In this document: positions 1 to 64,000 of the stretch, piece after piece
Position numbering within the stretch: position 1 is the first letter of the stretch
How the letters are laid out: each line of letters begins with the position of its first letter
NCBI GenBank assembly: GCA_018817715.1
Contig: JAHITT010000006.1
Span: 11,147 to 75,146, forward strand
DNA from: Patescibacteria group bacterium
GTDB lineage: Bacteria; Patescibacteriota; Patescibacteriia; Veblenbacterales; UBA10138
Reading direction: 5' to 3'
DNA length: 64,000 bases
Made by a program: the position numbers and the translations under genes
The notes under the pieces: model-generated
Databases searched by the model: none
The model's input: the letters and a program-made list of their open reading frames with translations, nothing else
What the model was told of the DNA's origin: nothing

Positions 1-10
1 GTTATCTACT

Positions 11-274
11 TTGTTGTTATTAGTGGCTGGCTGGTTAGTAGTTGGGCAAGTGATAGATTATGATAAGAAATTTTTATATAGTCGATTAATTAAAATAGGC
101 CTGGCTGGTTTATTAATGGCTGCTGTAGTTTTATTATTAATAAACAGTTTTAATTTTGTAGTGGTTATTTTAATTGGGGCTATTTGTTATGGTATATTAC
201 TTGTGCTTTGGGGTGGTATAACTTTAGCGGAAATTCGGCAGCTCTGGTCTCTTATTAAGCGTAAAGCGGTTTAA
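11..274 (+). CDS. small hydrophobic membrane protein (hypothetical)
   Basis: 87 aa ORF with two predicted TM stretches. No recognisable family motif. Confidence 0.35.
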   Translation: MLLLVAGWLVVGQVIDYDKKFLYSRLIKIGLAGLLMAAVVLLLINSFNFVVVILIGAICYGILLVLWGGITLAEIRQLWSLIKRKAV

Positions 275-279
275 GTATT

Positions 280-1368
280 ATGGCGGATATTATTTTATTT
301 ACTACAGACTTTTATCCTAATTTAGGTGGGGTAGCTCGTTATTATGAGGGATTACGGAAATATTGTGATAATTTTCAGGTAGTCAGTCATTTAGTGGGCG
401 CGGAAAAAATAAATAAAGTTAGGCGGTTAAAGTTTTTTTGGCCGTGGTGGCCGCATTGGTTGCCTTTGGTTTGGCAAATTTTTAAAGTCGGTCGTCAGAA
501 TCCGTTAGCGATTTTAGCGGCTGGTCAGATTTTACCCGTGGGCACAGCTTTATGGTTATGGCATTTTTTTACTAGGCGCCGTTATTTTGTTTTTCTGCAT
601 GGCTTAGATGTTAATTTACTTTTAGTTAATCCCTATAAAAAATGGTTGGGTAGGAAAATTTTAAAAGCAGCTTCTTTTGCGGTAGTTAATAGCCAGTATA
701 CCTCTAGTTTGCTTAAAAATTTAATCAGTGATCAATCGAAAATTTTAATTATTTATCCTTGTCCGGATTTGCCATTAGATGTTCCTTCTGGGGCGGCTGC
801 GCAAAGATTGGTTAAATATAATTTAACAGACAAAAAAGTTATTTTAACTGTTGGGCGCTTGGTTAAACGTAAAGGTATTGCCGAGACTTTGGATAGTTTA
901 GCTCCTTGGCTTAAGTCAGATGAAAGTTTGGTTTATGTAATTGTGGGCGATGGACCAGAAAAATCATCTTTGCTTAAAAGGATTGCTGTTGACAATTTGC
1001 CGGTTATTTTAACAGGCGCGGTTGATTCTTTGACTAAAATTGCTTGGTATAACCGGGCGGATATTTTTGTTATGCTACCTTTGGCTGATAGTTTAGATGT
1101 GGAGGGGTTTGGTATTGTTTATTTGGAAGCTCAGGCGGCTGGTTGTTTAGTTATTGGTAATAAACAAGGTGGTGTACCCGAAGCTGTTGGTCAAGCTGGT
1201 TTAATCTTAGATAAGCAGACTGAATTAGTGGGGCTATGCCAAAGGTTATTAGCCGATGAATTTTTGGCTGAAAAATTAAGACAGGCTGGCCGGCAAAGAT
1301 TAGTCCAGTGTTTTAATTGGCCTGAGCAAGTTTCTAAGTTAAAAATTTTTTTGAAAAATAATTTATGA
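280..1368 (+). CDS. glycosyltransferase family 1 (GT4-like)
   Basis: C-terminal GT1 signature EAQAAGCLVIGNKQGGVPEAV (E-x7-E-like motif). About 360 aa, a typical size. ATG at 280. Confidence 0.8.
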   Translation: MADIILFTTDFYPNLGGVARYYEGLRKYCDNFQVVSHLVGAEKINKVRRLKFFWPWWPHWLPLVWQIFKVGRQNPLAILAAGQILPVGTALWLWHFFTRRRYFVFLHGLDVNLLLVNPYKKWLGRKILKAASFAVVNSQYTSSLLKNLISDQSKILIIYPCPDLPLDVPSGAAAQRLVKYNLTDKKVILTVGRLVKRKGIAETLDSLAPWLKSDESLVYVIVGDGPEKSSLLKRIAVDNLPVILTGAVDSLTKIAWYNRADIFVMLPLADSLDVEGFGIVYLEAQAAGCLVIGNKQGGVPEAVGQAGLILDKQTELVGLCQRLLADEFLAEKLRQAGRQRLVQCFNWPEQVSKLKIFLKNNL

Positions 1369-2609
1369 AAAATGACAGAATAGATGTAGTCATGTTTAAT
1401 ATGTCCAGATATGCTGATTGGCAGACTGGTGTGGAGAATCGAAATTTTCATGTTTTGCATACCTTATTGACTGATGCTCGGGTAAGAAAAATAGTGGCTA
1501 TTGATTATTTACCTTTTACTTTTAAAAGGGCCGTGAAACAGTGGTGGCAGGATATTATGTTTGGGTCTTTAGGGGGTAAAGTTTTGTCTCGAGGTTTGTG
1601 GCACAAATTAACAGCTCTTGATAATAAATCAATCACCACTACTGGCTATGGTTCAGCGGAGGCCGAACAATCAGAAGTGTCTTATAAGTTATTTGTTTAC
1701 AGCGATGTTAGTTCTTTTTGGTCAGAGAAATTTTTTTTAAAAAGGTTACATAAACAATTAGAACGTTTAGATTTAAAAAATGTTGTTTTGTGGTCTTATT
1801 TGCCGACTATGGTGGGTATGTATGGTACCAGTTCAGAAATTTGTTCGGTTTTTGACGCTGTAGATAATTGGTTGGAGCATTCTGCTTATCAAGGTTATTT
1901 GGACAGACTCAAGATAAATTATCAGATTATTAGATATAAAGCGGACTTAATTTTTACTACCTCTCCCTTATTAGTAGATTTTTTTGACCGAGCTAAGGGT
2001 TGTTTATTTGTACCTAATGGAGTTAATGTCGACAGAATAAACAAACCACTTAAATTAGTCGGTCGTGATATATTGGATTTACCTAGGCCGATAATTGGTT
2101 ATGTCGGTGTTATTCAACAAGATAGGATAGATATTGATTTGATAGAATATGTGGCTAAACAACATCCTAGCAAGTCTTTGGTTTTTATTGGTCCGGTTTG
2201 GGCTAGTCTGAAATCAATTATTAAAGCCAGGTTATTACCTCTGCCTAATGTATATTTTTTTGGTTATAAATCAAGTTTAGAAATGCCGGCTTATTTGCGG
2301 GAATTTGATGTGGCTATTATGCCTCATTTGGTTAATGATTTTATTCGTTCGACTAATCCGATGAAAATTTACGAATATTTGGCAGCTGGTAAACCTATCG
2401 TGGCTACGCCGGCTGAAGGTTTGAATAATTTTAAGGAATATATTTATTCAGCCCCCACGCCTTTAGAATTCAGTCAGGCTATTAATCAAGCTATTAAAGA
2501 AAATAATCCTGAGTTAGTTGAAAAAAGGCGGGCGGTGGCGGCAATGAATACTTGGCAGAATCGTGTGGATAGCATGATGGAAAAAATAATTAATTGTTTG
2601 CCTGAGTAA
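1365..2609 (+). CDS. glycosyltransferase family 1-like
   Basis: ATGA start/stop overlap with the upstream gene. The C-terminal half resembles the GT1 fold region (FGYKSSLEMPAYLREFDVAIMP...YEYLAAGKPIVATP). Confidence 0.6.
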   Translation: MKNDRIDVVMFNMSRYADWQTGVENRNFHVLHTLLTDARVRKIVAIDYLPFTFKRAVKQWWQDIMFGSLGGKVLSRGLWHKLTALDNKSITTTGYGSAEAEQSEVSYKLFVYSDVSSFWSEKFFLKRLHKQLERLDLKNVVLWSYLPTMVGMYGTSSEICSVFDAVDNWLEHSAYQGYLDRLKINYQIIRYKADLIFTTSPLLVDFFDRAKGCLFVPNGVNVDRINKPLKLVGRDILDLPRPIIGYVGVIQQDRIDIDLIEYVAKQHPSKSLVFIGPVWASLKSIIKARLLPLPNVYFFGYKSSLEMPAYLREFDVAIMPHLVNDFIRSTNPMKIYEYLAAGKPIVATPAEGLNNFKEYIYSAPTPLEFSQAINQAIKENNPELVEKRRAVAAMNTWQNRVDSMMEKIINCLPE

Positions 2610-2610
2610 T

Positions 2611-3468
2611 TTGGTATTTATGAACAATTCTTATACCGTAATTATAATCTCTTGGAATGTTCGGGAGTTACTGAGGCGCTGTTTAGTTTCTTTACAACCT
2701 TGGTCTAAACAAGTGCAGGTAATAGTGGTTGATAATAATTCCCAAGATAATAGTGTTTCTATGGTTAGCCGGGAGTTTTCTTGGGTGGAATTAATATCCT
2801 TACAAGAGAATAAAGGCTTTGCGGTAGCTAATAATTTAGCGGTTCTAAAGGCTCGGGGAGATTATTTGGTTTTGCTTAATCCTGATACTTATATTGCTCA
2901 GGATTTTTTTAATCGTTTAGATGATTTTTGGCAAGTTTACCCACTAGCAGCTGTAGTTGGTGGACAAATAAGGAACGAAGATGGTTCTATACAGCCTTCG
3001 GTTAGAAAATTTCCCACTGTTTGGTCCCAGTTAGTTGTTTTATTAAAATTAAGTCGTTGGTTGCCTGGTTTATTGTCGGATTATTTATGTGCCAATTTTG
3101 ATTATAATAAGCCGTCGGTGGTCGACCAGGTTATGGGTGCTTGTTTTATTTGTTCTAAACAAACTTGGCAAGTTACCGGTGGTTTCGATGTTAATTTTTT
3201 TGTTTGGTTTGAAGAAGTGGATTTTTGTCGACGTTTAAAAGAAGTAAACCATCTTACACGTTACGAGCCAACCATTAAGGTTTGGCATAGTCAAAAAGCC
3301 AGTTTCAGTCAGCTTGATTTTTTAACTAGACATAAAATGTTTAGTCGTAGTTTGCTTTATTATTCACGTAAGTATTTTAATTTTTGGTCTAACTGGTTAC
3401 TTGTGGTAGCTTCTTTTTTGGGTTATCTTTTAGCTTATGCTGGAAAATTTTTTTACCGACAAAAATAA
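2611..3468 (+). CDS. glycosyltransferase family 2
   Basis: N-terminal VIIISWN...VIVVDNNSQDNS (GT2 DXD-region signature) and LNPDT motif. Confidence 0.7.
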   Translation: MVFMNNSYTVIIISWNVRELLRRCLVSLQPWSKQVQVIVVDNNSQDNSVSMVSREFSWVELISLQENKGFAVANNLAVLKARGDYLVLLNPDTYIAQDFFNRLDDFWQVYPLAAVVGGQIRNEDGSIQPSVRKFPTVWSQLVVLLKLSRWLPGLLSDYLCANFDYNKPSVVDQVMGACFICSKQTWQVTGGFDVNFFVWFEEVDFCRRLKEVNHLTRYEPTIKVWHSQKASFSQLDFLTRHKMFSRSLLYYSRKYFNFWSNWLLVVASFLGYLLAYAGKFFYRQK

Positions 3469-4948
3469 ACCTGATTTTTTATTCAAATATCGTTATTGGT
3501 TAGTCGGTTTGGTGGTTTTTTTTGCTTTGGATATTGTCTCCTGGCTGGGGTGGCAATATAAAGGTTGGGGAAGCTTATTGGCCATAGGATTAGCCTTAGG
3601 GTGGTTATGGTTAGCTAGTCGAAAAATATCTTGGGGATTAATTTGGTTAGTAGCTGAACTTATTGTGGGTTCTTTTGGGCGTTTATTCATCGTGGAATGG
3701 GCCGGTTGGTGGTTACCTTGGCGCTATTTAATTTTTATATTTGCTAGCGGTTTGTTAATAGTTAAAATTTGGTCCCATAAAGAATATTTTTTAAAACAGC
3801 CAAAGGAAATTGGTTGGTGGTTAGTTAGTTTGTTTGTTTTGTTGAGTTCTCTGGTGGTGGCCATAGTTAAAGGTAATAGTTTTTATAATATTTTTTTGGA
3901 TATGAACGGATATTTGTATCTTTTGCTTTGGCCCATGTTTTTGTTGGCTAAAAAAGAATCAGCTGATTTATGGTTACAAGCTAAGGAGATTTTATCAGCG
4001 GCTGTGATATGGTTAGGTTTAAAAACTTTATTCATGTTTTTTCTTTTTGGTCACTATCCGGCCTATGAGTTATCTTTGGTTTATAGTTGGTGGCGCGATA
4101 CTGGTTTGGGAGAAATAACCAGTTTAGGTACTGGTTATTATCGTATTTTTTCCCAGAGTCATCTTTGGTCAACTTTGGCAGCTATTAGTGGTTTAGCTTA
4201 TTTAGCTGTAACAAAAGTAAAAAATAATAAAAATTTTGTAGTAGAACCTATTTTAGGATTATTTATTTGGTTTAATTTAATGGTGGTGCTGGTTAGTATG
4301 TCGCGTAGTTTGTGGTTGGGTTTACTGGTTGGTTGGTTTATTTTGTTGGTAGTCATAATGATTAAAGCTGGCAGTAGATCGTTTTTTGTTTATGGTTTGG
4401 TTAGTTTTATTTTGTTGTTGTCCGCTTGGGGTGGTCTTAAGGTCTTGTCTAATTTGACTACTTTGGGTCAGCCCACCATTAGTTCGATTGATTTAAGTGG
4501 GCGTTTTAGTAGCAACGAAGCCGCCGGGCAAAGCCGTTTGCAATTATTAGGGCCTTTAGTTAAGGCGACGGTTGATAATTTATGGTTAGGAGCTGGTTTT
4601 GGGGCAACGGTTGAGTATCAGACCAGTGATCCCAGAGTCGTTAAAGCCACAGCCGGCGGTACTGGCTGGGTAACAACTTATGCTTTTGAGTGGGGTTATT
4701 TAGATTTATTGTATAAATTGGGTTTAATTGGTGCTATTATTTATTTGTGGTTTTTTTTACGTTGGTTAGATTATACTATTTTAAAATCTGGCCAGCTAAT
4801 TACTTTTTATAAATTAGCGGCTGTGGGTACTTGGGGGGTTTTGTTGGTAACTAATTTGACCACACCTTATTTAAATCATCCTTTGGGTATTGGAGCGGCT
4901 ATGGCTATAATGATATTTTTGGTGAATAAAAAAACAATTTATGTTTAA
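3437..4948 (+). CDS. O-antigen ligase/polymerase-like (Wzy_C) polytopic membrane protein
   Basis: At least 10 hydrophobic helices. Periplasmic-loop motif R-x-L...NLWLGAGFGATVEY and W-rich helices are typical of the Wzy_C family. Confidence 0.5.
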   Translation: MLENFFTDKNKPDFLFKYRYWLVGLVVFFALDIVSWLGWQYKGWGSLLAIGLALGWLWLASRKISWGLIWLVAELIVGSFGRLFIVEWAGWWLPWRYLIFIFASGLLIVKIWSHKEYFLKQPKEIGWWLVSLFVLLSSLVVAIVKGNSFYNIFLDMNGYLYLLLWPMFLLAKKESADLWLQAKEILSAAVIWLGLKTLFMFFLFGHYPAYELSLVYSWWRDTGLGEITSLGTGYYRIFSQSHLWSTLAAISGLAYLAVTKVKNNKNFVVEPILGLFIWFNLMVVLVSMSRSLWLGLLVGWFILLVVIMIKAGSRSFFVYGLVSFILLLSAWGGLKVLSNLTTLGQPTISSIDLSGRFSSNEAAGQSRLQLLGPLVKATVDNLWLGAGFGATVEYQTSDPRVVKATAGGTGWVTTYAFEWGYLDLLYKLGLIGAIIYLWFFLRWLDYTILKSGQLITFYKLAAVGTWGVLLVTNLTTPYLNHPLGIGAAMAIMIFLVNKKTIYV

Positions 4949-6002
4949 TAAACAAGCAGCACCTGCTTTAACAATTAGTTTAGTAACTCATAATGGGCAG
5001 CGTTGGTTACCTTATTGCTTAGCGGCCGTAGCTAATCAGATTTATCAAGATTTCTTTTTTTTAATTATTGATAATGGCTCTTTGGATAATACTGTAGCTA
5101 TAATTAAAGATTTTTTAATAAAGAATCCCGAATTTAAAAACCGATCTCGTTTGATACAACACAAAAATAATATTGGTTTTGCTCGAGCTCATAACCAAGC
5201 CATTGCTTGGACCGACAGTAAATATATTTTGCTTTTGAATCAGGATGTTAAATTATCTAAATTTTATTTAGCCACTCTTATTAAACAAATGGCTAAACAG
5301 CCGACTGTGGCGGCGGCCAGTGGCAAGTTGATTCGTTGGGTTTTATCAGCCGCTGAAGGTGGTTTGGAAGCTTCAACCACTTTAGGGGCTGAATATTTGG
5401 ATTCAGCTGGTTTGGTAATTAAAAAAACCAGGCGGGTTATGGAGCGGGGCGGTGGCCAGCCAGACACAGGTCAGTATGATAAGGCTAGTTTAGTTTTTGG
5501 TATTAGCGGGGCAGCGCCTATTTATAAACGGTCGGCTTTATTGGCGGTGGCCAGTGATTGGGAAATTTTGGATGAAGATTTTTTTTCTTATAAAGAAGAT
5601 GTTGATTTGGCTTGGCGTTTACAACGAGCTGGTTATGAGGCTTTTTATTTGCCCGAGGCCGTGGCTTACCATGATCGTTCTTTGGTGTTAAGTGATTCTT
5701 GGCGTAATTATCGTTTAACTAGGCGACAGCGCGCTCCGGTTTGGCGTATTTATTCTTGGTCTAATCATTTGTTTGTTTTGTTAAAGAATGATGGTTGGTT
5801 TAATCTTTTAAGAGATTTACCTTGGTGGTTGGGCTATGAATTAGCTAAATTTTTTTATATGTTGCTGTTTGAGCCTATTTTATTAAAAAAAGCTGTCAGT
5901 AGATTTTTTTATTTATTGCCAACCATACTTAGAAAAAGAAAAATTTTACGCCAGAGTTGGCAAAGACCTTCTGGCCAGTTGAGACGTTGGTGGTTAAAAT
6001 AA
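4941..6002 (+). CDS. glycosyltransferase family 2
   Basis: LTISLVTHNGQRWL...FLIIDNGSLDNT and LLLNQDV motifs (GT2-like). C-terminal extension. Confidence 0.65.
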   Translation: MFNKQAAPALTISLVTHNGQRWLPYCLAAVANQIYQDFFFLIIDNGSLDNTVAIIKDFLIKNPEFKNRSRLIQHKNNIGFARAHNQAIAWTDSKYILLLNQDVKLSKFYLATLIKQMAKQPTVAAASGKLIRWVLSAAEGGLEASTTLGAEYLDSAGLVIKKTRRVMERGGGQPDTGQYDKASLVFGISGAAPIYKRSALLAVASDWEILDEDFFSYKEDVDLAWRLQRAGYEAFYLPEAVAYHDRSLVLSDSWRNYRLTRRQRAPVWRIYSWSNHLFVLLKNDGWFNLLRDLPWWLGYELAKFFYMLLFEPILLKKAVSRFFYLLPTILRKRKILRQSWQRPSGQLRRWWLK

Positions 6003-6006
6003 TATT

Positions 6007-6816
6007 ATGGATCTTTCAATAATTATTTTAAATTACAAAACTGGTGGCTTGGTTCGTCAGTGTTTAAGGGGTGTAATTGAGGCGGAGCTAAAATTAGATT
6101 ATGAAATTTTATTAGTGGATAATCACTCTCAAGATGATAGTTTGTCTTGGGTACAGGATAATTATCCAACGGTTAGAACAATAAGTTTACCTGTTAATCG
6201 GGGATATTCAGCTGGTAATAATGAGGGTATTAGGCGAGCCAAAGGAAAATATTTGCTCATTTTAAATCCAGATGTCACTATTTTTGCCGGCAGTTTAGAA
6301 AGGTTGGTAGCTTTTATGGAAAATAATCCAACAGTCGGTTTAGCTGGGCCAAGATTAAACAATCCCGATGGTAGTTTGCAGTATTCCGCTTATAGTTTTC
6401 CTAATTTTTGGTTACCTTTAATCAGACGAACCTGGTTGCGGCATTTGGGTTGGTTTAAACCCTTATTAAGGAAATATCAGTTAATGGATTGGTCTCATCA
6501 GGATAATCAGCCGGTTGATTGGTTATTAGGGGCTTGTTTAATTGCTCGAGCAGCCGCTGTGGAGCAAGTGGGTCTGCTTGATGAAAGATTTTTTCTTTAT
6601 GTGGAAGACACGGATTGGTGCCGACGTTTTTGGCAAAAAGGTTGGCAGGTTTATTATGCAGCTGATGTGGAGTTAGTTCATTTTCATGAACGTTTATCAG
6701 CGCAGGCTAATTTTGGCGCTCTTTTTAAAAAAATAACTTGGATTCATATAGCTTCCTGGTTTAAGTATTTTTTTAAATGGAGGATGAGATATCAAGACAA
6801 ATTAGACAGATTTTAA
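6007..6816 (+). CDS. glycosyltransferase family 2
   Basis: LSIIILNYKT...LLVDNHSQDDS, LILNPDV and DEDFFLYVEDTDWCRR, a classic GT2 (rhamnosyltransferase-like) motif set. Confidence 0.75.
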   Translation: MDLSIIILNYKTGGLVRQCLRGVIEAELKLDYEILLVDNHSQDDSLSWVQDNYPTVRTISLPVNRGYSAGNNEGIRRAKGKYLLILNPDVTIFAGSLERLVAFMENNPTVGLAGPRLNNPDGSLQYSAYSFPNFWLPLIRRTWLRHLGWFKPLLRKYQLMDWSHQDNQPVDWLLGACLIARAAAVEQVGLLDERFFLYVEDTDWCRRFWQKGWQVYYAADVELVHFHERLSAQANFGALFKKITWIHIASWFKYFFKWRMRYQDKLDRF

Positions 6817-6861
6817 GGTTCCAATTTTTAAGCTTTTTTGAATTGACAAATAAGCTTTTTT

Positions 6862-7887
6862 TTGTTAGATTTTGTTCATATGTTTGTTAAAAAAATTGGT
6901 ATAGATTTGGGTACAGCTTATTGTTTGGTGCACGTGCCAGCCAGAGGCATAGTTATTAATGAACCATCGGTGGTGGCTATTGCTACGGCCGATCGGAGTG
7001 TTTTGGCAGTTGGCGAAGAAGCTAAAGAAATGCTTGGTCGAACACCAGATACTATTGTGGCTTTACGTCCTTTAAAAGATGGGGTGATTGCCGATTATCA
7101 TACAACCGAAGCCATGTTAAGGTATTTTATAAATAAAGCTTTAGGTGGTATACGGTTTTTTAAACCCGAAGTTATGATTGCGGTACCAGCCGGTATAACT
7201 TCAACTGAACGTCGGGCGGTTATCGACGCTACTATGGCCGCTGGAGCTAAGGCTGCTTATATTATAAAAGAACCGATTGCGGCGGCTATTGGAGCTAATA
7301 TTCCCATTGGCTCGGCTTCTGGGCACATGATAGTGGATATGGGTGGAGGAACCAGTGAAGTGGCGGTAATTTCTTTGGGTGGTATTGTGGCTAATACTTC
7401 GGTTAGGATTGGCGGTAATAAATTGGATTCGGCTATAGCTGATTTTATTCGTAAAAAATATGGTTTAGCTGTAGGTGAACAAACAGCAGAAGATGTTAAA
7501 ATTCGTATTGGTTCGGCTTTATATTTGGAAGATAAATTAACTATGGACGTACGTGGTCGGGATATGGTTTCTGGGTTGCCACGAACTGTGGCTATAACTT
7601 CGGATGATGTTACTGAGGCTATTCAGAATGAATTAGAAGGTATAATTCACGCTCTTAAATCAGTTTTGCAAATAACGCCACCGGAGTTGTCGGCTGACGT
7701 TATAGATAAAGGTATGGTTTTGTCTGGTGGTACAGCCTTATTAAGGAATATTGATAAACTTTTTGCCCAAGCCACTGGCGTTTCAGCCTATGTGGCAGAT
7801 GAGCCTTTGTTATGCGTAGCTAAGGGTACAGGTGTAGCTTTGGATAATTTGGAATCTTATAAGAGGAGTATCTTGTCGACTAAATAA
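6862..7887 (+). CDS. mreB: rod-shape determining actin homologue MreB
   Basis: KIGIDLGTAYCLVHV N-terminal phosphate-1 motif and actin/Hsp70 fold motifs (DMGGGTSEVAVIS, LSGGTALLRNIDKL). About 340 aa. The true start may be the ATG at 6880. Confidence 0.85.
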   Translation: MLDFVHMFVKKIGIDLGTAYCLVHVPARGIVINEPSVVAIATADRSVLAVGEEAKEMLGRTPDTIVALRPLKDGVIADYHTTEAMLRYFINKALGGIRFFKPEVMIAVPAGITSTERRAVIDATMAAGAKAAYIIKEPIAAAIGANIPIGSASGHMIVDMGGGTSEVAVISLGGIVANTSVRIGGNKLDSAIADFIRKKYGLAVGEQTAEDVKIRIGSALYLEDKLTMDVRGRDMVSGLPRTVAITSDDVTEAIQNELEGIIHALKSVLQITPPELSADVIDKGMVLSGGTALLRNIDKLFAQATGVSAYVADEPLLCVAKGTGVALDNLESYKRSILSTK

Positions 7888-7961
7888 AGTTTAGCTACTT
7901 ATTTAATTAGGCAATTAAATCATTAAGGTCAGTGGGTGTTTGGGATTTATAAACTTACTTA

Positions 7962-9245
7962 ATGTCTTTAGAAATTTTATCATTTTTATTATTAATTCCT
8001 CTAGCCGGTCTAACTTGGTTTAACTGGCCAAAGGCGGTGGCCGGATTGTTATTTTTTTTGCCAGCCTATCTTATTAAGGTTGAAATATTTTCTTTGCCAA
8101 TTAACTGGTTAGAGGCGGCTGTGATAATACTTTTTGCTATAGCCTTGTTTAAGGGGTATGGTTTATCTTTGGTAAAATTTTTAATAGATAAAAAATATCG
8201 TTCCTGGTTAGTAATTATTTTGCTGTGGTTGCTGGCGGCGGTTTTAGGAGTTTGGTTGGCTAAGGATTCAAGGCTAGCTTTGGGTATTCTTAAGGGTTGG
8301 TTTATAGTGCCTTTTATGTGGCTGTGGTTGGCTGGTTTTACTGTTAAGTCGGGCCAAAAATTAGGTTGGGGGCGTTTAGCAGCTAAAGCCTTGGTAGCCA
8401 ACGGTTTTATTACGGCTTTGATTAGTTTATTGTTGTGTTTGTGGTTAGGCGGCCGGTCTGGTGGCTGGTATAATTCACCCAATGTTTTGGCTATGTATCT
8501 TTTGCCGATTTTTTGGTTGAGTGTTTGGCAATTATTTTATGGTAAAGATTTTTACTGGTCGGGTCGGTGGAATAATTTGGTGGGGGCTATGGTTGGAGTA
8601 GTAATTTTGGTAGCTATAATATTAACCGGTTCATACAGTGCTTTAGCTAGTTTAGTTATAACAGCTGCCTTGTGGGGTATTGTTAAAAAATATTCTCAGA
8701 GTAGAATTAAAGTAATACTGGTAGCTTTAGTTTTTTTATTGGGTTTAGTTGTGCCGGTTTTTGTAACAGTTAATAATAATTGGCCTTGGTTTAGTCATTC
8801 TAATAATCTTTATGGTTTAACTTCCGGTCAAATTAGACAAGTTTTTTGGCGCGAAGCCTTAGTGGTAATAAAACAGCGGCCTTTATGGGGAATTGGTTTG
8901 GGCGGCTGGCAACCATTATTCAAACAAGACATTCAACCTGGTTTACCCGAGAATAAACAACCTGGTTATAGTATAGAGTTTCATTATGCCAGTTTATTTC
9001 CTCATAATTTATATTTAACGGTTTGGTTGTTTCAGGGAATTTTTGGTTTAGGGTTGTTACTGTGGTTGTTTTTAAAAATTGCTGACAGTCAATCCAATTT
9101 AGCTTGGCTGATGTTGTTTCCTTGGCTTTTGTATTCAATAGTAGATACACCTCTTTATAAAAATGATTATGCTTTTTTATTTGTTTTTATATTATTAATT
9201 GCTTGGGCTTGGGAGGCTGATGAATTAACAGCAACTTATTCATAA
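7962..9245 (+). CDS. O-antigen ligase/polymerase-like (Wzy_C) polytopic membrane protein
   Basis: Polytopic protein. Loop motif RQVFWREAL...PLWGIGLGGW...FHYASLFPHNLYL (the H-N-x-Y-L signature of Wzy_C/O-antigen ligases). Confidence 0.55.
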   Translation: MSLEILSFLLLIPLAGLTWFNWPKAVAGLLFFLPAYLIKVEIFSLPINWLEAAVIILFAIALFKGYGLSLVKFLIDKKYRSWLVIILLWLLAAVLGVWLAKDSRLALGILKGWFIVPFMWLWLAGFTVKSGQKLGWGRLAAKALVANGFITALISLLLCLWLGGRSGGWYNSPNVLAMYLLPIFWLSVWQLFYGKDFYWSGRWNNLVGAMVGVVILVAIILTGSYSALASLVITAALWGIVKKYSQSRIKVILVALVFLLGLVVPVFVTVNNNWPWFSHSNNLYGLTSGQIRQVFWREALVVIKQRPLWGIGLGGWQPLFKQDIQPGLPENKQPGYSIEFHYASLFPHNLYLTVWLFQGIFGLGLLLWLFLKIADSQSNLAWLMLFPWLLYSIVDTPLYKNDYAFLFVFILLIAWAWEADELTATYS

Positions 9246-9248
9246 TTT

Positions 9249-10244
9249 ATGGCTACTTTAATTGGGCATTTAGAAATATATGATTATTTAATTAAAGCTA
9301 TTAACCAAGCGGCTGGGCATGCTTTTTGTTTGGTGGGTCCCAAGCATGTTGGTAAAACCACTTTAGTTGAACTAATGATTAATAAAATTTTTTGTGAGAG
9401 GCTACAGCAAAAATGGCCGGATAATTCTTGTTTTAGTTGTCGCCAGAATATTAATCGTCAGCATAGTGAAGTGTTGTGGCTGACTAAATCGGCTGATAAA
9501 AAAAATATAGGTATTGATGAAATTAGAGCTTTAAAGAATTTTGCTCAGTTGTCTAGCGGTTCGTCCATTCGTCGAGTAGCTGTTATTGAAGGGGTAGAGG
9601 ATTTAAATGATCAGTCGGCTAATGCTTTAATTAAAATATTAGAAGAACCGCCTAAAGGATTTTTATTTTTTTTATTAGCCGACAGCACCTTAGACACTCC
9701 GGCGACTATTTTATCACGTTGTCAGTTGGTTAAGGTTGGTTTAGTTAAGCCCGCTTTGATTAGCCAGGCTTTACAGGACCGAGGATATAATACAGAACAA
9801 AGCGAGCAGTTAGCGGATTTTTCTAAAGGCCGACCCGGTTGGGCTTTATTATACGGTCAGGATGAAGTCGCTTGGCAGGAGGTTTATCAAAAAGCTGATA
9901 GTTTATTAACCATTTTAAATAGTTCAAATATTTGGCAAGCAGCTCAGGATTTTTATGAGCAGGAATTTAAAAAGACAGCTACTAAAGGATTAGATGTAAC
10001 TAAGGCAGAAGAATTGCTTAGTATTTGGGGTGAAGTAGTTAGGGATTTATTATTGTTTAAATTAGGCTTAATTACTTATTTGCGTTATCAAAACTTAAAA
10101 AATAAGCTAGAATTAATAGCAGGGAAGTATCCGCTTAGTAAAATGTTGGGTTGGCTTTATGCTATTTTATTGGCTGGTCGTCAATTGCGCCAAAATGTTC
10201 AAGTTAAATTGGTTTTAGATGCTTTAATCAGTCGATTAATTTAA
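9249..10244 (+). CDS. holB: DNA polymerase III delta-prime subunit
   Basis: Degenerate Walker A GPKHVGKTT, a Zn-module CFSCRQN and sensor SRCQLVK. 331 aa, a typical HolB length. Confidence 0.7.
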   Translation: MATLIGHLEIYDYLIKAINQAAGHAFCLVGPKHVGKTTLVELMINKIFCERLQQKWPDNSCFSCRQNINRQHSEVLWLTKSADKKNIGIDEIRALKNFAQLSSGSSIRRVAVIEGVEDLNDQSANALIKILEEPPKGFLFFLLADSTLDTPATILSRCQLVKVGLVKPALISQALQDRGYNTEQSEQLADFSKGRPGWALLYGQDEVAWQEVYQKADSLLTILNSSNIWQAAQDFYEQEFKKTATKGLDVTKAEELLSIWGEVVRDLLLFKLGLITYLRYQNLKNKLELIAGKYPLSKMLGWLYAILLAGRQLRQNVQVKLVLDALISRLI

Positions 10245-10250
10245 AGAAGT

Positions 10251-11297
10251 ATGTTTAATTATCCAAGAAATTTTTTTTATCTGTTTTTATTTATATGTTT
10301 GTTGTTAGGTGGCGCTTCCTGCGGTTTAAAGGTTACTAGTAAGGTGTCGGGGGGTGTTTATGTTTCTGATAATCAAGGGACTAGTTGGCAGGTAAAATCT
10401 TATATTGGTAAACAAAAAAATAAGGATATAACTTTACAAAATAATAGTATTAAACAAATAATTTTTAACCAGTCGGATACTAAAATTATTTATGCTATTA
10501 GTGAGGGCAAATTAGCTGGTTTGTTTAAAACTTCTGACCAGGGAGTTAATTGGCAGGTGGTAGTAACTGGTCAATTGAACGGTTTGGCCCTGCAACCTAA
10601 AAATGACCAAGTTATTTATGCTATTTCGGATAGTAAGGTGGCTCGCAGTAAGGATGGGGGGGAGGCTTGGGTGGAGGTTTATTTAGAAACAACTAAAGAC
10701 GTTAAACTTAATCAAATAGCCGTTGATAGTTTTAATCCAGAGGTAGTTTATGTAGGAAACGACAAAGGAGTAATTTTGCTTAGCCAAGATCAAGGGACTA
10801 GTTGGCAGCAGGTTCATTATTTAACTGGTGGTTTAGCCCACTTGATTGTAAAAAATAATATTATTTATGCTTCTCAGCCATCGGGCAAGTTGTGGCGTTC
10901 TTATGACCGGGGAAAGAATTGGGAAGATTTAACAACTAATCTGCGCCGAGAAATAAAAGGTAATTTAGGTTCAGCTCGGGCTTTAGTTTTTTTACCCGAG
11001 TCTGATAAAGCTTTACTTTATGCTACTAACTATGGTTTAAGTCGTAGTTTAGATGGTGGGCAAAATTGGGACAACCTTAAATTGGTTACTTCGTCTGGTA
11101 GTATTGCTATAACTGCTTTGGCCGTTGGGCCTTTGAACGGCCGACAGATATATTACACCAGTGATCAGGCTTTTTATCGCTCCAGTGATGCTGGTGTAAC
11201 TTGGGAAACTTTAGCTTTGCCCATTAGCGCCCGACCTTTGAATTTAGCAGTTTCGCCCCAGAATAATAATTTAATATTTATGGGTTTTAATCGTTAA
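10251..11297 (+). CDS. secreted BNR/Asp-box repeat protein (Ycf48/sialidase-like beta-propeller)
   Basis: N-terminal signal peptide with a Cys (possible lipoprotein). At least 7 Asp-box repeats S-x-D-x-G-x-(T/S)-W (DQGTSWQ, DQGVNWQ, DGGEAWV, DQGTSWQ, DRGKNWE, DGGQNWD, DAGVTWE). Confidence 0.6.
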   Translation: MFNYPRNFFYLFLFICLLLGGASCGLKVTSKVSGGVYVSDNQGTSWQVKSYIGKQKNKDITLQNNSIKQIIFNQSDTKIIYAISEGKLAGLFKTSDQGVNWQVVVTGQLNGLALQPKNDQVIYAISDSKVARSKDGGEAWVEVYLETTKDVKLNQIAVDSFNPEVVYVGNDKGVILLSQDQGTSWQQVHYLTGGLAHLIVKNNIIYASQPSGKLWRSYDRGKNWEDLTTNLRREIKGNLGSARALVFLPESDKALLYATNYGLSRSLDGGQNWDNLKLVTSSGSIAITALAVGPLNGRQIYYTSDQAFYRSSDAGVTWETLALPISARPLNLAVSPQNNNLIFMGFNR

Positions 11298-11307
11298 TTA
11301 TTTATTT

Positions 11308-11862
11308 ATGTCGTTATCAGTTAGTAATTATTTGATAGATTTTGATAAGGTAGTAGAACATTTTAAACAGGAATTAAAATTAATAAGATCGGGCCGAGCT
11401 ATGCCGACTTTGGTAGAAAATATTAAAGTGGAAGCTTATGGAACTTTGACCCCTTTAATAGAATTAGCTTCTATTTCCGCGCCGGAACCTAAATTAATAG
11501 TTATACAACCTTGGGATAAAAGTATTATAAAAGAAGTTGAGAGAAGTTTGCAGTCGGCTAATTTGGGAGCCTCGCCGGTAATTGATGGAGCAATAATTAG
11601 ACTTAATTTTCCACCACTTAATGAAGAAAGGCGCCGGGAAATTGTTAAGTTATTAAATGGTAAATTAGAAGAGGCTAAGGTTGGTGTACGCAATACTCGG
11701 GAACAGGTTTTAAAAGATTTTAAAGCAGCCAAGACTGAAGGTACAGCCACGGAGGATGATTGGTTCCTCGCCCAAAAAGAATTACAAAAAACTGTTGATG
11801 ATTATAATGATAAATTAAAAAATTTATCAGCCGACAAAGAAAAGGAAGTAATGACTATTTAA
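11308..11862 (+). CDS. frr: ribosome recycling factor
   Basis: 184 aa. N-terminal region and VPRLSEERRRE-like motif (NFPPLNEERRREIVK) are characteristic of RRF. Confidence 0.85.
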   Translation: MSLSVSNYLIDFDKVVEHFKQELKLIRSGRAMPTLVENIKVEAYGTLTPLIELASISAPEPKLIVIQPWDKSIIKEVERSLQSANLGASPVIDGAIIRLNFPPLNEERRREIVKLLNGKLEEAKVGVRNTREQVLKDFKAAKTEGTATEDDWFLAQKELQKTVDDYNDKLKNLSADKEKEVMTI

Positions 11863-11902
11863 AAAATATTAAAAATTTTAATCGTTAATTATTGTTTATT
11901 TC

Positions 11903-13021
11903 ATGTTGATTACAATTATCGCCGTTATTGGTTTGTTTGCTTTATTGGTTTTGGCACATGAGTGGGGGCATTATATAGCGGCTCGGCGCTTAGGTGTTAA
12001 AGTTACCGAGTTTGGTTTTGGTTTTCCGCCTCGTCTGTGGGCTTACCGGGACAAGGCTCGGCAAATGGACTGGTCTATAAATTTATTGCCTTTGGGTGGT
12101 TTTGTACGCATCAAAGGGGAAGGTGGTGATTTTCGCGAAGAAGTTGATAGTTTTTCTAATCAACCAGCTTGGCGGAGGATAATTATTTTGGTGGCTGGTG
12201 TGGCAATGAATATAATTTTAGCTTATGGGTTGTTAACAGCCGGTTTGATGATTGGCTTACCAACTGCTTTAGAACAAACAGATTTAACCAGTGCTCGGGA
12301 TATTAAAGTACAAATTGTTTCCGTAGAGCCCAATTCAGCGGCTGCTCAAGCTGGTTTACGGCCTGGTGACGCCATTTTACGTGTAGGAGATACTTTGGTA
12401 ACCCAAACAGCCCAGGTGACGGATTACGTGGCTTCTCATAGCAATAGTTCTTTTGAGATTTTTTATCAAAGAGGCGATCAGGAAAAATTAGTATCCATCC
12501 AGCCCCAGGTTTTGGATCAAGCGGTTGGTCGGCCGGTTTTGGGCGTTAGCTTGCTGACGACTGGTACGGTGGCTTATCCGTGGTACCAGGCTTTGTGGCG
12601 GGGCGGACAGGCTACTTATTATTTAACTAGGGAAATAGTTTTTGGTTTTGGGCGATTATTACACGATTTGTTTTTGGGTGGTCGGGTGCCAGCCGATATT
12701 GCTGGACCAGTCGGCATAGCGGTTTTAACCGGTCAGGTAGTGGATTTGGGTTGGATTTATTTACTACAATTTGCTGCTTTGTTATCTATCAACCTGGCTA
12801 TTATTAATATATTTCCTTTTCCAGCTTTGGATGGCGGTCGTTTGTTGTTTGTTTTAATAGAAAAAATTCGTCGTAAAGCTAATGACCAAAAAATAGAAAT
12901 GATCGTACATAACTTAGGTTTTATGTTACTAATGTTGTTGGTGATAGTTATTACTTATCGTGATGTAATGAAATTTGGCGGTGGTATTTTAAAATCTTTA
13001 GGTAGTTTTTGGGGGGCTTAG
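11903..13021 (+). CDS. rseP: RIP site-2 metalloprotease RseP-like
   Basis: HEWGH zinc motif in the first TM helix, a central PDZ-like segment, and the C-terminal NIFPFPALDGGRLL motif. Confidence 0.8.
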   Translation: MLITIIAVIGLFALLVLAHEWGHYIAARRLGVKVTEFGFGFPPRLWAYRDKARQMDWSINLLPLGGFVRIKGEGGDFREEVDSFSNQPAWRRIIILVAGVAMNIILAYGLLTAGLMIGLPTALEQTDLTSARDIKVQIVSVEPNSAAAQAGLRPGDAILRVGDTLVTQTAQVTDYVASHSNSSFEIFYQRGDQEKLVSIQPQVLDQAVGRPVLGVSLLTTGTVAYPWYQALWRGGQATYYLTREIVFGFGRLLHDLFLGGRVPADIAGPVGIAVLTGQVVDLGWIYLLQFAALLSINLAIINIFPFPALDGGRLLFVLIEKIRRKANDQKIEMIVHNLGFMLLMLLVIVITYRDVMKFGGGILKSLGSFWGA

Positions 13022-13033
13022 CAGGTATAAATT

Positions 13034-14551
13034 ATGAAAAATGATAAGTTTATTATCGCTCGGGAATACGTAGTAAGCTTATTCCCGATTTTTCAGTTAG
13101 CGGATAGTTTTGGTGATTCTATTAAAAAAATAATTGGTACTTCTATTGGTGAATTTGCTGGTCGTCTAGAAGGGCATTCTATATGGTGGATAGCCAGGGA
13201 AAAGGGTTGGTTTCTTGGTCATCAGGCAGTTGTTAGTAGAATAAAAAACAATCCCCAATGGTTTAATAACATTTTGCAGCAAATAGAACAACAAGGTGGA
13301 GCTTTAGGTAGGTTATCTAAGAATTTAGCTAAGGGTCGCCTGGATAAAATTTCTAATCGGGAATTAGCTAATCGTTACTTGAATTTTTCTCAAAAGAATA
13401 CTCATTTATACGACTTAGGTTTGGTTTGTTCTTTGTTGGATTATCAGAATAATACTTATTTAAGTGATTCGGTTAATGGTATTTTATCTAAGAAATTATT
13501 AATTAAAAATATAAGCGAAGTTTTTACTCTGCTGACCACTTCTAGCCGGTTATGGCCCGATAAAGAACAGGAATTAAAATTGGTTGGAATCTATAAAAAA
13601 ATTATAACTCGTAAAATTTTAAAAGAACTTTTATTAGCCAAGAGTAGTTCAGATTTTTTATTAGATCTTTGGAAGATTGATAAGGATATTTATCATCTTT
13701 TGGTTAAACATGGTGATCGCTATGCTTATTTGACCTATGTTTATGAGGGGCCAGCTGTTGGTTTGGATTTTTATATTGATATTATGAAGAACTGGTTACT
13801 TAATAAATTAAAACCAGTTGATCTAAAGAAAAAGCAAACTAAGGATAAAAATAAATTAATTAAGGAACAAAAAAAATTATTAAGTAAGTTAAAATTATCA
13901 GCCGAAGAATTAGTTTTGATTAAATTTGCTCAGAAGGTTTCTTTTGTTAAGCCTTATCGTCGATTATTACAAAGCCAAGCTTATTATTATTTTGAACCTG
14001 TTTTGGCAGAAGTAGCTCGTCGATTGAATTTAACTTTAAGGCAAGTTCGTTATTTATTACCTCAGGAGGTCCAGAAAGGTTTATTAGTAGGTCGAGTATC
14101 GGTTGATTTAGTTAATACTAGAATTAAATCATGTGTCTATATTAACTTTAATGGTCAGAAGAGATTATTAATTGGTCGGTCAGCAATTAATTTTTGGAAA
14201 ACTGTTAAAAAAGAGCAAGAATTTATTAATCTTAAAAAAATTAAAGGTTCAACCGCTTATCCAGGAAAAATAAGCGGCCGGGTAGTTTTAGTTAATATGC
14301 CGGCTGATATGGTTAATATGAAATTAGGTGATATTTTAGTATCTTCAGCCACTAGCCCTAATCTTATGCCAGCTATTAGAAAGGCTGGTGCCATAGTGAC
14401 TGATGAAGGTGGTATAACCTGTCATGCAGCGATAGTCAGCCGAGAATTAAAAATACCTTGTTTGATTGGCACTAAAATAGCCACCAAAGTTTTAAAAACA
14501 GGTGACAAGGTTTTAGTTAATGCTACTGCAGGCGTGGTTTATAAAAAATAA
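13034..14551 (+). CDS. PEP-utilizing-enzyme mobile (phospho-His) domain protein, paralog 1. N-terminal alpha-rich domain of unknown function.
   Basis: C-terminal about 85 aa ...PGKISGRVVLV...GDILVSSATSPNLMPAIRKAGAIVTDEGGITCHAAIVSRELKIPCLIGTK is a PF00391-type swivelling His domain. It has the same architecture as the rifampin-phosphotransferase C-terminal part. Confidence 0.8.
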   Translation: MKNDKFIIAREYVVSLFPIFQLADSFGDSIKKIIGTSIGEFAGRLEGHSIWWIAREKGWFLGHQAVVSRIKNNPQWFNNILQQIEQQGGALGRLSKNLAKGRLDKISNRELANRYLNFSQKNTHLYDLGLVCSLLDYQNNTYLSDSVNGILSKKLLIKNISEVFTLLTTSSRLWPDKEQELKLVGIYKKIITRKILKELLLAKSSSDFLLDLWKIDKDIYHLLVKHGDRYAYLTYVYEGPAVGLDFYIDIMKNWLLNKLKPVDLKKKQTKDKNKLIKEQKKLLSKLKLSAEELVLIKFAQKVSFVKPYRRLLQSQAYYYFEPVLAEVARRLNLTLRQVRYLLPQEVQKGLLVGRVSVDLVNTRIKSCVYINFNGQKRLLIGRSAINFWKTVKKEQEFINLKKIKGSTAYPGKISGRVVLVNMPADMVNMKLGDILVSSATSPNLMPAIRKAGAIVTDEGGITCHAAIVSRELKIPCLIGTKIATKVLKTGDKVLVNATAGVVYKK

Positions 14552-14553
14552 TT

Positions 14554-16101
14554 ATGGCTATTATTTGGTGTAAAAATTTTGAAATACCTAGAGTGGATTT
14601 AAATATCTGTAGTGAATCGGCTATAGGTTTTCATACCTTACAATCCAAAACAGTCGGCCGGAATATAATTAACGAATCAATTTGGGTTTTTAAAAATTTG
14701 GACAATATTGGAACATATTTTTTCAAAAGACAATTAAGAAAAATAATAGAAAAAACCTTAAGTATTATTATAAATCAACCTGGCAAAATTGATATTCTTC
14801 ACCAAAAAACTATTCTTTATAATAAAAAATATTATATTTTTGCGGAAAAAATAAGAAAATTATCCTTAAAAAAGTTAACTACTAAACAACTTTTGTCTTG
14901 GCATAAAAAGCTTTTCTATTGGCAATATTTAAGCCATGGTTATAGTTTACCTACTACCTGGTTTGTGGATTCTGATGGTGAGGATCTTACCAAACATCTT
15001 ACAAGATTAATAAAAATGCGGATTGAGGAATTAGGTTTAACTTTATCATCGGCCGTAGTTTTTAGTAAATTAACAACTCCCACCAAACAGTCTTTGGCTC
15101 AGAAGGAGGAGTTAGAATCTTTAGCTATTTTAAAGTTAATAAAGAAACATAAATCTTTGGCTAAGAAATTATCTTATTTAAAAAAAACTACGAGCCTGTT
15201 AAGTTGGCTGGAGAGCTGCCCGAAAGCGTTAAATAAAGTTATTATAAAACATTATAAAAAATGGTGTTGGTTTCCTTATACTTATTTAGGGCCCGCTTAC
15301 TCCTTAGATTATTATTTGCAGGTTTGGCAGGGATTATTAAGAGAAAGGGTAAATTCAGATAGAGAGATTGCTAAAATAATAAGCCAATCAAAAAAGGCTC
15401 AAACAAAAAGAAGCCAGTTATTAAAAATTTTGAAGCCAGGTAACCACTTAAAACACCTGTTAATCATAGCTTCTGATATTGTTTGGCTTAAGGGTTATCG
15501 TAAGGATTGTTATTATCATGGTTTTTATGTTTTGGATATCTTATTAGCGGAGATTGCCCGGCGAACTAATTTATCTTTGTTACAAGTAAAATATTTATTA
15601 CCAGAAGAGTTGCCACTTTTATTGTTAGATAATAATAAAGATTGGGCGGATCTAGCCAATCAGCGGATGAAATTTTCTGTTTTATATCATAAAGATAGCC
15701 AGGTTAAAATTTTAGTAGGTAAAAAGGCTAAACAGTTTTTAAGTAAACGAAAATTTGAAAAAATATCAATTAAAAAAACTAAAGAAATATTGGGTACCTG
15801 CGCTTGTCCGGGTCAAGTTAGTGGTCGAGTTTGCTTAGTTAATATTCCAGCTGATATGGTAAAAATGAAAAAAGGGGACATTATGGTGTCTCACACTACT
15901 TACCCTGCTTTGATACCAGCCATGAAACTAGCGGCTGGTTTAATTACAGAAGATGGTGGGGTAACTTGCCATGCGGCTATAGTAGCCAGAGAGCTACAAA
16001 TTCCTTGTGTAGTTGGTACCAAAATAGCAGCTCAAGTTTTAAAAGATGGTGATAGAGTTGAAGTTCAAGCGGAGCAGGGGATAATTAAAGTCATTAAATA
16101 A
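14554..16101 (+). CDS. PEP-utilizing mobile-domain protein, paralog 2
   Basis: Same C-terminal motif (GGVTCHAAIVARELQIPCVVGTK). It shares the internal paralog motifs Y-x-Y-x-GP and K-x-YR-x(15)-LAE-x-ARR with the neighbouring genes. 3 bp intergenic gap. Confidence 0.8.
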   Translation: MAIIWCKNFEIPRVDLNICSESAIGFHTLQSKTVGRNIINESIWVFKNLDNIGTYFFKRQLRKIIEKTLSIIINQPGKIDILHQKTILYNKKYYIFAEKIRKLSLKKLTTKQLLSWHKKLFYWQYLSHGYSLPTTWFVDSDGEDLTKHLTRLIKMRIEELGLTLSSAVVFSKLTTPTKQSLAQKEELESLAILKLIKKHKSLAKKLSYLKKTTSLLSWLESCPKALNKVIIKHYKKWCWFPYTYLGPAYSLDYYLQVWQGLLRERVNSDREIAKIISQSKKAQTKRSQLLKILKPGNHLKHLLIIASDIVWLKGYRKDCYYHGFYVLDILLAEIARRTNLSLLQVKYLLPEELPLLLLDNNKDWADLANQRMKFSVLYHKDSQVKILVGKKAKQFLSKRKFEKISIKKTKEILGTCACPGQVSGRVCLVNIPADMVKMKKGDIMVSHTTYPALIPAMKLAAGLITEDGGVTCHAAIVARELQIPCVVGTKIAAQVLKDGDRVEVQAEQGIIKVIK

Positions 16102-16105
16102 AGAT

Positions 16106-17632
16106 ATGGCTAAATCTAAAATAAATTGGTTTTTGATAAATGAAAATTATGGGGCTAATTTATGTCCTTATATTTTTCATTTTGATGCTGATTATCACTT
16201 ATTCAAAAAAATATTGGGTCGGGGTATGAATTATCAAGGAGTAGGCACGGCCAAAGGTTTTTTGCGTCAAACTTATGATTTAACAGATTATAATAATTTT
16301 GCTGCTTTTGTATTTTTAAAATTAAAAAATGACAAAAAGTTTGCCCGAAAAATGCTTAAGAATATTTTTAAGGTCACTGGAAGTTTTCTTAAATTTAACA
16401 GGGAACTTTTGTCTCAAGATTTAAAAGATCTTACCGCCAGACAGTTAGTTGGTTTATTTAGAAAATTTTATGATAAGTTTGGCTTAATGAGTGCTTGGAG
16501 CGTGCCATTTGCTTTTACTGAGTACGGTACACCTTTATGGTCTAACAGTTTGTTAGAATATATTAACAGTAAAAAATTGTCGGTTGGAATGAGCGTTCAA
16601 GAAGTTTATCAATTATTAGTAGATACCAATAAAAAAACCTTTACAGCTTTAGAAAAAGAAAGTCTGTTAAGGTTAGCGACTATGGTAGTTAAGTCAAAAG
16701 GACTTAAAAAAGTTTTTAATCAGCCCATAAGCCAGATGAAGAAAATTTTGCAATCTGATTATCCATTATTTTATAAATACTTACACACCCATTATGTTAG
16801 TTTTAAATGGATAAATTTTGGCTTCGAAGGGCCAGTTTTAGATGAATTTTATTTTTTATCAGTTATTAAGGACTGGGTTTTTAATAAGAAGCCAGTTGAA
16901 GAGACAGTCAAGCGCAAAAAATACTTAGCTAGCTTAAAAAGTCGGCAGAATCAATTAATCAAAAAATTAAATATAGACAAAGAACATCAGTGGATGCTTT
17001 GGGTGGTTAGGGAATTTAGTTATCAGAAGGCTTATCGTAAAGATGTAGAATATCACAGCTATTATACTTATGATTTTTTATTAGCCGAATTAGCCAGACG
17101 TTTTGGTATGGCGGTTGATCAGGCACATTATTTATTAATGCCAGAAATAAAGGATATCTTATTGGGTAAGAAAAAAGTTAACATTAATGAACTTAATAAA
17201 AGGATGGAAAATAATTTTTATGTAGTTGTAAAAGGTAAGCCTAAATTGTTAGTTGGTCAGTCGGCGGCTAGGTTTGTTAAATTAATAAAAAAAAGAGATA
17301 AATCTAATAATACTAACAATTTATCTGGGCAATGTGCTTGTCCGGGTAAATATAAGGGAAGAATAAAAGTTATAAAAAATAAATCGGATTATACTAAGTT
17401 TAAAAAAGGTGATATTTTGGTAAGTTATGCCACTAATCCTAACATGGTGTCTTTAATGAAAATGGCTGGAGCTATAATAACGGACGAAGGTGGTGTCACC
17501 TGCCACGCCGCCATTGTTTCCAGAGAGTTGGGAGTTCCTTGTGTAATAGGCACCAGATTTGCCACCCAGGTTTTTAAGGATAATGATTTGGTGGAGGTGG
17601 ATGCCGTTAAGGGTACTGTTAAGAAAATTTAA
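16106..17632 (+). CDS. PEP-utilizing mobile-domain protein, paralog 3
   Basis: GGVTCHAAIVSRELGVPCVIGTR C-terminus and paralog motifs (FGFEGP, KAYRKD...LAELARR). Confidence 0.8.
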   Translation: MAKSKINWFLINENYGANLCPYIFHFDADYHLFKKILGRGMNYQGVGTAKGFLRQTYDLTDYNNFAAFVFLKLKNDKKFARKMLKNIFKVTGSFLKFNRELLSQDLKDLTARQLVGLFRKFYDKFGLMSAWSVPFAFTEYGTPLWSNSLLEYINSKKLSVGMSVQEVYQLLVDTNKKTFTALEKESLLRLATMVVKSKGLKKVFNQPISQMKKILQSDYPLFYKYLHTHYVSFKWINFGFEGPVLDEFYFLSVIKDWVFNKKPVEETVKRKKYLASLKSRQNQLIKKLNIDKEHQWMLWVVREFSYQKAYRKDVEYHSYYTYDFLLAELARRFGMAVDQAHYLLMPEIKDILLGKKKVNINELNKRMENNFYVVVKGKPKLLVGQSAARFVKLIKKRDKSNNTNNLSGQCACPGKYKGRIKVIKNKSDYTKFKKGDILVSYATNPNMVSLMKMAGAIITDEGGVTCHAAIVSRELGVPCVIGTRFATQVFKDNDLVEVDAVKGTVKKI

Positions 17633-17633
17633 T

Positions 17634-18848
17634 ATGCCTAAATACATAAAGCAATTAACCAGAGAGAATACTTTATTGGATAGGGCTTTTAGGACTATAG
17701 CTTATGCCAAAAGCCTTCCGGAAATAGGTCGGGCTAAAATAAAAAAAAGCCCCATAGTTGGTTTTGGTCGGGTGACTTCTTTGTATTATGATCCAGTGGA
17801 TTACAAAAAACAACAATCTATAATAATGAAAGAATTTTCTGGACAGAATATTAAGGTAATGTCCTATGAAATCATTAAGTATTTAGAGAAGGGTTATATT
17901 TGGGCCAAAAAAGTAAGTAACAACAGATTAACTAAAGCTGATTTGATTGATTTGATAAAAGATTTTAATTATTGCCACGCTCATGCCAGGGGAGCTATTG
18001 TTTATGGTTATTGGGGAGAACCAGTTATAACAAAATTATTAAAAAACAGTCTTAAAGTTAAAAAAGATAAATTAGATGAGATAGTGTCTGTTTTATCAAC
18101 TCCCCATAAAATAGCCGGCCCTTTAAACAAACTACATAAAACTTCTTCGTTTTTGTATCAAAAAAGAAACGAATTGATTAAATCTTTAAAGTTGACAGGT
18201 AGACAAAATGAATTAGTTGAGATTTTATCTTGGTTTACTTTATTTTATGAAATGGGCGAGAGGGTGTCTGGTTCTATATATAGTTTGCTTTTGAAAAAAA
18301 TTAACCAAATTTTAAAAAAAGATAAAATATATAAGGATATTGATTGGTACGATCCTCAATCTTTAATTACATATTTATCTAAAGGGAAAGCATTATCAAA
18401 GAAGGAATTAAGTAGCAGAAAAGTTTGTTATATATTATTTGTTAAAAAGGATGGGCTAAGAGTTATCAGCGGGCAGTCCGCTTTAAGACAATATAATAAA
18501 ATTTTCAAAGAAAAATTTAATACTAACGTTAGTTTGTTAAAAGGCACAGTGGCTTGCGCTGGCAATGCTAAAGGAAAAATTAAAATAGTGATAACCAAAC
18601 AAGATCAAGCGAAATTTAAACCAGGTGATATTTTAATTTCTACTATGACCACACCTAATTTAATGGGTGCCGTTAAAAAGGCTGCGGCTATAGTAACCGA
18701 TGAGGGTGGTATGACTGCTCACGCTGCCATAATTAGCCGAGAATTAAATATTCCTTGTTTGGTAGGTACTAAAGTAGCTACCAAAGTGTTTAAAGATGGA
18801 GATTTGGTGGAAGTAGATGCTAATAATGGTATAATTAAGAAAATTTAG
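17634..18848 (+). CDS. PEP-utilizing mobile-domain protein, paralog 4 (shorter, most divergent)
   Basis: The ATG at 17634 lies 2 nt after the paralog 3 stop, whereas the track ORF starts inside the upstream gene. C-terminus GGMTAHAAIISRELNIPCLVGTK. The N-domain is about 100 aa shorter than in the other paralogs. Confidence 0.7.
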   Translation: MPKYIKQLTRENTLLDRAFRTIAYAKSLPEIGRAKIKKSPIVGFGRVTSLYYDPVDYKKQQSIIMKEFSGQNIKVMSYEIIKYLEKGYIWAKKVSNNRLTKADLIDLIKDFNYCHAHARGAIVYGYWGEPVITKLLKNSLKVKKDKLDEIVSVLSTPHKIAGPLNKLHKTSSFLYQKRNELIKSLKLTGRQNELVEILSWFTLFYEMGERVSGSIYSLLLKKINQILKKDKIYKDIDWYDPQSLITYLSKGKALSKKELSSRKVCYILFVKKDGLRVISGQSALRQYNKIFKEKFNTNVSLLKGTVACAGNAKGKIKIVITKQDQAKFKPGDILISTMTTPNLMGAVKKAAAIVTDEGGMTAHAAIISRELNIPCLVGTKVATKVFKDGDLVEVDANNGIIKKI

Positions 18849-18852
18849 TCTT

Positions 18853-20379
18853 ATGTCTAAAAAATCATTAAACAATAAAGATGTTTGGATGTTGGCCGAA
18901 GATATTCCGGATATAGATTTATTTTTTGCTCAAATTTGGTTGTCGGCTTTTGTTAATGATATGTCTAAGTCAGTCGGGACTAATTATCAAGAAGTGATGT
19001 GTGTGTTTAAGGGTACCAACATCAAGTTTTATTATAAACAAAAAGACTCAGAAAGGTTTTCTAATCATGTTTTTAATTTAATTAAAAAAAGTCCGGCCTT
19101 TGGAGAAAAAATTAACAAACAAATCAAATTACATACGGATGGGTTGGTGGCTTTGGCGGAAGAAGTCAGGAAAATTAATCTTAAAAAATTAACTAATAAA
19201 GAATTGTGGCAGATTTGGCAAAAACATGATGATATCCATACAGAACTTTATATTTGGGGTTGGTTACCTAATGTTACAGATATGTTTCATAGTAACTTCA
19301 CTCATTATCTGCAATCTTATTTAAACAGTTGTGGGGTTGAAGAAGATTTAATTAATGAATATTTGGTAGTATTAACTAATCCTTCGGCCAAAAGCGTTAT
19401 AAATCAGGAAAGGGAGGAATTCTTAAAATTAGTTGAAGAAATAAAAAAGGTTAAGGCTTTTAAAAAACTTCTTAAATTATCGCCAAGCCAGTTTATAAAA
19501 AAATTACCACTTAGTCGCCGGGTGTTGCTACAGCGCCATTGGGAAAAGTGGCATCATTTAAAATATAATTTTATTGGACCTAAAGTAACAACCTTGGAAG
19601 AATATGCTGAAGAGATACAAAAATTATTATTAAGCGGGATTAATCCTTATAATTTATTAAAGCAAGAAGTAGAAAAAAGAGTTTTGTCTGTTAAAGAAAA
19701 AAATAAATTATTGGCTAAAATTAAACCAGATAAAAAGCATCTGGCCTTGTTTGAATTATGGGGCCATTTTATGTTGACTAAATTTTATAGGCGAAATGGT
19801 CAAATAAGAGCTGTAGCCATATTTAATAATTTATTAAAAGAAACAGCTAGAAGATTGGGTATTTCTTTATTACAAGTTAGGTTGATGTTGAATAGTCAGG
19901 TTAAACAAGGATTGCTTAATAAGAAGGTTAATAAAAAAACGCTTAAAAAACAGAGTCAGTTGGCTGTTTATTGGAGTGCTAAAAACCGGGAATATTTATA
20001 TATTGGAAATAAAGCACAAAAATTTATTAAGACTATACCGCAGGATGGTAATCATGAGGTCGCCGAGCTTAAAGGGCAGTGTGGTAGTTTAGGTAAAGCT
20101 AGTGGTACAGTTAAGTTAATTTTTAGACCGCGTGATATTCCTAAAATGTCTAAAGGCGACATATTGGTTTCGGCGGCTACTGATCCTGATATTGTGCCGG
20201 CTATGAAATTGGCGGGGGCTATTGTAACGGATCAAGGTGGTGTTACAGCTCATGCCGCCATTGTGGCGCGGGAATTAGGTATTCCGTGTTTAATTGGTAC
20301 CAAAATAGCCACTAAAGTTTTTAAAGATGGAGATAGGGTAGAGGTAGACGCTACCAAAGGGGTGGTTAAAAAGTTATAA
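18853..20379 (+). CDS. PEP-utilizing mobile-domain protein, paralog 5
   Basis: GGVTAHAAIVARELGIPCLIGTK C-terminus. Paralog motifs HLKYNFIGP and KFYRRN...LKETARRLG. Confidence 0.8.
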   Translation: MSKKSLNNKDVWMLAEDIPDIDLFFAQIWLSAFVNDMSKSVGTNYQEVMCVFKGTNIKFYYKQKDSERFSNHVFNLIKKSPAFGEKINKQIKLHTDGLVALAEEVRKINLKKLTNKELWQIWQKHDDIHTELYIWGWLPNVTDMFHSNFTHYLQSYLNSCGVEEDLINEYLVVLTNPSAKSVINQEREEFLKLVEEIKKVKAFKKLLKLSPSQFIKKLPLSRRVLLQRHWEKWHHLKYNFIGPKVTTLEEYAEEIQKLLLSGINPYNLLKQEVEKRVLSVKEKNKLLAKIKPDKKHLALFELWGHFMLTKFYRRNGQIRAVAIFNNLLKETARRLGISLLQVRLMLNSQVKQGLLNKKVNKKTLKKQSQLAVYWSAKNREYLYIGNKAQKFIKTIPQDGNHEVAELKGQCGSLGKASGTVKLIFRPRDIPKMSKGDILVSAATDPDIVPAMKLAGAIVTDQGGVTAHAAIVARELGIPCLIGTKIATKVFKDGDRVEVDATKGVVKKL

Positions 20380-20386
20380 TTTATTT

Positions 20387-21937
20387 ATGAAAAAGCAGCA
20401 AAATATTTATACTTTTAGTAATATTAAAAAAGTTAGGTGGGGGGTGCTGGAAGAAAATCAACCCATTCATCTTTTTCCAGTAATGTATCCTTGTTGGTGT
20501 GGTATTGTTAAGGATGTGGGGAAGATTTTAGGTAAACCACAAACTAACATCATCAACTTCAATCATTATGATAAAAGTACAATATTCATTGATCATGATG
20601 AGTGGAATAAATTAGGCCTTTTTACTTTGCGTAAAATTTTACGAGATCCTAAGTGGGGATTTTACATAAGTAAAAAAATTATCAAACTTTCTGATATTTT
20701 GACTAAGTTTACTAGTCAAAAAATACATAAAGTAGATTTAACCAAAAAAACTAATCAGCAATTATATCATTTGTACAAGGAGTATCTAGATAAAGATGTT
20801 GTTGCATATAATTATGCCGCCATACCTGTGTATTTGGATTTATATAAACCTCATTTAACAACATATTTATTAAAATATTTAGATAAGCTTATATCTAAAT
20901 TAGATTATAAAATGACAGCTCGGGAGTGTTTTGTTGGTTTAACTATGCCAGTTGGGTTATCTAAGGTACAAAACGAAGAACTTGATTTATATAAATTAAC
21001 CATCAAAATAAAATCATTTATCAAGAACAATAAATTACCAAAGCTTTCTCAATTATCTGGGAGGAGTTTAAATTTATTCAAAAAGCACACGGATAAATAT
21101 AGATACTTGGGTTATAATTGGGAAGGGCCGGCCTTTTCTGATTATTATTTTTGGAAAAGATTAGAAAATTTATTTAAAGATAAAGTCACTCCACAAACAA
21201 AAATTAAGGATTTTTTTGCCAATAAGAAAAAAGGTATAAGGCTAGCTGAAAAAATAAAGAAGGACTTACATATTGATAATAAACATAATAAGTTGTTGGA
21301 GCTGACTAAACATATAATTTATTCAAAAGAGTATCGAAAAATGGCTTTTGTACAGTCGTATTATGAGGTGGAGAAATTATTAAAGGAGATAGCTGATAGA
21401 TTGTCATTAAGTTTGGATGAAGTTAGGGTGAGCTTATTAACTGAAGTCAGATTAATGTTAACCAGCAAGCTAACCAGACCAAAAGAACTATCAGATAGAA
21501 TAGAGGGGCATTTATTTGTGGTTTTGAGCCAAAAATTACCTGGTCGGGTTTTTACGGATAATCTTTATTTAAAGACCAAGGAATATTTATTAAAGCGACA
21601 GGATTTACACGAAATTAATTATTTCCACGGGCAGACAGCTTGTTTAGGTAAAGCTGAGGGTCTAGTTAAAATAATTAATTCAGTTAAGGATATTGGAAAA
21701 ATGAGAAAAGGGGATATTTTAGTTTCTACTCAGACAAATCCTGATTTAGTACCAGCCATGCGTAAAGCAGCCGCTATAGTGACTGATTTAGGTGGTATAA
21801 CCTGCCACGCAGCTATTGTTTCCAGAGAATTAGGAATACCTTGTGTTATTGGTACTAAAGTGGCTACCAAAGTGCTTAAAGACGATGATAGGGTAGTGGT
21901 GGATGCTAGTAGAGGCGAGATTAAAAAGATTAATTAA
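20387..21937 (+). CDS. PEP-utilizing mobile-domain protein, paralog 6
   Basis: GGITCHAAIVSRELGIPCVIGTK C-terminus. Paralog motifs YLGYNWEGP and KEYRKM...LKEIADRL. Confidence 0.8.
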   Translation: MKKQQNIYTFSNIKKVRWGVLEENQPIHLFPVMYPCWCGIVKDVGKILGKPQTNIINFNHYDKSTIFIDHDEWNKLGLFTLRKILRDPKWGFYISKKIIKLSDILTKFTSQKIHKVDLTKKTNQQLYHLYKEYLDKDVVAYNYAAIPVYLDLYKPHLTTYLLKYLDKLISKLDYKMTARECFVGLTMPVGLSKVQNEELDLYKLTIKIKSFIKNNKLPKLSQLSGRSLNLFKKHTDKYRYLGYNWEGPAFSDYYFWKRLENLFKDKVTPQTKIKDFFANKKKGIRLAEKIKKDLHIDNKHNKLLELTKHIIYSKEYRKMAFVQSYYEVEKLLKEIADRLSLSLDEVRVSLLTEVRLMLTSKLTRPKELSDRIEGHLFVVLSQKLPGRVFTDNLYLKTKEYLLKRQDLHEINYFHGQTACLGKAEGLVKIINSVKDIGKMRKGDILVSTQTNPDLVPAMRKAAAIVTDLGGITCHAAIVSRELGIPCVIGTKVATKVLKDDDRVVVDASRGEIKKIN

Positions 21938-21941
21938 ATAT

Positions 21942-23474
21942 ATGAAGTATCAGTTATTACATCAAGAAACTTCTGTTACACCTCTAACTTTGGGTATGAA
22001 TCACCGGGGATTTCATCATCGCCTGCATACGAAATATACTAGACCTTTTTATTTTAAAGATAGCGTAATTGTTTATAAAAATTATAAGGTTGATTGGTAT
22101 GGTGATATAGATAATTTTTGTGAACTGGGTCAAAAAGTTATTGATAATGTTAAAAAAGACAAAACATTTAGCAAGCGTTTGTTATTAGATGTGGTTAAGA
22201 TTGGACAAGAGTTAGATGAATTGGATAGCATAATAATTAGTGAAAATTTTGCACGATTGACAAAACTAAATTTGCTAAATCAATTTAAAAAATTATTTAA
22301 ATTGTCTTATGATATTTGTGATTTGGGTGCAGTAGCAGTTTATCCTGATTTAAGACATTATAAATTATCAACATTACTTAAGAATATTATTAAGGAAAAA
22401 ATAGTTAAATACAATTTACCTAGAAAAACTAATGACTACTTTTCAATATTAATTACACCTACAATTACTGGTTTGGTGCAGCGGGAAAAGAATGTCATAC
22501 AAGAATTAGCAATTGAAATTCAGAGAGATAAAGCGCTAAAAAATGATTGGCTTAGGTTGAAAGCTAAAGACGTTTTAAAGAAACAAGCAGGCCACCTGCA
22601 CAAAACTATTGATAGTTTATATAAATTATATAGTAATTATCGATGGTCAGCTTTTGGGCAATTAGGGCCAAGTAAAACATTGGATGATTATATCGTTGAC
22701 ATAAAAAGCGAAATAAAAAATCCAATTTTAAAAAAACAAATATTAGAAGCTAAAAAACATTTAAATCAGATATTTAAACTTCAAAATTTATATTATAAAG
22801 AACTTCGTTTGACTAAAGTAGAAATTAACCTGTTTAAAGCGGCTCGAGATTTTAGTGAAAACAAGGTTTATAGATTTGATATTTTACTTAAAACTTGGTT
22901 AGCACTTGATTTGCTTTTGAGAGAAATTGCCAACAGAACAAAATATACGGTTAATGATTTAAGATTTATGTCTCCAGAGGAGATTGTTAGTTTATTAACT
23001 GGTCGGAAAATAATTCCAATTAGTATAATTAAAAATAGGCAAAAATTTTGTTTGACACTTATTAAGAATAATTCAATTATCCATTTAACAGGGGAGCAAG
23101 CCAAATCATACCTACGCCATAATATAGAAGCGGAAAATATTCAAAATAACATTAAGACATTGCATGGTAGTGTGGCTTATATGGGTCGGGTTAGCGGACG
23201 AGTAAAAATAGTTAATAGTCCTAAGGATATTAGTAAGGTTAAAAAAGGAGATATTTTAGTTTCTACTCAGACAAATCCAGATTTATTGCCGGCCATGCGA
23301 AAAGCTGGAGCTTTTGTAACTGATGTAGGTGGTATAACCTCCCATGCTGCTATTGTGGCTAGGGAATTAAAGAAACCTTGTATAATAGGTACAAAGATTG
23401 CTAGTAAAATATTTAAAGATGGTGATAGAGTAGATGTAGATGCTATTAAAGGTAATGTAACATTAATTAAATAA
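21942..23474 (+). CDS. PEP-utilizing mobile-domain protein, paralog 7
   Basis: Start moved to the ATG at 21942, after the TAA at 21935-21937. C-terminus GGITSHAAIVARELKKPCIIGTK, with the canonical TSH form of the catalytic His motif. Confidence 0.75.
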   Translation: MKYQLLHQETSVTPLTLGMNHRGFHHRLHTKYTRPFYFKDSVIVYKNYKVDWYGDIDNFCELGQKVIDNVKKDKTFSKRLLLDVVKIGQELDELDSIIISENFARLTKLNLLNQFKKLFKLSYDICDLGAVAVYPDLRHYKLSTLLKNIIKEKIVKYNLPRKTNDYFSILITPTITGLVQREKNVIQELAIEIQRDKALKNDWLRLKAKDVLKKQAGHLHKTIDSLYKLYSNYRWSAFGQLGPSKTLDDYIVDIKSEIKNPILKKQILEAKKHLNQIFKLQNLYYKELRLTKVEINLFKAARDFSENKVYRFDILLKTWLALDLLLREIANRTKYTVNDLRFMSPEEIVSLLTGRKIIPISIIKNRQKFCLTLIKNNSIIHLTGEQAKSYLRHNIEAENIQNNIKTLHGSVAYMGRVSGRVKIVNSPKDISKVKKGDILVSTQTNPDLLPAMRKAGAFVTDVGGITSHAAIVARELKKPCIIGTKIASKIFKDGDRVDVDAIKGNVTLIK

Positions 23475-23476
23475 AT

Positions 23477-24082
23477 ATGATTAAGCTTATTATTTTTGAT
23501 TTGTATGGTCTTATATTAAGTTCGGGTTATCCAGATACTTCCAAATATCTGGCTAAGAAGTTTGGTGGAGATTGGCGGGATTATCAGGCCATAATATATA
23601 AAAAGTATTTTAACCAGGCGGCGGTACGACAAATAACTCAAAAACAGGCTTGGGTTTTGGCGGCTAAAGAATTAAAGTTACCGATTTCTTGGCAGGAGTT
23701 AAGAAAAATACATTATAAACTAATGACCTTGGATAAGCGGTTGGTTAAGTTAGATAAGGAATTAAACAAAAAAGGTTATATTACTTTAGTGCTTTCCAAG
23801 AATACCCGTAGTCAATTGGCCGATAACTGTAAGCGTTTTGGAATTAAAAAAATATTTAAAAATGTGATTAATACTTGGGAACTTAATTTACCTAAAGCCA
23901 GTAAAAAAACATTGGCCTTGGTTTTAAAGCGTTTTAAGGTTAAGCCGGAAGAGGTTATTTATGCGGATGATCAAAAGGCTAATTTAGTAGACGCTAAAGA
24001 AATGGGCATTAAAACAATTTTTGTTAAGAATTATCAGCAGTTTAAAAAAGAATTGGATGGTTATCTTTCTTATGATAAATAA
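23477..24082 (+). CDS. HAD-superfamily hydrolase-like protein (non-canonical motif I)
   Basis: N-terminal LIIFDLYGLIL is a HAD motif-I position but reads D-L-Y rather than DxD. C-terminal IYADDQKANLVDAKEMGIKTIFV is HAD motif-IV-like. 201 aa, embedded in the paralog array. Confidence 0.5.
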   Translation: MIKLIIFDLYGLILSSGYPDTSKYLAKKFGGDWRDYQAIIYKKYFNQAAVRQITQKQAWVLAAKELKLPISWQELRKIHYKLMTLDKRLVKLDKELNKKGYITLVLSKNTRSQLADNCKRFGIKKIFKNVINTWELNLPKASKKTLALVLKRFKVKPEEVIYADDQKANLVDAKEMGIKTIFVKNYQQFKKELDGYLSYDK

Positions 24083-24107
24083 ATTTAAAGAAAAAGGTTG
24101 GCGTTTA

Positions 24108-25568
24108 ATGTCTCAACGACAAAGGTTAAGCCCTTTCCCTAACTATATGTCTATGGAAGCTATGACGGGTTTAGTTAAGGAGTATGTTGGTGAAAATATA
24201 GATTGGCTGGTTTTATTTTTTGAAGACAGGATAATGAATGGGTTTAGTCCGTCTAAATCTTTTTTTGCTTCAGCTAATGATATTGTGAATAGGCTGGAGA
24301 ATAATCCTGGTATTTATGCTGATTTAATTAAAAAGCAGAATTATTGGGGAAAAAAATTGGTTAAACACGCTAAATTGAGTTTTAATAAAGTAGATAGTAC
24401 AAGTACGGCTCGAGATTTGTATAATTTTTGGATGAATTTTGAACGTATTTATAAACAGGTTTATGCTACTTATGGATCAGTTTGGATGATAGAGGATGTT
24501 TTTAATAATCGTTTATTACAGATAGTTAAAGAAAGGATTAGTAATGAAGTAAAATCTGTGGAGTTGCTTAATCTTTTGACATTACAACCAAAAGCTATGG
24601 TAGCGAGATTGGAAAAACAGGCTTTGTTAGAAGTGGCTGTTAAAATAGGTATTCGTTCTGGTTGGCGGCAGCAAGTTTTAAAAGGCAATTTTAAATCATT
24701 TGATAAAGGTTTAGTTGCTTTGATAGTTAAACACGAACGTGATTATTTTTGGGTAACTAGGGATTATGAGGATCCTATTTTGGACAAAGAAAGGATTATC
24801 AGCAAACTAAAAGACGTTTTACGAGAGAATTATAAAACTAACTTATTAGCCATGAAAAAAGAGTTGGTTAAATGGCGACAGCAGCAAGATTTTTTGACAA
24901 AGAAATTGCAATTGACTAATAAGGAAAAAAAGTTATTCTCGGCTATGCAGGATGTAGCTTACTTGAAGGAATTACGTAAGCATTATGTTTCAGAATCTTT
25001 ATATTATTTTGATAGGGTCTTATTGGAAATCGGCCGCCGTAGTTGTTTAAGTATTAAACAAGTTAGATTTTTAAAAACAGAAGACTTAAGCAGTGTTTTA
25101 TTTAGTAAAAAAGATTTTAGTAAAACAATTAATGATAGAATAAAATTATCTGTTTGGATAAGTCATCAAGGTAAAACAAAAGTAATAACTGGTAAAAAGG
25201 CTGAAATTTTAAAGAAAAAATTTATTCAAAAACCAAAAAATCTTTTGGAATTTATAGGTACCCCGGTGAGTCCTGGCAAAGCCCGTGGTCCAGTTAAAAT
25301 AGTATTGAATCCAGATGAGTGTTCTAAGGTTAAAAAAGGGGATATTATCGTTAGTATTCAAGTCGTGCCTAGTTTTTCAGCAGCCATTCAACGAGCGGCT
25401 GGTTTAATTTGCGATGGTGGACATGGCATTACTACTCATCCTGCTATTTTAGCTAGAGAAGCTAAAATTCCAGCAATTATTCAAACTAGGTTTGCTCGAG
25501 AAGTTTTAAAAGATGGTGATATAGTGGAGGTTGATGGTTATAAAGGTATGGCAAGAAAAATAAAATAA
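24108..25568 (+). CDS. PEP-utilizing mobile-domain protein, paralog 8 (divergent)
   Basis: The ATG at 24108 lies after the HAD gene stop at 24082. C-terminus GGHGITTHPAILAREAKIPAIIQTR with the His retained. Paralog motif KELRKH...LLEIGRR. Confidence 0.7.
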   Translation: MSQRQRLSPFPNYMSMEAMTGLVKEYVGENIDWLVLFFEDRIMNGFSPSKSFFASANDIVNRLENNPGIYADLIKKQNYWGKKLVKHAKLSFNKVDSTSTARDLYNFWMNFERIYKQVYATYGSVWMIEDVFNNRLLQIVKERISNEVKSVELLNLLTLQPKAMVARLEKQALLEVAVKIGIRSGWRQQVLKGNFKSFDKGLVALIVKHERDYFWVTRDYEDPILDKERIISKLKDVLRENYKTNLLAMKKELVKWRQQQDFLTKKLQLTNKEKKLFSAMQDVAYLKELRKHYVSESLYYFDRVLLEIGRRSCLSIKQVRFLKTEDLSSVLFSKKDFSKTINDRIKLSVWISHQGKTKVITGKKAEILKKKFIQKPKNLLEFIGTPVSPGKARGPVKIVLNPDECSKVKKGDIIVSIQVVPSFSAAIQRAAGLICDGGHGITTHPAILAREAKIPAIIQTRFAREVLKDGDIVEVDGYKGMARKIK

Positions 25569-25596
25569 ACCCTCTTTAAGAGGGTTTATTTTATTA
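25567..25596 (+). terminator. rho-independent terminator hairpin (likely bidirectional)
   Basis: AAACCCTC/GAGGGTTT 8 bp stem followed by ATTTTATT. It lies between the convergent ends of paralog 8 (+) and the histidine phosphatase gene (-). Confidence 0.55.
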
Positions 25597-25610
25597 ATAG
25601 CAGTTGTTAA

Positions 25611-26474
25611 CTAAATTTCAGTTGCTATTTTTTCTATATTTTTACCTACGGGCTTAGCTTTTTTCTTATTTTGTCCATAAAAATCCAGCCTCACCCCTTC
25701 GGCATTTTCCACTTCGCCAACTTTTTCTAAAGGAATATTTAATTCATCAGCTACTATTAAGGAAGTCATTGAAGCGTGGCTATTGGCAATGTAAACTATT
25801 CTTTTTTCTTGACCTTTGTTAGACAACCAATCAGCTATTTTTTCCACTTTAGCCATATCAATATTTTTTCTTTTTAACATTTGGCTTTTAGTTTCAACTG
25901 CTGTAGGAATTTCATCATCTGGTGTTAAAGCCCAAGCCACAATTTCATCTTTGGCTCCTAATTTTTCTTGGTAAGAAGTATCTCCCAATTTTTTTCTAAA
26001 ATCTGGCTCATGTTCAATACCTTGAATACCTTTTAATCTTTTTTCTACACCCGGCCCAGCTTCGGTTGGTATATTTTCTCCTTTCCATTCATAGGCGCTC
26101 TTTGGTAAGTCTATTTGGTCAGGCCTAGCGCCCAGTTCAATTAAAGTATCATTCATTACCCAGTCTTGCTCGCAAGTGCGATCAGTTTTTGAATCACGAA
26201 TAAATAACTTTATTTTATCTAAGGATTTTTGTAAAACTTCGGCATAGGCTTGTTTGTTGTTCCAATCTTTAAAATCCGATTGTTCGTCGCTTATAATCTG
26301 TTTGGCAATATTAGTAATGGTTTCTTTTACTTGTTCACGACCCTTATCAGTTAAACCTCGTTTGGGATTAGTTTTATCTTTACCAGATTCGCCGTGACGG
26401 ATAAGATAAACAGTTATATTTGGTTGTTCTTTTAATACTTCTTTGGATTCTGTAAATAATTGTTTTTCATTCAT
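25611..26474 (-). CDS. histidine phosphatase superfamily (PGAM/SixA-like) protein
   Basis: N-terminal YLIRHGESGKD (RHG catalytic motif) and a downstream ANSHASM second-His motif. 287 aa. Confidence 0.6.
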   Translation of the reverse strand: MNEKQLFTESKEVLKEQPNITVYLIRHGESGKDKTNPKRGLTDKGREQVKETITNIAKQIISDEQSDFKDWNNKQAYAEVLQKSLDKIKLFIRDSKTDRTCEQDWVMNDTLIELGARPDQIDLPKSAYEWKGENIPTEAGPGVEKRLKGIQGIEHEPDFRKKLGDTSYQEKLGAKDEIVAWALTPDDEIPTAVETKSQMLKRKNIDMAKVEKIADWLSNKGQEKRIVYIANSHASMTSLIVADELNIPLEKVGEVENAEGVRLDFYGQNKKKAKPVGKNIEKIATEI

Positions 26475-26521
26475 ATAGTTTGATGAGTATTAACTAAGTA
26501 CTTAAATATTAGCACATTTTA

Positions 26522-26558
26522 GTAAAAAAATAGAAGGTTCCAATGTTTTGGAACCTTC
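26522..26558 (-). terminator. rho-independent terminator for the upstream minus-strand gene
   Basis: Perfect 11 bp stem GAAGGTTCCAA/TTGGAACCTTC with a 4 nt loop, followed on the minus strand by TATTTTTTTAC. Confidence 0.6.
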
Positions 26559-26584
26559 GAAGGATTGTTTGTAAATTTAGTTAT

Positions 26585-27298
26585 TTATTTTGTAAATATT
26601 TTTTCCAGATGTTTTACTTCATCCGGTAGACGAAATTCTTCAACAGATACCGGAACAGCAATTCCATTATTAACGTCGAAAGTGTATATAAGGCCTTCGC
26701 AAGTTGATAAGGGACCGCCAATTGAACCAACAGATATGTTTTGCGGATAAACTTCTTTTACATCGTATGTTAGAGCTTTAATTAAAGAGCCAACAGCTTC
26801 TACAGCTACTCCGTGGCGGCAGCAAAGTATATTTGTGTTTTCTGTGCATCCTGCGGCATAAGCTAACATAGCTTGTACCTGTTCTGAGGCTCGTTTAAAC
26901 ACATAATCGCGTATTTCGCCGGGTTGGGTTAGGAAAACATGTTCCACTGTCATAGAGTTTTCTTTTTCCAATTGTTTGGCAATTTTAATTAAATTTTTGG
27001 CGTTGGGGTCTGAACCGATGTCGTCAAAAATAAGATCGGTTTTTACATCAAAGCTATGTCCAAGAGTGTCAAGGATAATTCGGGCTAGTTTCCAAGCGCG
27101 GGGTTGAGGACTAGTAATAGCTTTTTGAAACTTCACGCCAGAAAATTTTAGAATAGAAGCAACTATGTAGCTCGTCATCAAGCCGTATAAAGTAGGATTT
27201 TGATCCTTCTTTATTTTGTCTTGAAGGGTAGCATTTTGATCTTCAGCTGCTTTTTGTCTTTCGTAGTGACGGAAATCATAAATTTTTACAGTTGCCAT
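26585..27298 (-). CDS. hypothetical protein
   Basis: 237 aa ORF with an AAGGTG Shine-Dalgarno 6 nt upstream of the ATG. No confident family assignment. A mid-protein CCRHG segment was noted but is not diagnostic. Confidence 0.4.
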   Translation of the reverse strand: MATVKIYDFRHYERQKAAEDQNATLQDKIKKDQNPTLYGLMTSYIVASILKFSGVKFQKAITSPQPRAWKLARIILDTLGHSFDVKTDLIFDDIGSDPNAKNLIKIAKQLEKENSMTVEHVFLTQPGEIRDYVFKRASEQVQAMLAYAAGCTENTNILCCRHGVAVEAVGSLIKALTYDVKEVYPQNISVGSIGGPLSTCEGLIYTFDVNNGIAVPVSVEEFRLPDEVKHLEKIFTK

Positions 27299-27336
27299 TA
27301 GTGCACCTTTTGTTTTTTTGTGGGTTTTTGTTTATT

Positions 27337-27395
27337 AAGTTTAAGATTCGTCTGACGACGCATTTTTTACACGCTTTCAGATGAATCTTAAACTT
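27337..27395. promoter_or_regulatory. 19 bp inverted repeat (one mismatch) with a 21 nt spacer in a divergent intergenic region
   Basis: AAGTTTAAGATTCGTCTGA ... TCAGATGAATCTTAAACTT lies between the divergently transcribed hypothetical gene (-) and the PPDK_N gene (+). Confidence 0.4.
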
Positions 27396-27513
27396 GTTTG
27401 TTAAGGTACTATAAAACAGTCTATAATAGCGCATTTTTGGGTTTTTGTCAATGGTAGCTTTTATTTTATGGCTAGGTTAAAATAAAAATAGATTAATATT
27501 TAAAAAGATTTTT

Positions 27514-28461
27514 ATGAAAATAACTTTTAGTTTACCTTTTTCCAAAATTAGCAAAAAAGACGTTAGCTTAGCTGGTGGTAAGGGTGCTAGTTTAGGCGAA
27601 ATGGCCAAGGCCGGCATTCCGGTGCCGCCGGGTTTTGTGGTACTGGCCACAGCTTTTAATAGGTTTTTACAGGAAACGGATTTAGAGCAAGATATTCAAG
27701 CCCAGCTTAATAAAGTTAATTATCACGATGTCAATTCGGTTGATAGATATTCTAATGTTATAAGGGCAATGATTACCAAAGCTAAAATGCCTAAAGATTT
27801 GCAAGAAGAAATAGTAAAAGAGTTTAAAAAATTAAAAGTTAAATATGTGGCAGTTCGTTCTTCAGCCACAGCCGAAGATTCTAGTTCAGCTTCGTGGGCG
27901 GGGGAGTTAGAAACTTATTTAAATACCACTGACAAGGATTTGTTAAAGAGAGTTAAGGACTGCTGGTCTTCGCTGTTTACACCACGGGCTATTTTTTATC
28001 GGCATGAAAAAAAATTGCATAAAGTTAAAGTGGCGGTGGCGGTGGTTGTGCAGGCCATGGTGCAGTCGGAAATTTCTGGCATTGCTTTTACAGTTCATCC
28101 TGTTACCAAAGATAAAAAACAAATGATTATTGAAGCTGGTTATGGTTTGGGGGAATCTATTGTTTCTGGACAAATAACTCCCGATGCTTATGTAGTCAGT
28201 AAAAAGGATTTATCTTTAATAGATATAAATATTGCTGAACAAACTAAAAAATTAATAGGTTTACCTGGTGGAGGAAATAAGTGGATGGGTTTGAATAAAA
28301 AAGACGGTAGTAAGCAAAAATTAACTGGCAAACAAATAATAGAATTATCTAAAATTTGTTTGCATATAGAAAAGCATTATAAATTTCCCTGTGATATAGA
28401 ATGGGCTTTGGTAAAAAATAAATTTTATATAACCCAATCTAGACCTATTACCACTTTATAA
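27514..28461 (+). CDS. stand-alone PEP-synthase/PPDK N-terminal ATP-grasp domain protein (PPDK_N-like)
   Basis: Collinear with the E. coli PEP synthase N-terminus: GGKGASLGEM...GIPVPPGF, VRSSATAEDSSSASWAGELETYLN, DIEWALVKNKFYITQSRP. The ORF stops where the mobile His domain would begin. Confidence 0.85.
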   Translation: MKITFSLPFSKISKKDVSLAGGKGASLGEMAKAGIPVPPGFVVLATAFNRFLQETDLEQDIQAQLNKVNYHDVNSVDRYSNVIRAMITKAKMPKDLQEEIVKEFKKLKVKYVAVRSSATAEDSSSASWAGELETYLNTTDKDLLKRVKDCWSSLFTPRAIFYRHEKKLHKVKVAVAVVVQAMVQSEISGIAFTVHPVTKDKKQMIIEAGYGLGESIVSGQITPDAYVVSKKDLSLIDINIAEQTKKLIGLPGGGNKWMGLNKKDGSKQKLTGKQIIELSKICLHIEKHYKFPCDIEWALVKNKFYITQSRPITTL

Positions 28462-28472
28462 ATTCATATTAC

Positions 28473-28500
28473 CATTCCACCCATTCGCGCGAATGGGGGA
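28473..28500. repeat. GC-rich palindromic repeat copy 1 (CATTCCACCCATTCGCGCGAATGGGGGA)
   Basis: Stem CCCATTCGCG/CGCGAATGGG. It lies immediately 3' of the PPDK_N gene. A near-identical copy is at 57774-57801. Confidence 0.6.
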
Positions 28501-28556
28501 TAGGTTAAAGTAATATATACCAATTTGGTAGGATTTATGCTATAATTGTAAAACCT

Positions 28557-28961
28557 ATGTTTTTTCAACTATCTGCCAAGGCCGAATACGGCTTAATGAT
28601 GCTGAAACATTTAGCCGCTCTTAAACCTAAGGAATTAGGTTGTTTAAGGTCTATTGCTAAGGAACAGAATTTACCTATTAAATTTTTGGAAAGGATTGCT
28701 TCGGATTTATTAAAAGCTGGTTTAGTAATTAGTCAGCCTGGTAGTGCCGGTGGTTATCGTCTTAAAAAATCGGCTAACCAAATAAAACTGTCTGAGATTC
28801 TAAGCGCTTTAGGTGAGGATGTTACCCCGACGGTGTGTAAACACGACGGCAATTGTTGTAAGCGTCAATCAGCTTGCCCTAATAAAACCGGTTGGTTAAA
28901 AGTACAAAAAGATTTAGCTAAAATAATCAATGCTTATAGATTAAGCGATCTAATTAATTAA
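28557..28961 (+). CDS. Rrf2-family transcriptional regulator (IscR/SufR-like, probable Fe-S sensor)
   Basis: N-terminal wHTH AEYGLMMLKHLA...LRSIAKEQNLPIKFLERIASDLLKAGLVISQPGSAGGYRL and a C-terminal Cys cluster CKHDGNCCKRQSACP. Confidence 0.75.
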   Translation: MFFQLSAKAEYGLMMLKHLAALKPKELGCLRSIAKEQNLPIKFLERIASDLLKAGLVISQPGSAGGYRLKKSANQIKLSEILSALGEDVTPTVCKHDGNCCKRQSACPNKTGWLKVQKDLAKIINAYRLSDLIN

Positions 28962-28972
28962 TTTTTTATTTT

Positions 28973-29572
28973 ATGTTTACTTTACCCAATTTACCTTACA
29001 GTTATGATGCTCTAGGGCCCCATTTAGACAAACAAACTATGGAATTGCATCATACTAAGCATCATGCTACTTACGTGAACAAATTGAACGAAGCTTTGGC
29101 TAAAGCACCACAGTTGAAGGAAAAATCCATTGAGTGGTTACTAACTAATTTAAGTGAAGTGCCCGAAGATATTAGAACTGCGGTAGTTAATCACGGTGGC
29201 GGGCATTATAACCATAGTTTATTTTGGCAAATGATGTCACCGGATAAAGTAGAGCCACCTGTTGAATTAGTTTCTGTTATTAATAATAATTTTGGTTCTG
29301 TAGAAAAATTTCAAGAACAATTTAATCAAGCGGCTGTTAGTTTATTTGGTAGCGGTTGGGTTTGGTTGGTAAAAAAAGCCGATAATAATTTGGCGATAAC
29401 AACCACCTTTAATCAAGGCAGCCCGCTTAGTCAGGGTTTGCAGCCGTTATTGGGTTTGGATGTTTGGGAGCATGCTTATTATTTGAAGTGGCAAAATAAA
29501 CGGGCTGATTATGTGGCCACTTGGTGGCAGGTAGTTAATTGGCCAGTGGTGGCTAAGAATTTGCTTAGTTAA
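28973..29572 (+). CDS. Fe/Mn superoxide dismutase
   Basis: LPNLPYSYDALGPHLDKQTMELHHTKHH and the C-terminal DVWEHAYYL motif. Metal-ligand His/Asp residues conserved. Confidence 0.9.
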   Translation: MFTLPNLPYSYDALGPHLDKQTMELHHTKHHATYVNKLNEALAKAPQLKEKSIEWLLTNLSEVPEDIRTAVVNHGGGHYNHSLFWQMMSPDKVEPPVELVSVINNNFGSVEKFQEQFNQAAVSLFGSGWVWLVKKADNNLAITTTFNQGSPLSQGLQPLLGLDVWEHAYYLKWQNKRADYVATWWQVVNWPVVAKNLLS

Positions 29573-29579
29573 ATAGGCA

Positions 29580-30323
29580 ATGTCCTTGTTAAGAATTAGC
29601 CGTTTAAGTTTAACGGTTGAGACTAAGCCGATATTAAAAGATTTTAATTTAACTATTAACAAAGGTCAGGTACAAGCTTTGGTTGGGCCTAACGGTTCTG
29701 GTAAAAGCAGTTTGGCTGCTTTGTTAATGGGTCAGCCGGCTTATCAGTTAACTTACGGCCAACTATTTTTTAATGGAAAAAATTTATTAAACTTAAAACC
29801 AGCCGAACGCTCTAAGGCTGGTTTGTTTGTGGCTTGGCAAAATCCCATTAGAGTGTCTGGTTTAAACGTGGAGGAATTTTTAATAAAACTTTTTAGGATG
29901 CATTCGTCAGCTAGTCAAAGAAGTTGGCCGATAATTAAAGTTAGGCAGCAGATTATTAAACAAGCGCGCCGGTTTAAAGCTGTGGATTTGTTGGCCCGTG
30001 ATTTAAACGACGGTTTGTCTGGTGGCGAACAGAAACGTTTAGAAGCTTTACAAATGGCTGTTATTAAGCCGAAGTTGGCGATTCTTGATGAAATAGACTC
30101 AGGTTTAGATATGGCTAGTCTTGGGGCTGTTAGCCGTTTAATTAGGGAGTTAAATAAGCAAGGCACGGCTTTTTTGATTATTTCCCATCATTGGCGCTTA
30201 TTAAAAGAGGTTAAAGCCCAATCAATTAATGTTTTATTAAAGGGTAGTGTTGTGGCCAGTGGTGGCTTAGAGTTAATAAACACCTTAAACCGTCGGGGTT
30301 TTAAAGATTGGTTAAAGGAATAA
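29580..30323 (+). CDS. sufC: Fe-S cluster assembly ATPase SufC
   Basis: ABC ATPase with Walker A GPNGSGKSS, signature LSGGEQKR and Walker B ILDEIDSGLD. Its operon position is before sufB. Confidence 0.85.
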   Translation: MSLLRISRLSLTVETKPILKDFNLTINKGQVQALVGPNGSGKSSLAALLMGQPAYQLTYGQLFFNGKNLLNLKPAERSKAGLFVAWQNPIRVSGLNVEEFLIKLFRMHSSASQRSWPIIKVRQQIIKQARRFKAVDLLARDLNDGLSGGEQKRLEALQMAVIKPKLAILDEIDSGLDMASLGAVSRLIRELNKQGTAFLIISHHWRLLKEVKAQSINVLLKGSVVASGGLELINTLNRRGFKDWLKE

Positions 30324-30328
30324 ATTAT

Positions 30329-31726
30329 ATGCCGGTTGTTGATAGGGATTTTGTAATTAAGCGCGGACAGTGGGTAGATAAAATAAAACCGTTAGAAAAA
30401 ATAGGCCTTGGTTTGTCGGATAATATAATTAGGCAGATTTCTGGTTTTAAGCAGGAGCCTGATTGGATGCTCAAAAGGCGTTTGCAGGCTTTTAGAATTT
30501 TTAAACAAAAAAAATATCCTCAGTGGGGGCCGGATTTGTCTAAACTTAATTTTAATAAAATTTGTTATTATTCTCGAATTAATTACAGCAGCCAATCAAC
30601 TTGGGCTAATATTCCCTCGCCAGTTAAAAAAACTTTTGAACGTTTGGGTGTGCCTAAATTAGAAGCGGCTGTTTTGGCTGGTAGCGGTTTGCAATATGAT
30701 TCGGAAATAGTTTACCAAGCTTTGCAAGCTGATTTAAAAAAAATAGGCGTGATTTTTTTAAGTATGGAGCAAGGTTTAAGGCAATATCCTAAACTAGTAA
30801 AAAAGTATTTTGGGCAGGTGGTGCCGGCCAGGGATAATAAATTAGCCGCCTTAAACAGCGCTGTTTGGTCGGGCGGCAGTTTTATTTATGTGCCACCCGG
30901 TCTAAAAGTGTCTAAGCCGCTGCAGGCTTATTTTCGTTTAAATGCTCGTAATTTAGGCCAATTTGAGCGGACTTTAATAATCGCTGATAAAAATAGTGAA
31001 TTGGAATATATTGAAGGATGCACGGCGCCTTATTTTAACGTGGATTCTTTACACGCCGCTGTGGTGGAGATTGTTGTGGAAGCGGGCGCTAAGGTTCGTT
31101 ATACTACGGTTCAAAATTGGTCCACTAGTGTTTATAATTTGGTTACTAAACGCGCCTTGGTAAAAAGGAATGCTTATATGGAATGGTTAGATGGTAATTT
31201 TGGCAGTCGGGTAACTATGAAATATCCGTCTATAATTTTAAGTCAACCTGGTGCCAAGGGTAAAATTGTTTCTTTGGCTGTGGCTGGCAAGGGGCAGGTG
31301 ATCGAAACCGGCGCTAAAGCTATTCATTTGGCGCCCTTAACCAGTTCACAAATTATTTCTAAATCTATTGCTTTGGCCAAGGGTCGTACTAATTATCGTG
31401 GTTTGTTAAAAATAACGCCAGCCGCCAACAATAGCCGGAGCAGTGTGTGCTGTGACGCTTTATTATTATCGCCCCAGGCGCGATCGGATTCTTACCCCAA
31501 GGTAGATGTTAAAAATCAAAAAGTTCACCTAGAGCACGAAGCTAGTGTAGCCCGTTTAAGTCAAGAGCAGTTGATTTATTTGCAAAGCCGAGGATTTTCC
31601 AAAAGTGAAGCTGTTAACTTGATTGTTAATGGTTTTGTGGCTCCGGTTCGTCAGGCTTTGCCAGCCGAATTCGCTATTGAGCTGGAAAAGCTTTTGGATT
31701 TGGAAATGGAAGAAGCGGTGGGTTAA
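30329..31726 (+). CDS. sufB: Fe-S cluster assembly protein SufB
   Basis: About 465 aa. AAGGAA RBS 9 nt before the ATG at 30329. C-terminal SufB/SufD beta-helix motifs and the SRGFSKSEAVNLIVNGF tail. Confidence 0.85.
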   Translation: MPVVDRDFVIKRGQWVDKIKPLEKIGLGLSDNIIRQISGFKQEPDWMLKRRLQAFRIFKQKKYPQWGPDLSKLNFNKICYYSRINYSSQSTWANIPSPVKKTFERLGVPKLEAAVLAGSGLQYDSEIVYQALQADLKKIGVIFLSMEQGLRQYPKLVKKYFGQVVPARDNKLAALNSAVWSGGSFIYVPPGLKVSKPLQAYFRLNARNLGQFERTLIIADKNSELEYIEGCTAPYFNVDSLHAAVVEIVVEAGAKVRYTTVQNWSTSVYNLVTKRALVKRNAYMEWLDGNFGSRVTMKYPSIILSQPGAKGKIVSLAVAGKGQVIETGAKAIHLAPLTSSQIISKSIALAKGRTNYRGLLKITPAANNSRSSVCCDALLLSPQARSDSYPKVDVKNQKVHLEHEASVARLSQEQLIYLQSRGFSKSEAVNLIVNGFVAPVRQALPAEFAIELEKLLDLEMEEAVG

Positions 31727-31747
31727 TTATTTTTTTTAGTTTATTTA

Positions 31748-32404
31748 ATGGGTACTGTAAAACAAATAATCATTAATAAAAAGCAGATTAGGCATTTTGA
31801 TTTGTCTAACTTTTTGCCAGATAAAATAGAATTTAAATTAGCGGCCGAAGCTGTGCTACGGTTAAATAATAGTTCGGCTTTTAGCTTTAAACATTTGCAT
31901 TTTATTATTGGTTTAAGGGCCAGAGTAGATTTTGATTGTTTGTTTAAACAATTGGTTGGTAAAAGACAATATTATGTAACAGCTGATTTAATGGGCGCTT
32001 ATAGTCAATTAAACGTTAATTTATTGCATAATGGCCAAGACCAATCAGAAGCTGATTATTTTTTAACAATAAATCATCAGGCGGCTAATAGTTTTTCCAA
32101 AATTACAATTCGTCGTTTATTGCAAGGTCGGGCCCGTTCAAATCTTTATGGTTTGGTAAAGGTTTGGCCACAAGCTAAAGCGGTGGATTCATTTTTATTA
32201 GATAAAACTTTGTTAATGGGTCGTAGGGCGCAGGTTGTATCCAAACCGGATTTAAAAATATTAAATAACCAAGCTGCTGTTTATCATGGAGTGACTGTTA
32301 GCCGTCCCGACCATAAAGAAATTGACTATTTGACCAGTCGAGGTTTTACCAACCGGCAGGCTCTTAATTTAGTCGTTCAAGGATTTATTAAAGGAAAAAA
32401 TTAA
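31748..32404 (+). CDS. SufD-like protein (short form, C-terminal core only)
   Basis: 218 aa. Tail SRGFTNRQALNLVVQGFIKG parallels the SufB tail. Canonical SufD is about twice this length. Confidence 0.5.
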   Translation: MGTVKQIIINKKQIRHFDLSNFLPDKIEFKLAAEAVLRLNNSSAFSFKHLHFIIGLRARVDFDCLFKQLVGKRQYYVTADLMGAYSQLNVNLLHNGQDQSEADYFLTINHQAANSFSKITIRRLLQGRARSNLYGLVKVWPQAKAVDSFLLDKTLLMGRRAQVVSKPDLKILNNQAAVYHGVTVSRPDHKEIDYLTSRGFTNRQALNLVVQGFIKGKN

Positions 32405-32446
32405 AGCGTTTGCCTAAAAATATTTATCCTTATAGAATAACTAGGT

Positions 32447-33661
32447 ATGGATTTACATAATATTCGTCAGCAGTTTCCTTTGTTTAATCAGCCAGCCAAT
32501 AAGGATTTGGCTTATTTTGATAATGCCGCTTCAACACAAAAGCCAGAAGTTGTTTTAAAGGCTATGGATGAATTTTATCGTACAACTTACGCTAATGTTC
32601 ATCGGGGTGTTTATAAAATAGCCGAACAAGCCACGGCTAAGTTTGAAGGTGTTCGGGCAGCTACGGCTGATTATTTAGGCGCTGCTTCAGCTAATAATAT
32701 AGTTTTTACCCGTAATGCTACGTCAGCTTTGAATCTTTTAGCACAAAGTTATAGCCGTACTTTAAAACCAGGAGATGAGGTTGTATTAACCGAAATGGAG
32801 CACCATGCCAATTTAGTGCCTTGGCAACAGGCGGCCAAGCATAATGATTTAGTTCTTAAATTTTTACCAGTTAATCAAAACGGCCGTCTGGAATTAGATA
32901 AATTATCTGTTTTGATAAATAAAAAAACTAAAGTTGTTAGTTTAACAGCTATGTCCAATGTCTTGGGTACTATGCCGGAGCTTAAAGAAATAATTTCTTT
33001 AGCTAAGTCTGTGGGGGCGCGAGTAATAGTGGATGCTGCTCAGGCTTTACCGCATAAATATTTAAACGTTAAAGAATTGGATTGTGATGCTTTGGTTTTT
33101 ACAGCCCATAAGTTTTTTGGACCTTCTGGTTTGGGTATTTTGTACGCCAGTCAGGAATTATTGGAGATTATGCCGCCGATTGAATACGGCGGGCATATGA
33201 TAGCGGAAGTTAATTGGTATGATTCTACTTGGGCCGAGCCACCAACTAAATTTGAAGCTGGTACGCCACCGATTGCCGAAGTAATTGGTTGGGGCGAGGC
33301 TTTAAATTTTATTAAGCAGTTGGATTGGGTGGCTGTGGAAGCTTATGAAAAAAATTTAACAGAGTATGGTTTAAAATTATTAACTGCTTTACCAGGTTTA
33401 ACAATTGTTGGACCAGAAGATAGTTTGGCGCGTGGTCCAGTATTTGCTTTTAGTTTAGATAAAGTTCACCCCCATGATTTAGGTAGTTGGTTGGATTCTT
33501 TAAATATTGCCGTGCGGTCCGGACATCATTGTACCCAGCCTTTGCATCGTAAATTCGGTTTATTAGCTACGACTCGAGCCAGTTTATCTATTTATAATAC
33601 TCCAGCCGAGTTAGACAGATTGGCTGACGGTATTAAACAAGCTCAAAAAATGTTTACTTAA
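32447..33661 (+). CDS. sufS: cysteine desulfurase SufS (class V aminotransferase fold)
   Basis: YFDNAASTQKP, the PLP-lysine region FTAHKFFGPSGLG and the active-site loop RSGHHC. Confidence 0.85.
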   Translation: MDLHNIRQQFPLFNQPANKDLAYFDNAASTQKPEVVLKAMDEFYRTTYANVHRGVYKIAEQATAKFEGVRAATADYLGAASANNIVFTRNATSALNLLAQSYSRTLKPGDEVVLTEMEHHANLVPWQQAAKHNDLVLKFLPVNQNGRLELDKLSVLINKKTKVVSLTAMSNVLGTMPELKEIISLAKSVGARVIVDAAQALPHKYLNVKELDCDALVFTAHKFFGPSGLGILYASQELLEIMPPIEYGGHMIAEVNWYDSTWAEPPTKFEAGTPPIAEVIGWGEALNFIKQLDWVAVEAYEKNLTEYGLKLLTALPGLTIVGPEDSLARGPVFAFSLDKVHPHDLGSWLDSLNIAVRSGHHCTQPLHRKFGLLATTRASLSIYNTPAELDRLADGIKQAQKMFT

Positions 33662-33664
33662 TTT

Positions 33665-34021
33665 ATGGATTTATATCAAGCGACTATTTTAGAACATTAT
33701 AAAAACCCTCATAATCAGGGTGATTTACCTAAGGCTACCAATCGGGGTAGTGTTTCTAATCCGTTATGTGGTGATGCCATTTCTATGGCTTTTAAAATTG
33801 TTGATGATCAAGTGGAGGAAGTGGCTTGGCAGGGTGAGGGCTGTGTGTTAACTCAGGCCACAGCCTCAATATTATCCGAAAGCATTAAAGGCCAAAAAAT
33901 AGCTGATTTAAAAAATATTAATCAGGAAGCTATTGTGAAAATGTTGGGTATTACTCCAGGTCCTAATAGGTTGGAATGCGCGCTGTTGCCCTTACGGGCT
34001 TTGCTTAAAGCTTTGGACTAG
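33665..34021 (+). CDS. sufU: SufU/IscU-like Fe-S scaffold (SufE-like sulfur acceptor)
   Basis: NPLCGDAI, GEGCVL and LECALLP, the three-Cys NifU-N-like pattern. 118 aa. Confidence 0.7.
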   Translation: MDLYQATILEHYKNPHNQGDLPKATNRGSVSNPLCGDAISMAFKIVDDQVEEVAWQGEGCVLTQATASILSESIKGQKIADLKNINQEAIVKMLGITPGPNRLECALLPLRALLKALD

Positions 34022-34394
34022 GTTTTTTATTAGCCAGTAAAAAACCGGCTAAGCCTAGGATTAAATGCCAAACATTTTCAGCCGGTTCTAAATGAAAAAT
34101 GTCTCTAAAGTTGGGCCAGCTTAAGCCTAGTAAAAATAAAGCCCAGCCCATAAAGCCTAATATTTTAAGATAAGACGGTAAAGTTACTGAAGAGTTTTTA
34201 CTATAGCTTAATTTAAGACCAACAGCGCCTAAAATTAAATAAATTAATCCTGGGAACATATCTAAATAAACCAGTTGCCCCAAAGAAGGATGTAAAAAGG
34301 CTGTTAGACCCAATAACAATAAAGCGGCGGCTAATAATTTAGTTAGGTGATGTCTCATATTAATAATTATAACCTTAGCTGTTCCTTTGCTCAA
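34005..34394 (-). CDS. hypothetical membrane protein
   Basis: 129 aa with four hydrophobic helices. Convergent with sufU. Confidence 0.4.
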   Translation of the reverse strand: MSKGTAKVIIINMRHHLTKLLAAALLLLGLTAFLHPSLGQLVYLDMFPGLIYLILGAVGLKLSYSKNSSVTLPSYLKILGFMGWALFLLGLSWPNFRDIFHLEPAENVWHLILGLAGFLLANKKPSPKL

Positions 34395-34419
34395 GTTTTT
34401 TTGCTAAACTGTTTAGTAT

Positions 34420-35364
34420 ATGAATAATAAAATTTGTGTTATTGGGGGAGCTACTTGGGATGTTTTTTTTACTACACCCCAGGCTAGTTTGGGGCGTTGT
34501 AACAATGATGATTATTTAATGTTTCCTTATGGCGGAAAAATAGACGCTCTTGATGTTAAATATGGTTTTGGCGGCGGAGCGGCTAATGTGGCCATAAGTT
34601 TGAGCCGTTTGGGTTTGTCTGTTAGTTTATTGAGCCGTTTAGGTAAAGATTGGCGAGGTAAGGAGGTTGTAAAAAATTTAAATTATCATCAAGTTAAAAC
34701 TAATTTGATTCAATACGATAGTCAGCAAGTTACGCCTCTGTCTTTTATAGCCACTAGTGGCGGTTCGCGTGACCATGTGGCTTTTGTAGATAGAGGGGCA
34801 GCTAAGCATTTAAAAATGCCAGCCAAATTGGCTAAGGATTTTGATTGGTTTTATGTGACTAGTTTAGCTAATAAAGCTTGGCCAGTTTTTTTAACTAAGT
34901 TGTTTACAACGGCAGTTAAACAAGGACAAAAAAATTTTTGGAATCCAGGAGCCAGACAATTGGCTGACAAAAAATCTCTTATTAAGCTTTTGCCTTTAGT
35001 GGATATTTTAGATGTTAATAAGGAAGAAGCGGAAACCTTAACCAATCTTAATAATGTTGCCGTACCTGTTTTGTTGGTAAAATTAAAAGCTTTAGGTTCT
35101 AAAGCAGTGTTAATAACCGATGGATCTAACGGCGCTTATTATTTTGACGGCCAAAGTTTAGTTCATCAACCTTCTTTTAAAGTAAAACCCGTTAATACTA
35201 CCGGCGCTGGAGATAGTTTTGGTTCAGCTTGGTTAGCTGGTTATACATATTCTAAGGGTAATGTTAAGCAGGCTATGCTGTGGGGTATGCGTAACGCTTC
35301 GTCGGTTATTAAAACTGTTGGCGCCCAAAACGGCTTGTTGAGTTTAAAGCAGATAAAAAAATAA
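34420..35364 (+). CDS. PfkB-family carbohydrate/nucleoside kinase
   Basis: N-terminal GGATWDV...GG(G)AANVA and C-terminal NTTGAGDSFGSAWLAG (PfkB motif 2). Confidence 0.7.
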   Translation: MNNKICVIGGATWDVFFTTPQASLGRCNNDDYLMFPYGGKIDALDVKYGFGGGAANVAISLSRLGLSVSLLSRLGKDWRGKEVVKNLNYHQVKTNLIQYDSQQVTPLSFIATSGGSRDHVAFVDRGAAKHLKMPAKLAKDFDWFYVTSLANKAWPVFLTKLFTTAVKQGQKNFWNPGARQLADKKSLIKLLPLVDILDVNKEEAETLTNLNNVAVPVLLVKLKALGSKAVLITDGSNGAYYFDGQSLVHQPSFKVKPVNTTGAGDSFGSAWLAGYTYSKGNVKQAMLWGMRNASSVIKTVGAQNGLLSLKQIKK

Positions 35365-35374
35365 TTTTAGTTTT

Positions 35375-36205
35375 GTGATAAAACCGGCTGTTAAATTATT
35401 AAAGGAAGCAAATGTTATAGATTATTTGCGCAGCAAGTCCAGATATTTACCGTTTTCGGTTAGTCAAATTAAATCTGTTAAAATAGTTGATAAGTATAGC
35501 AATAGTAATTTTTTGTATAGAATAGTTGTTAGTCAAGGTAAAAAAGTTCAAATTTATTTTTTAAAACAGGCCTGGCAGTATAACAAACGAAGTTATTTAG
35601 CAGGTCAGCCAATAGCCGTAGATAGTAGCCGGATTATCGGTGAGGTTTATTTAATTCGTTATTTAAATAAATTGTGGCCAGCTGGTACTGTGCCCAAAGT
35701 GTATTTTTTTGACAAACAGGCTAAGGTTTTTTTAATGTCAGATGTTTCTAAAAAAGGTAAATTATTGGCTGATGAGTTTGATAAAAATAAAATTCACCCA
35801 GAAATTGCCCCAGTTTTGGCCAAGCATTTATCTTTGCTTCATATCAAGTCGTATAAAAGGAGGCTAAAAACCGGTAGCAATGAATCTTATGAAAAAATGA
35901 TGAAAGATTTTTTATTTGGTAAAAAGTGGTGGGGTTATGCTTTAGATAAATTTTTTAACAAAAAAGAAATAAATGATTTTTATAAAGAAGTGAAAAAAAA
36001 CTCCAATTGTTTAATTTGGGGTGATCCGATTAATAGGAATATTTTTGTTAGACCTAATGGCAGGGTTGGTTTAGTTGATTTTGATTTTACTATGAATTAT
36101 GACCCTATGCTGGATGTGGGTGTTTTGTTGGCACATTGGTTATGGATGAAAGAAAAAGGTAATTCCAAATTAAGCCGTGATTGCCAGAAGTTTTTGGGTG
36201 AATAA
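35375..36205 (+). CDS. protein-kinase-like fold phosphotransferase (APH/MTR-kinase-like)
   Basis: Brenner-type motif LIWGDPINRNIFV followed by GLVDFDF (catalytic and Mg-binding D). 276 aa, shorter than typical APH or MtnK. Confidence 0.45.
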   Translation: MIKPAVKLLKEANVIDYLRSKSRYLPFSVSQIKSVKIVDKYSNSNFLYRIVVSQGKKVQIYFLKQAWQYNKRSYLAGQPIAVDSSRIIGEVYLIRYLNKLWPAGTVPKVYFFDKQAKVFLMSDVSKKGKLLADEFDKNKIHPEIAPVLAKHLSLLHIKSYKRRLKTGSNESYEKMMKDFLFGKKWWGYALDKFFNKKEINDFYKEVKKNSNCLIWGDPINRNIFVRPNGRVGLVDFDFTMNYDPMLDVGVLLAHWLWMKEKGNSKLSRDCQKFLGE

Positions 36206-36209
36206 TTTT

Positions 36210-36998
36210 ATGGTGGGTGATTATTTAATGTCGGATGAAAAAGGTAAAAGAATAATATGCCAAGCGTTATTAGATAGCCAAGCTTTGGTGTTTGGTAAAA
36301 TTATTCCAGCCATTTGCGCTACACCTTATTATATAGAAACCAGAAATCTTTTTAGCAAAAAATCAACTTTTGATATAATTGTTAAAGAGATGACTAAGTT
36401 GATAAAACAGTTAAACGTTGATTTAATTGCTGGTTGTGAATTTGCTGGTGTACCTTTGGCGGCAGCATTATGTTTGGAAACAGGTTTGCCTACTGTTTAC
36501 CTTAGAAAAAAACCAAAAGAATATGGCAGTAAAACAGCCGTAGTTGGACAAATTATTGGTAAAAAAGCTGTTTTGATAGACGATGCATCCGGCAGAGGTG
36601 CGGGTAAAGAAAAATTTGCTACTTATTTACAAGAAAAAGATGTTAAGGTGACTGACATGTTAGTTATATATTGGACAAACCATCCCTTAATACCCTGGTA
36701 TAAAAATAATGGAATTAGGCATCATCAATTAATTATGGCCGAAGATTTTATAAACTACGCCAAAGATGTTGGTTATATTTCCGATGATTTGCACGCTCTA
36801 ATATGGGATTGGTGGAAAGATTATAATATAGAAAAAAGATCACTAGATTGGAAACGTTGGGATAAGGTATTTGCACAAGCTAAAAAAGAAGGTTTTGTTA
36901 TATCCAATGAAAAGCAGTCTTATGAAGAAATGTTGGCTGAATCAAAAAGATTGGGTAAATGGGTAGAACCATTAGACGGAAAATACGAATATATATAA
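36210..36998 (+). CDS. type I phosphoribosyltransferase-domain protein
   Basis: The ATG at 36210 follows the stop at 36203-36205. PRPP-binding motif AVLIDDASGRGAG and LIAGCEFAGVPLAAAL. Confidence 0.55.
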   Translation: MVGDYLMSDEKGKRIICQALLDSQALVFGKIIPAICATPYYIETRNLFSKKSTFDIIVKEMTKLIKQLNVDLIAGCEFAGVPLAAALCLETGLPTVYLRKKPKEYGSKTAVVGQIIGKKAVLIDDASGRGAGKEKFATYLQEKDVKVTDMLVIYWTNHPLIPWYKNNGIRHHQLIMAEDFINYAKDVGYISDDLHALIWDWWKDYNIEKRSLDWKRWDKVFAQAKKEGFVISNEKQSYEEMLAESKRLGKWVEPLDGKYEYI

Positions 36999-37062
36999 TT
37001 CTAAAAATTTGCGCTTAAAAAATTCAAGCCCTCTTTGTAAATTATTTAAAGAGGGCTTGGGT

Positions 37063-37632
37063 TTAGGATATTAGGAAATCAGTTATTTTTTGTGCTTGGT
37101 TAATTTCAAAGTGAGCAAACCAATTTGAGTCGCGTGAAATATTGAACTGTTTCATAATTGCTGCCACTTCTTCAGGTGGCCAGCCAACTAATGCTACCGG
37201 GCGGGGGGTATTGTTTTTAACCCAACCTTTAGTGGCATGGGCCAGCACAGGAAACAAATGAGCCAGGGTACCCTCACGTCCGTGAAAAAATAAGAAAGCG
37301 TTAGAAGTCGCGATGAATAATCCAATGCGTATTCCCCAGGCTATCTCCTTAAGCATTGATGGTATAAAACTTTCATCTCGTCCGAATAATTCATTGGCTA
37401 TTTTTACACAATCAACAGCTTCAATTTCCTCATAGGTTACCTGGCGGTTAACATCCATTTCGTGGGGATGGATTGTTATACCTGATTCTTGGAATAGTTT
37501 TACAAAGCCGCCGTAAGCGCCAACGTTGGCTTCATAACCGGCTTGGTGTAAAAGCTTACCTATTTCCAAAGCGGTTTCGCGAATCTGACCTTGAGGATCA
37601 CGGTCGCCTTAAACAAATATTCTTTTTTTCAA
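37063..37632 (-). pseudogene. LOG-family (cytokinin riboside 5'-monophosphate phosphoribohydrolase-like) gene with an in-frame TAA at codon 8
   Basis: GGAGGT RBS, then TTG, then MKKRIFV-TAA-GDRDPQGQIRETALEIGKLLHQAGYEANVGAYGGF... and FFHGREGTLAHLF (PGGxGTxxE). The LOG N-terminal ICVFGGS strand is cut by the stop (plus 37609-37611, TTA). Confidence 0.5.
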
Positions 37633-37717
37633 TTTTAACCTCCGCGGTTTTTATTTTTGTATTTTGTTATTTAAATGATTTATTTTTAACTATATAGTAT
37701 AATCCATTTATAAGCTT

Positions 37718-38410
37718 TTGTCAATGATTATGAAGAATATTGCATTGTTAAACGCCTATGCTGAAATGAGGCAATACTTTAAAGGCCCAGTATATCGCGG
37801 TGATGGCGCAATCGTGCCTTTTGCTATAGATTCCCGGCCTTTGCAGTGGCGGCCTAAGTTAGCCATGGTAGCGGTTAAAGCTTTAGCTAAGGAAGCTAAA
37901 AAATTTAAGCCCCAGGCAATTGCCGGCGGTTTGACTGGCGGGGCTTTATGGGGCGTGCAAGTAGCGGCGGAATTAAAATTACCTTTTATTTTGGTGCGTA
38001 AGGAGCCTAGAGGAAGAAGTATTGACCGGGGTTTATTGGAAGGGGAAATTGTAAAAGATCGACAGGTAGTTATGATAGACGATTCTTTAATATCAGGACG
38101 CAGCGCTGACAAATTTATTAAGGCTCTTAAAAAAGGTAAATTAAAAATAGTCGGCTATGTGGCTATACAAGTTATGAATTTATCTTATGTAAAAAAATGG
38201 TCCAGCCGGCATAAAATACCAGTTAAATATTTACTTACTTATAAGGAGCAGGCAGATAATTTTTATAAAAGAGGATTAATTGATAAAGAGCTTTTGTATT
38301 TATTGCACAAATTTATAATTAAGCCTTATACTTGGCACAAAAACAAAGCGGATTATAAAATTTTTAAACATAGATTAATTAAACAAAAAATTTGGCGGGT
38401 AAAAAAATAA
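37718..38410 (+). CDS. type I phosphoribosyltransferase-domain protein (OPRT-like)
   Basis: PRPP motif QVVMIDDSLISGRS and LPFILVRKEP. Confidence 0.55.
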   Translation: MSMIMKNIALLNAYAEMRQYFKGPVYRGDGAIVPFAIDSRPLQWRPKLAMVAVKALAKEAKKFKPQAIAGGLTGGALWGVQVAAELKLPFILVRKEPRGRSIDRGLLEGEIVKDRQVVMIDDSLISGRSADKFIKALKKGKLKIVGYVAIQVMNLSYVKKWSSRHKIPVKYLLTYKEQADNFYKRGLIDKELLYLLHKFIIKPYTWHKNKADYKIFKHRLIKQKIWRVKK

Positions 38411-38413
38411 TTT

Positions 38414-39037
38414 ATGTCTCATCGATTAGGAACGATACCGGGCATTGTTATTAAAGAAGCTAGCCTAGCTAATGGTTCAAGCTTGGTTTCCATAATGAAG
38501 GCAGTGGCGGAAGGTGAAGTGGAAGTAAGAACTAAAGGTTTAGTAGTGGCTATTTGCGGTGGAAGTAGTTTGGCTCAGGATGATATTAATTGTTATAAAG
38601 CTCAGCAATTAGCCGCTGGTGTAGCTGCTCGAGGCGGGGTAATTGTCAACGGTGGAGAAAATAGCGGCCTTATGTTGGCGGTAGCCAGTGTGATTAGGGA
38701 TAGTGTTTTGGGAGTGGCTTGTCCTTATCATCAAACTATTCCTTATATAAACAAAACTATAGTGAATTCTTACCAAACTAGAAAAATGATAATAACAGTT
38801 ATGCCAACCGTGGTATTTTTTACCGGCCAGGTCGGCACTTTGGACGAGCTTATGACGACCATTGGTTGGGTTAAATCTTTGCTTAAACAAAATGCTTTAC
38901 CGCCTAATATATGGGTAGATGATTATTGGTGGGATGTGTTAGACTTACTAAACAATAAAAATGCCATTCAGGATAACGTTTGGCAGTATATTCATAAATT
39001 TACAGAAGTTGATGAAATATTAAAGTCTTTTGTTTAA
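38414..39037 (+). CDS. LOG-family Rossmann-fold protein (intact)
   Basis: VAICGGSSL, GGENSGLMLAV and FFTGQVGTLDELMTTIGW (GGxxGxMG and PGGxGTxxE equivalents). Confidence 0.6.
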   Translation: MSHRLGTIPGIVIKEASLANGSSLVSIMKAVAEGEVEVRTKGLVVAICGGSSLAQDDINCYKAQQLAAGVAARGGVIVNGGENSGLMLAVASVIRDSVLGVACPYHQTIPYINKTIVNSYQTRKMIITVMPTVVFFTGQVGTLDELMTTIGWVKSLLKQNALPPNIWVDDYWWDVLDLLNNKNAIQDNVWQYIHKFTEVDEILKSFV

Positions 39038-39061
39038 ATTATTAGTAATTATTTATAAGTT

Positions 39062-39334
39062 ATGAGTCAAAAATCTTTACGTTTGGAAATATTAGAAAAA
39101 GTTTCCCAGTTAGCCACAGCTGGTTTTGGTTTAGTGGCGGCTTTAGCTTGGAACGACGCCATTCAAACCTTATTCAAGGAATTATTCGGTACTCAATCGG
39201 CGGTCTGGGCCAAATTCGGTTATGCTATATTAATAACTGTTTTAGTAGTACTGGTAACTTATAAATTGGGAAATTTAATAAATAAATTAAAAGAGCAGTT
39301 AGGTCTAAACGACCAAGAGGATAAGAAAAATTAA
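39062..39334 (+). CDS. small membrane protein (hypothetical)
   Basis: 90 aa with two hydrophobic helices. Confidence 0.4.
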   Translation: MSQKSLRLEILEKVSQLATAGFGLVAALAWNDAIQTLFKELFGTQSAVWAKFGYAILITVLVVLVTYKLGNLINKLKEQLGLNDQEDKKN

Positions 39335-39353
39335 TTGTAAACAGTACTTAATA

Positions 39354-41081
39354 ATGGTTTTAGAAAAAAATTGGGTCGTAGCCGAGCCTGTCCAGGAAGA
39401 AATAATTGCTCGTTTTCCTAAAATAGGAAAACTGCTTTTACAATTATTGTGGAACAGGGGGATTAAACAAGCCGAGCAAATAGAAGAATATTTAAAGCCA
39501 GATTGGTTTAAAAACGTTTTGGATCCTTATTTGTTTAAACACATGACCAAAGCGGTTAAACGAATTTATGAAGCTATTGGCAATAAAGAAGTTATTGCGG
39601 TTTATGGCGATTACGACGCCGACGGCGTTTGCGCGGCTACTATTTTGTTAGATACTTTAAATAAATTAGGCGCCCAAACCGAATATTATATACCGCATCG
39701 AGAAAAAGAAGGTTATGGTTTAAAAAAGGAAGCTATTAATTATTTACAAACCAAAAAAGTTAGTTTAATAATAACTTGTGATTGTGGAATTGCTAATTTA
39801 ACTGAAGTGGCTTTTGCTAACAGTCAGGGCATAAATGTTATTATAACCGACCATCACCAAGCGCAAGACGCTTTGCCCGAAGCTTATGCTATTTTACATG
39901 CTGGTTTAGCAGAGGAAAAATATCCTTTTAAAAAACTTTCCGGTGGTGGTACAGCTTTTAAATTAGTTCAAGGTTTGTTGCGTTACGATGGTTGCCCCAT
40001 GCCAGCTAAAGCCGGGGAAGCTTGGGAAAAATGGTTATTAGATTTAGTAGCTATTTCTACTATTGCCGATATGGTTCCAGTGCAAGGAGAAAATAGAGTT
40101 TTAGTTAATTATGGTTTAACCGTGCTTAAAAAAACTCAACGTTTGGGTTTACAAAAATTAATGCAAGTAGCTAATATAAATGTTGATAAAATTAGTGCTC
40201 AAACTGTTTCTTTTCAAATTGCTCCGCGTTTAAACGCAGCTGGTCGCCTAGACCATGCCAATACGGCTTTGGCCTTATTAATGGCTAATAATGAGCAGGA
40301 AGCGACGGAATTAGCTAAATCAATTTCTTTAACCAATAGCCGCCGCCAAAAAATAACCGAAGAAATGTTTGAAGCGGCCAAAAAACAAATAGGCGAGCTG
40401 GCGGTGGATAAATATTTAGTCCAGGCCTATCAGGCTGATTGGCAATTGGGTATGGTTGGTTTAGTGGCTGGCAAGCTGGTTCAGTATTATAATCGTCCGG
40501 CTTTGGTTTTATGTGATAATAATGGGCAAATTATGGGTTCGGGCCGCAGTGGTATAGGTGATTTTGATTTAGCCGCCACTTTTACTGATTTAAAAGAATA
40601 TTTAACTAATTATGGCGGGCATAAAGAAGCGGCTGGTTTAAGTTTGCCTAAAGCCAATTTAGAAATATTTTTACAAGCCATGGATAAAGCCGCGGCTCTT
40701 AAATTAAATAAACAAAATTTATCAGCCGAGCTTAAGATTGACGCCGAACTTAAATTAGCGGAAATAAATTGGGATCTTTTACAAACAGTGTCTAAGGTTG
40801 AGCCGGTGGGCCAAACTAATCCCGGTGTATTGTTGGTTAGTCGGGGCTTGCGTTTAGAGGAAATAAATCCGGTTGGCTCGGATGGCCAGCATATTAGATT
40901 AATTATTTCTCAAGCCGGAACTAGCCAAAAGTTTATTTTTTTTAACGGAGCAACCAAAGTAATTAATTTAACCAAGGGTGCTATAATAGATGTGGTTTAT
41001 CAAGTGGGGATAAACGAATGGAATGGTAATCAAGAATTGCAATTAAAAATTATTGATATTAAAAGCCATGACCAGTCATAA
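39354..41081 (+). CDS. recJ: single-stranded-DNA-specific exonuclease RecJ
   Basis: DHH motifs VYGDYDADGVCAA, ITCDCG, ITDHH, and a DHHA1 region GGGHKEAAG. 575 aa. Confidence 0.85.
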   Translation: MVLEKNWVVAEPVQEEIIARFPKIGKLLLQLLWNRGIKQAEQIEEYLKPDWFKNVLDPYLFKHMTKAVKRIYEAIGNKEVIAVYGDYDADGVCAATILLDTLNKLGAQTEYYIPHREKEGYGLKKEAINYLQTKKVSLIITCDCGIANLTEVAFANSQGINVIITDHHQAQDALPEAYAILHAGLAEEKYPFKKLSGGGTAFKLVQGLLRYDGCPMPAKAGEAWEKWLLDLVAISTIADMVPVQGENRVLVNYGLTVLKKTQRLGLQKLMQVANINVDKISAQTVSFQIAPRLNAAGRLDHANTALALLMANNEQEATELAKSISLTNSRRQKITEEMFEAAKKQIGELAVDKYLVQAYQADWQLGMVGLVAGKLVQYYNRPALVLCDNNGQIMGSGRSGIGDFDLAATFTDLKEYLTNYGGHKEAAGLSLPKANLEIFLQAMDKAAALKLNKQNLSAELKIDAELKLAEINWDLLQTVSKVEPVGQTNPGVLLVSRGLRLEEINPVGSDGQHIRLIISQAGTSQKFIFFNGATKVINLTKGAIIDVVYQVGINEWNGNQELQLKIIDIKSHDQS

Positions 41082-41490
41082 TAATTTAATTATTCGAACC
41101 GACGGTGGTGCTCGAGGCAACCCAGGGCCGGCGGCTATTGGCGTGGTGATAGAAACCTGCGCCGGCCAGGTGGTTAAAAAATTTGGACGTTATATAGGCA
41201 AGGCCACCAATAATCAGGCAGAATACCAAGCTTTATTAGCGGCCTTACAAGAAGTTCAAAAATTAAAAGCCGAGATGGTAACTTGTTATTTGGACAGTGA
41301 ATTAGTTGTTAAACAATTAAATAGAGAATATCGGGTTAAAGATCAGGCTTTAGCAGTTTTGTTTATTAAGATTTGGAATCTTTCCCAGGGTTTTAAAAAA
41401 ATCTCTTTTCATCATGTGTTAAGAGAACATAATAAAGCAGCTGATGCTTTAGTGAATGAGGCTTTGGATAAGCAGGAATTAGAAGTTTAA
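41068..41490 (+). CDS. rnhA: ribonuclease HI
   Basis: IRTDGGARGNPGPAAIGVVI and NNQAEYQALLAAL (the DEDD catalytic residues of RNase H). Starts at the ATG at 41068, overlapping the recJ 3' end. Confidence 0.8.
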   Translation: MTSHNNLIIRTDGGARGNPGPAAIGVVIETCAGQVVKKFGRYIGKATNNQAEYQALLAALQEVQKLKAEMVTCYLDSELVVKQLNREYRVKDQALAVLFIKIWNLSQGFKKISFHHVLREHNKAADALVNEALDKQELEV

Positions 41491-41497
41491 ATTTAGT

Positions 41498-41536
41498 CTA
41501 AACGCCTCAACCTAAATATAGGTTGAGGCGTTTAAG
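41498..41536. terminator. bidirectional terminator hairpin
   Basis: AAACGCCTCAACC-(8 nt)-GGTTGAGGCGTTT perfect 13 bp stem. It lies between rnhA (+) and the 3' end of RNase P RNA (-). Confidence 0.6.
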
Positions 41537-41541
41537 TATTT

Positions 41542-41936
41542 GCCAAACATATTCTATAAGCCGAATTCTGTATCCCGCGAACGCGGGACGATAGTTATCT
41601 ATCTAGATCGCTTTTCGCAAAGCGACTCAAGCTACCAACCCGCTCCCGCCAAGGCGGGAGCCTATTTGGTATTGCACCGAGTAGAGTTTGCCTAGCCTTT
41701 ATTGTCGCCAATAAAGCTGGTGAGCTTTTACCTCACCGTTTCACCCATCACTCCCGCCAAAAGGCGGGGGCTGGTTTGTTTTCTGTTGCACTTGTCCTGC
41801 TAATCAGGTTAAAAACTGATTAACGGTTCCTGTTAGGAATTACTCTTCCCTAAAGACGGGAACGCTATGGTGTTCGGACTTTCCTCTCCTTACCCTTATA
41901 AAGAGTAAAGGAGCAACTATCCGAATAAGCTTGGCC
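41542..41936 (-). ncRNA. rnpB: RNase P RNA (bacterial type A)
   Basis: The minus strand contains GAGGAAAGTCCGAAC (P4 5' strand) and CAACAGAAAACAAACC. It also contains GGGTGAAACGGTGAGGTAAAAGCTCACCAGC (P10.1/P11 universally conserved block) and ACAGAATTCGGCTTAT (P4 3' strand). A P1 helix is formed by GCCAAGCTTATTC/GAATATGTTTGGC. About 395 nt. Confidence 0.8.
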
Positions 41937-42034
41937 TAAAAAAACTAACATAAGGGTAGTAATTGTCAAGTGTTTTAAGGACCAGCTTAAGCATAGACTA
42001 AGTAGTGGTTTTTTTGCTAAAATAAAATAAGTTT

Positions 42035-43411
42035 ATGCCTAAATTACGTCTTTTTTTAGCTACTTTGGCCTTACCACTGGATTATGTACTGGTTTTTTTA
42101 GCCGGTCTAACAGCTTATCGACTTCGTTTTGAAGGTTTTATAACAGAGTTAAGGCCGGTTTTATTTGATATTGCCTGGTCTAATTTTGTTTTGACTATGG
42201 TAGTGGCGGCCGGGGTCGTAGTTGTTTTGTTTTCTTTAAACGGTTTGTATCAGTTAAATAGGCACTTAAAATTTGTTCAGGAGATAAGTCGAATAATCGC
42301 AGCCAGCACTTTAGGCCTGGCTATAATAATGGGTTGGTTCTTTTTTAACCCCACCTTGTTTGGTTCTCGTTTTATTGTTTTAGCCGCTTGGCTTTTGGTT
42401 ATAATTTTTGTTAGTTTAGGCCGAGTTTTTTTAAGATGGTTGCGTTACTATTTTTATAAAGTAGGTTATGGTGTTAGTCGTTTAGCTTTAATTGGTCAGG
42501 ATACAGCTAGTCAGGAATTAATTAATTTATTTATTAAAAATAAATCTTTGGGTTTCCAAGTCGTTGTTCAGTTAGGTATTGACCAAATAAGTAATTTAGC
42601 GGCTTGGCAAAATAAAATAGATGAAGTAATAGTTGGTGACCCTAAAAATAGCCATGATAATAATTTAAAATTATTAGAATTTTGTTCAGCTAATCATTTG
42701 GGTTTTCGTTACGCCGCCGATATGTTTGAGGCCCAAACCCATAATGTGGTAGTGCAAACTTTAGCCGGCGTGCCTTTAATTGAAATTAAAAGAACGCCCT
42801 TAGATGGTTGGGGCCGGGTGGTTAAAAGAATTTTTGATATAGTTTTTTCTTTAAGTGGTTTAATTATTTTAAGTCCGGTATTTTTGGTGTTGGCCTTGTT
42901 GGTGCTTATAGATTCTGGCCGACCGATTTGGGTGGTGTTGGATAGGGTAGCCGAAAGCAATAAATTGTTTAAACTTTATAAATTTCGTTCCATGATAAAA
43001 CAGGCGGCAGCTCTAAAATCTGATTTAATAAAGTATAATGAACGATCGGATGGACCTTTGTTTAAAATGAGCAACGACCCCAGGGTAACTTCTTTGGGCA
43101 AGCATTTGCGACGCTGGTCCTTAGACGAATTACCTCAGTTATGGAATGTTTTAAAGGGGGATATGTCTTTGGTTGGCCCTAGGCCGCATGAACCGGCCGA
43201 AGTAGCTAATTATTCTATTTATCAAAAAAAACTTTTAAATATTAAACCAGGTATTACCGGTTTAGCTCAAATATCCGGCCGGTCTAATTTAAGTTTTAAT
43301 GAAGAAGTTAAGTTAGATTTATTTTATATAGAAAATTGGTCTCTAACTCAGGATTTGTTTATATTATTCAAAACCATTTTTGTTGTTTTGGGTCGGCGTA
43401 ACGCGGTTTAA
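42035..43411 (+). CDS. undecaprenyl-phosphate sugar phosphotransferase (WbaP/bacterial sugar transferase family)
   Basis: N-terminal TM bundle. C-terminal YKFRSM...DELPQLWNVLKGDMSLVGPRP...ENWSL family signature. Confidence 0.8.
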   Translation: MPKLRLFLATLALPLDYVLVFLAGLTAYRLRFEGFITELRPVLFDIAWSNFVLTMVVAAGVVVVLFSLNGLYQLNRHLKFVQEISRIIAASTLGLAIIMGWFFFNPTLFGSRFIVLAAWLLVIIFVSLGRVFLRWLRYYFYKVGYGVSRLALIGQDTASQELINLFIKNKSLGFQVVVQLGIDQISNLAAWQNKIDEVIVGDPKNSHDNNLKLLEFCSANHLGFRYAADMFEAQTHNVVVQTLAGVPLIEIKRTPLDGWGRVVKRIFDIVFSLSGLIILSPVFLVLALLVLIDSGRPIWVVLDRVAESNKLFKLYKFRSMIKQAAALKSDLIKYNERSDGPLFKMSNDPRVTSLGKHLRRWSLDELPQLWNVLKGDMSLVGPRPHEPAEVANYSIYQKKLLNIKPGITGLAQISGRSNLSFNEEVKLDLFYIENWSLTQDLFILFKTIFVVLGRRNAV

Positions 43412-43465
43412 AACTTTTTTATTTTCTATTGTTTTTAAGTACTGGTTAAGTTATTGTTACCAAAT

Positions 43466-44563
43466 ATGAAAATAGCTTTAGCTCATGATCATTTGAATCA
43501 AATTGGTGGCGCCGAAAACGTTTTAGCTGAATTTCATCGCTTTTATCCCGAAGCGCCGATTTTTACGTTATTACATGATCAGGAAGCCATGGCTAATTTT
43601 ACTAAAGATTGGGATGTACGAACTTCTTTTATACAAGATTTACCCGGGGGTTTAAGATTTTTTAAATGGTTTTTGTCTCTTATGCCGGCGGCCGTGGAGC
43701 ATTTTGATTTAAGAGATTATGATTTGGTTATTACTTCGGCTTCAGCTTTAATAAAAGGTGTTCTAGTTCAACCGGAAGCAGTAAATATTTGTTATTGCCA
43801 TACGCCGACTCGCTATTTATGGAGCGATACACATAGTTATACTTCCGATTTGCCTCAACCAAGAATTATTAAAAAGGTTTTACCTTTGGTTCTTAGTAAA
43901 TTAAGGCAGTGGGATTTTGTGGCTGCTCAAAGAGTAGACCATTATGTGGCCAATTCTAATTTTGTGGCGGCTCGCATTGCTAAATATTATCGGCGCCAGG
44001 CTAAAGTTATTTATCCGCCGGTTAATACTGATTTGTGGGGCGAACCTCAAGAGCCAGAAGATTTCTTTTTGTTGGTCTCGCGCTTACGGCCTTATAAAAA
44101 AGTGGATTTAGCCATTAAAGCCTTTAATAAACTGGGCATTCCCTTAAAAATAATCGGCAGCGGTGAGCAAACAGAAGAATTAAAAGCTTTGGCTGGAAAA
44201 AATATAGAATTTTTAGGTCAGGTAACCGATCAGGTTAAGGCGGATTATTTGGCCCGTTGTCGCGCTTTAATTCATCCCCAAGAAGAAGATTTTGGTTTAA
44301 CAGTCATTGAAGCTATGGCGGCTGGCCGGCCGGTTATCGCTTACGCGGCTGGCGGTGCTTTAGAAACCATTAACCCTGGTCAAAATGGGGTATTTTTTAA
44401 AGAACAAAGTTGGGAAGCTTTAGCCGACGCGGTTATACGTTTTCGTTATCAAGATTTTGATCAGTTGGCTATTCAACAAACCGCTACTCGTTTTTCTCGC
44501 CAGCAATTCGCTCAAAATTGGCAAGCTTATGTAGACGGTTTAAAAATAAAAAATAATTTATGA
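43466..44563 (+). CDS. glycosyltransferase family 1
   Basis: Starts MKIALAHDHL, a typical GT1 N-terminus. C-terminal FGLTVIEAMAAGRPVIAYAAGG motif. Confidence 0.75.
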   Translation: MKIALAHDHLNQIGGAENVLAEFHRFYPEAPIFTLLHDQEAMANFTKDWDVRTSFIQDLPGGLRFFKWFLSLMPAAVEHFDLRDYDLVITSASALIKGVLVQPEAVNICYCHTPTRYLWSDTHSYTSDLPQPRIIKKVLPLVLSKLRQWDFVAAQRVDHYVANSNFVAARIAKYYRRQAKVIYPPVNTDLWGEPQEPEDFFLLVSRLRPYKKVDLAIKAFNKLGIPLKIIGSGEQTEELKALAGKNIEFLGQVTDQVKADYLARCRALIHPQEEDFGLTVIEAMAAGRPVIAYAAGGALETINPGQNGVFFKEQSWEALADAVIRFRYQDFDQLAIQQTATRFSRQQFAQNWQAYVDGLKIKNNL

Positions 44564-45711
44564 TTATCGGCCTAGATTTAAGATGTTTGCAGGATAATTG
44601 GCGAACCGGCGTGGGGGAATATGCCTGGCAAACCATTAAGCATTTAGCAGAACCTAATTTTAAATTAAATTTAATTGGTTACGCCAATGCGGCCGGTTCT
44701 ATAAAGTTGCCGGAGGATTTACCTGCTAACTTAAAATTAATCAGACAAAGAATTCCTAATCGTCTTAAGAATTTATCCTTTTATTTGGGCTTAGAAAATA
44801 TTGAATCCGCTTTAACCATTAATAAGCAGGCGCCAGATGTTTTGTGGTTACCTAATCCCATGTTTGTTAATTGGTCAGCCAGCCAGCCAGCTGTTTTAAC
44901 CGTGCATGATTTATCTTTTATTCATTATAAAAAATTTTTCCCTGGGCGTGGCCGTTTATGGTATTTTCCTATGGTTAAAAAACTTTTGCGACAATTACCC
45001 AAAACTACTAAAATTGCGGCGGTTTCTAATTATACAGCCGATGATTTGTTGGAGCAGTATCCTAATTTAACCGGTCAGGTGGAAGTTGTTTACCCAGGGG
45101 TGGAAGAAAAATATTTTCCACAAATAGCAATCGATAAACTCACGCCCGTATTGGCTAAATATAATTTGTCGCGGCCCTATTTTTTAACCTTGGGAACTAT
45201 TGAGCCTAGGAAAAATCATTTATTGCTACTTAATTTATACAGCCGTTTAGTACAAAAAAATCCAGCTTATCCCTATGATTTAGTAATAGCTGGCGCTTGG
45301 GGTTGGCGGACTAAAAAAATTTCTGCTTTATTAAAAAAATTAAAATTAGGTGATCGGGTAAAAGTTTTAGGTTATCTACCGGCTGAGGATAAACCGTTTC
45401 TTTATCAAGGCGCTAAATTATTTCTTTATCCGTCCTTTTACGAAGGCTTTGGTATGCCGGTTTTAGAAGCTATGGCTTCGGGCTTACCAGTCTTAGCCAG
45501 TCAAACTTCCTCTTTACCCGAAGTGGTGGGTGAGAGCGGTTTATTACTTAATCCTTATGATTTAAAGCCCTGGCTTAAAGCTGTGGAGCAATTAATTAGT
45601 GATGATTCTTTAGCCAGTCAATTTAGCCAAGCTGGAAGAATTAGAGCTAAAGATTTTACTTGGTCCAAAACAGCTGCCAGTTACGTGGCTTTGTTTGTAA
45701 ATAGTCAATAA
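44560..45711 (+). CDS. glycosyltransferase family 1
   Basis: EGFGMPVLEAMASGLPVLAS motif. ATGA overlap with the upstream gene. Confidence 0.7.
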   Translation: MIIGLDLRCLQDNWRTGVGEYAWQTIKHLAEPNFKLNLIGYANAAGSIKLPEDLPANLKLIRQRIPNRLKNLSFYLGLENIESALTINKQAPDVLWLPNPMFVNWSASQPAVLTVHDLSFIHYKKFFPGRGRLWYFPMVKKLLRQLPKTTKIAAVSNYTADDLLEQYPNLTGQVEVVYPGVEEKYFPQIAIDKLTPVLAKYNLSRPYFLTLGTIEPRKNHLLLLNLYSRLVQKNPAYPYDLVIAGAWGWRTKKISALLKKLKLGDRVKVLGYLPAEDKPFLYQGAKLFLYPSFYEGFGMPVLEAMASGLPVLASQTSSLPEVVGESGLLLNPYDLKPWLKAVEQLISDDSLASQFSQAGRIRAKDFTWSKTAASYVALFVNSQ

Positions 45712-45714
45712 ATT

Positions 45715-46821
45715 ATGCGCTTAGCTATTGATGCCAGATTATTCGGTCCCAGGCAACATCGCGGTTTAGGCCGTTATCTTAGTAATTTGATTAATCAATT
45801 AGCTAAACAGGATAAGCTGAATGATTATTTTTTATTGATTAATCCCAAAAATAGCGAACAGCCTGAAAATTTGCCCAGTAATTTTCATTTAGTAAAGGCT
45901 CCTTGGCCAGTTTATGGTTTAGCTGAGCAATTTTTTTTACCCAGGTTAATTGTCAAATTAAAAGTTGATTTAGTCCACTATCCTCATTTTAATGTACCCT
46001 GGTTAACACCGCGGCCTTATTTGGTTACAGTACATGATCTTATTATTCATCATTTTCCTTTTAGTCGAACCAGTTCTTTGCCTAAGTTTTTATATTTTAT
46101 AAAATTGTCGGTTTATTATGCCGTAATTAAACGGGCAGTTAGTCGGGCCGCCCAAGTTTTAACAGTCAGCCACAGCACGGCTCAAGACTTAATAAGTCAC
46201 TATCCAAAAATTAAAAGTAAAATAGCGGTTATTTATTTGGCCCCGACCCCTAGCCAGCCAACGGATTTGCAAGTTGGTTATGATTATTTTTTGGTGGTTG
46301 GAGCAGCTTATCCGCACAAAAATTTAGAGCGTTTAATTTTAGCTTATGCGGCTGGTAATTTTGCCAATAAAAATATTAAATTGCTAGTGGTTGGTCGGGA
46401 AGATTTTTTTACTAATCGTTTAAAAAAATTAATTAAAGATAAAAATTTAGACTCGGCTGTTATTTTTTGGGGCCCAGCCAGCGAAGGGGATTTAGCCGCC
46501 CTTTATAGCCAGGCCACAGCTTATGTTTTACCTTCTTTGTGGGAGGGGTTTGGTTTTGGTCCCTTAGAAGCCCTGGCTTACCATAAGCCGGTGGTAGTAT
46601 CGGCTTTGCCAGTTCTTAAAGAAATACTCGGCCAAGCGCCAATTTATTTTAATCCGCAACAGGTGGAGGATATAAAAAATAAATTACAAGAAGCACTGGA
46701 CAAGCCAATTGCCAAAGTTTTTTCACCAGCCACCTTGCCACGGATTTATGATTGGTCTATTACTGGACAGCAAGTTTTAGCCATTTATCAATCATTTAAA
46801 ACACGACTACAGGTTGAATAA
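45715..46821 (+). CDS. glycosyltransferase family 1
   Basis: EGFGFGPLEALAYHKPVVVS motif. 368 aa. Confidence 0.7.
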   Translation: MRLAIDARLFGPRQHRGLGRYLSNLINQLAKQDKLNDYFLLINPKNSEQPENLPSNFHLVKAPWPVYGLAEQFFLPRLIVKLKVDLVHYPHFNVPWLTPRPYLVTVHDLIIHHFPFSRTSSLPKFLYFIKLSVYYAVIKRAVSRAAQVLTVSHSTAQDLISHYPKIKSKIAVIYLAPTPSQPTDLQVGYDYFLVVGAAYPHKNLERLILAYAAGNFANKNIKLLVVGREDFFTNRLKKLIKDKNLDSAVIFWGPASEGDLAALYSQATAYVLPSLWEGFGFGPLEALAYHKPVVVSALPVLKEILGQAPIYFNPQQVEDIKNKLQEALDKPIAKVFSPATLPRIYDWSITGQQVLAIYQSFKTRLQVE

Positions 46822-46851
46822 TTGCTCAGCTTCTCCTACAATTAACTTGTT

Positions 46852-49407
46852 ATGACTGCTAAAAATAATTTAAGTAAACAAAAATCCGATAATGGTTGGC
46901 AATGGTGGAGTTTAAACTTGTCCACCTCAGCCAATCAGCTTAAAAAAAGTAAAATTAGTTTATCGCGTCACGTACTTAATTTAAGGGCTGATTTAAAGCC
47001 AATTATTGAAGAGGCGCCAATTAAACAGGTGCCCAACGTAGTTTTACCAAAAGTCTGGCCTAAAAAAAATAATGACTTTAAATTAAAAAAATCTGTCAAA
47101 GGATTAAATCATTATTTTAATCAGGTATTAAAAAGGGGGAGTGGTCGTTATTATAACCAAGCGCGCGATGTTAGTTTAATAGTTTTAGTCGAAACGGTTT
47201 TGTGGTTAAGCGAAGCTGTTTGGTACTTATTGTTATCAGCTTTTTTAAATGTTTATCAAGAATCCGGCCCTTTAATAAAGGATATTAAGGCGGATATTAA
47301 AGAGTTTAAACGTCTACTTGGTTTGGCTATGTTTTCTCCGTGGCGTTTAATAACTGTTAGTCAAAGTTCTAACTCTAAATCTTCGGCTGGTCAGCGGGTG
47401 GATTTAACTTTGCCGGTTGATAAAAAAAAGATAGTTTGGTTGCAAGCGGCCGGCTTTATGATTTTGTCGTTGGTTATAGTGGTGCCCTTTAAAGTAGTGG
47501 CCACTTGGCAATCTTTGCAGGAGCGTCAGTCCACGGTTATGTCTTTATCACATCAAGCTATTGAGATGATTAAAAATGGCACAGTTAATTTGAGTAATGG
47601 TGATATTGATATGGCTGGTGATAATTTCAATCAGGCCGCCGCTACTTTTGACCAAGCGGCTAAACAATTACAGCTCTGGCCAGAAAGAGTTATGGTTCTG
47701 TTATCCCGTTTGCCGGGCAAACCGCAACAGTATGTGGCCGGTAGTTATTTACTTCAAGCTAGTCGGGAGGTTTCTCAGGCAGCTGTTTTGGCTGTGGAAT
47801 CTTGGCGCAGTATTATTGGCGCCACACCAGAGCAATTAGGTAACCACTTAGGGGATACCTTATCTGTTTTAGAAAATACTTTACAAGAAATTCAACCTCA
47901 TTTGGATAAAGCCGCTGATAATTTAAGCAAAGTGGATCCAGATTCTCTACCCCAAGAACTTAAAGAACGTTTTGTTTTACTGCGTCAGGAACTTAATCAG
48001 TTAAATGGTTTGCTCCATAATTTAATGGCTTTACCGGTTTTTTTACAGCGAGTTGTTGGCCAAACCGAAAGCAAAACTTATGTAGTAGTTTTTCAAAATT
48101 CTAGTGAACTTAGGCCCACTGGCGGTTTTATGGGTAGTTTAGCTTTTTTGGATATAAGTCAGGGTGCGGTACAAAAAGTTAATATTCCTGGGGGCGGACC
48201 TTATGATTTTCAAGGTTCTTTAAGTCGTTTAATCAGCCCACCACCGCCTTTACGTTTGGTGCGGGGTACTTGGCAATTGCAAGATGCTAATTGGTGGTTT
48301 GATTGGCCAACCTCGGCTAAAAAAATTCAATGGTTTATTACTGAATCAGGCGGTCCCAGTACCAACGGCGTAATTGCTATAACACCGGACTTGGTACTGG
48401 ATTTGCTTAAATTAACCGGCCCGCTGGATTTTCCAACTTACAACAAAGTTTTAACGGCTGATAATTTTTTGCGGGAAACCCAACTGGCTGTGGAAGTGGA
48501 TTATGATAGACAGGCTAATAGACCTAAACAATTCATTGCCGATTTAGCACCTTTGTTAGTGGAAAAAGTTATGCAGTTGTCGCCGGCTAAAAAAGGCCAG
48601 GCCTTATTGTTGTTGGAAAAAGCTTTAGCTAGTCGCAGTTTGCAATTTTATTTAAGCGATCCTAATTTACAAGCGGAAATTTTAACTTATGGTTGGGCCG
48701 GCCAAGTAAAAAGCGTGCCCATGGATTATTTAGCCGTGGTGCGCACTAATATCGGTGGCGGTAAAACCGATTTAGTTACCCAAGATACTTTGCGCCACAG
48801 TGTAGAAATAACCCCGACTGGCGAAATGATTGCCAAAATTAGTTATCAGCGCCAACATCAAGGGCGAGCTGAGGATATTTTTGAAAAAAGACGAAATGTT
48901 GATTATGTTAGATTTTATTTACCTTTAGGTTCTACTCTTTTATTGGCTCGTGGTTTTACACCGCCGCCAGATAATTATTTTAGAGCCGTGCCCGAGGAAG
49001 CGGAATTGGACGAAGATTTAAGATTGCACGAAGAATATATAGCTACAGATAAAGAGTCGGGCACCAGAATTAGCGAAGAATCTGGTAAAACGGTTTTTGC
49101 TAACTGGCTTAGCGTAGCTCCTGGGGAAACGCAAGAAGTAAACTTGGTTTATAAATTACCTTTTGTTTTGCCCTCCACCGCTGGTTGGCAAGATTTACGG
49201 CGTTATCAAATATATTTCCAAAGGCAGGCTGGTGTTCAGCCAATTGATTTTTTGTCTACAGTCACTTGGCCTAAAGATTGGTCGGTCCGTTGGCAAAACT
49301 CTTCCGATAGTTTGCGCAAACAAGACAATCAACTAATTTTTACCAGTGATTTATCCAAAGACGCTTATTATGGTTTGATTTTAGAAAATTTATCAGCAGC
49401 TAATTAG
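46852..49407 (+). CDS. large membrane-anchored protein of unknown function (N-in, single TM near aa 195, about 640 aa extracytoplasmic part)
   Basis: 851 aa ORF directly downstream of three GT1 genes. Hydrophobic segment IVWLQAAGFMILSLVIVVPF. No catalytic motif recognised. Confidence 0.5.
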   Translation: MTAKNNLSKQKSDNGWQWWSLNLSTSANQLKKSKISLSRHVLNLRADLKPIIEEAPIKQVPNVVLPKVWPKKNNDFKLKKSVKGLNHYFNQVLKRGSGRYYNQARDVSLIVLVETVLWLSEAVWYLLLSAFLNVYQESGPLIKDIKADIKEFKRLLGLAMFSPWRLITVSQSSNSKSSAGQRVDLTLPVDKKKIVWLQAAGFMILSLVIVVPFKVVATWQSLQERQSTVMSLSHQAIEMIKNGTVNLSNGDIDMAGDNFNQAAATFDQAAKQLQLWPERVMVLLSRLPGKPQQYVAGSYLLQASREVSQAAVLAVESWRSIIGATPEQLGNHLGDTLSVLENTLQEIQPHLDKAADNLSKVDPDSLPQELKERFVLLRQELNQLNGLLHNLMALPVFLQRVVGQTESKTYVVVFQNSSELRPTGGFMGSLAFLDISQGAVQKVNIPGGGPYDFQGSLSRLISPPPPLRLVRGTWQLQDANWWFDWPTSAKKIQWFITESGGPSTNGVIAITPDLVLDLLKLTGPLDFPTYNKVLTADNFLRETQLAVEVDYDRQANRPKQFIADLAPLLVEKVMQLSPAKKGQALLLLEKALASRSLQFYLSDPNLQAEILTYGWAGQVKSVPMDYLAVVRTNIGGGKTDLVTQDTLRHSVEITPTGEMIAKISYQRQHQGRAEDIFEKRRNVDYVRFYLPLGSTLLLARGFTPPPDNYFRAVPEEAELDEDLRLHEEYIATDKESGTRISEESGKTVFANWLSVAPGETQEVNLVYKLPFVLPSTAGWQDLRRYQIYFQRQAGVQPIDFLSTVTWPKDWSVRWQNSSDSLRKQDNQLIFTSDLSKDAYYGLILENLSAAN

Positions 49408-49409
49408 TA

Positions 49410-49438
49410 TTGACTTTATCTTTAATATGTGGTATCAT
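49410..49438 (+). promoter_or_regulatory. sigma70-type promoter (TTGACT-17 nt-TATCAT)
   Basis: Near-consensus -35 and -10 hexamers with 17 nt spacing, about 175 nt upstream of the murJ start. Confidence 0.5.
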
Positions 49439-49614
49439 TAGTAATATAAGATCCTGACTGGTTGGAGGACATTAGAGAATGACTATAGAGGACTGTACGG
49501 GTAAGCCATTAGATGGTTTAAGCTGTGCACCTTCGTTTGCTTGGATACCAACATTTGGTCACTCTAAGCCTTCTCACCTCCAGCCAATCGGGATTTTTTT
49601 TGGCCAAAATTATT

Positions 49615-51204
49615 ATGAAGCCAACTACTAGCAGTCTTAGTTTAATTAGTCGCGGCGCTATTATTATAGCCGCTTTTTCAATTTTATCGCGCTTGTTAGG
49701 CCTGGTCAGAGATCGTTTATTAGCCTCAACCTTTGGTGCTACCGCTACCCTGGACGCTTACTACGCCGCTTTTAAATTGCCGGACTTTATTTTTAATACC
49801 TTTGTTTTAGGGGCTTTAGCCGTGGCTTTTATTCCTTCTTACATTCGTTTAAAAAACGAGGCCGGCCCTAACCAAGCTTGGTTATTGGTTAGTCGACTGT
49901 TAAATTGGTTAGTAATTTTTTTATTAGCCGCCGCTATTGTAGGCATAATTTTTGCTAATCACTTGGTGCCCATTATTGCACCGGGTTTTTCTTTGGAGAC
50001 CTTGGCCTTGTCTGTTAGATTAACCAGGTTAATGCTCTTGTCTATAGTGGTTTTTGGCGCTTCTAATTTATTAGGTTCGGTTTTACAAGCCGAGCGTAGG
50101 TTTACCGCTTATGCTTTGGCTCCAGTTTTATACAACCTGGGTTTAATTTTTGGCATTGTTTTATTAGTGCCGTATGTGGGTATTATTGGTTTGGCTTGGG
50201 GAGTTTTAATCGGTAGCTTCGGCCACTTACTGGTTCAATTACCAGCTGTTTTAAAGTTAGGTTTTAAATGGCAAGCCAGTTTTGATTGGCGAGATAAATA
50301 TTTTAAGCAAGTTTTTAAATTATTATTACCTCGAACCTTCGGTTTAGCGGCCAGTTCTTTAAACGATATTATTACAGCCGCTTTTATTTCTCATTTAGCC
50401 GCTGGTAGTTTGGCGGCTTTTGCTTTAGCTGTTAATTTACACAGTTTTCCCATAAATGTTTTTGGCGTTTCTTTAGCCATAGCGGTTTTTCCTTTGTTTA
50501 GCCAAGCTTTTAGTTTAAGCCGGCCCGATGATTTTAGGCAGCAATTTGTAGCTAGTGTACGGCGTATTTTATTTTATATTTTGCCAGTGGCGGTCATGCT
50601 CCTTGTTTTACGAGCCCAAATTGTTCGAGTGGTTTTAGGTAGCGGTTCCTTTGATTGGTTAGCTACTATTCGCACCGCTCAAATGTTGGGCTTTTTGGCT
50701 TTAGCTTTGGTATCAGACAGTTTAATACCTTTAGTGGCGCGGGCTTTTTACGCTTTACCCGACACCAAAACTCCGGTGATTGCCTCACTAGCAAGTTTGC
50801 TGGTCAATGTATCTTTATTAATAACACTGCGGCCCTTAGGTTTAACCGGCATTGGCTTAGCTTATGTGGCAGCCAGTTTAACCAATTTATGTTTACTGCT
50901 GTGGTTATTAAGCCGGCGTTTAGGTTCTTTGGGTAGCCAAGAAATTATTGCTGGCCTTAAACCAATGATGGCGGCTGCTTTTTTAGCCGGCAGCGTGGCT
51001 TATCTAGTTTTGCGCTTAATGGCGCCTGTGGTAGATATGCGCACTTTTGTCGGTATTTTTAGCCAAGGCTTGGTGGCCGGCTTATCAGGTGTAGCGGTTT
51101 ATGTTACTTTAGTTTATATTTGGCGCTTGGCTGAAGTTAAATTTATAAAACAAATCTGGTTAAGCGGCCAAACTTTTGTAAAAAGATTATGGATCAGAAA
51201 TTAA
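49615..51204 (+). CDS. murJ: lipid II flippase MurJ (MviN family)
   Basis: Polytopic MOP-superfamily protein. Characteristic N-terminal SRxLGxxRD (SRLLGLVRDRLLASTFG) and FxxP motifs. Start set at the ATG at 49615. Confidence 0.8.
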   Translation: MKPTTSSLSLISRGAIIIAAFSILSRLLGLVRDRLLASTFGATATLDAYYAAFKLPDFIFNTFVLGALAVAFIPSYIRLKNEAGPNQAWLLVSRLLNWLVIFLLAAAIVGIIFANHLVPIIAPGFSLETLALSVRLTRLMLLSIVVFGASNLLGSVLQAERRFTAYALAPVLYNLGLIFGIVLLVPYVGIIGLAWGVLIGSFGHLLVQLPAVLKLGFKWQASFDWRDKYFKQVFKLLLPRTFGLAASSLNDIITAAFISHLAAGSLAAFALAVNLHSFPINVFGVSLAIAVFPLFSQAFSLSRPDDFRQQFVASVRRILFYILPVAVMLLVLRAQIVRVVLGSGSFDWLATIRTAQMLGFLALALVSDSLIPLVARAFYALPDTKTPVIASLASLLVNVSLLITLRPLGLTGIGLAYVAASLTNLCLLLWLLSRRLGSLGSQEIIAGLKPMMAAAFLAGSVAYLVLRLMAPVVDMRTFVGIFSQGLVAGLSGVAVYVTLVYIWRLAEVKFIKQIWLSGQTFVKRLWIRN

Positions 51205-52979
51205 TAAGAAATTTTTGCATTATCGCGCACATTGATCACGGTAAATCTACCTTGGCCGATCGTTTTTTGGAAATTACCAAAACTGTTAACAGTCGGGAAA
51301 TGAAAAATCAACTGCTGGACCAAATGGATTTAGAAAGAGAGCGGGGAATAACCATTAAACTTCAGCCGGTCAGTATGCAATGGCAAGGCCATTATTTGAA
51401 TTTAATTGATACACCCGGCCACGTGGATTTTAGTTATGAAGTTTCTCGGTCTTTGCAGGCGGTGGAAGGCGCTATTTTGTTGGTGGATGCCACTCAGGGT
51501 ATTCAAGCGCAAACTTTAGCTAATTTTGAATTGGCTAAAGAACAAGGTTTAACTATAATACCGGTTATTAATAAATTAGATTTGCCAGCGGCCGATCCCG
51601 ACAAGGTGGCCGCCGAATTAGCTGATTTATTACAAATTGAACCTTCGGAGGTGCTGCGAGTTTCGGCCAAAGAGGGTAGTGGGGTAGCCGAGGTGCTTAA
51701 TGAGGTAATAAAAAAAGTTCCCTCACCTAAATTTAATTTACAAACTACTGGTCGAGCTTTAATTTTTGATTCACGTTACGATGATTTTCGCGGAGTGGTG
51801 GCTTCGGTCCGTTTAACTGACGGACAAATTAAAACCGGTGATAAATATTGGTTATTAGGCAGTCAGGATAATGGTGAAATTTTAGAAACCGGAGTTTACT
51901 CACCCAAGTATAACAAAACTAAAGATTTAGTAGCTGGCCAAATTGGTTACATAGTTACTGGTCTAAAAGATATTAGGCAGGTCCGGGTGGGGGATACTTT
52001 AGCTGTTAGTAAACAAGCCCAGCCCTTGCCTGGTTATGTGGAAGTAAAACCTATGGTCTATGCTGGTTTATACCCGGGAGCTGGGGAAAATCCTTCTAAA
52101 TTACGGGAAGCTTTAGAAAAATTAAAATTAAACGATGCTAGTTTAATGTATGAAGGTGAACATTCACCAGCCTTAGGCTATGGCTTTCGTTGTGGCTTTT
52201 TAGGTTTATTACATTTAGATGTAACTCGCGAGAGATTACAACGGGAATATGATTTAGCGGTTATTATTACCACGCCGTCTGTGGCCTATGAAGTTGTTAC
52301 TAATAAAAATGAAACTTTTATTGTACGAGGTGCTTTGGATTTACCAGCTAGGGAAAACATAAAATCCATTAAAGAGCCGATGGTGCGGGTGGATATGGTA
52401 ACACCTTCAGAATACATTGGTAATTTAATGGGCGTGGCCCAGGATTTTCGTGGACTTTATTTAACCACTGATTATTTAGGTGGCCAACACAATCAGGCGC
52501 GAGCTGTTTTGCGTTATGAAATGCCTTTAAGCGCGATTTTGGTGGATTTTTATGATCAAATTAAAGGAGTAAGCGCTGGTTATGCTTCTTTGAATTATGA
52601 ATTTTTAGAATATCGGGATTGTGATATAAAACGTTTGGATATTTTAGTGGCCGATGAAGTGGTGGAAGCTTTAGCCACTATAGTTTACACAGACGAAGCT
52701 TATCGCCGAGCCAGAACCATTGTTGGCAAATTAAAAGATTTATTGCCTCGCCAAATGTTTGAAGTAAAAATTCAAGCCGCTTTTGGTGCCAAGGTTTTAG
52801 CTTCGGAGCGAATTCCCGCTATGCGCAAGGATGTTACGGCTAAATTATACGGCGGTGATGTTACTCGAAAAAGAAAATTATTAGAAAAACAAAAAGCCGG
52901 TAAAAAGCGTATGCGTTTGCAGGGTAAGGTGGCTATACCAAGCAAAGCCTATTTAGCTTTAATCAGCCGGCAAGAGTAG
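51189..52979 (+). CDS. lepA: elongation factor 4 (LepA)
   Basis: IRNFCIIAHIDHGKSTLADR G1 motif, DTPGHVDF, NKLD, and the LepA-specific C-terminal domain. 596 aa. Overlaps the murJ 3' end by 16 nt. Confidence 0.9.
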   Translation: MDQKLIRNFCIIAHIDHGKSTLADRFLEITKTVNSREMKNQLLDQMDLERERGITIKLQPVSMQWQGHYLNLIDTPGHVDFSYEVSRSLQAVEGAILLVDATQGIQAQTLANFELAKEQGLTIIPVINKLDLPAADPDKVAAELADLLQIEPSEVLRVSAKEGSGVAEVLNEVIKKVPSPKFNLQTTGRALIFDSRYDDFRGVVASVRLTDGQIKTGDKYWLLGSQDNGEILETGVYSPKYNKTKDLVAGQIGYIVTGLKDIRQVRVGDTLAVSKQAQPLPGYVEVKPMVYAGLYPGAGENPSKLREALEKLKLNDASLMYEGEHSPALGYGFRCGFLGLLHLDVTRERLQREYDLAVIITTPSVAYEVVTNKNETFIVRGALDLPARENIKSIKEPMVRVDMVTPSEYIGNLMGVAQDFRGLYLTTDYLGGQHNQARAVLRYEMPLSAILVDFYDQIKGVSAGYASLNYEFLEYRDCDIKRLDILVADEVVEALATIVYTDEAYRRARTIVGKLKDLLPRQMFEVKIQAAFGAKVLASERIPAMRKDVTAKLYGGDVTRKRKLLEKQKAGKKRMRLQGKVAIPSKAYLALISRQE

Positions 52980-53203
52980 AAAAATTAAAAGTTAGAATTT
53001 AGAATAATTAAAAATCTTAATTCATACTTCATAATTCGTAATTCTTATTCTAAAGAAAGGCTGGGCTAACAGTTAGCAAAACCATCATTACAGCCACGAT
53101 AATGCTTACTACCAACCAAACTTTATTGCGCCAAGAATGTTTTTTCGACATAATAAATTAACAGAATAAAAAAGTTAGGCTTAAGAATTTAACAAAATTC
53201 AAA

Positions 53204-53641
53204 TTAATTAAAACTATTAAAGTTTTTTAATTTATTTATAACTTCCGGATATTCTTTAAACAAATTAATTACAGGTAGCATTAATGGTTTGGGTAAATTA
53301 TTTAAAGAATACCAACCAATTTCCTTAATTTTATCCGGTTCTCCTATAATCGGTTTTCCAGAAACACCCTTAGCTATAAAATCAACATTTACATAATGTT
53401 TTTTTGGAGAAAAAATATTATTTACTACACCAATTATTTCAATATCTGTTAAATTTAAACCTACTTCTTCTTTTACTTCTTTTTTACAGCAATCTAAAAA
53501 ACTTTCGTTCATTTCTAGGTGTCCACCAGGCGGGCACCATGTACCAGGTTCATGAGCGCTGGTCCGCAATGTTAACAAAAGATTACCTTTGCCGTCGGAT
53601 ATGTATATACCAATACCTACCTTAGGCCTGATTATATCCAT
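53204..53641 (-). CDS. Nudix hydrolase
   Basis: Nudix box PGGHLEMNESFLDCCKKEVKEEVGL (GX5EX7REUXEEXGU). Confidence 0.8.
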   Translation of the reverse strand: MDIIRPKVGIGIYISDGKGNLLLTLRTSAHEPGTWCPPGGHLEMNESFLDCCKKEVKEEVGLNLTDIEIIGVVNNIFSPKKHYVNVDFIAKGVSGKPIIGEPDKIKEIGWYSLNNLPKPLMLPVINLFKEYPEVINKLKNFNSFN

Positions 53642-53684
53642 AATTTTAAATTAAAAGTATAATGCACTTAAGTAATTAACTTAT

Positions 53685-54170
53685 ATGATTAACCTTAGCA
53701 AATACTTGGAACCTGGTGAAGTGGTTACAGCAACTTATCAGCCAATCTTACTAAGCCAAGGCTGGACTATTTTTTGGGGCAGTTTAGCGTGGGCCTTGGC
53801 TTTATTTTTAGTTTGGCCCTTAATTAACCAAGGCCAGTGGGGATTAATTGGTTTAGGCTTATTAATTATTGTCGGTAGTTATTGGTTACTGAGGGCACGG
53901 TTATTGTGGCGCGGTACTTTATTATTACTCACCGAAAAACGTTTAATTGATATTAATCGCTTAGGTTTATTTAAAGAAGTTGTTTCTCAGGTGGCCTATG
54001 TAAATTTGGAAGATGTTAATTGGACTAAGCCTGGTTTAGCAGCTCAATTATTAAATTACGGCACCGTGGCGGTAAGTTATAGCCACGGCACTATAAAATT
54101 AAATTTTAGTCACATAAAAAATCCTAAGGAATTGGCCACTAAAATTATTAGCCAGCAAAATTCTGTTTAA
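53685..54170 (+). CDS. membrane protein with bacterial PH-like domain (YdbS/YdbT-like)
   Basis: Two N-terminal TM helices, then a LTEKRLIDINRLGLFKEV...VAVSYSHGTIKLNF beta-rich segment. Confidence 0.4.
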   Translation: MINLSKYLEPGEVVTATYQPILLSQGWTIFWGSLAWALALFLVWPLINQGQWGLIGLGLLIIVGSYWLLRARLLWRGTLLLLTEKRLIDINRLGLFKEVVSQVAYVNLEDVNWTKPGLAAQLLNYGTVAVSYSHGTIKLNFSHIKNPKELATKIISQQNSV

Positions 54171-54207
54171 TTTTTGTGATTAAGGGTTTAAGTTATATAA
54201 TGTAAAT

Positions 54208-54597
54208 ATGAGCAAACGTTATGATTTTTGGAGCATAGTAACTTCGCGAATTTTTTTGTTAGTGGCTTTGGTAGCTATAGTTATTATTGGTGTTGGAATA
54301 ACCAAAAGTTTATTAAGGCGGGCTGAACTGCAAAAAGAAATAAACCAATTGGAAAGCGACACCGCTGTTTTGGAAAATAAAAACAGTGAGTTGGGGAAAT
54401 TAATAGATTATTTAGCTACTGAGGAATTTAAAGAAAGAGAAGCTAGATTACGTTTAGGTTTGCAAAAGCCTGGTGAAACCGTGGTCGTTATACCTAGTTT
54501 AACTAATACTAACAGCCAAACCAATTTAACAAATCAACAATCTACTGCAGAATTAAGTAATTGGCAACGCTGGTTAAATTATTTTTTTAAGAAATAA
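54208..54597 (+). CDS. septum formation initiator (FtsB/DivIC-like)
   Basis: N-terminal TM, then coiled-coil LQKEINQLESDTAVLENKNSEL, then ARLRLGLQKPGETVVVIP, the family hallmark. Confidence 0.6.
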   Translation: MSKRYDFWSIVTSRIFLLVALVAIVIIGVGITKSLLRRAELQKEINQLESDTAVLENKNSELGKLIDYLATEEFKEREARLRLGLQKPGETVVVIPSLTNTNSQTNLTNQQSTAELSNWQRWLNYFFKK

Positions 54598-54629
54598 TAA
54601 AAAGAATTCAGAATTAAGAGGGCTTGTTT

Positions 54630-55148
54630 TTAGACTATAGACAACACTCTGTTAATAAATTCTATTTTTTTACGATAGTATTCTTGTACGCTAAGGCCGT
54701 TACTTTTTTCTTTTAATTGTTGATAATCTTTAAGGCTTTTGGGATTATTTCGTAAATATGTTTCAAATTTAACAGCTTTTTTCCAATCAGCATGTTTTTT
54801 GTTAATTAAAAAAATATCAATATGCTTTCCTTGATACTTTGTTACAAATCTAATCCTTTCCAAGGGGTATAAACTTTTTGGCTCCCCGTACATTTTTTTT
54901 AAAGGTTTAATTAAAGAATTGAATTCAGTAGCTAAAACCGGAAGGTAAATATCAATTTCATCTTGTCCAGATATTCCCAAACTTGTTGCTCCATGATGTT
55001 CTACTTTTATTTTTTGACCTAGTACATTTTGAATTTTTTGCTTAACCTTTAAAAATTTTTCTTCAGCTGTTTGGTCAAAAGGAATAATTTTGATTTTATC
55101 AATAGTAGATAGGTGTTTAAGCCATTTTTCTTGTTTAAAGGTTATCAT
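54630..55148 (-). CDS. GrpB-family (UPF0157) nucleotidyltransferase-fold protein
   Basis: VEHHGATSLGISGQDEIDIYLPV resembles the GrpB HIGSTAVPGL...IDI motif. 172 aa. Confidence 0.55.
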   Translation of the reverse strand: MITFKQEKWLKHLSTIDKIKIIPFDQTAEEKFLKVKQKIQNVLGQKIKVEHHGATSLGISGQDEIDIYLPVLATEFNSLIKPLKKMYGEPKSLYPLERIRFVTKYQGKHIDIFLINKKHADWKKAVKFETYLRNNPKSLKDYQQLKEKSNGLSVQEYYRKKIEFINRVLSIV

Positions 55149-55179
55149 ATTTACGGTTGATTATGGCTTTAGCAAAAAC

Positions 55180-55253
55180 TGGAGCCCTCTGCCAGAATCG
55201 AACTGGCGTATGCGGTTTACGATACCGCTGTTCTACCACTGAACTAAGAGGGC
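55180..55253 (-). tRNA. tRNA-Thr (anticodon CGU), CCA encoded
   Basis: The reverse complement folds as GCCCTCT acceptor, anticodon arm GCGGT-ATCGTAA-ACCGC and T-arm CCAGT-TCGATTC-TGGCA, ending TCCA. Confidence 0.85.
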
Positions 55254-55333
55254 TTGTTTGTTTATAAAACTGTACTAGGCTAAATTATTGCTTTTAAAAT
55301 GTGGCGTAAGTCAGCTGAAGCTTTAGCGAAAGC

Positions 55334-55407
55334 TGGAGCGGGTAACGGGACTCGAACCCGTCTCTCAACCTTGGGAAGGTCGCATAATACCCCTATACTA
55401 TACCCGC
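55334..55407 (-). tRNA. tRNA-Gly (anticodon CCC), CCA encoded
   Basis: The reverse complement folds as GCGGGTA acceptor, anticodon loop TTCCCAA with U33, and T-arm GGGTT-CGAGTCC-CGT..., ending TCCA. Confidence 0.8.
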
Positions 55408-55632
55408 TTAATTTTGGGGAAGTTTACCTTGTAGCCAAGCAATAGCTTGTGCTGCAGGGCTGACGTACTACCATTATACTAATTCCGCTAAGGACTCTTA
55501 ATTTAACCAAGACTTTTTATAGTATATCGTAATTTAGCTTAACAAGTATAGTAATCAAACAATCAAAAATCAAGGTTGGTTAAGATAAAAATTACCTAGC
55601 CTAGATAAATTTATGCTATAGTATAAAATATT

Positions 55633-56322
55633 ATGGCTTTAATTGAATTTCGCAACATTAGCAAAATATACCCTGGCAATATTACAGCCTTAAAAGAGGT
55701 TAACTGGTCTATTGAAGAAGGGGAATTTGTTTCTTTGGTGGGCCAAAGCGGTACTGGTAAAACCACTTTGGTACGTTTGTTAATTGCCGAAGAAAAGCCA
55801 ACAGCTGGTCGTATTTTGATTAGTGGTTGGGATATTACCAATGTCTCGGACAAAGAAATTCCTTTATTGCGTAAACAAATCGGTGTAGTTTTTCAAGATT
55901 TTAAGTTATTACCCCGTAAAACTGTTTACGAAAATATAGCTTTTGCTTTGGAAGTTTCTGGTTTAACTAAAGAAAAAATTGCCGGTATTGTCCCGCAGTT
56001 GTTAAAAATAGTGGGTCTAGATGAAAAGGCTAACCGTTTTCCTAAAGAAATTTCCGGTGGCGAGCAACAACGAGTGGTAATTGCCCGAGCCTTGGCTCAT
56101 CGGCCAAAAATTTTGGTAGCCGACGAACCAACTGGCAACTTGGATTCCATTAACACCAAAGAAATAATCGAACTGCTTAAAAAAATAAATGAATTTGGCA
56201 CCACGGTTATTTTGGTTACTCATAACAAAGAAGTAGTTAACGATCTTAAACGTCGCGTGGTTATGATAGACAATGGACAAATATTATCCGACCATGCCAA
56301 AGGCCGTTACATACTTAAATAA
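55633..56322 (+). CDS. ftsE: cell-division ABC ATPase FtsE
   Basis: IEFRNISKIYPG..., GQSGTGKTTL Walker A, LSGGEQQRV signature, ILVADEPTGNLD Walker B. Directly upstream of ftsX. Confidence 0.85.
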   Translation: MALIEFRNISKIYPGNITALKEVNWSIEEGEFVSLVGQSGTGKTTLVRLLIAEEKPTAGRILISGWDITNVSDKEIPLLRKQIGVVFQDFKLLPRKTVYENIAFALEVSGLTKEKIAGIVPQLLKIVGLDEKANRFPKEISGGEQQRVVIARALAHRPKILVADEPTGNLDSINTKEIIELLKKINEFGTTVILVTHNKEVVNDLKRRVVMIDNGQILSDHAKGRYILK

Positions 56323-56384
56323 TTTAAACTTTGCTATTAATTTGAAATTTAGAATTTGTTATTAGAAATTAGGATTTAAACTTT

Positions 56385-57299
56385 ATGTTTGTTTCTTTTT
56401 ATCGCGCTTTACGCTTTGCCGGCCAAAACTTTTGGCGAAACATTTGGCTGTCGGTAGTTACCGTAACTATTTTAACTTTAAGTATTTTTTCCGTGTCTAT
56501 TTTAGGCGTTATTAACACTTTGTCTAACGTGGCTTTAAATAAGTTGGAAGAAAAAATAGACATTTCGGTTTATTTAAAGCCGGAATTAAAAACCGACGAC
56601 ATTCAATTAGTTAAAACTAATTTAGAAAGCATTCCGGGCGTAAAAAGCGTGGCTATTGTGCCAGCTGAAGAAGCTTTAAAAATTTTTAAAGAAAAATATC
56701 AAAATAATCCTTTAATTGCTGAAGCGCTTTTGGAATTAGGCACCAATCCTTTGGGTTCCAGTTTAACTGTTAAAGCTTTAACCGAAGAAGGTTACACCAC
56801 TATTTTAAACGAACTGGAAGGGGACACTTATGAAAAATATATTCAAGAAACCAGGTTCGAAGATTATCGCACGGTTATTCAATCATTTGCCAAAATAACC
56901 GATCGGGTTAAAAAAGGTGGCCTGGCAGTTAGCTTACTTTTTATAATTATTTCTCTGTTGGTGGTGTTTAATACCATTAGGATGAATATTTACACTCATC
57001 GCGAGGAATTGGGCATTATGCGCTTGGTTGGCGCTACCAGCTGGTTTATACGGGCTCCCTTGCTTATAGAAAGCCTTATTTACGCCTTTTTAGCTACCGC
57101 TGTGACTTCTATACTGTTTTACCCACTTTTAACCGCCCTACAGCCTTATATAAGCTCGTTTTTCAACGGTTACGACTTTAATATCGTACAGTACTTTACC
57201 GAACGTTGGTTTGTCTTCTTTGGCAGCCTATTCCTAGGTTCGGCTGTTTTAAGTATGTTGGCTTCTACAGTGGCTATGCGAAGATACCTTAAGGTATAA
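56385..57299 (+). CDS. ftsX: cell-division permease-like protein FtsX
   Basis: One N-terminal TM, a periplasmic domain, three C-terminal TMs including the MRLVGATSWFIR motif. Follows ftsE. Confidence 0.75.
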   Translation: MFVSFYRALRFAGQNFWRNIWLSVVTVTILTLSIFSVSILGVINTLSNVALNKLEEKIDISVYLKPELKTDDIQLVKTNLESIPGVKSVAIVPAEEALKIFKEKYQNNPLIAEALLELGTNPLGSSLTVKALTEEGYTTILNELEGDTYEKYIQETRFEDYRTVIQSFAKITDRVKKGGLAVSLLFIIISLLVVFNTIRMNIYTHREELGIMRLVGATSWFIRAPLLIESLIYAFLATAVTSILFYPLLTALQPYISSFFNGYDFNIVQYFTERWFVFFGSLFLGSAVLSMLASTVAMRRYLKV

Positions 57300-57413
57300 A
57301 ATTCCAAATCCTAATATCTAAATCCTAAATAAATTACAATACCCTAAATTGGAAATTAAAATATTGGGTATTATTTAGACATTAGGATTTAAGATTTAGA
57401 ATTTATTAAATTT

Positions 57414-57749
57414 ATGTCTACTGATCTCTTATCTAAAAAGTGTGTGCCTTGCGAAGGCGGGGTAGAGCCTTTAACTGAATCCCAAGCTTTAGATTATTTA
57501 AAATTGGTACCGGGTTGGGTTTTGGCTACCAATATTAAGTCTATTAGTCAAGATTTATCTTTTAAAGATTTTAAACAAACTATTGCTTTTATAAATCAAT
57601 TGGCTGAACTTGCCGAAAGCGAAGGACATCATCCGGATTTTACTTTACACAATTGGAACAAACTTAATATCACTTTATCTACCCACGCTATTAATGGTTT
57701 ATCTATCAACGACTTTATTTTAGCCGCCAAAATAAACCAGTTATTATAA
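57414..57749 (+). CDS. pterin-4a-carbinolamine dehydratase (PCD/DCoH)
   Basis: EGHHPDFTLHNWNKLNITLSTHAINGLS matches the PCD [EDKH]-x3-H-[HN]-P signature. 111 aa. Confidence 0.7.
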   Translation: MSTDLLSKKCVPCEGGVEPLTESQALDYLKLVPGWVLATNIKSISQDLSFKDFKQTIAFINQLAELAESEGHHPDFTLHNWNKLNITLSTHAINGLSINDFILAAKINQLL

Positions 57750-57773
57750 CTTGTTATTCTGGACAGTGTTTAT

Positions 57774-57801
57774 CATTCCACCCATTCGCGCGAATTGGGG
57801 G
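57774..57801. repeat. GC-rich palindromic repeat copy 2 (CATTCCACCCATTCGCGCGAATTGGGGG)
   Basis: 27/28 identical to 28473-28500, with one inserted T. It also lies immediately 3' of a plus-strand gene stop. Confidence 0.6.
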
Positions 57802-57915
57802 TGATGTAGTAATTATTCATAATTCTAACTTCTATATTCTATTAGTTGTCTTGACTAGTCTTATTAGTACAATTAAGCTACAGGGCAAATAATTAAAACA
57901 AAAAGAGAGGGTACT

Positions 57916-58424
57916 TTGAAAACTAAAATATCAGTTTTTATAGCTTCCGGCTTGGGTGTGGGTTTTATTCCTTTGGCTCCAGGAACTTTTGGCAGTATTT
58001 TAGCTTTACCAATCTGCCATTACGCTTTGCAAATATCCCAAAACAACTGGTTTTACTATCCTTTAATAATCATTGCTATTTATATACTTGGTTATTTAAG
58101 TATAGAGCCAGCCAGAATTTTCCTAGGCACTAGAAAAATTCTTACGGGGAGGAAGTGGAGTATGACCAAAAAGAGATTATTATAGATGAAATTTTGGGTA
58201 TGCTGGTTGCTTTTGCCCCTTTATTAAAAGTAAAACCGCATAACTATCTTTTGTCAGCTATTATACTGCTTATTCTGTTCCGTATTTTTGATATATTAAA
58301 ACCCTGGGGAATAAACAGAATTGATGCCGGTAAAACACCGCACCATATTTTGCTGGATGATTACGTAGCCGGCTTATATAGCGCCGGTTGCTATATCCTA
58401 ATAAACTTAATGTTTCCAATATAA
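57916..58424 (+). pseudogene. pgpA: phosphatidylglycerophosphatase A (PgpA) split by a frameshift into two ORFs
   Basis: ORF1 (57916-58185) carries the PgpA N-terminal SGLGVGFIPLAPGTFGS motif. ORF2 (58155-58424) carries the C-terminal DEILGM...FRIFDILKPWGI...DDYVAGLYS. Together about 170 aa, the PgpA length. The frames switch near 58150-58185. Confidence 0.55.
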
Positions 58425-58429
58425 CCAAA

Positions 58430-58459
58430 AGCCCCGCTTATATTAAATAAAGCGGGGCT
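58430..58459 (+). terminator. hairpin terminator after pgpA
   Basis: AGCCCCGCTT-(10 nt)-AAGCGGGGCT 10 bp stem. The downstream T-tract is weak (GAATTATTATATA). Confidence 0.4.
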
Positions 58460-58576
58460 GAATTATTATATAGCAATATCTTGACCTTTAAGCTAACAAA
58501 ATCTAGAATAATACAGCCAGTATTAATATTGGGTAGCCAGTTTAATTTACAATTTATAGAGTTTCGTATTTCCAGC

Positions 58577-58647
58577 TGGGGGATCGTCTAATGGTAGGAC
58601 TCAGGCCTTTGAAGCCTGCTATGATGGTTCGAATCCATCTCCCCCAG
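58577..58647 (+). tRNA. tRNA-Gln (anticodon UUG)
   Basis: TGGGGGA acceptor, anticodon arm CAGGC-CTTTGAA-GCCTG, 4 nt variable loop, T-arm GATGG-TTCGAAT-CCATC, 3' acceptor TCCCCCA plus discriminator G. CCA not encoded. A plausible TTGACC/TAGAAT promoter lies about 90 nt upstream. Confidence 0.8.
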
Positions 58648-58696
58648 CTGGAAATAGGAGATATAATACTTAGGACTTCCCGCCTTGGCGGGACTA

Positions 58697-58723
58697 ATGA
58701 TGGTTCGAATCCATCTCCCCCAG
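58697..58723 (+). repeat. exact 27 bp duplicate of the tRNA-Gln 3' end (att-like remnant)
   Basis: ATGATGGTTCGAATCCATCTCCCCCAG is identical to 58621-58647. It is preceded by a degenerate anticodon-arm-like CCCGCCTTGGCGGG. Confidence 0.7.
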
Positions 58724-58754
58724 AGATAAAAAAGTAATGGACTTATCCGTTGCT
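58724..58754 (+). repeat. 31 bp direct repeat copy 1 (AGATAAAAAAGTAATGGACTTATCCGTTGCT)
   Basis: 30/31 identical to 60537-60567. Both copies are immediately preceded by CAG, and the similarity extends weakly for about 30 more bp (GGTATAT box). Confidence 0.65.
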
Positions 58755-58871
58755 TTTTTATCTTTTTATGGTATATGATAGATTCTAAGGGCGCGAGAAA
58801 AAGCGAACAGATGTAGTTTTGATACACACCGCCCAGGTGTCCGATTCGCCAACTGGCGAAGGAGTGAAGGA

Positions 58872-58888
58872 GAATCCATCTCCTCCAG
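58872..58888 (+). repeat. third copy of the tRNA-Gln 3'-end core (16/17 match)
   Basis: GAATCCATCTCCTCCAG versus GAATCCATCTCCCCCAG. Confidence 0.5.
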
Positions 58889-58960
58889 CCAGTCTGGACA
58901 CCGTACCTATGACCAGGACGGGTCTTCAGGTGCTCTTTGAATTATTAAGAGGTCTATAAC

Positions 58961-60418
58961 ATGGCAAAGATTAGTGACATATATCATTTAAATAAAACAC
59001 AGCGCGAGTTGGATTTTGTAAACATAAATATAGACAGAGACTTTCCTGTATATCTAAATCCATTCATTTTTTCCGCGCGTCCTGATCCATTTTCCATTGA
59101 TGCAATTCGAACAATTAGCGGATTTTTTCAATTTAATCTTGAGCTGATTAGGAATGGACAGATTGACCAAGCACGCGCCAACTTCCAACATTTAAATGAA
59201 CCAAACGAGACATGTCTTGGAATGTCTAGAAGGAGTCCTCGAGGGCGTGGTGTCGGAGAAGAAAATGCAGATGATTTATTCGATAGCATCTCCACAAGTA
59301 GAGCAGTGGCGTCAGGGCTAGTTGAGCACCTCGAAGACACGGCAATATTTATTGAGGGCATTGGCAAGGACAAGGTTTCAGATATGACTACCAATATTAT
59401 TCGTGCAAACCTCATTGCGTACACTCAGGCGCAATGCGCATTGCATGGGATTCCTATGACCACCGATGTTCCTTCGGGTTTTTTCTGGGACGCCACTAAC
59501 CGCAGATGGGAGCAAGTACACACAGAAATGTTGGTAGTAAATTATAAGAAAATTTTGCTGGTACCCAAAGCGGTAGTTTCTTATGTAAAGGAATTTAATC
59601 ATGGAAAATATCATCAGCACTACGCTCTTGAATTTCTCCAGGATGACCACTTGAGGAGAAATACGCCACTTGTTCAGACTACCCATAATAAAGACGGTTC
59701 CGTTAGACGTCGTTTCGTGACAAAGAAAGACCTTATTCAGCGCGAGTTAACTTCCAATAAAGAAGAACTAATCGACTTCACTAGGCGTCATCCAGAAGTT
59801 TTTAATAATTTTCGAACCGGTGCAGCATCACAGGTATTTCCAATGAATGATTCGGAGCTTGAATCTATTGATGTTAATCAGCTCATAAATCATCTCATTG
59901 CAAGACTGGGGACGATTAAGAGTGGAGATGCCACAGCATCTGCTTACCACACCCTGATGGTAGGTATTCTCGAATTTATATTCTATCCAAATCTCATTAA
60001 CCCCGTTAAAGAATTAGAGATTAATCAGGGAAGAAAAAGGATAGACATTGCTTTTGATAACGGCGCTCCTTCTGACGGGTTTTTCTACAGACTGCAACAT
60101 GCGTTTAGTATACCTTGTCCATATATCTTTATTGAGTGCAAGAATTACTCAAAAGATATACGTAATCCTGAGCTAGATCAAATGGTCGGTAGATTTTCCC
60201 CAAATAGGGGCAGGTTTGGAATTATTGTCTGTCGAGACATTGACGATGAAGATGTTTTTCTTAAACGATGTGCTGATTCGTATAAGGATCAACACGGATT
60301 GATTATTCCACTCACTGATGCAGACTTGATCAATATCTTGAACCAGAAGAAAGCGGGCATTGAACATCCAGAAGATGAAATTTTGTCACAGAAAGCTAGG
60401 AGAGTAATGAACTCATAA
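58961..60418 (+). CDS. hypothetical protein with C-terminal PD-(D/E)xK nuclease-like motif, compositionally foreign (GC-richer)
   Basis: C-terminal GRKRIDIAFDNG...(about 20 aa)...YIFIECKNYSK matches the D...(D/E)xK restriction-endonuclease-fold pattern. Codon usage is visibly more G/C-rich than in neighbouring genes. Bracketed by the 31 bp direct repeats. Confidence 0.5.
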   Translation: MAKISDIYHLNKTQRELDFVNINIDRDFPVYLNPFIFSARPDPFSIDAIRTISGFFQFNLELIRNGQIDQARANFQHLNEPNETCLGMSRRSPRGRGVGEENADDLFDSISTSRAVASGLVEHLEDTAIFIEGIGKDKVSDMTTNIIRANLIAYTQAQCALHGIPMTTDVPSGFFWDATNRRWEQVHTEMLVVNYKKILLVPKAVVSYVKEFNHGKYHQHYALEFLQDDHLRRNTPLVQTTHNKDGSVRRRFVTKKDLIQRELTSNKEELIDFTRRHPEVFNNFRTGAASQVFPMNDSELESIDVNQLINHLIARLGTIKSGDATASAYHTLMVGILEFIFYPNLINPVKELEINQGRKRIDIAFDNGAPSDGFFYRLQHAFSIPCPYIFIECKNYSKDIRNPELDQMVGRFSPNRGRFGIIVCRDIDDEDVFLKRCADSYKDQHGLIIPLTDADLINILNQKKAGIEHPEDEILSQKARRVMNS

Positions 60419-60536
60419 TAGTGTCGCATTTGTCGCTTTTGGGCTCATTCCGAGGAGCGTCAAAATGATAGAATAAAAGTAGTCAGAAAAGCCTTGTGGG
60501 GCTTGATGGGTAAATTTACGAGACCGAGTCAGTCAG

Positions 60537-60567
60537 AGATAAAAAAGTAATAGACTTATCCGTTGCT
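60537..60567 (+). repeat. 31 bp direct repeat copy 2 (AGATAAAAAAGTAATAGACTTATCCGTTGCT)
   Basis: See copy 1. It lies 47 bp upstream of the ATPase gene start (RBS AAAGAGGT). Confidence 0.65.
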
Positions 60568-60613
60568 CTCTTATTTTTTAAGGTATATTATAAACTAAAG
60601 AGGTAGAAATTAT

Positions 60614-61861
60614 ATGATAAAAGTAAATCCATTTACACCTAACAGTCCTGTACACAAAGATATGTTTGCTGGGCGTAAATCTGAAATTGATGCTATAGAT
60701 AAGGCCTTATTACAAACTGCTCATGGAAACCCGACTCATTTATTACTTCTTGGAGAAAGAGGAATAGGTAAAACTTCATTACTAAACGCTGCTGATTTTT
60801 TTGCTAGAGGTGATGTGCTATGGGAAGCGGAAAGAAAACATAATTTTTTAGTATCTAGAGTTAGTTTGAATGAAAATATAACACTAGTAGACCTAGCTAT
60901 TAGTTTAAAAAACTCTATAGAAAGGGAACTCGACAAAGAATACCCCCAAATAGCACTAATTAAAAAGGCTTGGAACTTTTTAAGTCGTTTTGAGGCGGTT
61001 GGAATTTCTTATAAAAAAGACGAGTCCAATAAAAACAACGCTCAAATTATCCAAGATTTTATATATTCTTTGTCTGATACACTAAAATTAATACAAAATA
61101 AAAGTCTATCTGTAAAAGACAAAAAAGATGGATTAGTGATACTGATAGACGAAGCAGATAAGGCTTCAAAAGAACTATTTATAGGATCTTTTTTAAAAAA
61201 TTTAACAGAAACACTAGTTAGGGAAAGTAATAATAATATACTTTTTATTGTAAGTGGTTTACCAAACACAAGAAATATACTATCTGACAGCCATGAATCT
61301 TCTTTACGCTTATTTCAGGAATTTGATCTTGGTCCACTTTCTTCAGAAGAAACATCTCAAGTTATTAATAACGGCTTAAAAGAATCAAAAAAAACATCCA
61401 ATATAGATACCGTTATTAATAAAGACGCCTTAATTAGTATATATGCCTATTCAGAAGGATATCCTCATTTTGTTCAACAAATAGGCTATTCTGTTTTTGA
61501 GGCAGATACAGATAATATTATATCAATAGAAGATGTCAAAAAAGGTGTTTTTATGAACCACGGGGCGTTAGAACTTATAGGAGATAGATATTATGTTAAG
61601 CCTTTTTACAAAGATATAAACGTAGAATCACAAAGAGAAATTTTAACGATAATGGCAGAAAAATGGAATGATTGGATTAAAAAAACAGATATACAAAAAA
61701 ATTTTTCAGGTAAAAAAACAGCTTTAAATAACGGTTTAAGAGCGCTAAAAGAAAAAGGGATAATTATTCCAAGAGAAGGTTATAATGGGCAGTACAGGCT
61801 ACAATGGGCAAGCTTTGCTTTTTGGATAAAAAACCATAAAAAAACAGAGAGAAGAAATTAA
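60614..61861 (+). CDS. AAA+/STAND-like P-loop ATPase (Arch_ATPase/AAA_16-like) with C-terminal winged-helix-like tail
   Basis: FAGRKSEIDAIDKAL...LLLLGERGIGKTSLL (Walker A), hhhhDE Walker B VILIDEADK, and the C-terminal ...NNGLRALKEKGIIIPREGYNGQYRL. Very AT-rich codon usage. Confidence 0.6.
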   Translation: MIKVNPFTPNSPVHKDMFAGRKSEIDAIDKALLQTAHGNPTHLLLLGERGIGKTSLLNAADFFARGDVLWEAERKHNFLVSRVSLNENITLVDLAISLKNSIERELDKEYPQIALIKKAWNFLSRFEAVGISYKKDESNKNNAQIIQDFIYSLSDTLKLIQNKSLSVKDKKDGLVILIDEADKASKELFIGSFLKNLTETLVRESNNNILFIVSGLPNTRNILSDSHESSLRLFQEFDLGPLSSEETSQVINNGLKESKKTSNIDTVINKDALISIYAYSEGYPHFVQQIGYSVFEADTDNIISIEDVKKGVFMNHGALELIGDRYYVKPFYKDINVESQREILTIMAEKWNDWIKKTDIQKNFSGKKTALNNGLRALKEKGIIIPREGYNGQYRLQWASFAFWIKNHKKTERRN

Positions 61862-61878
61862 TATAAAAAATAATTTTT

Positions 61879-62271
61879 ATGAAAACAATATTAGTAGACG
61901 CTGTAGATGCGTTTGTGGTAGAGGAGCGGGGGAGTTTTAAGGTTTTTCAAGATATGCATAATCTTTTGGAAACCTATCCCAATCCCAAAATCATTCTAAC
62001 TGGCGCCAATGATGAACAATATTTAAAATTCGGCCTGGATAAAATGCCTTATCCGGTTTTTACCTTAAAGCACAATCCCGAGAAAACCGACCCCAAATAC
62101 TTTGAAACTTTACTGCAAAGGTTTAATCTTAATAAAGACGAAGTTGTTTATTTTGAGCATAACCCCCAGGCGGTTAAAAGCGCTGAATCTGTTGGTCTAA
62201 AATCCTACTTTTACGACAGTGCCAAACAAGACCTTGTAGCGCTTAAGGAGTTTTTGGATAATAATATTTAA
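61879..62271 (+). CDS. hypothetical protein (possibly degenerate HAD-like)
   Basis: 130 aa. ILVDAVDAF N-terminus and C-terminal VYFEHNPQAVKSAESVGLKSYF loosely resemble HAD motifs I and IV. Weak. Confidence 0.3.
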   Translation: MKTILVDAVDAFVVEERGSFKVFQDMHNLLETYPNPKIILTGANDEQYLKFGLDKMPYPVFTLKHNPEKTDPKYFETLLQRFNLNKDEVVYFEHNPQAVKSAESVGLKSYFYDSAKQDLVALKEFLDNNI

Positions 62272-62275
62272 TTAG

Positions 62276-63049
62276 ATGAAACTAATTACCTTAAACACTT
62301 GGGGTGGGATTGTTTTTCAGCCTTTAATGGATTTTATTAAAAAACACTCGGTTAATACCGATATTTTTTGTTTTCAGGAAATGTTGTTTGGCCCTAAGCC
62401 CCAATTTACACCAGTAAACAAAGCTAGGGAAAATCTGTTTACAGAAATATCAGCCATTTTGCCCGATTTTGTTGCTTATAAACATATACCAGCCTCGGAT
62501 CATTTTGCTGGTGAAATAGTTAATTTTGGCACTGGCCAAGCTATTTTTGTTAAAAATACAATTAAAGTAATTAATAATGGGGCTTTTAAATGCTATGATA
62601 AAATGTTTTCTGAAATCGAAACACTGCAAAGGGATAGTGGTCGGGTTACAGGCAATGTTCAGCATATTGATTTGGAAATAGGTAATCAAATTTTTTCTAT
62701 TTTAAATTTTCATGGTCTATGGCAAAAGAATACGCATAAAGCCGATACAGCAGAAAGATTAAGGCAATCCGAAATAATAAAAACTTTTCTAAATAGTAAA
62801 AATAATAAAAAAATTCTCTGTGGGGATTTTAATTTAAAAGCCGACGGACAAAGTATAAAAATTTTAGAACAAGGCTTGGTTAATTTAGTAAAAAAGTATA
62901 ATGTCTTATCTACTCGCAGTAAATTTTATACTAAAGAAGAAAAAATGGCTGATTATATAATTGTTTCACCAGATATAGAGGTAAACAAATTTAAGGTTTT
63001 TTCCGACGACATTTCCGACCATTTACCTTTGTTAGTGGAATTTAAATAA
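62276..63049 (+). CDS. endonuclease/exonuclease/phosphatase (EEP) family protein
   Basis: LITLNTWGG, CFQE, ILCGDFNL and the C-terminal SDHLPLLVEF, the EEP catalytic motif set. Confidence 0.7.
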   Translation: MKLITLNTWGGIVFQPLMDFIKKHSVNTDIFCFQEMLFGPKPQFTPVNKARENLFTEISAILPDFVAYKHIPASDHFAGEIVNFGTGQAIFVKNTIKVINNGAFKCYDKMFSEIETLQRDSGRVTGNVQHIDLEIGNQIFSILNFHGLWQKNTHKADTAERLRQSEIIKTFLNSKNNKKILCGDFNLKADGQSIKILEQGLVNLVKKYNVLSTRSKFYTKEEKMADYIIVSPDIEVNKFKVFSDDISDHLPLLVEFK

Positions 63050-63054
63050 TAATT

Positions 63055-63537
63055 ATGAGTAATAATATTTATTTAAAAAAGATTTTAAAATTATATTATT
63101 TTTTTAAAAATCCTCTCTATAAGGTTTATTGTTTTATTTTTCGACCAAAATCCTTAGGAGTAAAAATAATAGTCGAAAACAATGGTAAACTATTAATGAC
63201 TAAATTAGGTTATGCCCATAAAAAATGGGTTTTTCCTGGTGGCGCGGTTAATAAAAAAGAAAATGCCGAACAAACAGCTGTTAGAGAATTAGAAGAGGAA
63301 ACCGGAATTAAAACCAATAAACTAATCGAAATAGGCGAATACACATCCGAAAGAAATTATAAGAAAAATATTGTAAAATGTTTTTATTTGCTTGCGGATT
63401 CTTCTTTTGTAAAAATAGACAATTTTGAGGTTATAGATTCAGGTTGGTATAACCCCCAAGAACTTCCCAAAGACTGCTCTGTATCTATTCCACAAATAAT
63501 AAAAATATATCAACAATATAAACTTAAGCAAAATTAA
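63055..63537 (+). CDS. Nudix hydrolase
   Basis: Nudix box GGAVNKKENAEQTAVRELEEETGI. Confidence 0.75.
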   Translation: MSNNIYLKKILKLYYFFKNPLYKVYCFIFRPKSLGVKIIVENNGKLLMTKLGYAHKKWVFPGGAVNKKENAEQTAVRELEEETGIKTNKLIEIGEYTSERNYKKNIVKCFYLLADSSFVKIDNFEVIDSGWYNPQELPKDCSVSIPQIIKIYQQYKLKQN

Positions 63538-63539
63538 TT

Positions 63540-64000
63540 ATGCTGGAATTTGGTATAAAACGGGAAAACGAAGAACGGCGGGACGGTGGTTGTGGTGTGG
63601 TGTTTAATCCAGCCAGCCAAAAATACGCCGTAGGGCAAGATTATGACGGCGGATTATTTAGGCTTTTTTCCGGCGGTGTTAGCGAGGGTGAAGGTATTGA
63701 GCAGGGTATTTTAAGAGAAGTTACCGAGGAAAGCGGCCTACATGATTTTTTATACATAGAAAAAATTTCCCAAGCCTTGGTGCGTTATCGTAACAGTCTT
63801 AAACAAGTAAACCGAGTCGGCTTGGCTACTTGTTTTTTAGTTGTTTTAAAATCAGCTGATTTATTAGACACTAAATTAGAAGAGCACGAAAAATTTAGTT
63901 TAACTTGGGCAACCGCCAATGAAATTATAAAAAACTGGGAACAAAGGAACCAAAATAAAGATTATGACCACTGGATTTATTTTTTAAAAAAGGCTGTAAA
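63540..64000 (+). CDS. Nudix hydrolase (3' end truncated by the window edge)
   Basis: Nudix box SGGVSEGEGIEQGILREVTEESGL. The ORF runs off the end of the window. Confidence 0.65.
   Translation, partial: MLEFGIKRENEERRDGGCGVVFNPASQKYAVGQDYDGGLFRLFSGGVSEGEGIEQGILREVTEESGLHDFLYIEKISQALVRYRNSLKQVNRVGLATCFLVVLKSADLLDTKLEEHEKFSLTWATANEIIKNWEQRNQNKDYDHWIYFLKKAV

Follow-up and report, generated by a model that had tools for sequence, protein, structure and literature searches.

An array of RPH-like swivel-domain proteins with a single stand-alone ATP-grasp gene in Patescibacteria suggests a small-molecule dikinase system with a shared ATP-binding subunit

PpsAB is a phenylphosphate synthase. Together with HpeHI and CreHI, it represents the characterized two-component dikinases, in which a separate ATP-grasp subunit loads the histidine of an RPH-like subunit (PMC12167813). 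We found both kinds of polypeptide, a separate PPDK_N-like protein and subunits made of an RPH-like domain with a C-terminal swivel domain, in a 64,000-nucleotide stretch of Patescibacteria DNA (the window). However, whereas each known system is a 1:1 pair that Actinobacteria or Proteobacteria encode in an operon for aromatic catabolism, this Patescibacteria locus has eight specificity subunits (3 to 10 elsewhere) beside one ATP-grasp gene and lacks catabolic genes. The initial annotation knew of no described system with this arrangement. Regarding the split itself, that claim does not hold, given PpsAB, CreHI, and HpeHI; nonetheless, the putative sharing of one ATP-grasp partner among several subunits (eight here), an arrangement found in many related bacteria, appears to be undescribed, and the novelty lies in the many-to-one arrangement, the lineage, and the scale of about 4,500 sequence clusters. 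We consider a two-component RPH-type small-molecule dikinase system with a shared ATP-binding subunit the most plausible reading of the locus, with a probability of roughly 60%.

Table 1 lists the features of the region. The eight paralogs, p1 to p8, are all intact, are encoded on the plus strand, and share 25 to 34% pairwise identity. They had been described as eight tandem genes; the number stands, but the run is interrupted between p7 and p8 by a HAD hydrolase gene, which shares 11 bp with the beginning of p8. This conserved partner had been overlooked in the initial annotation. The source of the array is the tiny genome of a Patescibacteria bacterium. At the DNA level, repeats among the paralogs are recognizable only in the swivel-coding ends of about 300 nt (64 to 74% identity, with a period of about 1.5 kb); thus, the duplications are old. 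PADLOC models of known anti-phage defense systems gave no match for p1, p4, p8, the ATP-grasp protein, the HAD protein, HP1, or HP2.

TABLE 1 Features of the paralog array, the ATP-grasp gene, and the interval between them
Feature	Position in window	Strand	Description
p1	13034..14551	+	505 aa; RPH-like substrate-binding domain and swivel; His464; K306-P-Y-R309-R310
p2	14554..16101	+	515 aa; KGYRK motif; orthogroup in 7 loci, window included
p3	16106..17632	+	508 aa; KAYRK motif; residues 80-506 align to positions 450-888 of the RPH-like NCBIfam model NF004881
p4	17634..18848	+	404 aa, short; alternative start 17601; N-domain reduced
p5	18853..20379	+	508 aa; KFYRR motif; orthogroup in 11 loci, window included
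p6	20387..21937	+	516 aa; KEYRK motif
p7	21942..23474	+	510 aa; alternative start 21903; KVYRF motif
HAD-family hydrolase	23477..24082	+	201 aa; Pfam HAD_2, 1e-14; embedded between p7 and p8
p8	24072..25568	+	498 aa; divergent; GGHGITTHPAIL; KELRK motif
Hairpin, 17-bp stem, T-rich flanks	25559..25595		Terminator-like; between convergent p8 and HP1
HP1	25611..26474	-	Histidine-phosphatase-superfamily-like; RHGES motif; Pfam His_Phos_1, E 1.6e-4
HP2	26585..27298	-	Second histidine-phosphatase-like protein; Pfam His_Phos_1, E 4e-6
Stand-alone ATP-grasp (PPDK_N)	27514..28461	+	315 aa; Pfam PPDK_N, 1e-97; proposed ATP-dependent loader of swivel histidines

A Pfam scan of p1 to p8 placed PF00391 (PEP-utilizers) at the C terminus of every ORF, with E values of 6e-16 to 9e-27, and found no other domain. 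The histidine of the G-x-T-x-H motif is retained in all eight, in agreement with the C-terminal PEP-utilizing swivel domain initially recognized; the motif had been written too strictly, however, as its IP is replaced by VP in p3 and by KP in p7, and p8 reads GGHGITTHPAIL, with an insertion that is kept in the p8 orthologs at loci L006 and L018. The swivel domains of the array retain, at the second position ahead of the His, the Thr typical of PEP synthase, which we count among their differences from HpeHI, CreHI, and PpsAB. The ATP-grasp protein consists of PPDK_N only: as had been proposed, it is collinear with the N terminus of PEP synthase, aligning to positions 8 to 337 of the 798-position model, and then ends. 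In this alignment, the GGKG, VAVRSSATAED, DIEWA, and QSRPIT blocks are retained, and its PDB matches are PEP synthase (4e-67) and RPH (3e-60). A scan of the window revealed neither a swivel gene beyond p1 to p8 nor a second PPDK_N gene; within the window, the ATP-grasp domain is therefore encoded separately and once, as originally suggested.

PEP synthase and PPDK share the G-G-x-T-x-H motif with the array proteins but differ from them in domain order. Since PEP synthase models give the best scores for both the swivel and the ATP-grasp domains, the genes could in principle be remnants of a PEP synthase or PPDK gene, whether as fragments or as pseudogenes. Nevertheless, every ORF is intact, none of the nine proteins contains the PEP-utilizers_C TIM barrel, whose place is taken by an RPH-like helical domain, and the orthogroups persist across candidate phyla. 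Moreover, the N-domain is predicted to adopt the RPH-like fold with a pLDDT above 90, and by itself it matches about 4,500 clusters at 50% identity. These observations effectively refute decay, and the N-domains are not TIM-barrel fragments.

Consistent with the initial description of a lysine-rich, all-alpha domain, the N-domains contain 12 to 15% Lys (pI 9.7 to 9.9) and are mostly helical. RPH is the only PDB match that covers N-domain plus swivel, for the long and the short paralogs alike; the profile match spans residues 496 to 866 of RPH-Lm (E = 5e-31), and structure-based identity is 15 to 16%. In RPH, block 9 (R666-E-Y-P-K670) touches the transferred phosphate (PMC4844700). This block aligns to K306-P-Y-R309-R310 of p1, such that R666 corresponds to K306 and K670 to R310, and basic residues are kept at the phosphate-contact positions of this block. 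Among 115 diverse family members, K306 and R309 are each conserved in 98% and K/R310 in 88%, while the Glu of block 9 is not conserved and other N-domain positions vary; across the eight paralogs, only four N-domain residues are invariant, Met1 excluded. To judge from these alignments, a conserved K-x-Y-R-[KR] motif within a variable remainder would fit conserved chemistry with varied substrates. On the other hand, p4 lacks the motif and has invariant residues of its own, and p7 has F in the last place; therefore, one chemistry need not be common to all eight.

RPH differs from the array proteins in combining ATP-grasp, RIF-binding, and swivel domains in a single chain, and scores against the RPH equivalog model NF041857 (50 to 72 bits; cutoff, 999 bits) do not reach the rifamycin-specificity threshold. 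The wider RPH-like dikinase family includes PRK06241 proteins and PigC/RedH/HapC. Fused three-domain relatives, such as P0116 and P0189, exist. PRK08296-type NCBIfam models of about 600 aa, which we take to represent PpsA/HpeH-type proteins, match the array proteins in the swivel only, at 44 to 103 bits against cutoffs of 578 to 730. Judged through these models, the array proteins fall outside the HpeH/CreH/PpsA clade, whose subunits of about 600 aa are about 45% identical to one another. Because the N-domain alignments extend further with single-chain proteins of the RPH, PigC, and PRK06241 types, the split may have arisen independently.

Several paralogs give long NCBIfam alignments to PigC and RedH, as exemplified by p3, in which residues 188 to 506 align to PigC positions 546 to 880. 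The array proteins might thus be PigC/RedH-type ATP-dependent activating or condensing enzymes that phosphorylate transiently while a metabolite is built or remodeled, with the phosphate later removed by the HAD protein or by elimination. The conserved, phosphatase-like HAD partner is in line with such a role, and the phosphorylation step of the Hpe pathway precedes a carboxylation and a dephosphorylation (PMC12167813). However, the PigC and RedH scores, at 57 to 76 bits, are a small fraction of the cutoffs of 1300 to 1350, PPDK_N and HAD genes alone recur beside the arrays, with no biosynthetic or catabolic genes among their recurrent neighbors, and eight to ten parallel activating enzymes without partner enzymes fit a single pathway poorly. 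We regard this explanation as unlikely.

Arrays of 3 to 10 paralogs occur in many Patescibacteria MAGs, often adjoining one ATP-grasp gene and a HAD gene. Exactly one PPDK_N-only gene adjoins the arrays at loci L002, L006 to L012, and L019, and L031 has seven paralogs with one loader; L002, with three paralogs, displays the same frr-RseP-...-Rrf2-SOD synteny as the window. The orthogroups are strongly conserved between genomes, which upholds the view that the modules have been multiplied and diversified. Loader-array adjacency is common but not universal: the flanks fetched around several arrays, such as the 10-paralog array of L014, contained no ATP-grasp gene, and at L026 to L030, which encode close homologs of the stand-alone ATP-grasp protein, no swivel gene lies within 10 kb on each side. 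In the window, the ATP-grasp gene and the array are separate transcription units, with the terminator-like hairpin and the minus-strand genes HP1 and HP2 between them, which argues against a shared loader. Such separation, like the ATP-grasp genes that lie away from any array, would fit a reading of the paralogs as loader-independent transphosphorylases that move phosphate between small molecules via the His without ATP, the ATP-grasp gene serving one paralog or none. Indeed, HpeH without its partner catalyzes phosphotransfer from 4-phosphoacetophenone to acetovanillone (PMC12167813). Yet the ATP-grasp gene immediately adjoins arrays frequently in other genomes, and P0116 and P0189 are single-chain fusions of PPDK_N, an array-type N-domain, and a swivel domain. 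Without gaps, the ATP-grasp part of P0116 and the stand-alone protein of the window share 59% identity; for the P0116 module and p5, the value is 34% over 444 aa. Loader-independent transfer is thus improbable, and a functional link of the stand-alone ATP-grasp protein to the modules is backed by the fused relative and the recurrent adjacency.

HAD homologs are present at 8 of 20 related loci, and in P0088, found on four contigs, the HAD domain is fused after the module's swivel domain. Motif I of the window HAD protein is F-D-L-Y-G, with the nucleophile Asp retained and Asp+2 replaced by Tyr; in our motif alignment, the array HADs never possess the general-acid Asp+2 while retaining the nucleophile Asp and motifs II to IV. 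A phosphatase-like HAD within a kinase operon makes a simple modify-and-inactivate role not self-evident. For HP1 and HP2, the best NCBIfam match is the phosphohistidine phosphatase SixA, at 22 and 19 bits, respectively. These data raise the possibility of a phosphorelay, in which the swivel His~P is passed to proteins such as the HAD nucleophile Asp and reset by SixA-like phosphatases, in PTS-like signaling or regulation. Swivel-only ORFs of about 107 aa adjoining the ATP-grasp gene in L009, L010, and L012, the HP2-like gene in the same slot of L006, and the EIIA- and HPr-like subdomains described in the RPH substrate domain by Stogios et al. (PMC4844700) point in the same direction. Nonetheless, the SixA scores are far below the 74.5-bit cutoff, HP1 and HP2 are not conserved across arrays, and their tie to the dikinase system is uncertain. 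Furthermore, small molecules are the phosphorylation targets of all characterized relatives, and diversified ligand pockets would be expected to yield just such a domain, one that is large, RPH-like, and variable outside a conserved phosphate-site motif. A protein phosphorelay is accordingly doubtful.

In the dikinase system that we favor, the reaction would follow the course known from HpeHI, CreHI, and PpsAB, from ATP to His to acceptor with release of AMP and Pi (PMC12167813). The ATP-grasp protein would bind ATP and pyrophosphorylate the swivel His of its partner, releasing AMP, after which the gamma-phosphate would leave as Pi. The His~P swivel domain would then swing to its own helical RPH-like domain, where the Lys/Arg cluster may position the phosphate for transfer, most likely to a small-molecule hydroxyl. 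The paralogs would represent anciently diverged specificity subunits, each with a different acceptor and all drawing on the single loader; antibiotics or host metabolites, as initially suggested, are speculative candidates for the substrates. The embedded HAD protein would belong to the same pathway, probably acting on a phosphorylated product or intermediate. By analogy only, such a scheme resembles the PTS (EI to HPr to many EII), in which one general phosphoryl loader serves many modules via phosphohistidine, and the N-terminal domain of EI is homologous to the swivel domain. It differs in the proposed use of ATP rather than PEP, in the lack of membrane permeases, and in a many-to-one loading that is here putative.

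More tentatively, these loci may constitute a conserved modular cytoplasmic battery in Patescibacteria, with one loader, 3 to 10 or more interchangeable phosphohistidine subunits, and an atypical HAD and possibly phosphohistidine phosphatases as partners. If so, it would reproduce the PTS principle of one EI and many EII components in a soluble form driven by ATP, and ultra-small episymbionts could use it to trap, salvage, or neutralize a panel of host-derived small molecules.

The initial annotation had described eight tandem genes, each ending in a swivelling His domain. ORF listing and Pfam scans bore out all eight (p1 to p8; see the table): each is intact, lies on the plus strand, carries a C-terminal PEP-utilizers domain (PF00391, E = 6e-16 to 9e-27) with the catalytic His, and has no second Pfam domain. 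The run is not unbroken, since a HAD gene sits between p7 and p8, and the array is separated from the ATP-grasp gene by two minus-strand histidine-phosphatase-like genes (HP1 and HP2); that annotation overlooked both the HAD gene and this pair. The window derives from a Patescibacteria metagenome-assembled genome; p1 is a 100% match to NCBI protein KKC17_03145 (Patescibacteria group bacterium), and the other paralogs share 25 to 34% identity with it; their N-terminal parts (N-domains) contain 12 to 15% lysine, with a pI of about 9.8. Within the window, DNA similarity of the paralogs is confined to the swivel-coding ends (64 to 74%), indicating that the copies arose long ago and have since been kept up separately, the pattern expected for distinct specificities. 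Recent tandem amplification was rejected on this ground. The array is a real observation, far beyond chance.

Coordinates of the array genes and of associated features in the window and in related loci
Feature	Locus	Position	Strand	Remarks
p1	Window	13034-14551	+	ORF listing, Pfam PF00391
p2	Window	14554-16101	+	ORF listing, Pfam PF00391
p3	Window	16106-17632	+	ORF listing, Pfam PF00391
p4	Window	17634-18848	+	ORF listing, Pfam PF00391
p5	Window	18853-20379	+	ORF listing, Pfam PF00391
p6	Window	20387-21937	+	ORF listing, Pfam PF00391
p7	Window	21942-23474	+	ORF listing, Pfam PF00391
HAD	Window	23477-24082		Between p7 and p8
p8	Window	24072-25568	+	ORF listing, Pfam PF00391
Terminator-like hairpin	Window	25559-25595
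HP1	Window	25611-26474	-	Weak His_Phos_1
HP2	Window	26585-27298	-	Weak His_Phos_1
Gap with promoter-like sites	Window	27299-27513
ATP-grasp gene	Window	27514-28461	+	315 aa
Kinase/phosphoribosyltransferase cluster	Window	34420-38410
LOG/SLOG-like	Window	38414-39037
HAD	L004	11476-12090
HAD	L005	8271-8861
HAD	L006	16170-16787
HAD	L008	16257-16907
HAD	L011	200-817
HAD	L012	2243-2854
HAD	L014	3070-3705
HAD	L018	4940-5551
Histidine-phosphatase-like	L006	18360-19070	-	Slot equivalent to HP1/HP2
ATP-grasp gene	L026-L029	about 10001-10942
ATP-grasp gene	L030	3-917
Swivel-only ORF	L009	9307-9627		About 103-107 aa
Swivel-only ORF	L012	12936-13256		About 103-107 aa
Swivel-only ORF	L010	12141-12449		About 103-107 aa
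Swivel-only ORF	L023	5404-5964		186 aa
Swivel-only ORF	L024	4456-5016		186 aa
YLVTHGPT ORF	L007	3545-4138	-	~200-aa family
YLVTHGPT ORF	L013	7563-8165	-	~200-aa family
YLVTHGPT ORF	L014	14375-15070	-	~200-aa family

Across the array (window 14001-24000), G+C is 0.30 to 0.33, compared to 0.35 to 0.39 in the flanks, and AT skew is positive, compared to negative in the flanks; our guess is that this anomaly reflects lysine-rich coding rather than foreign origin. GC skew is positive throughout positions 1-64000, with a monotonic rise in cumulative skew, and nearly every gene lies on the plus strand, a pattern that fits a single replichore with a strong leading-strand gene bias. Further downstream lies a cluster that could be a salvage module: it encodes two phosphoribosyltransferase-like proteins, a PfkB-family kinase, and an APH-family phosphotransferase, and the gene for a LOG/SLOG-like protein comes next.

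Several lines of evidence identify the N-domain. Alignments to the NCBIfam models of the RPH (rifampin phosphotransferase)-like "PEP synthase" (PRK06241 group), PigC/RedH, and PRK05849 extend well past the swivel domain; in p3, for instance, residues 80-506 match positions 450-888 of NF004881. Moreover, a full-length profile of 39 sequences matched residues 496-866 of Listeria RPH (E = 5e-31), and the AlphaFold2 models of p1 (pLDDT 91.9, pTM 0.88) and of the short p4 (pLDDT 93.0, pTM 0.90) are confident. The homology was recovered only with this full-length profile or by fold comparison; an N-domain-only profile searched against PDB sequences gave nothing but spurious weak matches. Together, the NCBIfam alignments, the profile match, and the models show that the N-domain is a homolog of the RPH rifampin-binding domain, as initially proposed, rather than a fragment of the TIM barrel of PEP synthase. 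The chief scenario named against the proposal, in which the N-domains are such fragments, is thereby removed; decayed PEP-synthase pseudogenes were rejected, all ORFs being intact.

In RPH, the Arg, Glu, and Lys of block 9 touch the transferred phosphate and persist in distant clades of the family (Stogios et al., PMC4844700). In a profile alignment, K306-P-Y-R309-R310 of p1 aligns with R666-E-Y-P-K670 of RPH. Among 115 diverse family members, K306 is conserved in 98%, R309 in 98%, and K/R310 in 88%, and E326, R330, E345, and R363 are likewise conserved, while most of the N-domain is variable. The K-x-[YL]-R-[KRF] motif is present in seven of the eight window paralogs and missing from p4, which belongs to a tight subfamily (49 to 63% identity) with invariant residues of its own.

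The stand-alone gene encodes a PPDK_N ATP-grasp domain alone (Pfam, E = 1e-97), collinear with the first ~337 residues of PEP synthase. Its GGKG, VAVRSSATAED, DIEWA, and QSRPIT blocks are all present; these four carry the Lys/Arg/Asp/Glu/Gln/Arg residues that bind nucleotide and Mg, as defined in Clostridium symbiosum PPDK. No further swivel or ATP-grasp gene was found elsewhere in the 64-kb window, in agreement with the proposal that the ATP-grasp domain is encoded once, apart from the modules (N-domain plus swivel). The terminator-like hairpin and the promoter-like sites (consensus matches only) suggest that the ATP-grasp gene is its own transcription unit here, separate from the array.

The initial structural reading largely stands, but its claim that no such arrangement had been described was overstated, since the split already exists in phenylphosphate synthase (PpsAB), CreHI, and HpeHI. 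In these characterised enzymes, explicitly defined as a two-component dikinase subfamily, an RPH-like ATP-grasp protein serves as the small subunit and the large one combines a RIF-binding-like domain with a swivel domain (PMC12167813). The present arrays differ in gene ratio, which is 1:1 in the known enzymes, 8:1 in the window, and 3 to 10 to one elsewhere. Unlike PpsAB, CreHI, and HpeHI, they occur in CPR (Patescibacteria) bacteria, lack catabolic partner genes, and have a conserved atypical HAD partner. Furthermore, the N-domains reach further into the single-chain RPH, PigC, and PRK06241 models than into the ~600-aa PRK08296 models, and the ATP-grasp and swivel domains are nearest to PEP synthase and retain a Thr two positions ahead of the His. 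Literature searches turned up no account of such arrays from CPR bacteria. A known defence system was also considered and rejected, as a PADLOC scan of p1, p4, p8, the ATP-grasp protein, HAD, HP1, and HP2 gave no match.

A p1-ortholog alignment was used as seed to retrieve 20 genome loci, so that p1 is present in each by construction. On the evidence, all 20 are Patescibacteria MAGs; nine are labelled as candidate phyla (Veblen-, Doudna-, Buchanan-, and Falkowbacteria) or Patescibacteria group, and the remainder only as "bacterium," "uncultured Gammaproteobacteria," or "Woesearchaeota." Typical Patescibacteria-type arrays occur in L005, L010, L018, and L020 ("uncultured Gammaproteobacteria") and in L021 ("Woesearchaeota archaeon"); they are probably mislabelled, or else contaminated bins. 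The fetched flanks of the 20 loci hold 1 to 10 paralogs, typically 3 to 6. Counting loci with the window copy included, the N-domain types are p1 (20), p5 (11), p2 (7), p8 (3), p6 (2), and p4 (2), and N-domains form >30 clusters at 150 bits. Exactly one PPDK_N-only gene adjoins the array in 9 of the 20 loci and a HAD gene in 8; other recurrent ORF families are of housekeeping type only, in ≤6 loci each. The gene order of the window, frr-RseP-[array]-ATP-grasp-Rrf2-SOD, is shared by L002, where the array has just three paralogs (p1, p2, and p5 types), making the window an expanded form of a conserved locus. A reverse search seeded with the ATP-grasp protein yielded a locus with ATP-grasp followed by seven paralogs (L031), two fused forms, and two contigs on which a paralog immediately precedes the ATP-grasp gene. 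There are counter-cases. L014, with ten paralogs, has no ATP-grasp gene within the fetched flanks, and L026 to L030, from four metagenome samples, carry a stand-alone ATP-grasp gene 75% identical to that of the window and lack any swivel gene in the 10 kb to each side; L026 to L028 do not differ in gene layout and may represent one place. In L026, the neighbours that were checked encode AdoHcy hydrolase, MetK, and T4SS-like proteins (PrgI and TraG). Three otherwise plus-strand arrays also contain a minus-strand ORF ("YLVTHGPT...") with no Pfam match.

A profile search over 1.84 billion representatives, clustered at 50% identity, returned 4,501 N-domain clusters at E ≤1e-3 and 806 at ≤1e-30, mostly of ~500 aa. 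The names of the 52 homologues listed say nothing of function ("hypothetical protein," "PEP-utilizing enzyme," or "phosphohistidine swiveling domain-containing protein"). Two relatives, P0116 (829 aa) and P0189 (790 aa), join PPDK_N, N-domain, and swivel on one chain; the ATP-grasp part of P0116 is 59% identical, ungapped, to the stand-alone protein of the window, and its module shares 34% identity with p5, a distance no greater than that among the paralogs themselves. P0088 (721 aa), found on four contigs from independent samples, fuses a module to HAD. Such fusions, the recurrence of the locus, and the conserved N-domain types speak for joint action of the parts. P0053 (1500 aa) has three modules, P0054 (2309 aa) has four, and P0132 (860 aa) has two N-domains with one swivel; each is a real fusion or gene-calling read-through. 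Some arrays also contain swivel-only ORFs, in L009 and L012 directly upstream of the ATP-grasp gene, which could be free phosphocarrier domains.

All 10 array-associated HADs aligned retain the nucleophile Asp, the motif II Ser/Thr, the motif III Lys, and the motif IV DD, and all 10 lack the general-acid Asp+2, mostly replaced by Tyr ("FDLYG"). Their motif I reads D-x-[Y/N/T/S]-G (FDxYG in most) and resembles that of L-2-haloacid dehalogenases. The HAD could still hydrolyse phosphates whose leaving group is a good one (aryl, enol, acyl, or phosphoramidate), or it could hold a long-lived aspartyl-phosphate. The top NCBIfam match of HP1 and HP2, which are divergent in sequence, is phosphohistidine phosphatase SixA, far under cutoff; they might reset phospho-His. 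A similar gene occupies the equivalent slot in L006, but the pair is not generally conserved, and we treat it as a lead.

Altogether, a battery of RPH-type dikinase modules of multiple specificities served by a shared ATP-grasp loader is the likeliest mechanism, at a probability of roughly 60%; we infer phosphorylation in trans, the dikinase stoichiometry, and the acceptors. The array, whose genes occupy ~13 kb in a genome with a main contig of 531 kb, is a sizeable, conserved investment on the part of ultra-small genomes; it is as yet uncharacterised and elaborates on an enzyme type already known. In our judgement, pipelines naming such genes pyruvate, water dikinase would falsely assign gluconeogenic PEP synthesis to CPR bacteria. 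If one ATP-grasp subunit truly charges many specificity subunits, dikinases would have a new principle of organisation, and the arrays would offer an orthogonal set of small-molecule phosphotransferases ready for use. The acceptors, once identified, would reveal the targets that these host-dependent bacteria modify, salvage, or detoxify.

Follow-up and report, generated by a model that had tools for sequence, protein, structure and literature searches.

The eight paralogous genes considered here, which lie in a 64,000-nucleotide stretch of Patescibacteria DNA (the window), probably form the substrate side of a one-to-many split small-molecule dikinase of the rifampin phosphotransferase (RPH)/PpsAB/HpeHI kind, a reading to which we assign a probability of roughly 0.65. 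The system would most likely be a so far undescribed one-to-many variant of a known two-part kinase, in which phosphotransfer would take place in trans, one ATP-grasp protein would serve all copies and the copies would act on distinct substrates. The array makes sense because its proteins lack an ATP-grasp domain and one ATP-grasp gene lies nearby, a point that the original prediction missed. The observations from which this reading is drawn are domain content, folds, motif correspondence, gene neighbourhood, fusions and purifying selection. Labelling the array genes 'PEP synthase' would wrongly imply gluconeogenesis.

Array layout, motifs and predicted folds

The paralogs (P1–P8) lie on one strand and span 13034–25568, with a HAD gene preceding the last copy. 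All eight ORFs are intact and separated by spacers of 1–12 nt, and the array proteins were matched on three independent contigs. PF00391 (PEP-utilizers, swivel domain) is the sole Pfam domain in each of the eight, occupies the final ~100 residues and scores 58–93 bits, above the gathering threshold of 23.1 bits; the Pfam scan found no ATP-grasp or PEP-binding domain in P1–P8. We call the combination of a RIF-binding-domain-like N-domain and a phospho-His swivel domain an N-S module. Public annotation lists the array genes as 'PEP-utilizing enzyme' or 'hypothetical protein', and the NCBI deposit of P5 includes a truncated 365-aa version.

13034–14551, + strand: P1, N-S module, 505 aa, T-C-H-A (PF00391 at residues 432–500; N-domain homologous to other copies)
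14554–16101, + strand: P2, N-S module, 515 aa, T-C-H-A (PF00391 and N-domain homology)
16106–17632, + strand: P3, N-S module, 508 aa, T-C-H-A (PF00391, NF004881)
17634–18848, + strand: P4, short N-S module, 404 aa, T-A-H-A (PF00391; AF2 model; own orthogroup)
18853–20379, + strand: P5, N-S module, 508 aa, T-A-H-A (PF00391; AF2 model)
20387–21937, + strand: P6, N-S module, 516 aa, T-C-H-A (PF00391 and N-domain homology)
21942–23474, + strand: P7, N-S module, 510 aa, T-S-H-A (PF00391 and N-domain homology)
23477–24082, + strand: HAD-IA phosphatase within the array, 201 aa (PF13419, E = 1e-14)
24072–25568, + strand: P8, N-S module of 'post-HAD' type, 498 aa, variant G-H-G-I-T-T-H-P (PF00391; L004_e)

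Pairwise identity among the eight paralogs averages 54% (range 41–64) in the swivel domain (last 105 aa) versus 21% (range 15–27) in the ~400-aa N-region, and the C-terminal domain holds 25 of the 29 invariant columns of the paralog alignment, which bears out the original prediction of a constant C-terminal swivel joined to strongly diverged N-domains. Seven copies have homologous N-domains in BLASTP with the N-domain only, with E-values to 1e-24 (database size 1e9). Among the proposed anchors, the Pro of [GD]-P is indeed invariant across the paralogs, and K-x-Y-R...L-x-E-[IT]-[AG]-x-R is present in seven of the eight copies (as K-E-L-R in P8) and missing from P4. P8 stands apart as described, with its G-H-G-I-T-T-H-P loop, the most divergent swivel (41–47% identity) and a position behind the HAD gene. 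Cys precedes the His in only four copies (P1, P2, P3 and P6), not in most of them, and P4 and P5 carry T-A-H-A, which falls outside the T-[CS]-H-A pattern given before. Nor is Cys non-canonical at this place: Neisseria PEP synthase (2OLS) reads T-C-H-A-A, the normal bacterial PEP-synthase motif, and the published consensus GGxT[S/C]HAA also allows it (PMC12167813).

All of P1–P8 keep the catalytic His and the GG loop without change, together with a Thr two residues before the His. PEP synthase, PPDK and EI have this Thr as well and use it as a site of regulatory phosphorylation; RPH and HpeH have Met at that position. Because the array has Thr and not Met here, its swivel is nearer to PEP synthase than to the characterized two-component dikinases. 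With P4 lacking K-x-Y-R and P8 having an altered His loop, identical chemistry in all eight copies is not required.

AlphaFold2 models of P5 and P4 are confident (pLDDT 91.6 and 94.0, respectively). The top Foldseek match of the P5 model is RPH-Lm (5FBU, E = 3.7e-14), and the P4 model matches RPH-Lm over its whole length (E = 5.5e-14), with TMq of 0.53–0.58 across the two; all remaining PDB matches cover the swivel domain alone. Because both models match RPH-Lm end to end, the array N-domain is predicted to be the counterpart of the substrate (rifampin)-binding domain of RPH. In the family profile, K-x-Y-R[RK] falls on R666-E667-Y-P-K670 of RPH by profile alignment, not structural superposition; in the same alignment, basic residues occur at or near RPH positions 666 and 670 in seven of the eight paralogs and the position aligned with Glu667 is variable. 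The second phosphotransfer of RPH requires both R666 and E667 (PMC4844700). K310, E330 and R334 (P5 numbering) are invariant across 52 family members. The suggestion that each protein joins a specificity domain to an unvarying catalytic handle is supported by the structural match to RPH and the K-x-Y-R alignment. Scores against the NCBIfam RPH models stay far below the cutoffs, at 50–72 bits for NF041857 (cutoff 999) and 32–51 bits for NF000283 (cutoff 1700). The paralogs align to only the C-terminal half (~450–890) of NCBIfam RPH, PigC and PRK06241-type models; P3 residues 80–506, for example, align to 450–888 of 898 in NF004881, an RPH-type 'PEP synthase' model.

P4 was thought to have lost about 100 N-terminal residues. 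Its start is in fact intact: the ATG at 17634 agrees with the orthologs (alternatives lie at 17601 and 17559), and the model keeps the N-terminal strand–helix–strand–strand element of P5. The ~100-residue gap is internal in the alignment, over the helical region bearing the GP motif, so that P4 has the same fold minus an internal helical subdomain and the K-x-Y-R and L-x-E-x-A-x-R motifs, and within its N-region the alignment to other paralogs is confined to the final ~120 aa. More than 40 P4 orthologs of 405–412 aa share 45–63% identity and have invariant residues of their own; on sequence grounds, P4 is a member of its own conserved orthogroup and no local accident.

Orthologs, evolutionary rate and composition

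We compared the array with a census of related loci, 83 in all, in Patescibacteria and DPANN archaea. The description of the array as rapidly evolving and hypervariable is not supported. For seven of the eight paralogs, other genomes hold unmistakable orthologs (41–84% identity), and these are much more similar to them than the paralogs in the same genome are. Best ortholog identities (full-length or N-domain) are 64% for P1, 47% for P2, 47% for P3, 63% for P4, 75% for P5, 84% for P6 and 44% for P8; P7 reaches 75% in close relatives and only 25–27% in more distant genomes. P1 has orthologs in L002 (64%) and L006 (39%), P2 in L006_a (47%) with ortholog-level matches in 16 other loci, and P3 in P0064 (47% N-domain identity). 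The P6 ortholog in L002 is 84% identical with an N-domain dN of 0.12. For P7, P0001 is an identical 510-aa gene product, further orthologs have 46–67% identity and that in L002 is truncated to 257 aa. The P8 ortholog L004_e (41%) likewise lies behind a HAD gene and likewise has H-P after Thr/Ser, and ortholog-level matches to P8 occur in 8 loci.

Against the syntenic locus L002, the array N-domains are 60–82% identical with a dN of 0.12–0.29, equal to or lower than the dN of rseP, sod and sufC (0.26–0.29). Whole-gene identities to L002 are 64–84% for the array, 66% for rseP, 67% for frr, 64% for sod and 65% for sufC. The array genes are thus conserved like their housekeeping neighbours, and such purifying selection was the first of two signs, a lack of pocket-lining variability being the second, that the original prediction had named together as speaking against itself. 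Swivel identity is 81–94% between orthologs versus 41–64% within the genome; the swivels cluster by ortholog and not by genome, and there is therefore no concerted evolution. Searches of the array for gene-conversion tracts, near-identical DNA tracts and DGR-like repeats found none. The P5 type is the most widespread orthogroup, occurring in 80 species genomes of Patescibacteria and DPANN archaea. In its N-domain, 43 positions show conservation of 90% or more among 37 orthologs, only 11 of these 43 are common to other window paralogs, and 23 P5-type-specific positions cluster at residues 1–25, 126–150 and 300–325, the last of which flanks K-x-Y-R. Such orthogroup-specific conservation agrees with what may be fixed, different specificities. 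Most likely, the array consists of old conserved paralogs and not of fast-evolving ones.

The claim that the array is richer in A/T and Lys codons holds for GC (0.317 versus 0.366 in other window genes; Mann–Whitney p = 5e-4) and for Lys content (12.9% versus 8.0%). It does not hold for Lys codon choice, as AAA/AAG usage does not differ from that of the other genes (p = 0.19). Because the GC deficit is seen at the first, second and third codon positions and the choice between AAA and AAG is unchanged, it largely reflects a Lys-rich protein composition. The low GC of the array is not evidence of foreign origin.

The ATP-grasp gene and a proposed split dikinase

The array is flanked by frr–rseP upstream and sod–suf downstream, an arrangement that is syntenic in L002. 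Immediately downstream lie the following features.

25559–25595, no strand assigned: palindromic hairpin in the convergent gap between P8 and a histidine-phosphatase gene, 17-bp stem followed by a T-run, terminator-like on both strands by consensus match only
25611–26474, − strand: histidine-phosphatase superfamily protein with RHG motif, 287 aa (PF00300 weak, E = 1.6e-4)
26585–27298, − strand: histidine-phosphatase superfamily protein, 237 aa (PF00300, E = 4e-6)
27514–28461, + strand: stand-alone ATP-grasp protein (PPDK_N), 315 aa, proposed shared ATP-binding subunit (PF01326 over the whole protein, E = 1.2e-97)

The ATP-grasp gene sits 2 kb downstream of the array. Its product is intact, stops exactly at the domain boundary, aligns to HpeI (9GOJ, E = 1e-49) and is 86% identical to its L002 ortholog with a dN of 0.08, which makes it the best-conserved gene of the neighbourhood relative to L002, mreB excepted. 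The ATP-grasp and swivel domains both give their top scores to PEP-synthase models and structures (NF005057; 8A8E, E = 3e-47 with the swivel profile). The PF02896 TIM-barrel is absent from P1–P8 and all other scanned window ORFs. To judge by consensus matches only, the ATP-grasp gene seems to be transcribed on its own, divergently from the phosphatase genes. The 287-aa histidine phosphatase has faint SixA similarity (22 bits versus a cutoff of 74.5) and homologs adjoining arrays in L004, L011 and L019; the array HAD protein is 79% identical to its L002 ortholog.

Across the 83 loci, N-S copies number 1–10 and stand-alone ATP-grasp genes 0 or 1, never 2, giving ATP-grasp to N-S ratios from 1:1 to 1:10, with 1:8 in the window. 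The combination of array, HAD gene and single ATP-grasp gene recurs in the independent genomes L002, L004 and L006. HAD genes are present in 14 related loci, and RHG-type phosphatases are neighbours in 24 of the 83 loci and in 13 of the 24 loci that carry four or more copies. An ATP-grasp gene is within reach in just 14 of the 31 loci having full 10-kb flanks, and most single-copy DPANN loci show none in their flanks; in such loci, the gene may lie elsewhere in the genome or the N-S proteins may not always depend on it. Rare fusions join the same parts: G-N-S in L064 and L085, a 716-aa N-S-HAD in L013 and [N-S][N-S][G][N-S] in one 1615-aa Woesearchaeota ORF. L065 holds a complete PEP synthase (PF02896) plus a separate stand-alone ATP-grasp gene beside an N-S gene; the stand-alone ATP-grasp protein is therefore not a PEP-synthase fragment.

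In the proposed mechanism, the single ATP-grasp protein would take ATP, and the swivel of any N-S protein would dock on it so that its His receives the beta-phosphate, with conversion of ATP to AMP and Pi. The swivel would then return to its own N-domain, where the basic K-x-Y-R site (~RPH R666...K670) would position the phosphate for transfer to a substrate held in the helical cleft. Each paralog, as an old and separately conserved orthogroup, would presumably have its own substrate, and the swivel would stay similar owing to the chemistry common to all copies and probably also to their docking on one ATP-grasp partner. The HAD and histidine phosphatases probably serve a later dephosphorylation in the pathway or a reset of the system. 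The predicted need for both components in ATP-dependent phosphorylation has support only of an indirect kind, from the gene neighbourhood and the fusions.

It is conceivable, if rather unlikely, that the N-S proteins work independently of the ATP-grasp protein, as trans-phosphorylases or phospho-carriers using phosphorylated metabolites or another donor, with the neighbouring ATP-grasp gene loosely linked or serving just some copies. In its favour, HpeH by itself uses 4-phosphoacetophenone as a phosphate donor for acetovanillone (PMC12167813), no ATP-grasp gene occurs within 10 kb in roughly half of the loci with full flanks or in most archaeal loci with a single copy, the window's ATP-grasp gene seems to be transcribed separately, and two phosphatase kinds accompany the arrays. 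However, the N-S proteins lack a domain for binding PEP or any other donor, the G-N-S and [N-S][N-S][G][N-S] fusions are known, and the ATP-grasp gene is repeatedly found next to arrays in widely separated lineages and is as strongly constrained as its dN of 0.08 indicates. The array could also be a set of RPH-like enzymes for resistance or detoxification, with one antibiotic or xenobiotic per N-domain, in keeping with the resistance-enzyme arrays raised in the original prediction. This reading would concern the substrates only and be compatible with the split-dikinase mechanism; we consider it improbable. RPH is the sole solved structure that matches P5 and P4 whole-length, its relatives have been proposed to make up a wide group of small-molecule dikinases, for some of which antibiotics are the substrates (PMC4844700), rph-like genes were counted in a CPR resistome survey (PMC8651080), and copy number varies among close relatives (eight versus three full and one truncated). 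Yet identity to RPH is 14–16% at 32–72 bits (cutoffs 999 and 1700), conservation of the P5 type in Patescibacteria and DPANN archaea resembles that of a core gene, the locus is syntenic and housekeeping in character with array genes evolving no faster than their neighbours, and the characterized split relatives serve catabolism and not resistance. The related notion of toxin, receptor or defence arrays finds no support: with a limit of E <= 1e-3, PADLOC returned no family for any of the eight paralogs or for the ATP-grasp and HAD proteins, and the surroundings of the array are conserved and housekeeping in character.

An arms-race array, with N-domains still subject to rapid or diversifying selection, might be read from the ~21% identity of the paralog N-domains, the more than 4000 clusters at 50% identity, the 115 of 222 copies in other loci that fit none of the eight window types and the locus-to-locus variation in copy number. 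This very unlikely reading is largely refuted by an N-domain dN that does not exceed that of rseP, sod and sufC, by orthologs recognizable across phyla (across domains for the P5 type) and by the lack of concerted evolution, near-identical tracts and DGR-like repeats in the array. Decaying PEP synthase/RPH fragments, that is pseudogenes or an assembly artefact, would suit the database labels and the truncated P5 deposit, but hardly the eight intact and closely spaced ORFs with proteins on three contigs, the conserved orthologs, the confident P5 and P4 models or an ATP-grasp gene terminating precisely at its domain boundary; we give this reading next to no credence and reject it on conservation and purifying selection.

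Comparison with known systems

The split dikinase proposed here is closest in organization to HpeHI (Rhodococcus), CreHI (Corynebacterium) and phenylphosphate synthase PpsAB (Thauera/Aromatoleum), in which a separate ATP-grasp protein and a RIF-BD-like/swivel protein form an ATP-dependent dikinase that works via His~P in a transient complex (PMC12167813). These enzymes are an experimental precedent for the split, and since their components form no stable complex, one shared partner is feasible. The likeness lies in the separate ATP-grasp protein (~35–40 kDa in the known systems) and in the RIF-BD-like domain with a C-terminal swivel His (T/SxxGGxxxH). The known systems, in contrast, are 1:1 gene pairs in aromatic-catabolism clusters, with substrate subunits (PpsA/HpeH/CreH) of ~70 kDa and about 45% mutual identity, whereas the array has one ATP-grasp gene for eight paralogs of ~58 kDa (up to 10 elsewhere), a PEP-synthase-like Thr in place of Met two residues before the His, reduced-genome Patescibacteria and DPANN hosts, and linked HAD and histidine phosphatases. 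PRK08296 (~570–630 aa proteins with a C-terminal swivel) is a family that we take to be of the PpsA type. Its NCBIfam models match only the last ~105–130 residues of the paralogs, the swivel, at 44–103 bits versus cutoffs of 578–730, and the array substrate domain is therefore a separate lineage.

RPH of Listeria monocytogenes (5FBS/5FBT/5FBU/5HV1) resembles the array in its order of substrate domain and swivel, its whole-length structural match to P5 and P4 and the place of its basic phosphotransfer motif (R666...K670 versus K-x-Y-R[RK]), and its residues 4–316 cover the window ATP-grasp protein end to end. It differs in being one chain (G-N-S), whereas the paralogs lack ATP-grasp, in its 14–16% identity to them and in Glu667, which is not conserved in the array; nothing in this locus indicates rifamycin as a substrate. 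PEP synthase (PpsA; pyruvate, water dikinase) shares the GGxT[S/C]HAA loop including the regulatory-site Thr, but the array has a helical RIF-BD-like domain N-terminal to the swivel instead of the PF02896 PEP/pyruvate barrel, scores 69–139 bits against PEP-synthase models (below cutoffs of 598–740) and, in L065, coexists in its split form with the genuine enzyme. PigC and RedH models span the N-domain and swivel of several paralogs and also the ATP-grasp protein (P3 residues 188–506 align to 546–880 of 883 in a PigC/RedH-type model). The prodigiosin ligases PigC, RedH and HapC are nevertheless single-chain enzymes whose phosphorylation drives condensation in pigment biosynthesis; array scores of 39–76 bits (cutoffs 1300–1350) and the absence of a pigment-pathway context set the array apart from them.

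Composition of the array

The array at 13034–25568 (+) comprises nine same-strand, closely packed ORFs, with spacers of 1–12 nt and one pair overlapping by 11 nt. Eight of them encode paralogs of 404–516 aa (P1–P8), each consisting of an N-domain followed by a C-terminal phospho-histidine swivel domain, and the array and its downstream neighbours are arranged as follows.

13034–25568 (+): P1–P8
between P7 and P8, within the array: HAD-IA phosphatase, 201 aa
25611–26474 (−) and 26585–27298 (−): two histidine-phosphatase-superfamily genes, between the array and the ATP-grasp gene
27514–28461 (+): stand-alone ATP-grasp protein, 315 aa, 2 kb downstream of the array; PF01326 at E = 1.2e-97 and no other domain

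The swivel domain (PF00391) is the sole Pfam domain of each paralog and occupies its last ~100 residues (58–93 bits against a cutoff of 23.1). In a MAFFT alignment of the eight paralogs, 25 of the 29 invariant columns lie in the C-terminal domain, and mean pairwise identity is 54% (41–64) over the last 105 residues versus 21% (15–27) over the remainder, which bears out the original prediction of a conserved swivel domain joined to strongly diverged N-domains. The N-domains could have turned out not to be homologous; however, BLASTP with N-domains alone unites those of seven copies (best E = 1e-24 at a database size of 1e9). The sequence comes from a metagenomic contig (ENA ERZ27247128), and for P5 a 365-aa truncated version is deposited at NCBI as "Patescibacteria group bacterium" (locus tag KKC17_03165).

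The array was also expected to be rich in A/T and in lysine codons. Its composition agrees (GC 0.317 versus 0.366; Lys 12.9% versus 8.0%), but GC is shifted at all three codon positions and AAA/AAG usage is unchanged, so that the composition mainly reflects lysine-rich proteins. A foreign origin, as low GC might suggest, was rejected because the array is syntenic in a relative, shares the same lysine-codon usage and is matched in AT-richness by other genes of the window. A promoter scan returned 76 sites versus 75.9 in shuffled sequence, so operon statements are based solely on the spacing of genes. At 25559–25595, overlapping the P8 stop codon and facing the convergent phosphatase gene, lies a perfect palindromic hairpin (17 bp, flanked on each side by a T-run) that looks like a bidirectional terminator.

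Across the window, nearly all genes lie on the forward strand, GC skew is positive in almost every 1-kb interval, and cumulative skew climbs steadily to 11.1, which fits a strongly strand-biased leading-strand region of the kind reported for some Microgenomates genomes (PMC7143001). Two cell-envelope glycan clusters are present, one at 280–9245 (GT4/GT2 glycosyltransferases and two Wzy-like O-antigen-ligase-family proteins around mreB) and one at 42035–51204 (a Bac_transf priming transferase, three GT4 genes, an 851-aa DUF4012 protein and MurJ). The ORFs at 58961–60418 (485 aa) and 37063–37569 (−) (168 aa) had no Pfam match at E <= 1e-4.

Predicted active-site motifs and the stand-alone ATP-grasp gene

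The loop before the swivel histidine reads T-C-H-A in P1, P2, P3 and P6, T-A-H-A in P4 and P5, T-S-H-A in P7 and T-T-H-P in P8. Cysteine before the catalytic histidine, previously ascribed to most copies and taken as non-canonical, thus occurs in half of them, and it is also found in Neisseria PEP synthase (2OLS, T-C-H-A-A) and allowed by the published PEP-synthase consensus GGxT[S/C]HAA (PMC12167813). More informative than the cysteine is the threonine two residues before the histidine, which is invariant in all paralogs; the same position is a regulatory phosphosite in PEP synthase, PPDK and EI, and is Met in rifampin phosphotransferase (RPH) and in HpeH of the two-component dikinase HpeHI (PMC12167813). 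The divergent loop of P8 and its placement behind the HAD gene were correctly described, as alignment and gene order agree.

The N-domains belong to a family with no Pfam model and no characterised member; a profile search returned 4074 clusters at 50% identity, 776 of them at E <= 1e-30. Against NCBIfam models of the RPH, PigC/RedH and PRK06241-type "PEP synthase" families, the paralogs align to the C-terminal half of ~870-aa enzymes (P3 residues 80–506, for example, match model positions 450–888 of 898). Among structure matches to the P5 and P4 models, those other than the Listeria monocytogenes enzyme (RPH-Lm) covered the swivel domain only, a result that has also been published for HpeH (PMC12167813). 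In a profile of 52 family members, the K-x-Y-R anchor aligns with RPH R666-E667-Y-P-K670, and K310, E330 and R334 (P5 numbering) are invariant in 52/52 sequences. The second phosphotransfer of RPH needs R666 and E667, with K670 in the same hydrogen-bond network (PMC4844700). Because of this correspondence and the invariant residues, the motifs first noted merely as anchors are likely to form a second active site, a prediction made from sequence.

P4 had been thought to lack about 100 N-terminal residues, but its gap (~100 residues) is internal and corresponds in the alignment to the helical region bearing the [GD]-P motif; its AlphaFold2 model (pLDDT 94.0) starts with the same strand-helix-strand-strand element as the P5 model. 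The P4 orthogroup (>40 proteins of 405–412 aa, 45–63% identity) has its own invariant residues and lacks K-x-Y-R, and profile comparison ties only the last ~120 residues of its N-region to the family. The placement of P4 is settled by its orthologs and fold. The chemistry of P4, without K-x-Y-R, and of P8, with its altered histidine loop, may differ from that of the other copies.

As judged from their sequences, none of the eight paralogs is able to bind ATP. The nearby ATP-grasp protein aligns end to end with RPH-Lm residues 4–316, with the isolated RPH ATP-grasp construct (5HV6) and with HpeI (9GOJ); its nucleotide-site motifs are intact, and its C-terminus, "QSRPITTL", coincides with the domain boundary. 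The PEP-binding domain PF02896 was absent from every scanned ORF of the window. Both intervening histidine phosphatases show a faint likeness to the phosphohistidine phosphatase SixA (19–22 bits against a cutoff of 74.5).

Recurrence and conservation of the family

Context look-ups for homologs found the module again in three further genomes.

L002/L003, a syntenic relative: rseP, three full copies and one truncated copy, HAD, ATP-grasp gene, then Rrf2-sod-suf
L004: five copies, HAD, ATP-grasp gene
L006 (GCA_021788015.1): eight or nine copies, HAD, ATP-grasp gene

A P5-type N-domain alignment searched against species-representative genomes yielded 80 loci, spread over numerous Patescibacteria lineages and DPANN archaea (Micrarchaeota, Woesearchaeota, Nanoarchaeota). 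An HMM-based count over the full set of 83 non-duplicate loci, which is biased to P5-type loci by its P5-orthogroup seed, gave 0–10 swivel-bearing copies per locus (>=4 in 24 loci), HAD genes in 14 loci, and 0 or 1 stand-alone ATP-grasp gene, never 2; with full flanks, 14/31 loci carry this gene. RHG-type relatives of the window's histidine phosphatases recur beside arrays in 24 loci and are enriched with array size, from 2/33 loci with <=1 copy through 9/26 with 2–3 copies to 13/24 with >=4.

Gene fusions tie the parts of the system together. ATP-grasp, N- and swivel domains are joined in that order in L064 (815 aa) and L085 (900 aa), an N-domain–swivel–HAD fusion occurs in L013 (716 aa), and a Woesearchaeota ORF of 1615 aa contains two N-domain–swivel modules, an ATP-grasp domain and a third such module. 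In L065, a true PEP synthase with PF02896 is found together with a separate stand-alone ATP-grasp gene adjoining an N-domain–swivel gene.

Several other observations concern these loci. In a Woesearchaeota MAG (L082, 6896–15567), giant ORFs of 1250 and 1615 aa appear as chained modules as called, with the ATP-grasp domain embedded between modules in the second, and multi-module proteins of 1000–2309 aa as called (e.g. P0049, P0050) are among the representative-search matches. Shorter swivel proteins (322–373 aa, N-region ~235–270 aa), common in other arrays (L006, L011, L014, L020, L025, L035, L051, L053, L067, L071, L079, L081), constitute a further module class: only their last ~80 N-region residues match the family profile (hhalign probability 95%), and no relationship to P4 is detectable, the P4 N-region having no BLAST match to them. 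Arrays also occur in TPA records titled "uncultured Gammaproteobacteria" (L013, L014, L021, L025, L026, L071, L087) or "Methanosarcinales archaeon" (L010, L024, L027, L056); these labels are probably wrong, the arrays being typical of Patescibacteria/DPANN. In one case (Micrarchaeota, L007, 3067–5347), a lone P5-type gene and a gene for a cupin-type glucose-6-phosphate isomerase (PF06560) are arranged tail-to-tail.

Identity of each paralog to its orthologs
P1: 64% (L002), 39% (L006)
P2: 47%
P3: 47%
P4: 63%
P5: 75%, 45%, 46%
P6: 84%
P7: 75% (L002); 46–67% (close database relatives)
P8: 41–44%; orthologs likewise follow a HAD gene and carry H-P

The N-domains had been proposed to be evolving rapidly, a view at odds with the orthologs: for 7/8 paralogs the ortholog is far closer than any paralog in the same genome. 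P7 is the least clear of them: more distant genomes hold three ortholog-level matches to it, with N-domain identity of only 25–27%. Selection was assessed on ortholog pairs with L002 because ~21% N-domain identity among paralogs puts synonymous sites far past saturation. The array genes are 64–84% identical to those of L002 (N-domains 60–82%, dN 0.12–0.29), compared with identities of 66% for rseP, 67% for frr, 64% for sod, 65% for sufC and 43% for holB among the flanking genes. Omega is well below 1 everywhere (0.03–0.23) but rough, as dS is saturated (pS 0.6–0.84), so the firm result is dN and identity relative to the flanking genes. Ongoing diversifying selection, which the divergence among paralogs had suggested, is therefore largely refuted, and the notion that the copies are pseudogene fragments is refuted. 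The swivel domains cluster by ortholog (81–94%) and not by genome (41–64%), and the sole DNA repeats are the 300-nt swivel-coding 3' ends (64–74% identity), so that there is no concerted evolution, and gene conversion and a DGR were rejected as mechanisms. The repertoire differs among relatives (8 copies versus about 4), and 115 of the 222 copies at other loci fall outside the eight window types. The array is best read as part of a large and ancient multigene family whose members were gained and lost in particular lineages, each member being under purifying selection.

Variable sites were assessed in one dimension, as positions conserved within an orthogroup and not between paralogs. In the P5 type, 43 N-domain positions are >=90% conserved in 37 orthologs, only 11 of them common to other window paralogs, and 23 type-specific positions cluster at residues 1–25, 126–150 and 300–325, the last flanking K-x-Y-R. 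Such a pattern would be expected if the types had different specificities that are fixed.

A proposed one-to-many dikinase

In HpeHI, CreHI and PpsAB, a separate ATP-grasp protein and a swivel protein with a domain like the rifampin-binding domain of RPH (RIF-BD) phosphorylate a small molecule via His~P without a stable complex (PMC12167813). From what was observed (domain content and folds, the motif correspondence, gene linkage and fusions, and selection), we infer a dikinase of this kind arranged one-to-many, involving trans-phosphorylation, a shared ATP-grasp protein and diverse substrates. The single ATP-grasp protein would bind ATP and charge the swivel histidine of each paralog; the swivel domain would return to its own N-domain, where the bound substrate would receive the phosphate at the K-x-Y-R site. 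Conservation of the swivel domain would reflect the shared chemistry and, presumably, a common docking partner. The HAD and histidine phosphatases would probably remove phosphate from downstream products or reset the carriers; in the Hpe pathway, phosphorylation is a transient activation (PMC12167813).

Such hub-and-spoke kinases, in which one ATP-grasp "charger" would load the swivel histidines on as many as ten distinct substrate modules, dedicated HAD and histidine phosphatases would close the phosphorylation cycles and the whole may stand in for missing kinases, remain a tentative reading, to which we assign a probability of about 0.4. With one shared charger, a single nucleotide-binding protein would provide a cell of very small genome with many ATP-dependent phosphorylations, and the system, widespread in Patescibacteria and DPANN archaea, may replace conventional small-molecule kinases absent in these lineages (sugar, nucleoside or cofactor salvage). 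The only hint to substrates is the gene neighbourhood, which may point to nucleotide or cofactor salvage: after the suf/cysteine-desulfurase genes, 34420–39037 encodes a PfkB sugar/nucleoside kinase, an APH-like kinase, two phosphoribosyltransferase (PRTase)-like genes and a LOG/"lysine decarboxylase"-family gene, the L004 array has a similar set (APH, PRTases, PRPP synthase, LOG, carbohydrate kinase) immediately upstream, and L002 has a PRTase between its HAD and ATP-grasp genes.

The paralogs may act instead as trans-phosphorylases independent of any ATP-grasp partner, as HpeH alone exchanges phosphate and many loci have no ATP-grasp gene within 10 kb; the shared charger draws on the ATP-grasp gene that does accompany the array here and in L002, L004 and L006. 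An RPH-like resistance battery would concern the substrates only, and sits poorly with core-like conservation and housekeeping synteny. A defence system was rejected, PADLOC giving no match.

The split architecture and chemistry are already known, and a survey of the CPR resistome merely counted rph-like hits (PMC8651080). We found no description of such arrays in CPR or DPANN in the openly searchable literature (subscription journals lay outside its scope), where five features appear undescribed: the 1:N arrangement, the separate N-domain lineage without a Pfam model or full-length PpsA-type match, the PEP-synthase-like swivel domain retaining the regulatory Thr, the genetic association with HAD and histidine-phosphatase genes, and the restriction to Patescibacteria and DPANN. 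Genomes of these groups are among the smallest known, and a large part of their metabolism is unexplained. The array, which devotes ~12.5 kb of a 531-kb contig to eight paralogs from a single enzyme family, is a large, conserved and uncharacterised investment for so small a genome. Such genes are currently annotated as "PEP synthase", "PEP-utilizing enzyme" or rph-like resistance genes, labels that can give false inferences on gluconeogenesis or resistomes in CPR genomes. The proposal is directly testable, as all parts are soluble proteins of 200–520 aa and assays are available for both HpeHI and RPH. Should a single ATP-grasp protein serve many modules, dikinases would be seen to follow a new principle of organisation, one that multiplies kinase specificities economically. 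The array resembles HpeHI, CreHI and PpsAB in its split ATP-grasp and RIF-BD-like/swivel proteins, whereas it would differ from them in being one-to-many.

Follow-up and report, generated by a model that had tools for sequence, protein, structure and literature searches.

A free-standing ATP-grasp gene downstream of eight swivel-domain paralogs in Patescibacteria: a probable shared subunit of a split RPH-like dikinase

The ATP-grasp gene and its downstream flank

The 64-kb stretch of DNA analysed here (the window) carries on its plus strand an array of eight paralogous genes for H-type proteins, a HAD phosphatase gene embedded in this array and, further downstream, an open reading frame (ORF) for a free-standing I-type ATP-grasp (PPDK_N) subunit of 315 aa. 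This ORF (27514–28461, plus strand) runs from an ATG start to a TAA stop, and PF01326 (PPDK_N) is its sole Pfam domain (E = 1.2e-97, profile positions 2–311 of 328). A phmmer search of the PDB aligned its residues 5–314 with 5HV6, the ATP-grasp domain of Listeria rifampin phosphotransferase (RPH) crystallised on its own (327 residues including tag). Because this alignment reaches the last residue of the construct (...SRPITT), beyond which the ORF adds only L315 before its stop, the gene ends literally at the domain boundary. The first-pass annotation, which had described a full PPDK_N domain terminating at this point, was thereby borne out, and all motifs quoted in it are present in the ORF. 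The encoded protein is the equivalent of HpeI/PpsB, or of residues 1–316 of RPH.

[quoted passage not shown] The TM-score with Neisseria PEP synthase (PEPS) was 0.86, and Foldseek matched the model to free-standing HpeI (9GOJ) with E = 5.5e-29 and 30% identity. In the phmmer alignment, K23, R115 and T134 correspond to Lys22, Arg117 and Thr136 of RPH, which were found by mutagenesis to be needed for ATP positioning (PMC4844700); the ATP site is of the type found in RPH. By bit score, the ORF is closest to PEPS (230), followed by RPH (209) and HpeI (173), with archaeal-type PEPS scoring highest. Its best PDB sequence match is the PEP synthase 8A8E (E = 4e-67), and its best NCBIfam match is the PEP synthase model NF005057 (E = 2.9e-101). 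The NCBIfam PEPS models reach 339.8 bits (cut-off 598) and 331 bits (cut-off 739.75), the former falling far under its threshold because the match extends no further than position 337 of the 798 in the profile, and the RPH models also give a partial match only (NF041857, RIF_Ptrans_rph, 291 bits at a cut-off of 999). PEP synthase (EC 2.7.9.2; TIGR01418/NF005057) is a chain of ~790 aa with an N-terminal PPDK_N domain, a central swivel and a C-terminal TIM barrel (PF02896). The ORF, in contrast, has one third of this length and scores under the family cut-offs, and Pfam detected no PF02896 TIM barrel in it, in adjacent genes or elsewhere in the 64-kb window.

The downstream flank had been described as a stop codon, a palindromic repeat and an Rrf2 gene, lacking any mobile domain or TIM barrel, and our analysis agrees on each point. 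Six-frame translation of positions 28441–28620 revealed no frameshifted or degraded swivel or TIM-barrel remnant, with stop codons breaking all six frames. Only 95 nt separate the ORF stop from the next gene, which encodes the Rrf2 regulator (start at 28557) and is followed by sodA and sufCBDS. Just 3' of the ORF stop lies a palindromic element (28472–28500) containing the palindrome CCCATTCGCGCGAATGGG (28480–28497). A second copy of the element is found at 57773–57801, likewise directly 3' of a stop codon, and the copy at 28472–28500 is probably a transcript-end hairpin or a repeated element and not a coding remnant. On the other side of the ORF, an inverted repeat (27337–27395) was not conserved in the related locus L070 and has no further copy in the window. 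HMM searches of every ORF with 70 aa or more across the 64-kb window detected no second PPDK_N domain and no swivel or substrate domain outside the array, the large remaining ORFs belonging to unrelated Pfam families. This agrees with the initial statement that the only nearby His domains are those of the eight upstream paralogs. The window also holds no full-length pps that would make the ORF redundant, and such a gene elsewhere in the genome would not undermine the reading of the ORF as a shared subunit.

A word-indexed protein search with the ORF returned 7980 relatives, and the best 120 of these 7980 are all 311–345 aa long, carry PF01326 only and are 70–100% identical to the ORF, the named hosts among these 120 being Patescibacteria (Kerfeld-, Falkow-, Veblenbacteria and others). 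KKC17_03200, encoded on a 531-kb contig from a Patescibacteria group bacterium, matches with 100% identity. In total, more than 100 free-standing homologues of 311–345 aa with 59–89% identity to the ORF occur in Patescibacteria, and a codon comparison with three homologues gave dN/dS values of 0.05, 0.06 and 0.12 at near-saturated dS. The ATP-grasp gene family is intact and under strong constraint. These findings bear directly on the alternative that the ORF is a truncated or decaying pps pseudogene which ends at the domain boundary by chance, a view invited by its top NCBIfam and PDB sequence matches, both PEP synthases, and by the PEPS-like motifs quoted in the first-pass annotation. More than 100 independent homologues of equal length (311–345 aa) with 72–89% identity, the low dN/dS values, the partial profile match far under the PEPS cut-off, the flank free of a remnant and the domain order of the nearest fused relatives (see below), which is that of RPH and not that of PEPS, all argue against it, and we regard the pseudogene reading as effectively refuted, with a negligible residual probability.

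Eight H-type paralogs and three phosphatase-like genes

The eight paralogs are encoded at 13034–25568 on the plus strand. H-type subunit 1 (13034–14551, 505 aa) exhibits an RPH-like substrate-binding domain followed by a C-terminal phosphohistidine swivel, with KPYRR starting at residue 306 and GGITCHAAI at residue 459. Subunits 2 (14554–16101, 515 aa) and 5 (18853–20379, 508 aa) have orthologues in other genomes with 34–44% (N-terminal domain) and 36–40% identity, respectively. Subunit 3 (16106–17632) is likewise 508 aa long. Subunit 4 (17634–18848, ~404 aa) is short and divergent: its swivel is intact (GGMTAHAAI), and ~85 aa of the N-terminal domain together with the K-x-Y-R-K motif are absent. 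Translation probably begins at ATG 17634 and not at TTG 17559, where the mechanical ORF opens. Subunit 6 (20387–21937, 516 aa), whose catalytic His is H474, was the one selected for modelling. For subunits 7 (21942–23474, ~510 aa from ATG 21942) and 8 (24072–25568, ~498 aa from ATG 24072), the mechanical ORFs start at 21903 and at TTG 24021, respectively.

All eight proteins carry a C-terminal PF00391 swivel (E between 1e-16 and 1e-27) with a conserved catalytic His, and their first ~400 aa gave no Pfam match. The swivel motif GGxT[C/S/A]HAAI is present in seven of the eight, with the variant GHGITTHPAI in paralog 8. Mean pairwise identity amounts to 56% for the swivel and 20% for the N-terminal substrate domain. 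Residues 302–513 align by sequence with RPH residues 654–864, and in paralog 6 the stretch K314-E315-Y316-R317-K318 corresponds to R666-E667-Y668-P669-K670 of RPH, where the helix residues Arg666 and Glu667 are essential for the second phosphotransfer (PMC4844700). The resulting K-x-Y-R-K/R motif is found in seven of the eight paralogs and is missing from paralog 4, while the equivalent of Glu667 varies (P/G/A/F/E/V/E). A profile of the paralog substrate domains gave no significant match in the PDB. As only about the last 100 aa of the substrate domain and the swivel align with RPH, a fold comparison was needed, and the likeness to RPH outside residues 302–513 rests on the predicted model, since solved structures gave no sequence match there. 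RPH emerged as the closest solved structure. The paralogs appear to be, in essence, RPH minus its ATP-grasp domain and not pieces of a PEP synthase, and an RPH-type substrate-binding domain joined to a swivel implies that no TIM barrel is to be expected. The PEP synthase frame in which the locus had originally been placed is therefore to be replaced by that of RPH and HpeHI.

In the substrate domain, paralogs 2, 5 and 6 are 38–50% identical to orthologues from other genomes, compared to ~25% identity with their siblings in the window. Since they are closer to orthologues elsewhere than to siblings, they represent old, separately conserved specificities; judged by these sequence comparisons, the array is an old set of distinct specificities and not a recent amplification. 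The substrate-domain family is large, as an exhaustive HMM search yielded 4075 clusters at 50% identity (E ≤ 1e-3), or 2540 at E ≤ 1e-10. PRK08296 models ("hypothetical protein", ~570–630 aa), which may represent the PpsA/HpeH-like family, match the paralogs over the swivel only.

Three genes of the locus resemble phosphatases. Within the array, a HAD-IA family phosphatase of 201 aa (23477–24082, plus strand; Pfam HAD_2/Hydrolase, NCBIfam HAD-IA) is encoded. A HAD gene recurs in 13 of the 36 related loci that have 5 kb or more on either side, and in P0206 and L070 it forms a fusion with an H subunit. Between the array and the ORF lie two minus-strand genes for proteins resembling the histidine phosphatase superfamily, HP_A (25611–26474, 287 aa; PF00300 at a borderline 21.9 bits) and HP_B (26585–27298, 237 aa; PF00300, E = 4e-6). 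Both weakly match SixA (HP_A with E = 1e-4), the scores of 22 and 19 bits comparing with a cut-off of 74.5, and the same pair occupies an equivalent position in L070. We tentatively assign HP_A and HP_B to the dikinase system. In other loci, a faint His_Phos_1 gene was observed inside the arrays of L001 and L002, and small HD-domain proteins (weak matches) are encoded at similar positions in L092 and L094.

Synteny, fusions and constraint in related loci

A total of 94 related loci were gathered, of which 91 were scanned together with the window using HMMs for the three domains; for the remaining three, precomputed gene and Pfam tables were used. A single-protein contig scan contributed eight loci, and a metagenome scan with alignment provided 80 loci for the statistics. 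At least one swivel gene is located on the same contig piece as 52 of the 71 complete-looking standalone ATP-grasp genes. In 36 loci, the sequence extends 5 kb or more to either side of the ATP-grasp gene; 30 of these contain one to eight swivel genes, invariably in the orientation of the ATP-grasp gene and often at a distance of just 2–16 nt, and each well-flanked locus has one ATP-grasp gene. The array in the present window is, with eight members, the largest among the scanned loci, and the combination of ATP-grasp gene and array recurs in Kerfeld-, Falkow-, Veblen-, Staskawicz- and Doudnabacteria. Two observations count against a functional link between the ORF and the paralogs: six of the 36 well-flanked loci lack any swivel gene within 10 kb, and in the present window the ORF is separated from the array by two minus-strand genes and 1.9 kb, so that the two are not co-transcribed.

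Natural fusions of the two components were also found. Searching exhaustively with an HMM of the N-terminal domain, we found an 829-aa protein (P0231) comprising PPDK_N (residues 17–315), the N-domain (330–714) and the swivel (752–822), with an ATP-grasp part 59% identical to the ORF. Overall, 16 fused ORFs were detected in 15 of the 94 loci, invariably ending in the swivel, an arrangement that corresponds to RPH order and not PEPS order; none of the 16 contains a TIM barrel, and all are RPH-type. Naturally occurring one-to-many polypeptides are encoded by three loci, namely L059 (1350 aa), L082 (1752 aa) and L086 (1172 aa), in which one ATP-grasp domain is followed by two or three swivel modules. 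A rough NJ tree groups the fused forms in one sub-clade of the family. Across genomes, the mean identity of the ATP-grasp domain (74%) exceeds that of the paralog swivels (56%) and by far that of the substrate domains (20%), a gradient expected if one ATP-grasp protein must recognise many swivels. The original proposal that an ATP-grasp protein devoid of an acceptor His needs the upstream His proteins as partners thus gains support from synteny (30 of 36 loci), fusions, selection and the existence of two-component RPH homologues (PMC12167813).

A shared-subunit dikinase and alternative readings

Split dikinases have been characterised before. In phenylphosphate synthase, known from Thauera and Geobacter, PpsB (protein 2, 40 kDa) passes phosphate from MgATP to His569 of PpsA (protein 1), and HpeI with HpeH, PpsB with PpsA and AcvB with AcvA are active only as pairs, the His mutant being dead; the AcvAB operon additionally carries a HAD phosphatase, AcvF, and CreHI is another split dikinase (PMC12167813; bioRxiv 10.1101/2022.04.28.489975). 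[quoted passage not shown] Given that PpsB, HpeI, CreI and AcvB are known, a free-standing PPDK_N protein has precedents and is not new in kind. HpeH and HpeI formed no stable complex in vitro (PMC12167813), so a correct model may still go with negative interaction assays on the present proteins.

The locus shares with PpsAB, HpeHI, CreHI and AcvAB a separate ATP-grasp subunit without acceptor His (~40 kDa in the known systems) and a separate, nearby-encoded partner composed of an RPH-like substrate domain and a C-terminal swivel His; as in AcvAB, a HAD phosphatase gene lies within the locus. By analogy, the reaction of these systems, in which ATP is converted to AMP, Pi and a phosphorylated substrate by a ping-pong mechanism via phospho-His, is also predicted here. 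Differences concern the stoichiometry, with one H gene per I gene in the known systems but eight to one here (one to eight in relatives), and the setting, as known two-component dikinases belong to aromatic catabolism in Actinobacteria and Proteobacteria, whereas the present genes occur in Patescibacteria without aromatic-catabolic genes nearby. Furthermore, the 30% identity of the ORF to HpeI lies below the ~40–45% typical within the HpeI/PpsB subfamily, its score against HpeI being lower than against RPH or PEPS, the H subunits measure ~500 aa instead of ~600–640 aa, and the residue at −2 of the catalytic His is Thr, as in PEPS, instead of the Met of HpeH and RPH. Whereas RPH (Listeria 5HV1/5FBS) and the prodigiosin ligases PigC/RedH are single chains, here the split falls directly behind the ATP-grasp domain, and compared with single-chain RPH there are several alternative C-terminal partners and no conserved Glu667. 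With PEP synthase and PPDK, the system shares homologous ATP-grasp and swivel domains, the motif GGxT[S/C]HAAI being identical to the PEPS consensus; the swivel, however, follows a helical RPH-type domain here and is central in PEPS. We found no description of a multi-paralog dikinase array from Patescibacteria (CPR) in the literature, where a CPR resistome survey mentions rph-like matches only (PMC8651080). The locus departs from the known systems in its 1:8 ratio, in the PEPS-type T-x-H swivel, in the HAD and His-phosphatase-like genes lying within it and in being confined to CPR; the architecture itself has precedent.

These results point to a split, ATP-dependent dikinase of the RPH-like kind in which the ORF supplies the shared ATP-grasp subunit and the eight upstream genes encode alternative partners, a reading to which we assign a probability of roughly 80%. 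Modelled on RPH, phenylphosphate synthase and HpeHI, the catalytic cycle would begin with the binding of MgATP by the ATP-grasp protein, on which the swivel domain of one partner would then dock in trans. Its His (GGxT-x-H) would attack the β-phosphate, with AMP being released and the γ-phosphate lost as Pi, so that the swivel His of each partner would be pyrophosphorylated or phosphorylated in trans by the ATP-grasp subunit. The phospho-His swivel would subsequently return to its own substrate-binding domain, where the basic K-x-Y-R-K/R motif, as counterpart of Arg666...Lys670 in RPH, may position the phosphate for the bound acceptor. Gene counts and fusions lead us to infer that a single ATP-grasp protein serves all eight paralogs, i.e. 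that one constrained "hub" charges up to eight "spokes" differing in specificity. The embedded HAD protein, and possibly both His-phosphatase-like proteins, may dephosphorylate products or the carrier His, a role which we infer, as we do the phosphotransfer in trans. As all characterised relatives act on small molecules, the acceptors are, by analogy, most likely small molecules as well; that these would be scavenged or detoxified by auxotrophic epibionts is a guess.

Other functions of the same genes have to be weighed against the shared-subunit dikinase. The ORF could be part of a split but genuine PEP synthase or PPDK whose swivel and TIM-barrel protein lies elsewhere in the genome, making the adjacency of the array incidental. 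[quoted passage not shown] Such a split nevertheless appears highly unlikely in view of a window devoid of PF02896 and additional swivel domains, RPH-type swivel proteins encoded adjacently on the same strand in 30 of 36 loci, and 16 of 16 fused ORFs being RPH-type and without a TIM barrel. The paralogs might alternatively form a regulatory phospho-relay of autophosphorylating His carriers which act on proteins or polymers and are reset by SixA-like phosphatases, with VadK, PTS enzyme I and glucan water dikinase as analogues. The PPDK-derived VadK of M. tuberculosis is a His kinase that regulates enzymes (PMC13400623), and the two neighbouring His_Phos_1-like proteins do weakly resemble the phosphohistidine phosphatase SixA. 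Their scores are, however, far under the SixA cut-off, the paralogs retain a large RPH-type ligand-binding domain and a phosphate-positioning basic motif, and RPH, HpeHI, PpsAB, CreHI, AcvAB and PigC/RedH all act on small molecules, which makes a relay quite improbable.

The proposal that each paralog is an RPH-like kinase inactivating a different antibiotic or toxin draws on RPH as the closest solved structure, on the rph-like matches in CPR resistome surveys (PMC8651080) and on the high diversity of the substrate domains (20% identity). It is a sub-case of the shared-subunit dikinase and no true rival, and we consider it fairly unlikely: several paralog subfamilies are orthologous across distant CPR lineages, a pattern more in keeping with core physiology than with accessory resistance, the RPH models score 291 bits at a cut-off of 999, and PADLOC gave no match of note that would link the genes to anti-phage or other defence.

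In its widest form, the shared-subunit reading would have Patescibacteria run a hub-and-spoke dikinase in which one ATP-grasp protein charges many swivel-His proteins, each with its own acceptor, as a CPR-specific means of capturing or modifying scavenged metabolites, a tentative extension to which we give somewhat less than even odds. The conversion of ATP to AMP and Pi would render the transfer effectively irreversible. Served by HAD, HD and His-phosphatase partners of its own, the system would be a functional analogue of a phospho-relay of the PTS type. The scale of the spoke family is considerable, with up to eight members per genome here and more than 4000 clusters at 50% identity in public data.

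Patescibacteria have tiny genomes with few recognisable metabolic enzymes, and the present locus devotes ~15 kb to one ATP-grasp gene, eight diverged partners and three phosphatase-like genes. Current annotations label such genes "PEP synthase", "pyruvate, water dikinase" or "PEP-utilizing enzyme", and CPR genomes are therefore wrongly credited with gluconeogenic capacity in metabolic reconstructions. The one-to-many layout, its prevalence in ultra-small bacteria and the question of its substrates make the system worth experiments as well as a correction of the annotation. If one subunit does serve many substrate modules, this would be the first one-to-many case among swivel-domain dikinases and would hint at a rich, so far unexplored stock of phosphorylated metabolites, or of inactivated compounds, where epibiont and host meet.

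Surroundings of the PPDK_N gene

Between the eight-paralog array and the PPDK_N gene, and on the strand opposite to both, lie two adjacent histidine-phosphatase-superfamily-like genes, encoding proteins of 287 and 237 aa (window 25611-27298, minus strand). Their similarity to the phosphohistidine phosphatase SixA is weak and sub-threshold, and the same pair occupies the same place in the related locus L070. It is tempting to regard the pair as a putative reset for the phospho-His carriers. The divergent intergenic region that separates the pair from the PPDK_N gene holds an inverted repeat with 19-nt arms (27337-27355 and 27377-27395), which are 95% complementary and flank a 21-nt spacer. This repeat, a possible operator or 5'-UTR hairpin, has no further copy within the window, and its conservation does not extend to the syntenic locus L070.

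On the other side of the PPDK_N gene, a palindromic element of 27-29 nt, CATTCCACCCATTCGCGCGAAT(G/T)GGGG, follows its stop codon at 28472-28500, and a second copy follows the stop codon of a pterin-4a-carbinolamine dehydratase gene at 57773-57801. Both copies lie 10-25 nt from the respective stop codon, and the two copies present in the window compare with a chance expectation of 0. A repeated hairpin of the terminator-like kind and a REP-like element are possible readings. Directly 3' of the PPDK_N gene, the plus strand encodes, in this order, an Rrf2 (IscR/SufR-like) regulator, an Fe/Mn superoxide dismutase, sufC, sufB, sufD and sufS (28557-33661), a compact operon for oxidative stress and Fe-S assembly that has no relation to the dikinase module. 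Where the window has these Rrf2-sodA-suf genes, several Patescibacteria genomes have a type IV secretion-like cluster with PrgI, TraC-like and VirB4-like ATPase members, directly 3' of the standalone PPDK_N gene (L001, 11031-15548; L003, 11111-15658; L092, 11036-15768).

Further genes of the window

The bacterial class A RNase P RNA (41541-41932, minus strand; 236.7 bits) and the three genes for tRNA-Thr(CGT), tRNA-Gly(CCC) and tRNA-Gln(TTG), with spans listed at 55180-55407 (minus strand) and 58577-58648 (plus strand), are ordinary housekeeping RNAs. Two plus-strand genes are uncharacterised, namely that of an 851-aa DUF4012 protein (46852-49407) and a 485-aa ORF (58961-60418) without a Pfam match.

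Module architecture in related loci and the fourth paralog

Contig CAZNIO010000003.1 (locus L007) is labelled 'uncultured Gammaproteobacteria bacterium', yet carries a typical CPR-type locus with seven swivel genes and a standalone PPDK_N of 69% identity to the window ORF; this MAG contig has probably been mis-binned or mislabelled. Giant single ORFs, in which one ATP-grasp is combined with 2-3 substrate/swivel modules or 3-4 such modules are joined, occur in other related loci (L059, 2146-6198; L082, 10007-15265; L086, 3876-7394) and in the related proteins P0165 (1500 aa) and P0166 (2309 aa). As called, they may be real fusions or gene calls merged across weak stops.

Within the array, the fourth paralog (17634-18848, plus strand) falls about 100 aa short of its siblings in length, lacks the basic K-x-Y-R-K motif and is not matched by the substrate-domain HMM. 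Its swivel domain is intact, and none of 139 swivel proteins from the related loci is a relative of its N-terminal part. Short 'swivel-only' proteins of 340-470 aa are also present in many other related loci and point to a second class of partner subunit.
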